This document shows positions 1 through 20,000 of a DNA stretch of 20,000 nt, in pieces (position 1 is the first letter of the stretch; each line of letters begins with the position of its first letter). Source of the DNA: Massalongia carnosa (lineage: Eukaryota). The notes under the pieces were generated by a model. It did not search any database and had not been told where the DNA came from. It was given only the letters and a program-made list of their open reading frames with translations. The DNA lies in NCBI GenBank assembly GCA_965645245.1, contig OZ287081.1:1974746-1994745 (forward strand), read 5' to 3'. A program made the translations under genes and the position numbers.

Positions 1-2492
1 CACATGGGCTCTGGCCAGTCTCTGCGCGAGAGTGAACTGTTCTCCGTCACCTGGCGTAACACCCAGCGGCGGCAAAGCGTCTACCTCAAGCACGGGCTAG
101 TCATGCTGCACACCACATACCACAAAGGTCAGCAGCAGACGGGCAAGTTTAAGGATAATATCCGGTTCTTGCCTGCACCTATTGGAGACCTCTTGCTGGA
201 CTACTTGGTAGTTGTAGTCCCGCTCCTCCAGGTCTTCCTCCGCCGGTCTGCCCCGCATGCCCTTCTCTATCCGTACTTGTGGTGGCAAGACGGCAAGGTC
301 TGGGCTGACAACCGGCTCACGCGATGCATGGAGCAGGCGAGTAGTCGGGCCAGCGTCCCCCGGCTACCCATTGCCAACTGGCGGCAGATGACGGTCAATA
401 TCGTCAAAACTAAGTTTGCAGCTGACGTTGGGTGCTTTGAGGTTGACGACGGGGCTAACGACGAGGATGCCGAAGAGATAGAGGCGGACATTCGGATTAT
501 GACCAAGCAGCGGAACCATAGTACGCGGACTGTCAACCGGGCATATGCAAACCAACACAATGCTAACTTTGGGAACATGTGGGATGGCCTTATCCGCCGG
601 AATCTGCGTGCTTCAACTCTGTGGAAGGACTTGTGGGGGCTTGACCAGCTGCTTGGACCTGCTGGGAAGAGGAAGCGGGATGGTGAAGACATTGGTGGTC
701 CGCAAATGCTCAAGAAGATCGCCATGGGGGTCTACCGGCCACGGAAGAAGTGGTCAGCTGCGGCTCTGCTGAACAGTGCAAGAAAGCTGTACCTAGATAA
801 CACGCTGAAGTGGAAGTCAGCAGCGCAGGAGCGGGCTATGACTACTATTATGTCATGGACTGAGCAGGTGGTAGTTATCATGGCTACTGGCGAAGGGAAG
901 AGCCTGCTGTTCATGCTGCCTTGCATCCTCCCGGACGCTGGGGTGACGATCTTGGTCTTGCCACTCGTATCTTTACGAGGAGATCTCCTCCGCCGAGTTG
1001 GAGAATTGGGGATCGATTACTTGGTGTGGTCGCCTAGCGAGCAAAGAGATGCGCCTTTGGTGTTTGTCACAGTTGAAGCAGCATGTAGGGAACAGTTTCG
1101 GACTTACGCCCACAAGCTCGCGGCTACGCAAGACCTCGGGCGCATTGTATTGGACGAGGCTCACTTGACTATCACAGCGTCCGACTATCGCGAAGCTATG
1201 GTTGACCTCGCCCTGATCCGCAACGTCCGTACGCAGTTTGGTTACTTAACAGCTACTCTACCACCGACAATACAAGCTAGATTTGAAGAGCAGAACAACT
1301 TGGTGAACCCCAAGGTGATTCGAGCATCGACGAACCGGCGAAATCTGTTCTATATGGTACAGCGGGCCACTGGGCGAGGGAGTCTGCTCGAAGAGGGCGC
1401 GCGGAGGGCAAGGGAGGCGTGGGAGAATAGCCAGCTCTTGGATCGGGCTCGAGATAAGATCATCTTATACGTTCGGACAAAGGAAGATGCTGCTACGCTG
1501 GCTGAGCTACTCTGCTGCTCCCAGTACACAGCTGAATAGGCACGGCTGAGCAGAAGGAGGAGCTGCTGAGAATGTGGCTTGCCTCCTCGGACCAGCCGTA
1601 CATGGTGGCCACGTCTGCACTAAGCGCTGGCTTCGACTATGCCCACGTTTGCTTAGTTGTGCATGTCAAGGAGACGTCGTCTTTAGTCGACTTCGCCCCT
1701 GAGTCTGGTCGGGCCGGGCGGGATAGAAAGGAGGCGTACTCGCTAGTCCTCCTCTCACCTACATGGAAGCCGCAAGCCGCTGAGAGTACCGCGGTCGAGA
1801 GAAGAGCGCTGCACCGCTACCTCCTCGGGCAGGACTGCCGCCGGGCATGCTTGAGTGAGCACCTCGACTCGGAGCCGTATTGGCGACAGTGTCAGGCTGA
1901 CGAGGAAGTTGTATGTGACGTATGCAGCGCCGGCCCAGCTATCGCTCCGTCTTCCGCTCCGTCTCCCGAGCCGGCTCTTCAGTATACTGGCAGTGCAGCT
2001 ATCCAGGAGAAGCGACGTCGAGCCGAGCTCGAGTTAAGCCGGTACCAGGAGGACCTGCTCGCAGTTCAAGGCACGTGTCTGCTCTGCCGGGCATCCGACG
2101 ATGCCTGGGACCACGCCTTCCCTACGTGCTGGCGTCGATTCGAGTTCTTTGAGACTCGCAATCGTGTTAAGAAAGCGAAGCAAGGAGGGCGGTGGATTAC
2201 TCCGTACCACGCATGCTACTGGTGCTATAATCCCCAGGCCGTTTGTCCGCGAGCGGACCCAAAGAGTAACTGCCAGAGCTGCCTCTACGCGGACATTGTC
2301 ATGCCGCTCTGCTATGGCATCTTCCACGGAGGCGGGGCCGAGCAGTGGCTAGAAGAGCGGTTTCAGCGGACGTTTACAGACGTCGATGAATTTCTTAAGT
2401 GGTGTGGTCAGGCAGCTAGCTTCGGCGGGGGTAAGGCAATCTGGGGAGTCTATGTAGCTGCGGCTGCCCTAATTCAATTTGAGTTACACTAG
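1..2492 (+). pseudogene. Telomere-linked RecQ-family helicase (TLH-like), 5'-truncated by the window edge, with one frameshift at ~1536
   Basis: SF2/RecQ motifs in order: ATGEGKS (I), VLPLVSL (Ia), IVLDEAH (II), LTATLPP (III), IILYVRT (IV), VATSALSAGFD (V), PESGRAGRD (VI; P where Q is usual), then RQC-like CRR...C...CDVC and a Cys/His-rich tail. ORFs 4-1539 and 1572-2492 join as YTAE-IGTAEQKEELLRMW if one A is restored at gaata (1534-1538). The frame is open to base 1. It lies ~17 kb from the telomere repeats. Confidence 0.88.
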
Positions 2493-2618
2493 GCTAGGTG
2501 TAAGGTAAATGAGATGGTTCTATGTCACGTGAGGCCCCTGAGTCAAAGTAAATTAAGAATCACCCTCTGAAAATTCTTTCCTCATTCACTTCTTCTCACT
2601 CGGCCTCATCCATTTCAA

Positions 2619-2734
2619 TGACTCGTCGTCGACCCCACGTTGTCTCGGTGCCCCTACCTCGCTGTCAGTGCTTGCTGCTTTTCCAATCTCACTGACTCGT
2701 CGTCGACCTCACGTTGTCTCGGTGCCCCTACCTC
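2619..2734. repeat. 42-bp direct repeat (2619-2660 and 2693-2734, one mismatch) upstream of gag
   Basis: tgactcgtcgtcgacc(c/t)cacgttgtctcggtgcccctacctc occurs twice, separated by 32 bp. Confidence 0.95.
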
Positions 2735-2737
2735 CCA

Positions 2738-3751
2738 ATGACGAACACCCGTTCCCAAAGCACCTTGATGGACGACATAGTCCCCGACCCCCAGGAGATT
2801 GTCGGATTGACGCAGGCCCAATTCAATCAAATCTTCGCCCTACAAAAGAAGAAAGCCGAGGCGGAAGCGAAGGCGGCCGAGGCTGAGGCTAGAATTGCCG
2901 AGTCCAAGGCATTGGTCGCCGAGAAGGAGGTGGAAAAAATGCAGCTAGAAATCGACTGCATGCGCCGAGAATCTGACGCCCGAATAGCGGCCGTCATTCC
3001 TGCTGGCAAGCCGAGTCGTGTCGTCGGCGATGACGACGAGGACCTAGGTGAGATCCCTCTCGAAGTAAGAAGCATAGCACCCCGTTTCGCGGGCCTACCA
3101 CAGGACGAGATCATCAAGATCTTTTCAAATAAATTCGAAGCCATCCACCTCTCCCGCCTCCGACACATGCACGGCATGCAATACGAGTCATACAAGGATC
3201 AAGACCGCATCGGCATCGAAGACGGCGCCTTGAGGTTGAGAAAGGCATCCGGGACCTACAAAGATTTCGGAAAGACAGTTCATGACGTCTGGACCGAGAG
3301 CTTCATCAACTACACCTCGATCATGGTCAGTCTTTTCGGGAAATCGAGTCAACAGCTTCACGCCACCATGTCGGCATTCCACGGAAAAATCTTCACGCTG
3401 GCCAAGGTGTACGAGTGGCAGGAAGCAGTCCTCCCCCTCGCCATCGAAACCCACACCCACATCATCGCGTCTCAGCCATCCGACGCATCCCAATGGAAAA
3501 TGCCCGACGAATTCCAAGCTCGATTCTGCACCCCCCTCACAGTCCTACGCCGTCGCCGCTCACGATCCCCGCCGTCCCGACGACCGACCCCGAGAGGAGA
3601 CAGGGCCGAGAGGGCCGAGAAGGCAGCGGGGGAAATCTGCGACAAGTACAACAGCGGCACCTGCACCTGGCCGTCGTGCTACCGACAGCACAAATGCAAA
3701 TCGTGCGGCGCGGCTGGGCATGGCCAGAAGACATGCCCAACGAAGAAATAG
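2738..3751 (+). CDS. gag: Gag-like protein of the YR retrotransposon
   Basis: First ATG at 2738; N-terminal coiled-coil-like segment (KKKAEAEAKAAEAEARIAE), Arg/Ser-rich tract, and C-terminal CDKYNSGTCTWPSCYRQH (CCCH) plus CKSCGAAGHGQKTC (CCHC). Confidence 0.85.
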   Translation: MTNTRSQSTLMDDIVPDPQEIVGLTQAQFNQIFALQKKKAEAEAKAAEAEARIAESKALVAEKEVEKMQLEIDCMRRESDARIAAVIPAGKPSRVVGDDDEDLGEIPLEVRSIAPRFAGLPQDEIIKIFSNKFEAIHLSRLRHMHGMQYESYKDQDRIGIEDGALRLRKASGTYKDFGKTVHDVWTESFINYTSIMVSLFGKSSQQLHATMSAFHGKIFTLAKVYEWQEAVLPLAIETHTHIIASQPSDASQWKMPDEFQARFCTPLTVLRRRRSRSPPSRRPTPRGDRAERAEKAAGEICDKYNSGTCTWPSCYRQHKCKSCGAAGHGQKTCPTKK

Positions 3752-3796
3752 GGGGTTGGTGCAGGAGGTAGTAGAATAGCTTCAATAGCTGAATTC

Positions 3797-4983
3797 ATGA
3801 CGTCCCATCCCTGCTTACCTGCACCAATCAGACCAAATACAATCCCTTCGTTTCAACTCGTAGACGCATCTCGTCAGCGTTTGAAAGACAGCCCCTCTCC
3901 CCTCGTACCGTCCGCATGGGCAACCCTACTTCAAGAGTATCCGGGCCCCCTCCGAGTCCATCTGCCCATGATCCTTCGTTTCGGAGTACAAATCGGATAC
4001 GAAGGCCCCACAGACATCCTTCGGATCGAAAAAAATCTTACATCAGCGAATGAGGACCCGGAAACGATCGAGAATAAGCTTCAAGAGGACCTCAGGAAGG
4101 GCCGAGTCAGACGAATAGCCGCCCCGAGTCAGCCATTTGTGGCCTCCCCCCTCGGCTTGGTCCCGAAACATGACGGAGGATGGCGACGCATTCATCATCT
4201 GTCTCATCCCAATCAAACATCAGTCAACGACAACATTCCAGAAGAGGCATCCAAATTACAATACGCCAGACTCGACGACATTATTCAATTGATTCTGTCA
4301 GAGGGCAAAGGTGCTGTCATAGTGAAAAGAGACGTCAAAGACGCCTTTCGAAACGTTCCCGTCGCACCTCATCATCAATGACTTCTGGGTTTCGGATGGA
4401 ATGACGAATTCTACACCGAGACATGCCTTTCGTTCGGACTGTCGACGGCCCCGTTCATCTTCAATCTTTTTGCGGAAGGCTTTCATTGGATTTTAGAATC
4501 CTTTCTACAATGGAGATTACATCACTATCTAGACGACTTCGTTGCAATTTTCCCATCCGAGACATCGTCAGAACGATTGCACCAAGAAACAAAAGCCTAC
4601 AACATTCTCACCGACATTCTCGGCATCCGGAGAAACGACTCAAAAGACGCCGAGGGAACGACAGCGACAGTCTTCGGACTCGAGGTCGACACAATCAACA
4701 GTCTTATTCGTCTGCCAGCGGACAAGCTGGAAAAAGCGAGAATCATCACTACAAAGGCACTAAACGAGACGACAATCAGCCTCGGCGACATGCAGTCAAT
4801 AGCGGGTTTCCTAAGCTTCTGCGCATAGGCAGTCAAATTGGGCCGAGTCTTCTTACGATTATTCTGGAATTTTATAGCCTCATTTCCCTCGGGCAGTCAT
4901 CGTCGGGTCAAAAGAAGAATTCCCACATGGGTCAGACAGGGTCTAATCTGGTGGAACAAACTTTTAGTGGACTTCAACGGTAT
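3797..4983 (+). pseudogene. pol: Reverse transcriptase of the YR retrotransposon (5' part of pol), with two in-frame stops
   Basis: SPLGLVPKHDGGWRRIHHLS, KRDVKDAFRNVPV, LSFGLSTAPFIF and YLDD (4526-4537) all in one frame; TGA at 4379-4381 (likely Trp) and TAG at 4826-4828 (likely Gln); cut by the LTR at 4984. Confidence 0.9.
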
Positions 4984-5142
4984 TGTTGCGTCTAGGCAAG
5001 ATTATACGAGTGTTGAAAGATGTTAATTAAATGAGCAAGTCTGCTCGCCTATATAAGCTTAAAATACGCTAGTCTCAATTGAGACTTCCCATAAAGGGAG
5101 CTACGACTATAGTCATAATACCATAATACCATAGCTATAACA
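4984..5142 (-). repeat. 3' LTR of the Gypsy element
   Basis: 157/159 identical to 11677-11835; TG...CA ends. Confidence 0.97.
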
Positions 5143-5166
5143 GATGCCGATAAAAAAGCAAAAAGG

Positions 5167-6684
5167 TTAGCGACCTCGCTGACGCCCTCTACCCCTTCTA
5201 ACGTTGCCTTCTCTGGGTAGTCCAGCTTCGTATTCGTCGACCAATTCTTTGCAGTCCTTTAAGTCCTCTAGTTTGTACCAACCGTTATGTTCATGACCAT
5301 AGCCTTTCCATTTGACAAGGTATTGATTTTTACCCCTTGTTATCCTTTTATTTAGTAGCTTTTCTACCTCGTAGGCCGGATCCTGAACCTCGCCCTCTTC
5401 CTCTACAGGCGGGGGTTCTGGATTAGATAATCTACCGTATGGGTCTGGACCGGTATGAGGTTCGAGCTGAGCTATGGATATCACTGGATGTATTTTCATT
5501 GATGGAGGTAACTCTAACCGATACGCCAGATTGCCTACCTTCTCTAGGACTTTAAACGGACCTACTCTCTGATAGGAGAGCTTTCTATTGGAAAGACCCG
5601 GAATAGTGTATCCATGATGAAGTTTAAGAAAGGCCTTGTCTCCTATTGCTATTGGTTTGTGTGACTTGTCGTATCTAATTTTCGACATGGCTGAGGCGAA
5701 GGACATGGCGGAATCAGCTTCCTCTCTTTTGATCATACGTAGTCTGCCGAAGTCTTCTGCTGGGAGGTCTGACAGCAGACTGACAGAGTCATTGACCTTG
5801 AAACCGTAAAGCAATTCATTTGGAGCGAAGCCGGTTGAAACATTAACGGCATTATTCATACTGGTTTGAATGAAGGGTAATATACTGACCCAGTCATTGG
5901 TTTCTCCAGTAGTAAGATGATAGCGTAGGGCAATCTCAATCGTCTGATTAGTGCGCTCCGATTGCCCATCGGTCTGCGGGTGATAGGCGGTGGAGGTAAG
6001 CATGGCTACTTTTAGCTTGGAGAATATTGTTTTCCAGAAGGATGACATGAACTTGGCATCTCTGTCACTGATGATTGCGCGTGGGATTCCCCAATCATGT
6101 TGTAAGAGCGCCACTATGACTATGTTGGCCCATTGGACTGCGTCATAAGTGGTCTTTCCTTGTAGCAATAGCACCTTTTTTGAGAACTTATCAGTGATGG
6201 TGAGAAGACTGTCATACCAGTCTGGAGGCGTCCCTGGTAATGCCACTATGAAATCCATTGCTATGGTGTGGAAGGGCATAGCCGGAGTGACAATGGGATT
6301 GAGTTCTCCATATGGTGCGTGCCTCTTGGTTTGGTTCAACTGACATTCCGGACAATGCGCCATGTACGTTCTCAACCTTTTATTGAGGTGACGTATGTAG
6401 ATCGAGTTAACTATCCGATCATAGGTTCTATGAAAGCCACCATGACTGGTCCTGTCATGAGCTTGCCTGAAGATCTCCTCCTCTAGGGAAGCGGGTATAC
6501 ATAATCGCTCTCGCCCATCGTCGGCTGATACGTAGTATAATAATCCATTTCTATAGCGAAAGCGAATTCCAATGCGGGAGCCTTCTGGTGGGGTGGAATT
6601 GTCGTTCGTCAATTCGGTTGCCTCGCCTTCGTTGATTGAGGACAGGTCGCTCTCCTTTGGTTTTATTAGGTTTAAAATCTTTTC
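5167..6684 (-). CDS. pol: Gypsy integrase with GPF motif and chromodomain (C-terminal segment of gag-pol, after an in-frame TGA)
   Basis: HHCC (AHDRTSH...CPEC), DDE (IAMDFI / IISDRD / GQSERTN), VGPFKV and chromodomain YEVEKLL...YLVKWKGY...W; same frame as the upstream RT/RH segment across TGA 6685-6687. Confidence 0.92.
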   Translation of the reverse strand, partial: EKILNLIKPKESDLSSINEGEATELTNDNSTPPEGSRIGIRFRYRNGLLYYVSADDGRERLCIPASLEEEIFRQAHDRTSHGGFHRTYDRIVNSIYIRHLNKRLRTYMAHCPECQLNQTKRHAPYGELNPIVTPAMPFHTIAMDFIVALPGTPPDWYDSLLTITDKFSKKVLLLQGKTTYDAVQWANIVIVALLQHDWGIPRAIISDRDAKFMSSFWKTIFSKLKVAMLTSTAYHPQTDGQSERTNQTIEIALRYHLTTGETNDWVSILPFIQTSMNNAVNVSTGFAPNELLYGFKVNDSVSLLSDLPAEDFGRLRMIKREEADSAMSFASAMSKIRYDKSHKPIAIGDKAFLKLHHGYTIPGLSNRKLSYQRVGPFKVLEKVGNLAYRLELPPSMKIHPVISIAQLEPHTGPDPYGRLSNPEPPPVEEEGEVQDPAYEVEKLLNKRITRGKNQYLVKWKGYGHEHNGWYKLEDLKDCKELVDEYEAGLPREGNVRRGRGRQRGR

Positions 6685-9600
6685 TCAATATTCGTCATCA
6701 TCGTATGCTTTTTTGAGCCTATTTTTGAACTCATCCGCCATTTCTACCAGTGTGACGTGATAGGCTACGGGAGCTAGGTCTGGTAGTAGGGAACTTAGCT
6801 CATGCTGAGCCAAGTTAACCGGGCATCCATACAAGGCTTCCAGTTCGCCTATCTTTTCAGCTGTAGATACGTCTGCTTGAAGGCGTGATAGGGCATCCGG
6901 GACGATGTTGGTTTTACCAGATTTGTGACGCAGAGTAAGATTGAATCCAGACAAGTACTGTGACGCCCGAACGAGTCTTAAGTTAAGCTTATCAGTGCTC
7001 GATGTAGTCATACTGGTTTGACGGGAGATGGGAATAGCGGCCGAGTGATCAGTGTATATGATGGTAGGTGGGCATTCTGTCGATTCTATCATGTGCCTGA
7101 TTTTTCGTACAACCCATACTATGCCGGCAATCTCTAGTTCAGTCGGCCAGTAGTTCTTCTCGGCGGAGTTGAGGCACCTGCTAAGAAACATAATCGGTTC
7201 AATGTCAGCTTGGGCGGGATAAGCACTTGGAATGATGAGAATATCGCCTTTGACATGATAGATTATAGCGGCGAATCCCCAGGATTTCGAGGCATCTAGG
7301 TCCACATAAAGACGGCGTTTGGGGCTGAAATGAACCAGAAATCTAGGAGACCTGAACGCGTCTTGCAAGTCCTTGAAGGCTAGCACTTCCTCTGTGGTCG
7401 GGTCATAGAAGAATACTCGAATAGAGTGCCGTTTACGGGCAGGACCCCTGGAACTGACCGGGAGCGTACGTGTTAGCGCGGTTTTTCGTTCTTGAAGAGG
7501 ATTTGCTCTTTGAGCGTATCGCGGGATAGACGTCCGCAACCACCCGGTGAGTCCAAGGAATATTTCTAAGTCTCGTAGATTGATTGGGAACAACAGAGAC
7601 GTAATAGCGGCTATTTTTTCTTCTGATGTTGACATTCCCAAGGAGTCCACGCGCTGACCGAGTAGTATGACGGATGGATAACCCAGAAATGACTTGGAAG
7701 GTGCTAGACTGACTCGTTTGAGTCGAAACGTGTCAAACAGCTGTCGTAAATGAGCTACGTGCTCTTTCAGAGTGCTGCTGAATATAATGATGTCGTCCAT
7801 AAAAGCTCTAGCGAATTTACGGTACGGCCGTAGCAGCCTGTCAGTTTGTCGTTGAACATAGGGTGGAGTTCCTTTATATCCCATTAAGGCTACTCCGAAT
7901 TCCTCTTGTCCCCTATGACTAACAACGGTAAGTTTGTGCCGATCCTTGTGTTGAACACTAAACTGGTAGAACCAGCCCACTGCGTCCACCGTACTGATAT
8001 AAGGATAACCGGAGACCGCTGCGATGATATCGCTTTGTGAAGGCAAGGGATAGCTATCTATTTCCGTAATGTCATTTAGTCCTCTGATATCTATGACTAC
8101 TCTACCCTTTCGTCCACTTGGAGTATCCTTCCACACTACGAAGCATGGATAGCTGAACGTTGTAGGTTGAGTGGTGAACTTAAGTTTTCCCTGTTCCTGA
8201 AGCTTATCAAAAGTTGTGTCGATACATTCTTTATCTCTTCGTCCTACCGGGTACACCTTCGCGGGCGGTTTTGGTACGACACCTGATTTCAGGTTGATGG
8301 GCATCCATTCTTCCTCCGGAATGTCCACGGTCGTACCCTGATCGATGAACACATCTTGGTATTCAGTGACAAGGTCAGAGAGCGGTTGATTCATACCGAT
8401 ATGGCCATAAACGGTAACTGCGTTAAATAGCTTCATCTTCATATCGGGAGCTATAACTGAGGTGGGTTTTATCGAAGTGGTGGTATCAACACCGATTGTG
8501 CCACTAGATGATACGGATGTGGCATAAGCCGTAGCCATTAAGGCCGCTCCCTTTGTGATTAATGATCTTATAGATCTTCCAGTCTTCCATCCTGACGTAG
8601 CTAGATGGGCTTCCGCTGGTAATGTCATGTAGCATCCATGGTGCGTGTATTCTACCACTGATCCTAGGCGAGCTCTCTTCGGAAGAACCACCGGAGTGCT
8701 GGTAGCGTTATGAATGTTTACCCATGATAGGTCAGTGTCTACTATGTGGGCGAAAACGCCTCCCTCATGCCCCAAGTCATGACTGGCTGCAAGCTGTGGT
8801 TCGAAGAGAAAATCTCTGTCATCTGGTAACTGTCCATTGAAAGTGACTGGTACGCGCATGGTCGTTCCAGGAAGAACAGTGAAGGCATTCTTAGATCGGA
8901 TCGTGCGCTTGATGTGTGGAGCAACACGGGCACGACTGTTGATGGGTATCTTGATGCCCTTGCAACTATCGATCGTCATGATCTGCTTCCCTAAGTCTAA
9001 GGTCATACCTTGAGGCGTCATGACGTCGTTTCCTATGAGTAGATTGACTTTCAGGTCATCTACTATGTGGACCTCGATGATTATTACGCCGGTAGCAGGA
9101 CCATCCTTGGAGATTCCATCAAGATTTACCTGTACAAGAGCTACTTCATCTGTTCTTACCTCGCCTTTACCTACTCCACGAATAGGAACCGGAGATGCCA
9201 TTCTAGTGATGACGAGATCCGGAACATGCTTCTGTAGATAAGCACGATCTCCCATAGTAACCGAAGTTCCGGAATCCAAGCATATTTCTGACATCAGAGC
9301 GGAGCTTCCATAGGATACTTGAGCGGTAGCATAGTGATAACCTCGAAAGGCATATCCAACACCCTTGGTTTTATCAGGGCTGATAGTTGACATTATTTTC
9401 TGTCTAAGATCGGTAGAGGAGGGTGATGTTTTTACGACCGCTAAGTTAGGTGAAAGCTTATCCTTGGCGACTGTAGTCATCATGCTGACTGTAGTCAGCG
9501 TATCCTCCGTTTGAGACCAGCAGTCCTTTCGTAGATGGCGAAATAGTTTATTCCTTGATGAGAAGGAGGCCGCACATCTTGTGCAGAGAAAAATACTTGG

Positions 9601-9756
9601 TTCGACCGGAACAACAAAATTTGATGTTTCCTCATACTGGTATGGGTACTCTTCTTCCGAAAACTCCTGCTCGTTCCGTTCTTCTGCAAAGTGTGTTCCT
9701 AGCTCTTTCTCGTAGTTCCCGTAATCATCCTCGAGCTCCTCTGAGACCGAAGTCTG
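6685..9756 (-). CDS. pol: Gypsy zinc finger-protease-RT-RNase H segment of gag-pol, bounded by in-frame stops
   Basis: CTRC...HLRKDC finger (9520-9585), protease CLDSG, RT GRVVIDIRGLN / FMDD (7792-7803), RNase H VDLDAS / TELEIAG / YTDHS / NIVPDALSR. Confidence 0.92.
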   Translation of the reverse strand, partial: QTSVSEELEDDYGNYEKELGTHFAEERNEQEFSEEEYPYQYEETSNFVVPVEPSIFLCTRCAASFSSRNKLFRHLRKDCWSQTEDTLTTVSMMTTVAKDKLSPNLAVVKTSPSSTDLRQKIMSTISPDKTKGVGYAFRGYHYATAQVSYGSSALMSEICLDSGTSVTMGDRAYLQKHVPDLVITRMASPVPIRGVGKGEVRTDEVALVQVNLDGISKDGPATGVIIIEVHIVDDLKVNLLIGNDVMTPQGMTLDLGKQIMTIDSCKGIKIPINSRARVAPHIKRTIRSKNAFTVLPGTTMRVPVTFNGQLPDDRDFLFEPQLAASHDLGHEGGVFAHIVDTDLSWVNIHNATSTPVVLPKRARLGSVVEYTHHGCYMTLPAEAHLATSGWKTGRSIRSLITKGAALMATAYATSVSSSGTIGVDTTTSIKPTSVIAPDMKMKLFNAVTVYGHIGMNQPLSDLVTEYQDVFIDQGTTVDIPEEEWMPINLKSGVVPKPPAKVYPVGRRDKECIDTTFDKLQEQGKLKFTTQPTTFSYPCFVVWKDTPSGRKGRVVIDIRGLNDITEIDSYPLPSQSDIIAAVSGYPYISTVDAVGWFYQFSVQHKDRHKLTVVSHRGQEEFGVALMGYKGTPPYVQRQTDRLLRPYRKFARAFMDDIIIFSSTLKEHVAHLRQLFDTFRLKRVSLAPSKSFLGYPSVILLGQRVDSLGMSTSEEKIAAITSLLFPINLRDLEIFLGLTGWLRTSIPRYAQRANPLQERKTALTRTLPVSSRGPARKRHSIRVFFYDPTTEEVLAFKDLQDAFRSPRFLVHFSPKRRLYVDLDASKSWGFAAIIYHVKGDILIIPSAYPAQADIEPIMFLSRCLNSAEKNYWPTELEIAGIVWVVRKIRHMIESTECPPTIIYTDHSAAIPISRQTSMTTSSTDKLNLRLVRASQYLSGFNLTLRHKSGKTNIVPDALSRLQADVSTAEKIGELEALYGCPVNLAQHELSSLLPDLAPVAYHVTLVEMADEFKNRLKKAYDDDEY

Positions 9757-11043
9757 TTATGCCTTCTGTTGAGGTCTTACGTGGTCAGACCAAGTACCAC
9801 GATTAGACCCTGGTTGCTGCTGCGGGTTCGTCATGGGACGAAGAGGTTGTCTAGGACCTCCGGGTGCGTTTGAAGGTACGTCCGCGATCTGAGGACGTTG
9901 GAACTGATTGGAGGGTACAGAAGCTGGGGCTCTTGCGTTTACGTTGGATAGGTTGTTCTGATAGCGAGGATCTTGTCGTGTCTGTTGTGAATATCCGTTG
10001 TGTTGGAAGCCACCATTGGGTGTACCCAGATATCTTTTGTCGAAGTATCCCTGTAATTGCTGAGGCATGTAAGTCTGACCAGTTTGCGGAATACGATAAG
10101 ATTCTCTATAAGGAAACTGATGCTGATCCTGAAAAAGCGACTTGTTCTGTTGAAAAGGCACTTGAAAAGGCCGTTGAAATGAACGAGAAAGAGACTGAGA
10201 AGGTCCTCCTCTTGTTTCGAACTTACTAGGTTGAATACGAGTGACCGGATGAGAGCGAGGTGCCTTGGCCCGAGCCAGCCAGTCATGCTTACACTCATCC
10301 ATGTCCTGAAGAAATTCGCTCAAGGTAGTGCCTTCCTTAGGCCTACGAAGGTCGCTTTGTCGCATCTCATTGTCTATACCGTTATAGATAATGTCCAACT
10401 GATTCTGCACACTGGTCATACCAGCATCCTTCGCAGATCGAAGCATCTTTTGGGCATACTCGCGTGGTTCCCGTCGATTAGCCGCGTCACGAATGGTGTA
10501 CTTCTCATGTAAGATGGCATCCATAGCTATGTTGGATGGCTGCTGGAACCTCCGTAAGAGTAACCTCTCCCATTGGCCTATCGATGTGTCTCGGCTGCCT
10601 GCTAGCTTGGTCATCTCCCGCTTATCGTCATCCAACTCACTGTGCCACCACTCCAATGCTTCGCCCTGTAAACACATCCACAGATTATTTCTCACTACGG
10701 CAGCACCCTTGGTGATGGCCATTTCCTTAGCCCTCTGGACAAAGAGATGAACGTCTCGGAAGTAAGTCTTGGTACCGTCATGTTCTATAGCGTTCCCGGT
10801 GCTGATAGACTTTTCATCGTAATTGGGATCAAAAAACCCTAACTCGGAAGATACCCAACGTGATTCTCCCCGAGGAGCACCAGCAATGGATCCTCCGTCC
10901 TCTGTGGACACACCAGGGTCAGGTGGGGAAGTTTTGGCAGCGGCAACGGCATATTTGGCTAGGGCATCTTCGACTGCCTTGTTGACCAAGGCTTCGATGT
11001 GAGCTTGGGATACAGTGGCTGCACTAGCGCTGGACCCGGCCAT
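9757..11043 (-). CDS. gag: Gypsy Gag-like protein (first in-frame ATG at 11043; the frame is open to 11622)
   Basis: Position after the 5' LTR/PBS; capsid-like segment LQGEALEWW...LLRRF, then a Gln/Pro-rich low-complexity region; in frame with pol across TAA 9757-9759. Confidence 0.8.
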   Translation of the reverse strand: MAGSSASAATVSQAHIEALVNKAVEDALAKYAVAAAKTSPPDPGVSTEDGGSIAGAPRGESRWVSSELGFFDPNYDEKSISTGNAIEHDGTKTYFRDVHLFVQRAKEMAITKGAAVVRNNLWMCLQGEALEWWHSELDDDKREMTKLAGSRDTSIGQWERLLLRRFQQPSNIAMDAILHEKYTIRDAANRREPREYAQKMLRSAKDAGMTSVQNQLDIIYNGIDNEMRQSDLRRPKEGTTLSEFLQDMDECKHDWLARAKAPRSHPVTRIQPSKFETRGGPSQSLSRSFQRPFQVPFQQNKSLFQDQHQFPYRESYRIPQTGQTYMPQQLQGYFDKRYLGTPNGGFQHNGYSQQTRQDPRYQNNLSNVNARAPASVPSNQFQRPQIADVPSNAPGGPRQPLRPMTNPQQQPGSNRGTWSDHVRPQQKA

Positions 11044-11664
11044 CTCTCTTGGTTCGATGGGTTGAGGAGTAGTGCTAGGGGGACGGTTAGTATTGTCGCG
11101 TTCCGCGAATGGCTGATAGGTTGGATGCTGTCTATGAGGCTTAGTTCTTATTCGATAGTCCTCGAAGACCGCTGTCCGGATGTCTTTTTCAGACCAGTTT
11201 GAAGGGTACGAGATAGTCTGAGAGCGTGTAACTGAACGGGTTCTGGCGCCAGAGCTTTCCGAGATCTCCCGTAAGCCTTCTGGTCGAGGAGAGACTGTAA
11301 CCAGGTACTTGACAAAGCTTGCTATGCGAAGAGGTAGTTCCAAGGTCAAGCTGGGATGGTCCGCCAACAGGTCGTGGATCTGAAAGGTCAGAACGAGAAG
11401 ATCCGCTTCCACGGGGATGGGGATGGAAGATGGAGCCAGGGTGATGGCTGTTCCAGTCAATGTACTGGTGGACAGGCACAGTAACACGGATGAAAGATAA
11501 GATGAAAGATGTGCAGGATAGTAAGGTCGGATGTGAATGTCTGCTAAGGCAGACCGAGCTTGGTTGAGTTCCTCAGCAAACAACTGGTGCCGGAGGACTG
11601 GCGATAGCTGAAGACGTATCAATTGGTGTCTAGAAGCTATCGTACTGGAATCAAGAAATCAAAA

Positions 11665-11675
11665 CAGTGCTACCA
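11665..11675 (-). other. Putative primer-binding site of the Gypsy element
   Basis: Minus strand reads TGGTAGCACTG one base after the 5' LTR. TGG complements tRNA CCA, and TGGTAGC resembles initiator-Met PBSs. The tRNA was not verified. Confidence 0.6.
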
Positions 11676-11676
11676 T

Positions 11677-11835
11677 TGTTGCGTCTAGGCAAGATTATAC
11701 GAGTGTTGAAAGATGTTGATTAAATGAGCAAGTCTGCTCGCCTATATAAGCTTAAAATACGCTAGTATCAATTGAGACTTCCCATAAAGGGAGCTACGAC
11801 TATAGTCATAATACCATAATACCATAGCTATAACA
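11677..11835 (-). repeat. 5' LTR of the Gypsy element
   Basis: 157/159 identical to 4984-5142; followed on the minus strand by a PBS-like TGGTAGC. Confidence 0.97.
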
Positions 11836-12357
11836 GGTATTGTCTTCTTTAAGACGTCAACACGAGACACGATCAAGGTGCATACGGATGCATGCCTCAC
11901 GGGTCTCGGAGGCTATTTTAAACAAGACAACGAGCTCGTGAATCAAAAAAACGCATGTAGGGCCCGAGTCCTAGTCCTCAATCGGGAAGAATCACCGAGC
12001 ATAAACGTCCGAGAAGTCGATACTATCCTTCTAATCCTTCAGAAATGGGCGCCGACATGGCGATATCGGCAGATCCTTGTCTTTACCGACAGCATCACAG
12101 CATATACAGGATTCACGAATCTAACCCTCAAGGGACCGGCCAACGCGCCTCTACGAGAAATACAGTCTATAGCTGCAAAGTGGGACATCGTACTACGTTG
12201 TCAATGGATCAGTGGCACTTCCGATGGACTAGCAGATGCCCCGTCACGTTTTGATGATGAAAGATTGGCTAACTTTTGCCCTCATTGGCAGAACCCATAC
12301 AATTCGATGAACCTCCCTCCACCTACCTATCCTCCACACCAGGGTCAGCCCTGGTAA
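11836..12357 (+). pseudogene. pol: RNase H of the YR retrotransposon (3' part of the interrupted pol)
   Basis: Continues ...DFNG-IVFFKTSTRDTIKVHTDAC; HTDA, INVRE, VFTDS and DGLADAPSR (degenerate NxxADALSR). Confidence 0.88.
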
Positions 12358-13439
12358 AACGCCTCGTCTGGCACGGACACTCGGTGGACACGAGAAAAGG
12401 GTACGGGACGGCGATCGACTCATACGAGGCATTCTGCGCGACGACGGGACGCACGTCGTGGCCTGCAACAACCGAGTCCCTCGAGGAGTGGCTAGCCGGT
12501 GGACTATACGGGGGCGGCACACCCAAGCAGGGAAAGATAAAACCAGAGACGGCAGCGAGCTACCTCGCCGGCCTCAGATCATACCATGTAGACCGAGGAT
12601 ACGGCCTCACCCCATTCGAGGGGCCGAGACTTCAATTGATCCTGAAAGGGGGAAAAAGTATCTTTTCTCAGACAAAAAGAAGACGCCTACCCATTTCAAA
12701 AGAATTACTAACAAAAATCATCAGTATTCCCGCTCATTCGGCCGAAGACCTCAATATCGACGCGACATTCAAAGTTGCATTGGCAGGGTTCCTCAGACTC
12801 GGGGAATTCACCTACACTGTCGCCTATCGGAAGAAGACATCTTTTCAGAGATTGAAACCTACACGAGGTGACATCTCATTCGCCGAGAACGATCAATACG
12901 CAAAATTACGTCTCAAAAGAAGTAAAACAGACACAAATCACTCAGGAGTTCAGATGTTGCTGGCAGCGACCAATGAGAGCACTTGCCCCGTGACAGCACT
13001 ACGGCGTCTTTTCAGAAATGATCCTCAGCCATCTACATCCCCTCTTTTTCGTCTCGGCACCGCATTCACCAAGGTCTGCGTCATAGCATCCCTGAAAAAG
13101 AGACTGATAGCCGCCGGCATCAACGACTCGGCATACTCGGGACACAGGTTCAGAAAAAGAGCAGCACAACACGCCGCCGACCATGGGATGCTGGATGAGA
13201 GTATTCAGAGACTCGGAAGATGGTCATCAAACGCGTTTCAGCTATACTTTCAGACGTCCCAGGCCTCACTATTCAATTTGAACCTCATTTTTCAAAAAGG
13301 CATCCCTCTGGCAGTCCCACGTGCTGTCGTCGCCGAGACGAATCCTACAAACTCCTACACCTACTCAATTGGGCATTCCACTGGGCGTACAGGTCAACCA
13401 GGTCATCGCTCCGGAGCGCCGCCGGGCACCTCCATCTAG
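12276..13439 (+). CDS. Tyrosine recombinase of the YR retrotransposon (no ATG at the 5' end)
   Basis: N-terminal SAM-like region (TRKGY...YLAGLRSYH); catalytic residues R (GFLRLGEF, 12795), K (RSKTD), HxxR (GHRFR, 13143-13154), W (LGRW, 13221) and Y (FQLY, 13245); overlaps the RNase H frame. Confidence 0.92.
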   Translation: MPSLAEPIQFDEPPSTYLSSTPGSALVKRLVWHGHSVDTRKGYGTAIDSYEAFCATTGRTSWPATTESLEEWLAGGLYGGGTPKQGKIKPETAASYLAGLRSYHVDRGYGLTPFEGPRLQLILKGGKSIFSQTKRRRLPISKELLTKIISIPAHSAEDLNIDATFKVALAGFLRLGEFTYTVAYRKKTSFQRLKPTRGDISFAENDQYAKLRLKRSKTDTNHSGVQMLLAATNESTCPVTALRRLFRNDPQPSTSPLFRLGTAFTKVCVIASLKKRLIAAGINDSAYSGHRFRKRAAQHAADHGMLDESIQRLGRWSSNAFQLYFQTSQASLFNLNLIFQKGIPLAVPRAVVAETNPTNSYTYSIGHSTGRTGQPGHRSGAPPGTSI

Positions 13440-13726
13440 ATCATCGCCGTCGGGCACTGCCGTCGGGCATCATCTATCGGATCGCTGAGCGTCAGCAGAC
13501 GCCTGGGGCCTAGAAGATGAGGTTCTCACCTCAGCACCAACCCCGAGTCACGAGCCTAGGCCTGCCCGGGCTGACCTGTGTCGTTCCCATGCCCAATCAA
13601 ATTCAAGCATTCAAATCAATTCATCCAATTAAAAGCCCCCCCAGCGCAAGCGAAGGAAACGGCACCGGTAAGGGTCATAGAACGGGAGTTTAGACTAGAG
13701 TTGAGCTAATTGTAATTTTAAAGTAT

Positions 13727-13765
13727 CCCTCTCGCTGTCATTCTAGCACCCCCCTCCCAAGCTAA
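13727..13765 (+). repeat. piggyBac left TIR
   Basis: ccctctcgctgtcattctagcacccccctcccaagctaa, the reverse complement of 15855-15893 at 38/39. Confidence 0.93.
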
Positions 13766-13927
13766 TCTATATTGGACTAGCTTCCGTACCGATGAGTCAT
13801 CAGAACATTAGTTTTCTCTAGAGTGTTTGCGCGTTTGTTTACTTTTCAAAGAATACTATTCGGTCATTCAATCAAAATAAATCACATAAATTATTATTCT
13901 TCTAGCTTCGGAATTGATATTATAAGT

Positions 13928-15760
13928 ATGACGCTCAATGAAGAAGAAATCCCGAGTGTATCAGACAAATCTCCCATTTCAGCGAAGCAACATAAAATAA
14001 ATCGCAAAAGAAGTGTTCGGGATATTTTAATCGACCTTCCCCCTATTTCCTCAAAATATACCCCCATTCGGGTTGAAAACAGGCCTTTTGTTCCGCTCGT
14101 TGAAAACGATTCTCGAAATCCTTTGGGATTATTTCGGTTATTTATAACAAGGCAGCATTGTCGTATCATCGCAAATCACACCAATATCAAGGCAAATAAC
14201 TACATGGAAAAGGAGAAGGAGAACAATCATCGGGTTTGGACTGACACTACTGACTCGGAAATTGAGGTTTTTTTGGGCATATTAATTCTTATGGGACTCG
14301 ATCATCTACCTGCTACAGAGGATTATTGGAATCAACGTCCTGACAAACCAGTTATCATGCCTATTCTGTCCGCGATGTCGCTTGGTCGATTTCAACAAAT
14401 CAAACGATTTTTGAAAATCAATAATAGACAGACTGAGCCTATCGGACTTGGTCAAGGACCTGATTTGTGGAAGAAACTGGAACCGTTGGCTACTGATTTC
14501 CGAAAGACTTCATTGAAACATTGCAGACCAGGAAGTATGATATCTATAGATGAACAGCTGGTGTTATTCAAGGGCCGTTCTCGACATACCTTGCAGATTA
14601 CTACAAAAAGTGCCCATAAAGGATTTAAAATCTACAGTCTCTGTCAGGATAATTATCTGTTGTCATTTATGTTTGCCTCGAAGAGTAGCAGAATAAGTGA
14701 ATTGAAAACAGTCAGACAATTGGGATTTTTGCCAAAAGATAAACTAACTCCTAGTGCTTTGCTAGTGATTCAGTTATGTAAAGAACATCCATCCTCACTG
14801 AATTATCATCTTTTCTGTGATAATTTCTTTACTAGTACGAAATTATTCAAGGCACTTCGATCAATCGGAATAGCTGCCAGTGGAACTGCTAAAAAGGGCT
14901 CGGGCTTTCCAGAAGAATTTTTGGCCATACGGGACGTCACTTCAAAAGGAAAAGACTGGGGTCTTCAGGCCCATATGGTGGTCGACGATAAGGTGCTTTG
15001 TATGGGCTGGGTGGATAATAATGGTGTGCAGTACATGACCACCGGTCATTCTCCTCAGGACTTGTACGAAATGCACTATATAAATCCGCACAAGAGATAT
15101 GGAATTCCCGAGACCTCTCTTCAACCTATTGTATCGTATTTCCCATCAACTCTGGCTCACTCTATTCCCTTGCTCAATCAAGAGGTTCAACGGCCCTTAG
15201 GATTACCGATACCAGCCCCAATCAAAGAATATAATCTTCATATGGGTGGATCGGATGGAAACGCTCAGCAACGAGCGATTTACTCATACAATCGTCGAAC
15301 GGATCGTTACTGGTGGCCTTTGTTCATTTTTATTTTAGATGCAGCCGGATTGAATGCCTATAAACTTTACTCGCTGAACTCTTTCGATTCCGAGGAGATA
15401 AAATTTACTCGTTCTGAATTTCTTCGTCGGATTGCTCTTGAACTGATATCAAATCAAGCGGGCATCAGGCCCGGCTCATCAAAGATAAGCATCAATACCA
15501 CGATTGATGCTTTAGTACCATCTCCCATTCATCATTACGTTCGTCTTGAAGGCAGAAAAAGATGTGTGCAATGTAACGCCGAGAAAAAACGACCTTCAAA
15601 GCGGAAGGGAGAGCCACTGGCTGAAATAAGTGTCGATGGGCGTAAAAGAAGGCGAAGGGGTGCTCAGATTATATGGGCTTGTGGAGGATGTAATCCAATC
15701 AGGCCCTGCTGTAAGAAAGCCAGCTGTTGGGAAGCTATTCATATGATAGGGGACGAGTAA
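13928..15760 (+). CDS. piggyBac transposase (DDD) with C-terminal Cys-rich domain
   Basis: Uninterrupted ORF from ATG 13928; ISIDEQLVLFKGR, LFCDNFFTS, YNLHMGGSD, WWPLF; C-terminal CVQC...CGGC...CC...CW and basic NLS-like KRRRR. Confidence 0.92.
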   Translation: MTLNEEEIPSVSDKSPISAKQHKINRKRSVRDILIDLPPISSKYTPIRVENRPFVPLVENDSRNPLGLFRLFITRQHCRIIANHTNIKANNYMEKEKENNHRVWTDTTDSEIEVFLGILILMGLDHLPATEDYWNQRPDKPVIMPILSAMSLGRFQQIKRFLKINNRQTEPIGLGQGPDLWKKLEPLATDFRKTSLKHCRPGSMISIDEQLVLFKGRSRHTLQITTKSAHKGFKIYSLCQDNYLLSFMFASKSSRISELKTVRQLGFLPKDKLTPSALLVIQLCKEHPSSLNYHLFCDNFFTSTKLFKALRSIGIAASGTAKKGSGFPEEFLAIRDVTSKGKDWGLQAHMVVDDKVLCMGWVDNNGVQYMTTGHSPQDLYEMHYINPHKRYGIPETSLQPIVSYFPSTLAHSIPLLNQEVQRPLGLPIPAPIKEYNLHMGGSDGNAQQRAIYSYNRRTDRYWWPLFIFILDAAGLNAYKLYSLNSFDSEEIKFTRSEFLRRIALELISNQAGIRPGSSKISINTTIDALVPSPIHHYVRLEGRKRCVQCNAEKKRPSKRKGEPLAEISVDGRKRRRRGAQIIWACGGCNPIRPCCKKASCWEAIHMIGDE

Positions 15761-15854
15761 ATAGGTATCTGATACTCCGTAGAACTTCTTGTGAATAGGA
15801 ATAACATTAATTGGTCAAAAGTTTAAGGTTTAGCGATTTCTAACCAACAATGGT

Positions 15855-15893
15855 TTAGCTTGGGGGGGGGGTGCTAGAATGACAGCGAGAGGG
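15855..15893 (-). repeat. piggyBac right TIR
   Basis: ttagcttggggggggggtgctagaatgacagcgagaggg. Confidence 0.93.
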
Positions 15894-16292
15894 ATAATGT
15901 ATCGAATAGAGAAGGATTAATTATGAATAGGCAAATAGGCCTTAGGGTCGACGCCTACTCGCCAGCTTTCCTTCGCTTTTGCATTTGCCTTAACTAATAT
16001 ACGGGCGTGAGTAAGCCGAGGCACTGCCTACGACCCCGCCCTCGGCCGCTGACCCAATCCCTGGCGAGGTGCCCACGCCAGCCAGACCTAGGGTTTTATG
16101 TACATTCAGAGTATTTCTCTATTCCGGGGATCACCTCGATTCTTAGGGGGAGCCATGCCAGAGGAAGGCTACTGACGGATATCCTCGGTAACAGCAACAG
16201 CCTTGGATTTGCATGCCGAGGTGTCGACTGGTTTCCTAGAGTCTACCCTTTACTCAAACTTACGGCGGATATACATTTTGTACGCCGCGGAA

Positions 16293-16420
16293 TGGGTTGG
16301 GTATTACGCAACCCAAAACCTAAACCCAATAGGTTATGGGCTGGGTTGGGTTCAGTTATTAAAATCAGAACCCAACCCAATTGGTTTTTGGTTGGGTTGG
16401 GTTATCATTGGGTTACCCAA
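16293..16420. repeat. Cluster of TGGGTT/AACCCA motifs in both orientations, probably hAT subterminal repeats
   Basis: More than ten copies in alternating orientation within ~130 bp, downstream of the hAT transposase remnant; a few similar motifs at 18881-18908. Confidence 0.6.
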
Positions 16421-16729
16421 CAGAAAAAATCTGCGAGTGTAAATTATGACTACTAGCATAACTACCACAAAACTCGAATGCAACATTTATTTCATAAGCT
16501 AGGATTTTTAATTATTTGTAGATTTATTTTAATGACTATCACAAATTAAAGTGTAGATTGTAGATGAAACATTTATTTCGTTGACGTCGAACTACCAAAA
16601 AGACTATTACAAATTCATATGTTATCTTCTATCTTCTATCGAAGTAAGTCGCCCATTCATCGCTTTCTATTTAAAACTCGTAAAGAAAGTCTCTCGCTAC
16701 CTCATTCTTTACTCTCCACCTTCTTGTCG

Positions 16730-16910
16730 CCCCCACCCTCCACCCCCCCTCCTCTACCTCATCCTCCACCCTACCCTTCTCCTCCTCCTCCTCCTCCTCT
16801 ACCTTATCTACCATACCATCCTCTATTAAACCCTCCTCTATCAAATCCTTTTCTATCATACCCTCCTCTATCATACCCTCGTCTATTTTACCCTCCTTTA
16901 CCTCCTCGCT
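16730..16910. repeat. Pyrimidine-rich low-complexity tract: (CTC)n plus imperfect 15-bp repeats (ccctcctctatcata-like)
   Basis: Directly visible; reads as acidic xIEEG repeats and poly-Glu on the minus strand. Confidence 0.8.
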
Positions 16911-17112
16911 TAATGGAAGCCTACCCCTTCTTGTGCGCGTTACAATACTTTTATTTCTATCGCGTTGCTCGGAAATGGAGTTTCTGTTATTGTAAGTTCG
17001 TTTCTTACCTTTCTGTAGAATAATTAGCTCAAGAAGACATGAGAGTAAGTGACTTGATGCTTATATCTCGAGCTAAGACCTGCTCAACCTGCGATGACCC
17101 GATCTGCGTTAA

Positions 17113-18304
17113 CTAGTCCTCGTCATTGTCATCGTCTTCTTCATCACTAATGTAGACCTTCTGAAAAGCCTGTGTTAGGTCTTCATGTCGCATTTGCATC
17201 TCATTAGTTAAATCCACAAGACTCACGCTTTCTTCTTCCTCCAAATCTATATGTAAACTTGCATCTGTATTCTCATTCTGATCGTAGAAACGCACCATAA
17301 TTATCGCAGAGAAAGCATTTGAATAAAAGTTCTTGCGATGATCGTAAAGGGCTCCCGCAACGCTAAAAACGCGCTCATATCCAACGCTAGCGGCTGGTAC
17401 AACAAGGATAACCCTGGCCACTATACTTATTTGTGGAAATCACGGCTCGAGATCTTTCTACTGTTGTAGAATAGGACCCTAACAATCATCTATCGCTGTA
17501 TATTGTAAATAAGTTGAACACAATATGAAAAGATCTGTTTTATTGTATCAGTTATACTACCTCGCTGAAAATAGCAGTTGAACTCGTTATCAAGAGCGAG
17601 CGAAGTAGCATTTCTCGTACCCAGATAAAGATCCAGATTATTCAAGTCTCGAATTACCGCAATATAAGGCCCGCGTACTTTTGAGGTTTAAGAATTCTCG
17701 TATCGAACTCCGCTTCCAGAGATTGCCAATATTTATCTTCCCATTGACTTTCCCTATAGGGCGTATCCCGATTGGGAACCTTGAAAATCAGGTTCTTCTT
17801 ATTGGGAGATAGCAATACCGCCTTTCCATACAGATAACCTTATGACACCTGAGTTTAGAATAGTATTGACGTAATTTCCCTCGATGCCATTCAATAACGC
17901 ACGTTTTCACGATACAGTGATAGGACGATAGCCAAAAATAAGAAGCAGCGGGCGAATATGAACCTTCCCGATGTAGTCAGTTAAGTTTAGACTAGTAATG
18001 GTAAAACCAGGCCTTTCGGCCTGAATAAAATATTATCTGCTTATCTACCTTCTGAACGTTTTCCAGGTTAAAGGGTTCTCTGATACTTGCTTACGAGATA
18101 ATCTTGCGCGAGCTTGGAACTATTCTTCGGTAGCCTCTCGAGTAAAAGCGGAATAATCTCTTGACTTCGGGTTATCAAGCGATTCTTGATTGTCGATGGT
18201 AAAGAAAACTGTTTATTATCGAGCAGACAGTAAAACGCTATTTGCAATTCAACATTGGCGACACTTCGTAACGGTAGCCCAAGAGCAATAATCATACGAA
18301 GCAA
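17113..18304 (-). pseudogene. Degenerate hAT-superfamily transposase
   Basis: Fragments in the expected order: IIALGLPLRSV...LPKNSSKLAQD (N-terminal region to first catalytic strand), GKLRQYYSKL and AVLLSPNKK (~17795-17880), FPQISIVARVILVVPAASVGYERVFSVAG (dimerisation domain); many stops, frameshifts and apparent deletions. Confidence 0.8.
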
Positions 18305-19793
18305 TTAAGGCGTGAAATTATCCTTTTTAATCAACGCCCGTTGAGAGTTAAGGCCTCTTCTCTTTTTGCTTCAATCTAATATTGATTAGCAAAGCCCGTA
18401 ATGTGGTATTCATTGTGGTAGTTAAACTTCGGCACGATATCCAACCTTTAAGGAAAGTTGATTAAATGTCGACGTCTTTTTACAGGACTCGGAATTTAAG
18501 TGATTAATCATGCAATTATTTCCAGACACCAGTGAGGGATGAGTCAAGACCAGGAAGCATCGCGAGCAAATTATTTTGGGATTACCTATGCCTACAGTGG
18601 CGCTTTCCTGAAACTCTTTCTATTCCGCTGCCTTTCTTTTGGTCGATCCCCAATCGATCTTCTTCATCGCCTTTCTACTCTTCTCTTTATTAGTAAAATG
18701 CCATCTCGTACTATGCCACCATTCCATAAACTCCTGCTCTTCTCGGCTATATATCCGTAGATAGATAGATAATTCTTACACCGTTGTGACTCTAGCCATA
18801 AGGGCCGGCCCATGCGGGATGTGTGCTATTTAGGCTAAACGAGAATAACTTTTTAAGGGACAAAAACCTCTTACCTGTCGTTGGGTCAACGCTATGCCAA
18901 CAACCCAAATGCGTTTTGTATGTACGTGTGTTTTTAGGCTGACTACCTAACCAAGTGTGTTGACTTATTGAGACTTATACAGTTGCTGCGTGGCTATTGT
19001 AAACTATTCGAAGAGGCCACTTTTTATTAACAATTCAGTGACGATTTTCATTTTGTTTGGACTTTCGATAATAATACGGTACTCCGTCGCTTCTACGGCT
19101 GTCAAGGACTGAGTTAGGGATTGAACTAATGTTCCTAAGACTGGGATTGGGTGATAAAGAAGTCTTTATTAATAAAGCTATAGTTACGGGATAGTTTGCT
19201 ATACAAGACGTCGGACGAGGAGTCAACTATCTACAGGATATTTCCTCTTTTTATACCTGAGCCAGCCCCTTCTTTCTCATGTTTTACCAGCATCCTAGAT
19301 GAGTTATTTTGGTGATAGTGGCGGCAACAAGTTTGAGCGATAAGTGGGCCAGGGGATTTTATCGTTCTAGCAATAAGAGGGTATAGTGGAGTGAGGAGAT
19401 TTGTATGGTAGAGTAAGGGGTTTATTCAGACTCATACCTAGTAAAAATCTGAATAGGCATTCAGGTGGCTTTTACCTCGATCGCCGCTTGACGATTCGGT
19501 AATTATTATATTTTAACTAAAACTTTATTTCATGACAACGGCGCTGAGCATGCTTCTTCTGTCCTGTAGGCGACAATGTATTATGATATAGTCTGCCGTT
19601 TGGTAACTCTACCCGCACGGGCATGCCGCGCTCTAAATACATGGAACGCGCTGTTTGTATAGAAATAATGCCAAACCTATCTTTTCCGTCCTGATTTATG
19701 TAGCCAGCGCATTTTCCGCGTTGGCCAATACATCACGTATCTTTAGTCTTTTTTTGTCTATTGAGGATGACTGGGCTGCGACGGGTAGGCGCT

Positions 19794-19802
19794 GGAGGGT
19801 GA

Positions 19803-19843
<41 letters not shown>
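19794..19843 (+). repeat. Telomere-variant repeats: GGAGGG, TGAGAGGG, then 6 x TGAGGG
   Basis: Directly visible immediately proximal to the TTAGGG array. Confidence 0.95.
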
Positions 19844-19844
<1 letters not shown>

Positions 19845-20000
19845 TAGGGTTAGGGTTAGGGTTAGGGTTAGGGTTAGGGTTAGGGTTAGGGTTAGGGTTA
19901 GGGTTAGGGTTAGGGTTAGGGTTAGGGTTAGGGTTAGGGTTAGGGTTAGGGTTAGGGTTAGGGTTAGGGTTAGGGTTAGGGTTAGGGTTAGGGTTAGGGT
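19844..20000 (+). repeat. Telomere (TTAGGG)n, 26 perfect units to the window end
   Basis: G-rich strand runs 5'->3' toward the end of the sequence. Confidence 0.99.

Follow-up and report, generated by a model that had tools for sequence, protein, structure and literature searches.

Conserved splice signals point to a Gag–recombinase fusion made from a spliced subgenomic RNA in a fungal Ngaro-type retrotransposon

The Ngaro-type tyrosine-recombinase (YR) retrotransposon in the window (the whole 20,000-nt stretch of Massalongia carnosa DNA analysed here, from contig OZ287081.1) very probably produces its start-less recombinase as a fusion to the N terminus of Gag, encoded by a spliced subgenomic RNA. 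Comparison of sequences establishes the candidate splice signals and the phase in which they lie, shows that they are conserved as nucleotides, and reveals a joined form in relatives. The features concerned are as follows, in window coordinates, with a slash for the exon–intron border.

2507–2684, + strand: 5′ end of the Ngaro-type element with repeat part 'A'; loose ends before 2506, and a joint 2684 to 13382 in other copies
2738–3751, + strand: gag open reading frame (ORF) of 337 residues, from ATG 2738 to TAG 3749–3751; homologous gag ORFs in 15 loci
2738–3047, + strand: coding sequence of the predicted exon 1, made up of codons 1–103 of gag and the first base of codon 104
3045–3053, + strand: predicted 5′ splice site TAG/GTGAGA, phase 1; N/GTRAG kept in relatives
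3752–4978, + strand: reverse-transcriptase (RT) part of pol, RVT_1 match above cut-off; in frame with gag behind a single TAG
4979–11835, − strand: inserted Gypsy LTR retrotransposon of 6857 nt; LTRs at 4982–5143 and 11675–11836
11836–12357, + strand: RNase H (RH) part of pol, weak RT_RNaseH match
12268–12273, + strand: branch-site motif GCTAAC (CTRAY), whose TAA (12270–12272) closes the YR frame upstream
12274–12291, + strand: pyrimidine-rich spacer and predicted 3′ splice site, CAG 12289–12291
12292–13439, + strand: predicted exon 2, encoding the tyrosine recombinase (the split codon and 381 complete ones) up to the stop 13437–13439
13382–13682, + strand: 3′ repeat part 'B' and 3′ element end; joint 2684 to 13382, and loose ends behind 13682/13683

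With a Gag-like ORF followed by RT plus RNase H and then YR on a single strand, the element (about 2507–13682) has the gene order of Ngaro, and Pfam matched no methyltransferase domain in any of its ORFs, which, as absence evidence only, places it with Ngaro relative to DIRS1/PAT. It is subtelomeric and dead, and is split by the Gypsy element. Split direct repeats (A1 - internal - B1 A2 B2) are found in relative L016 (A at 1–100 and 4870–4969, B at 4534–4666 and 5064–5196) and likewise in relative L011. The window copy has only A, with a 74-nt-spaced duplication (2609–2660 and 2682–2734), and B; the A2–B2 repeat expected downstream of B is missing. Other copies were viewed through four contig runs of unknown kind (X1, X2, X4 and X5). 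The A-to-B joint occurs in copies in X2 and X5, an empty-site joint from 4978 to 11836, skipping 6857 nt, occurs in three (X2, X4 and X5, not X1), and the base 4381 that completes a TGA (4379–4381) in the RT of the window copy is A>G in all four; single-base differences in these runs were read as far as 12064. The window copy is defective (Gypsy insertion, TGA in RT and missing 3′ repeats), and it retains both predicted splice sites and the open fusion frame. The Gypsy insertion is no part of the mechanism.

The YR frame opens at 12273, directly behind the TAA of the branch-site motif, and its first Met is residue 228 (12954), beyond the catalytic R175, as a first-pass annotation had read from the same sequence. 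All catalytic residues (R175, K218, H291, R294, W317 and Y325) are present together with a weak Phage_integrase match, and 164 homologues were found. The fungal-type 3′ intron end that had been noted at the start of this frame is borne out: behind the GCTAAC the spacer TTTTGCCCTCATTGG leads to the CAG, and the exon begins at 12292 with codon position 2. In 40 of 42 acceptor sequences, which form 29 clusters at 80% nucleotide identity, CTRAY is followed by a first AG that is a YAG 6–34 nt on (mostly 16), with the exon at YR codon position 2 (phase 1). By chance, a CTRAY...YAG site of given phase would turn up 0.016 times per 30 nt, as estimated from 237 such sites in 150,894 nt. Much of this region also encodes the conserved C-terminal peptide of pol (...ANxCPHWQ), so its conservation is only partly independent of coding. 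All of 23 sequences share the branch 'CT', its RH-frame codon being GCT (18), ACT (4) or TCT (1); the Ala codons of the adjacent ADALSR motif use all four third bases. Three of the 23 lack the CAG after TGG, and each has a CAG 6 nt upstream that retains the phase. The acceptor is conserved also where the overlapping RNase H frame differs, and both L002 and the L021 group keep CTAAC...TAG/ in phase 1 in another coding context. Pol stops a few residues past the RNase H motif ADALSR...CPHWQ, in the window as ...ADAPSR-FDDERL-ANFCPHWQ plus a 20-residue unconserved tail. Among relatives, RH-frame synonymous sites are variable up to TGG CAG, the pol tails beyond it comprise 3–25 unconserved residues, and YR-frame conservation begins directly after it. 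By this pattern of variation, selection switches frame at the predicted acceptor. No second positionally conserved acceptor was found inside gag-pol.

The predicted donor (ggacctag/GTGAGATCC, exon end 3047) splits the GGT codon for G104 of Gag and is thus in phase 1, the same phase as the acceptor, in agreement with the earlier reading. Gag-pol of the window holds just two GTRAG pentamers, of which that at 3048 alone has phase 1. A phase-1 N/GTRAG stands at the homologous gag codon in all 16 gag sequences (window plus 15 loci, amounting to about 12 lineages from one metagenome scan). The codon pair is GGT GAG in 13 sequences, and CGT GAG, AGT GAG and GGT AAG in one each; the encoded residues vary (G/R/S, then E/K) while GTRAG stays constant. 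Elsewhere in gag-pol, GGT GAG is used for 1 of 22 other G-E dipeptides. Across about 44.6 kb of gag-pol there are 29 GTRAG, a three-fold depletion, and 9 of the 16 sequences have none besides the donor. Conservation in relatives had been set beforehand as the check on the predicted splice, and it was found on both sides (donor, 16/16; branch site and acceptor in phase 1, 40/42).

The donor also falls at a domain boundary of Gag, between a long N-terminal helix (residues 26–86) with a disordered acidic linker (87–103) and a folded core from residue 108. Gag carries a zinc knuckle, CX2CX4HX4C. A fold search of the Gag model against the PDB gave no match at E ≤ 0.001, so the protein is called 'Gag' for its position, its zinc knuckle and its homology between elements. 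A predicted complex of two copies of Gag 1–103 scored 0.02, which says nothing either way. A SAP domain considered for the Gag N termini of a more distant clade (below) was rejected; Pfam has neither SAP nor any other domain there.

Joining 3047 to 12292 skips 9244 nt in the window copy, stretched as it is by the Gypsy insertion, and gives an open frame of 485 codons in which 103 residues of Gag run into the recombinase (DDDEDL-E-PIQFDEPP), exactly as first described. Since Gypsy-free copies exist (three of the four contig runs), the predicted intron is 2387 nt in an uninterrupted copy, the length given at the outset, and it is 2351–2563 nt in 13 loci. For a fungus, an intron of 2.4 kb is very long. 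The joint 3047 to 12292 is absent from the four contig runs (X1, X2, X4 and X5).

A joined form does occur in relatives. Residues 1–62 of protein P0148 equal residues 73–134 of Gag P0280, ending at the donor codon, and from residue 62 on P0148 equals YR P0277, beginning with residue 6 of the latter, where the acceptor codon lies. Its contig, at 2222 nt, is unable to hold the intron. In P0225, on a 2605-nt contig, an acidic stretch is joined to YR exactly at the acceptor of relative L030. Both are contiguous ORFs on short contigs that may be of DNA or RNA origin. P0148 has two indels compared with its relative and for that reason looks like decayed DNA, not a transcript; a precise DNA deletion is formally admissible as its origin. 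Counting against the scheme, P0019 has a Gag-like N terminus joined 37 codons downstream of the canonical acceptor. With Gag residues 1–110 as the query, the only hits were two full-length Gags nearly identical to each other; among close relatives no fusion came up. The proposal of the first-pass annotation that the recombinase is made from a spliced subgenomic RNA gains support from the conserved signals and from the exact junction of P0148 when set against P0280 and P0277, and we infer that the joined form arises by RNA splicing in vivo.

The same arrangement is seen in a distant clade of five loci at 33–36% YR identity. These have a start-less YR, with GCTGAY, pyrimidines and CAG/ in phase 1 at its beginning, and a phase-1 C/GTGAGT in gag that is the sole GTRAG within gag-pol in 5/5 and the sole one anywhere upstream of YR in 2/5. 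The predicted introns are 2221–2250 nt.

Other routes to the recombinase would operate at the pol–YR overlap or within the YR ORF itself. A start of its own at an NTG codon after the upstream stop (a lost ATG or a near-cognate codon, reached by an internal promoter or ribosome entry) is suggested by database proteins, 20 among the 120 homologues listed beginning M-x-x-L-A-(E/G)-P at exactly this codon, and the window has TTG there. The first base of this codon is the third position of a variable codon in the RH frame, and its TG belongs to a conserved Cys codon; in 32 main-group sequences it is GTG (19), ATG (5), TTG (4), CTG (3) or absent (1); a true ATG in 5/32 is below the 25% expected by chance. 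The printed 'M' reflects prokaryote-style gene callers, because these take GTG and TTG as starts, and JGI records give V or L at the same position. First Met codons lie far inside the YR ORF among relatives, and variation in the residues from the NTG to the acceptor follows RH-frame synonymous sites. Judged from these codons, the want of a start codon in the predicted YR is a family-wide trait, and an own start is very unlikely. We regard −1 ribosomal frameshifting, which would yield a Pol–YR fusion, as exceedingly unlikely. It would fit the YR ORF, which overlaps the end of pol in the −1 frame, and Muszewska et al. 2013 (PMC3783388) mention YR ORFs in this group that overlap and are frameshifted. 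However, the TAA/TGA in CTRAY closes the YR frame just 6 codons before its conservation starts, and the remaining 18 nt (NNN TGY CCN CAY TGG CAG) contain an X XXY YYZ heptamer in 0/32 sequences and vary at RH-frame synonymous sites, not with the YR frame. In L010, pol ends 3 codons past the acceptor. An own ATG or a frameshift site in relatives, either of which had been named from the start as speaking against the splice, thus did not emerge: ATG is confined to 5/32 and there is no slippery site.

A short intron at the end of pol, with its donor in the Arg codon of ADALSR (C/GT) and the same CAG acceptor, would instead yield an RNase H–recombinase fusion. In the window this intron (12248–12291, 44 nt) keeps the phase, and the NCBI gene model P0099 of Penicillium roqueforti reads ...ADALSR/PLGVEPP..., exactly this junction. 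P0099 is a predicted model, however, and may do no more than bridge two frames; as a donor, the GTTTTG of the window is poor, and the Arg codon is CGT, CGA, CGC, CGG or AGA among relatives, therefore often without GT. Like frameshifting, such an intron leaves the conserved GTRAG in gag and the joined P0148 unexplained, and we consider it exceedingly improbable. A reading of the signals as chance resemblances in a dead element, with random deletions behind the joined database proteins, is hardly credible at all. The window copy is indeed defective, but both sites are conserved at the nucleotide level independently of residues across 12–29 lineages and a second clade, and P0148 breaks at both sites to the codon.

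For the spliced Gag–recombinase fusion, the following scheme is proposed. Unspliced RNA would serve as genome and as messenger for Gag, and read-through of the single in-frame gag stop on it would give Gag-Pol (RT-RNase H). A fraction of the RNA would be spliced from gag codon 104 (G/GTGAG) to the CAG/ that lies 16 nt behind CTAAC, at the first conserved YR codon, taking out about 2.4 kb that comprise the Gag core and the whole of pol. The resulting subgenomic RNA of roughly 2 kb would encode a 485-residue protein consisting of the Gag N-terminal helix, the acidic linker and the recombinase. Weak splicing of the long intron would set the recombinase-to-Gag ratio, and the Gag N terminus may lend the recombinase a function, for example, oligomerization or particle association; that the Gag helix could load it into particles had been suggested in the first-pass annotation.

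More tentatively, and in our view with the odds somewhat against it, the spliced RNA may itself be reverse-transcribed and integrated, since it retains both element ends, and so seed recombinase-only daughters of roughly 2 kb, of which P0148, P0225 and perhaps P0019 have the look of decayed DNA copies; in the same tentative vein, the gag-donor/YR-acceptor design may be ancestral to much of Ngaro, because a clade at only 33–36% YR identity has it. If it is, the active recombinase would require the N-terminal module of Gag as one of its subunits, and integration would be coupled to Gag assemblies.

Expression of the recombinase in YR retrotransposons has so far been left at an ORF that may overlap or be frameshifted, and a conserved gag-to-YR splice would be a concrete and testable mechanism. 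It would account for start-less YR ORFs, which mislead prokaryote-style and eukaryotic gene callers alike, and it predicts a Gag-N–recombinase fusion protein, which to our knowledge nobody has sought so far. Retrovirus-like subgenomic splicing would thereby have arisen in a non-LTR-type, integrase-less fungal retroelement. The pair N/GTRAG ... CTRAY-YAG/ could be used by annotation pipelines to correct element models and to recognize processed derivatives of roughly 2 kb.

The element resembles the fungal Ngaro elements of Muszewska et al. 2013 (PMC3783388), as far as the text consulted describes them, in the order gag, RT-RNase H, YR, in showing no methyltransferase domain, in the split direct repeats seen in its relatives L016 and L011, and in a YR ORF that overlaps RT-RH and, in many cases, has a different frame. 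In that text the YR ORF is described only as in frame or frameshifted, with 0 occurrences of 'intron' or 'splic', whereas here a conserved donor in gag and acceptor at YR would account for the out-of-frame, start-less YR. Other Ngaro clades have pol and YR in one frame (PMC3783388), so not all of Ngaro uses this strategy. DIRS-1 of Dictyostelium (PMC7192593, in the parts consulted) is likewise a YR retrotransposon with overlapping Gag, YR and RT/RH ORFs, but it differs in its inverted repeats, internal complementary region (ICR) and methyltransferase domain, and the sole splicing described there concerns a marker intron introduced artificially. Full-text literature searches, and PMC3783388, PMC7192593, PMC13465315, PMC4157794, PMC6681497, PMC8226300 and PMC8547959 as far as these were covered, yielded no account of Ngaro or DIRS elements being spliced naturally; Goodwin & Poulter 2004 and Poulter & Butler 2015 may bear on novelty.

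Among LTR elements and retroviruses, parallels to the predicted splice exist. The env mRNA of avian sarcoma/leukosis virus is spliced from a donor in the start of gag and borrows the gag AUG and about six codons for an envelope product. The likeness lies in a donor in gag and a downstream ORF that borrows the gag start, whereas here 103 codons, the whole helix and linker module, would be joined to an integration enzyme in a non-LTR-type fungal YR element. Foamy virus Pol is translated from a spliced subgenomic mRNA with its own AUG and no Gag fusion. There too a replication and integration enzyme comes from its own spliced RNA and not from Gag-Pol read-through or frameshifting, but in the present element RT-RH would be made by stop read-through and only the recombinase from spliced RNA. 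In Ogre of plants and in the 2-kb RNA of Drosophila copia, the choice of ORFs for translation is regulated by splicing of the transcript that the element itself produces; both are LTR elements with DDE integrases and a different exon logic, and neither is a YR element.

A retrovirus-like subgenomic mRNA, in which the gag start codon and 103 gag codons would be spliced onto the tyrosine recombinase (YR), is the best reading of the Ngaro-type element's sequence, and a highly probable one. The junction was proposed in the first-pass annotation, and its coordinates all proved correct when re-read from the window sequence. The donor is ctag/GTGAGA (slashes mark exon boundaries), with exon end 3047, and is in phase 1 because it splits codon GGT, Gly104 of Gag, after the first base. 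The branch motif GCTAAC lies at 12268-12273, its TAA closing the YR frame upstream, and is followed by a pyrimidine-rich 15-nt spacer and CAG (12289-12291), so that 12292 is position 2 of a YR codon. YR has no early ATG, its first Met being residue 228 (12954), beyond catalytic Arg175; a join of 3047 to 12292 leaves 485 codons open and skips 9244 nt, which falls to 2387 nt once the Gypsy element is subtracted. The window is a chromosome end with the features below.

Features of the window
1-2492: RecQ/DEAD-type helicase ORF, one in-frame TAG (1537-1539)
~2507 to 13682, plus strand: YR retroelement, ends taken from loose contig ends in other runs
2738-3751, plus strand: gag
Directly after the gag TAG and in the same frame, plus strand: pol, with an RVT_1 match
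4979-11835, minus strand: Gypsy LTR element of 6857 nt, inserted in the RT region
11836-12357, plus strand: RNase H part of pol
12273-13439, plus strand: YR ORF
13719-15901: piggyBac-like transposon, beginning ~35 nt past the Ngaro element end
~19840 to window end: TTAGGG repeats

Gene order, the lack of a methyltransferase domain and the split direct repeats of relatives (numbered loci from a metagenome scan) place the element, by sequence criteria, in Ngaro. In L016, repeat part A occupies 1-100 and 4870-4969 and part B 4534-4666 and 5064-5196; L011 has the same arrangement. Other copies of window sequences were found on contigs of unknown kind from four sequencing runs (X1, X2, X4 and X5). 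Contigs of X2 and X5 carry an A-to-B joint (2684 to 13382), which is not a splice, since its ends are AA..AC; it has the form that either a split direct-repeat junction (A2-B2) or a solo remnant of A and B would take. The window copy is defective, with the Gypsy insert, a TGA at 4379-4381 that is TGG in all four runs, and missing 3' repeats, A2-B2 being absent after 13682. Contigs of three of the four runs have the Gypsy-free site, with 4978 joined to 11836. The long frame of the Gypsy element is itself broken by TGA 6685-6687 and TAA 9757-9759 (minus strand), private nonsense changes of the window copy, as the X1 and X2 copies have other bases at 6685 and 9757. Just 5' of the gag ATG, a 53-nt segment occurs twice, with a spacing of 74 nt (2609-2734); copies of other runs have indels there, and 59 nt are missing from one contig (2673 to 2733). 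The setting combines a telomere-linked helicase (1-2492), many nested transposons and a terminal TTAGGG array preceded by TGAGGG variants (19768-20000). Inverted ends of 52 nt (13719-13770 and 15850-15901, 90% complementary) bound the piggyBac-like transposon, whose ORF of 654 aa looks intact and matches DDE_Tnp_1_7 (E = 1e-52).

In 12 of 14 loci, as in the window, gag and pol share one frame with a single stop between them. The stop context in the window is TAG GGG GTT (3749-3760); in relatives it is often TAG CAA YYA (for example, L004, L002, L047, L008, L043 and L022), a context similar to that of leaky stops in plant viruses. The in-frame pol behind one stop, often in this context, suggests that Gag-Pol is probably made by read-through.

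Conservation was assessed in relatives whose DNA came from one metagenome scan, in which 127 of 599 pattern matches were confirmed and 80 retained. The YR N-terminus was covered in 47 of the 80, and six of these were dropped for a cut or deleted YR start (L001, L012, L018, L019, L025 and L027), giving a final set of 41 loci plus the window (42 sequences, 29 clusters at 80% nucleotide identity). Before YR, the RNase H (RH) frame of the main group reads ADALSR-FD-x4-[IL]-A-[ND]-x-C-P-[HQ]-W-Q, encoded as ...GCTAAC NNN TGY CCN CAY TGG CAG, and the apparent YR 'start' codon is N plus the TG of the RH-frame Cys codon: GTG in 19, ATG in 5, TTG in 4, CTG in 3 and none in 1 (n = 32). This codon mix argues that the lack of a YR start is common to the family rather than a product of decay in the window copy.

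The acceptor is conserved in 40/42 sequences: the first AG after CTRAY is a YAG, 6-34 nt downstream (mostly 16), and exon 2 begins at YR codon position 2, 5-8 residues before a conserved PP motif. The chance expectation of such an acceptor is 0.016 per 30 nt in one phase. Of the two exceptions, L063 is distant and contains an internal stop; L028 is degenerate, and its five cluster mates have the site. The region largely doubles as coding for the conserved pol C-terminus, so coding has to be separated from splice signal, and four observations do set a putative signal apart. The branch 'CT' is invariant while its residue varies (GCT 18, ACT 4, TCT 1), and the two Ala codons of the nearby ADALSR occur with all four third bases. 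After TGG, Gln is written CAG in 20/23 and never CAA; L020, L042 and L044, which lack it, have CAG in place of the His 6 nt upstream, with phase kept. The split-codon residue in the YR frame is E, G, D, A or V, its first base always G. L002 and the L021 group, where the coding context is another, have CTAAC...TAG/ in phase 1. Up to TGG CAG, variable sites are RH-frame third positions; past it, pol tails are unconserved (3-25 residues) and YR-frame conservation starts.

At the other end of the predicted intron, the donor and its phase, which the first-pass annotation had asked to see in relatives, recur. Gag homologous to that of the window was found in 15 loci, and a phase-1 N/GTRAG lies at the same place in 16/16 sequences (15 loci plus the window; about 12 lineages), past a helix and an acidic stretch, both poorly conserved, and directly before the conserved core E-x-x-P-E-V-K-S... 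The codon pairs are GGT GAG (13), CGT GAG (1), AGT GAG (1) and GGT AAG (1), the pentamer remaining constant while the encoded residues change; elsewhere in gag-pol, G-E is GGT GAG in 1/22. With 29 occurrences in about 44.6 kb of gag-pol, GTRAG falls about three-fold below random expectation; in 9/16 sequences the donor is the sole one. Donor-acceptor distances are 2351-2563 nt (13 loci), and no other positionally conserved acceptor-like site was found within gag-pol. In Gag as modelled by AlphaFold from a 12-sequence alignment (mean pLDDT 76), the donor falls at a predicted domain boundary, with a helix at 26-86, a disordered stretch at 87-103 and a folded core from 108.

The same design occurs in five loci from two subfamilies of a distant clade with 33-36% YR identity (L056, L057, L060, L064 and L065). 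Their YR is start-less, with GCTGAY, pyrimidines and CAG/ in phase 1 directly after ADSLSR, and their gag contains a phase-1 candidate donor, C/GTGAGT. No other GTRAG lies within gag-pol in 5/5, or anywhere upstream of YR in L057 and L065; L056, L060 and L064 have more in the flank that precedes gag. The introns would span 2221-2250 nt. In these five loci, gag and pol ORFs overlap and are not in frame, and the Gag N-terminal exon has roughly 200 residues, in which no Pfam domain was found. In other clades pol and YR lie in one frame, in agreement with PMC3783388, in which both arrangements of the Ngaro YR ORF, in frame or not, are noted.

Joined Gag-YR forms were sought by a profile search of 1.84 billion representatives, which gave 27,318 matches at E <= 0.001; among the best 150, those listed, several proteins have N-terminal extensions ending at profile positions 7-10. 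The database protein P0148 (324 aa, a single record on a 2222-nt contig) matches residues 73-134 of Gag P0280, a 340-aa protein named by NCBI as a hypothetical protein of Elaphomyces granulatus, up to the donor codon (...ADEDDE-G). From that Gly on, it matches YR P0277 from residue 6, the acceptor codon (...PPLAG/LLLFNPP), whereas P0280 continues G-EIPPEAIEV. The joined form is contiguous, as the contig is too short for a 2.35-kb intron; two indels relative to P0277 suggest a decayed DNA copy. In P0225 (2605-nt contig), an acidic stretch is joined to YR at the acceptor of the relative L030. In P0019 (Logan contig of 11084 nt), a 65-residue Gag-like N-terminus ending ...DEDDIL-G runs into YR at G-Y-x-T-A-I-D-S-Y-E; this point lies 37 codons past the usual start of the YR exon and could reflect an alternative acceptor or a deletion.

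Three other routes to YR expression fail. Initiation by YR itself, which would count against the first-pass proposal, might be read from database proteins, as at least 20 homologues (164 found, best 120 listed) start M-x-x-L-A-[EG]-P at the window's TTG 12276; the relatives' DNA shows NTG there, JGI records give V or L, and the 'M' is what prokaryote-style callers print for any of these NTG codons. With a true ATG in just 5/32, the codon statistics contradict own initiation. A -1 frameshift into YR lacks a slippery site in the 18 nt from the YR-frame stop to the onset of YR conservation (32 sequences) and would leave the gag donor unexplained, and a short RH-YR intron, drawn in gene model P0099, would use a donor that is not conserved. 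Splicing from gag to YR stays the preferred reading. No description of natural splicing in a Ngaro or DIRS element turned up in the searchable full-text literature, although an earlier one is possible.
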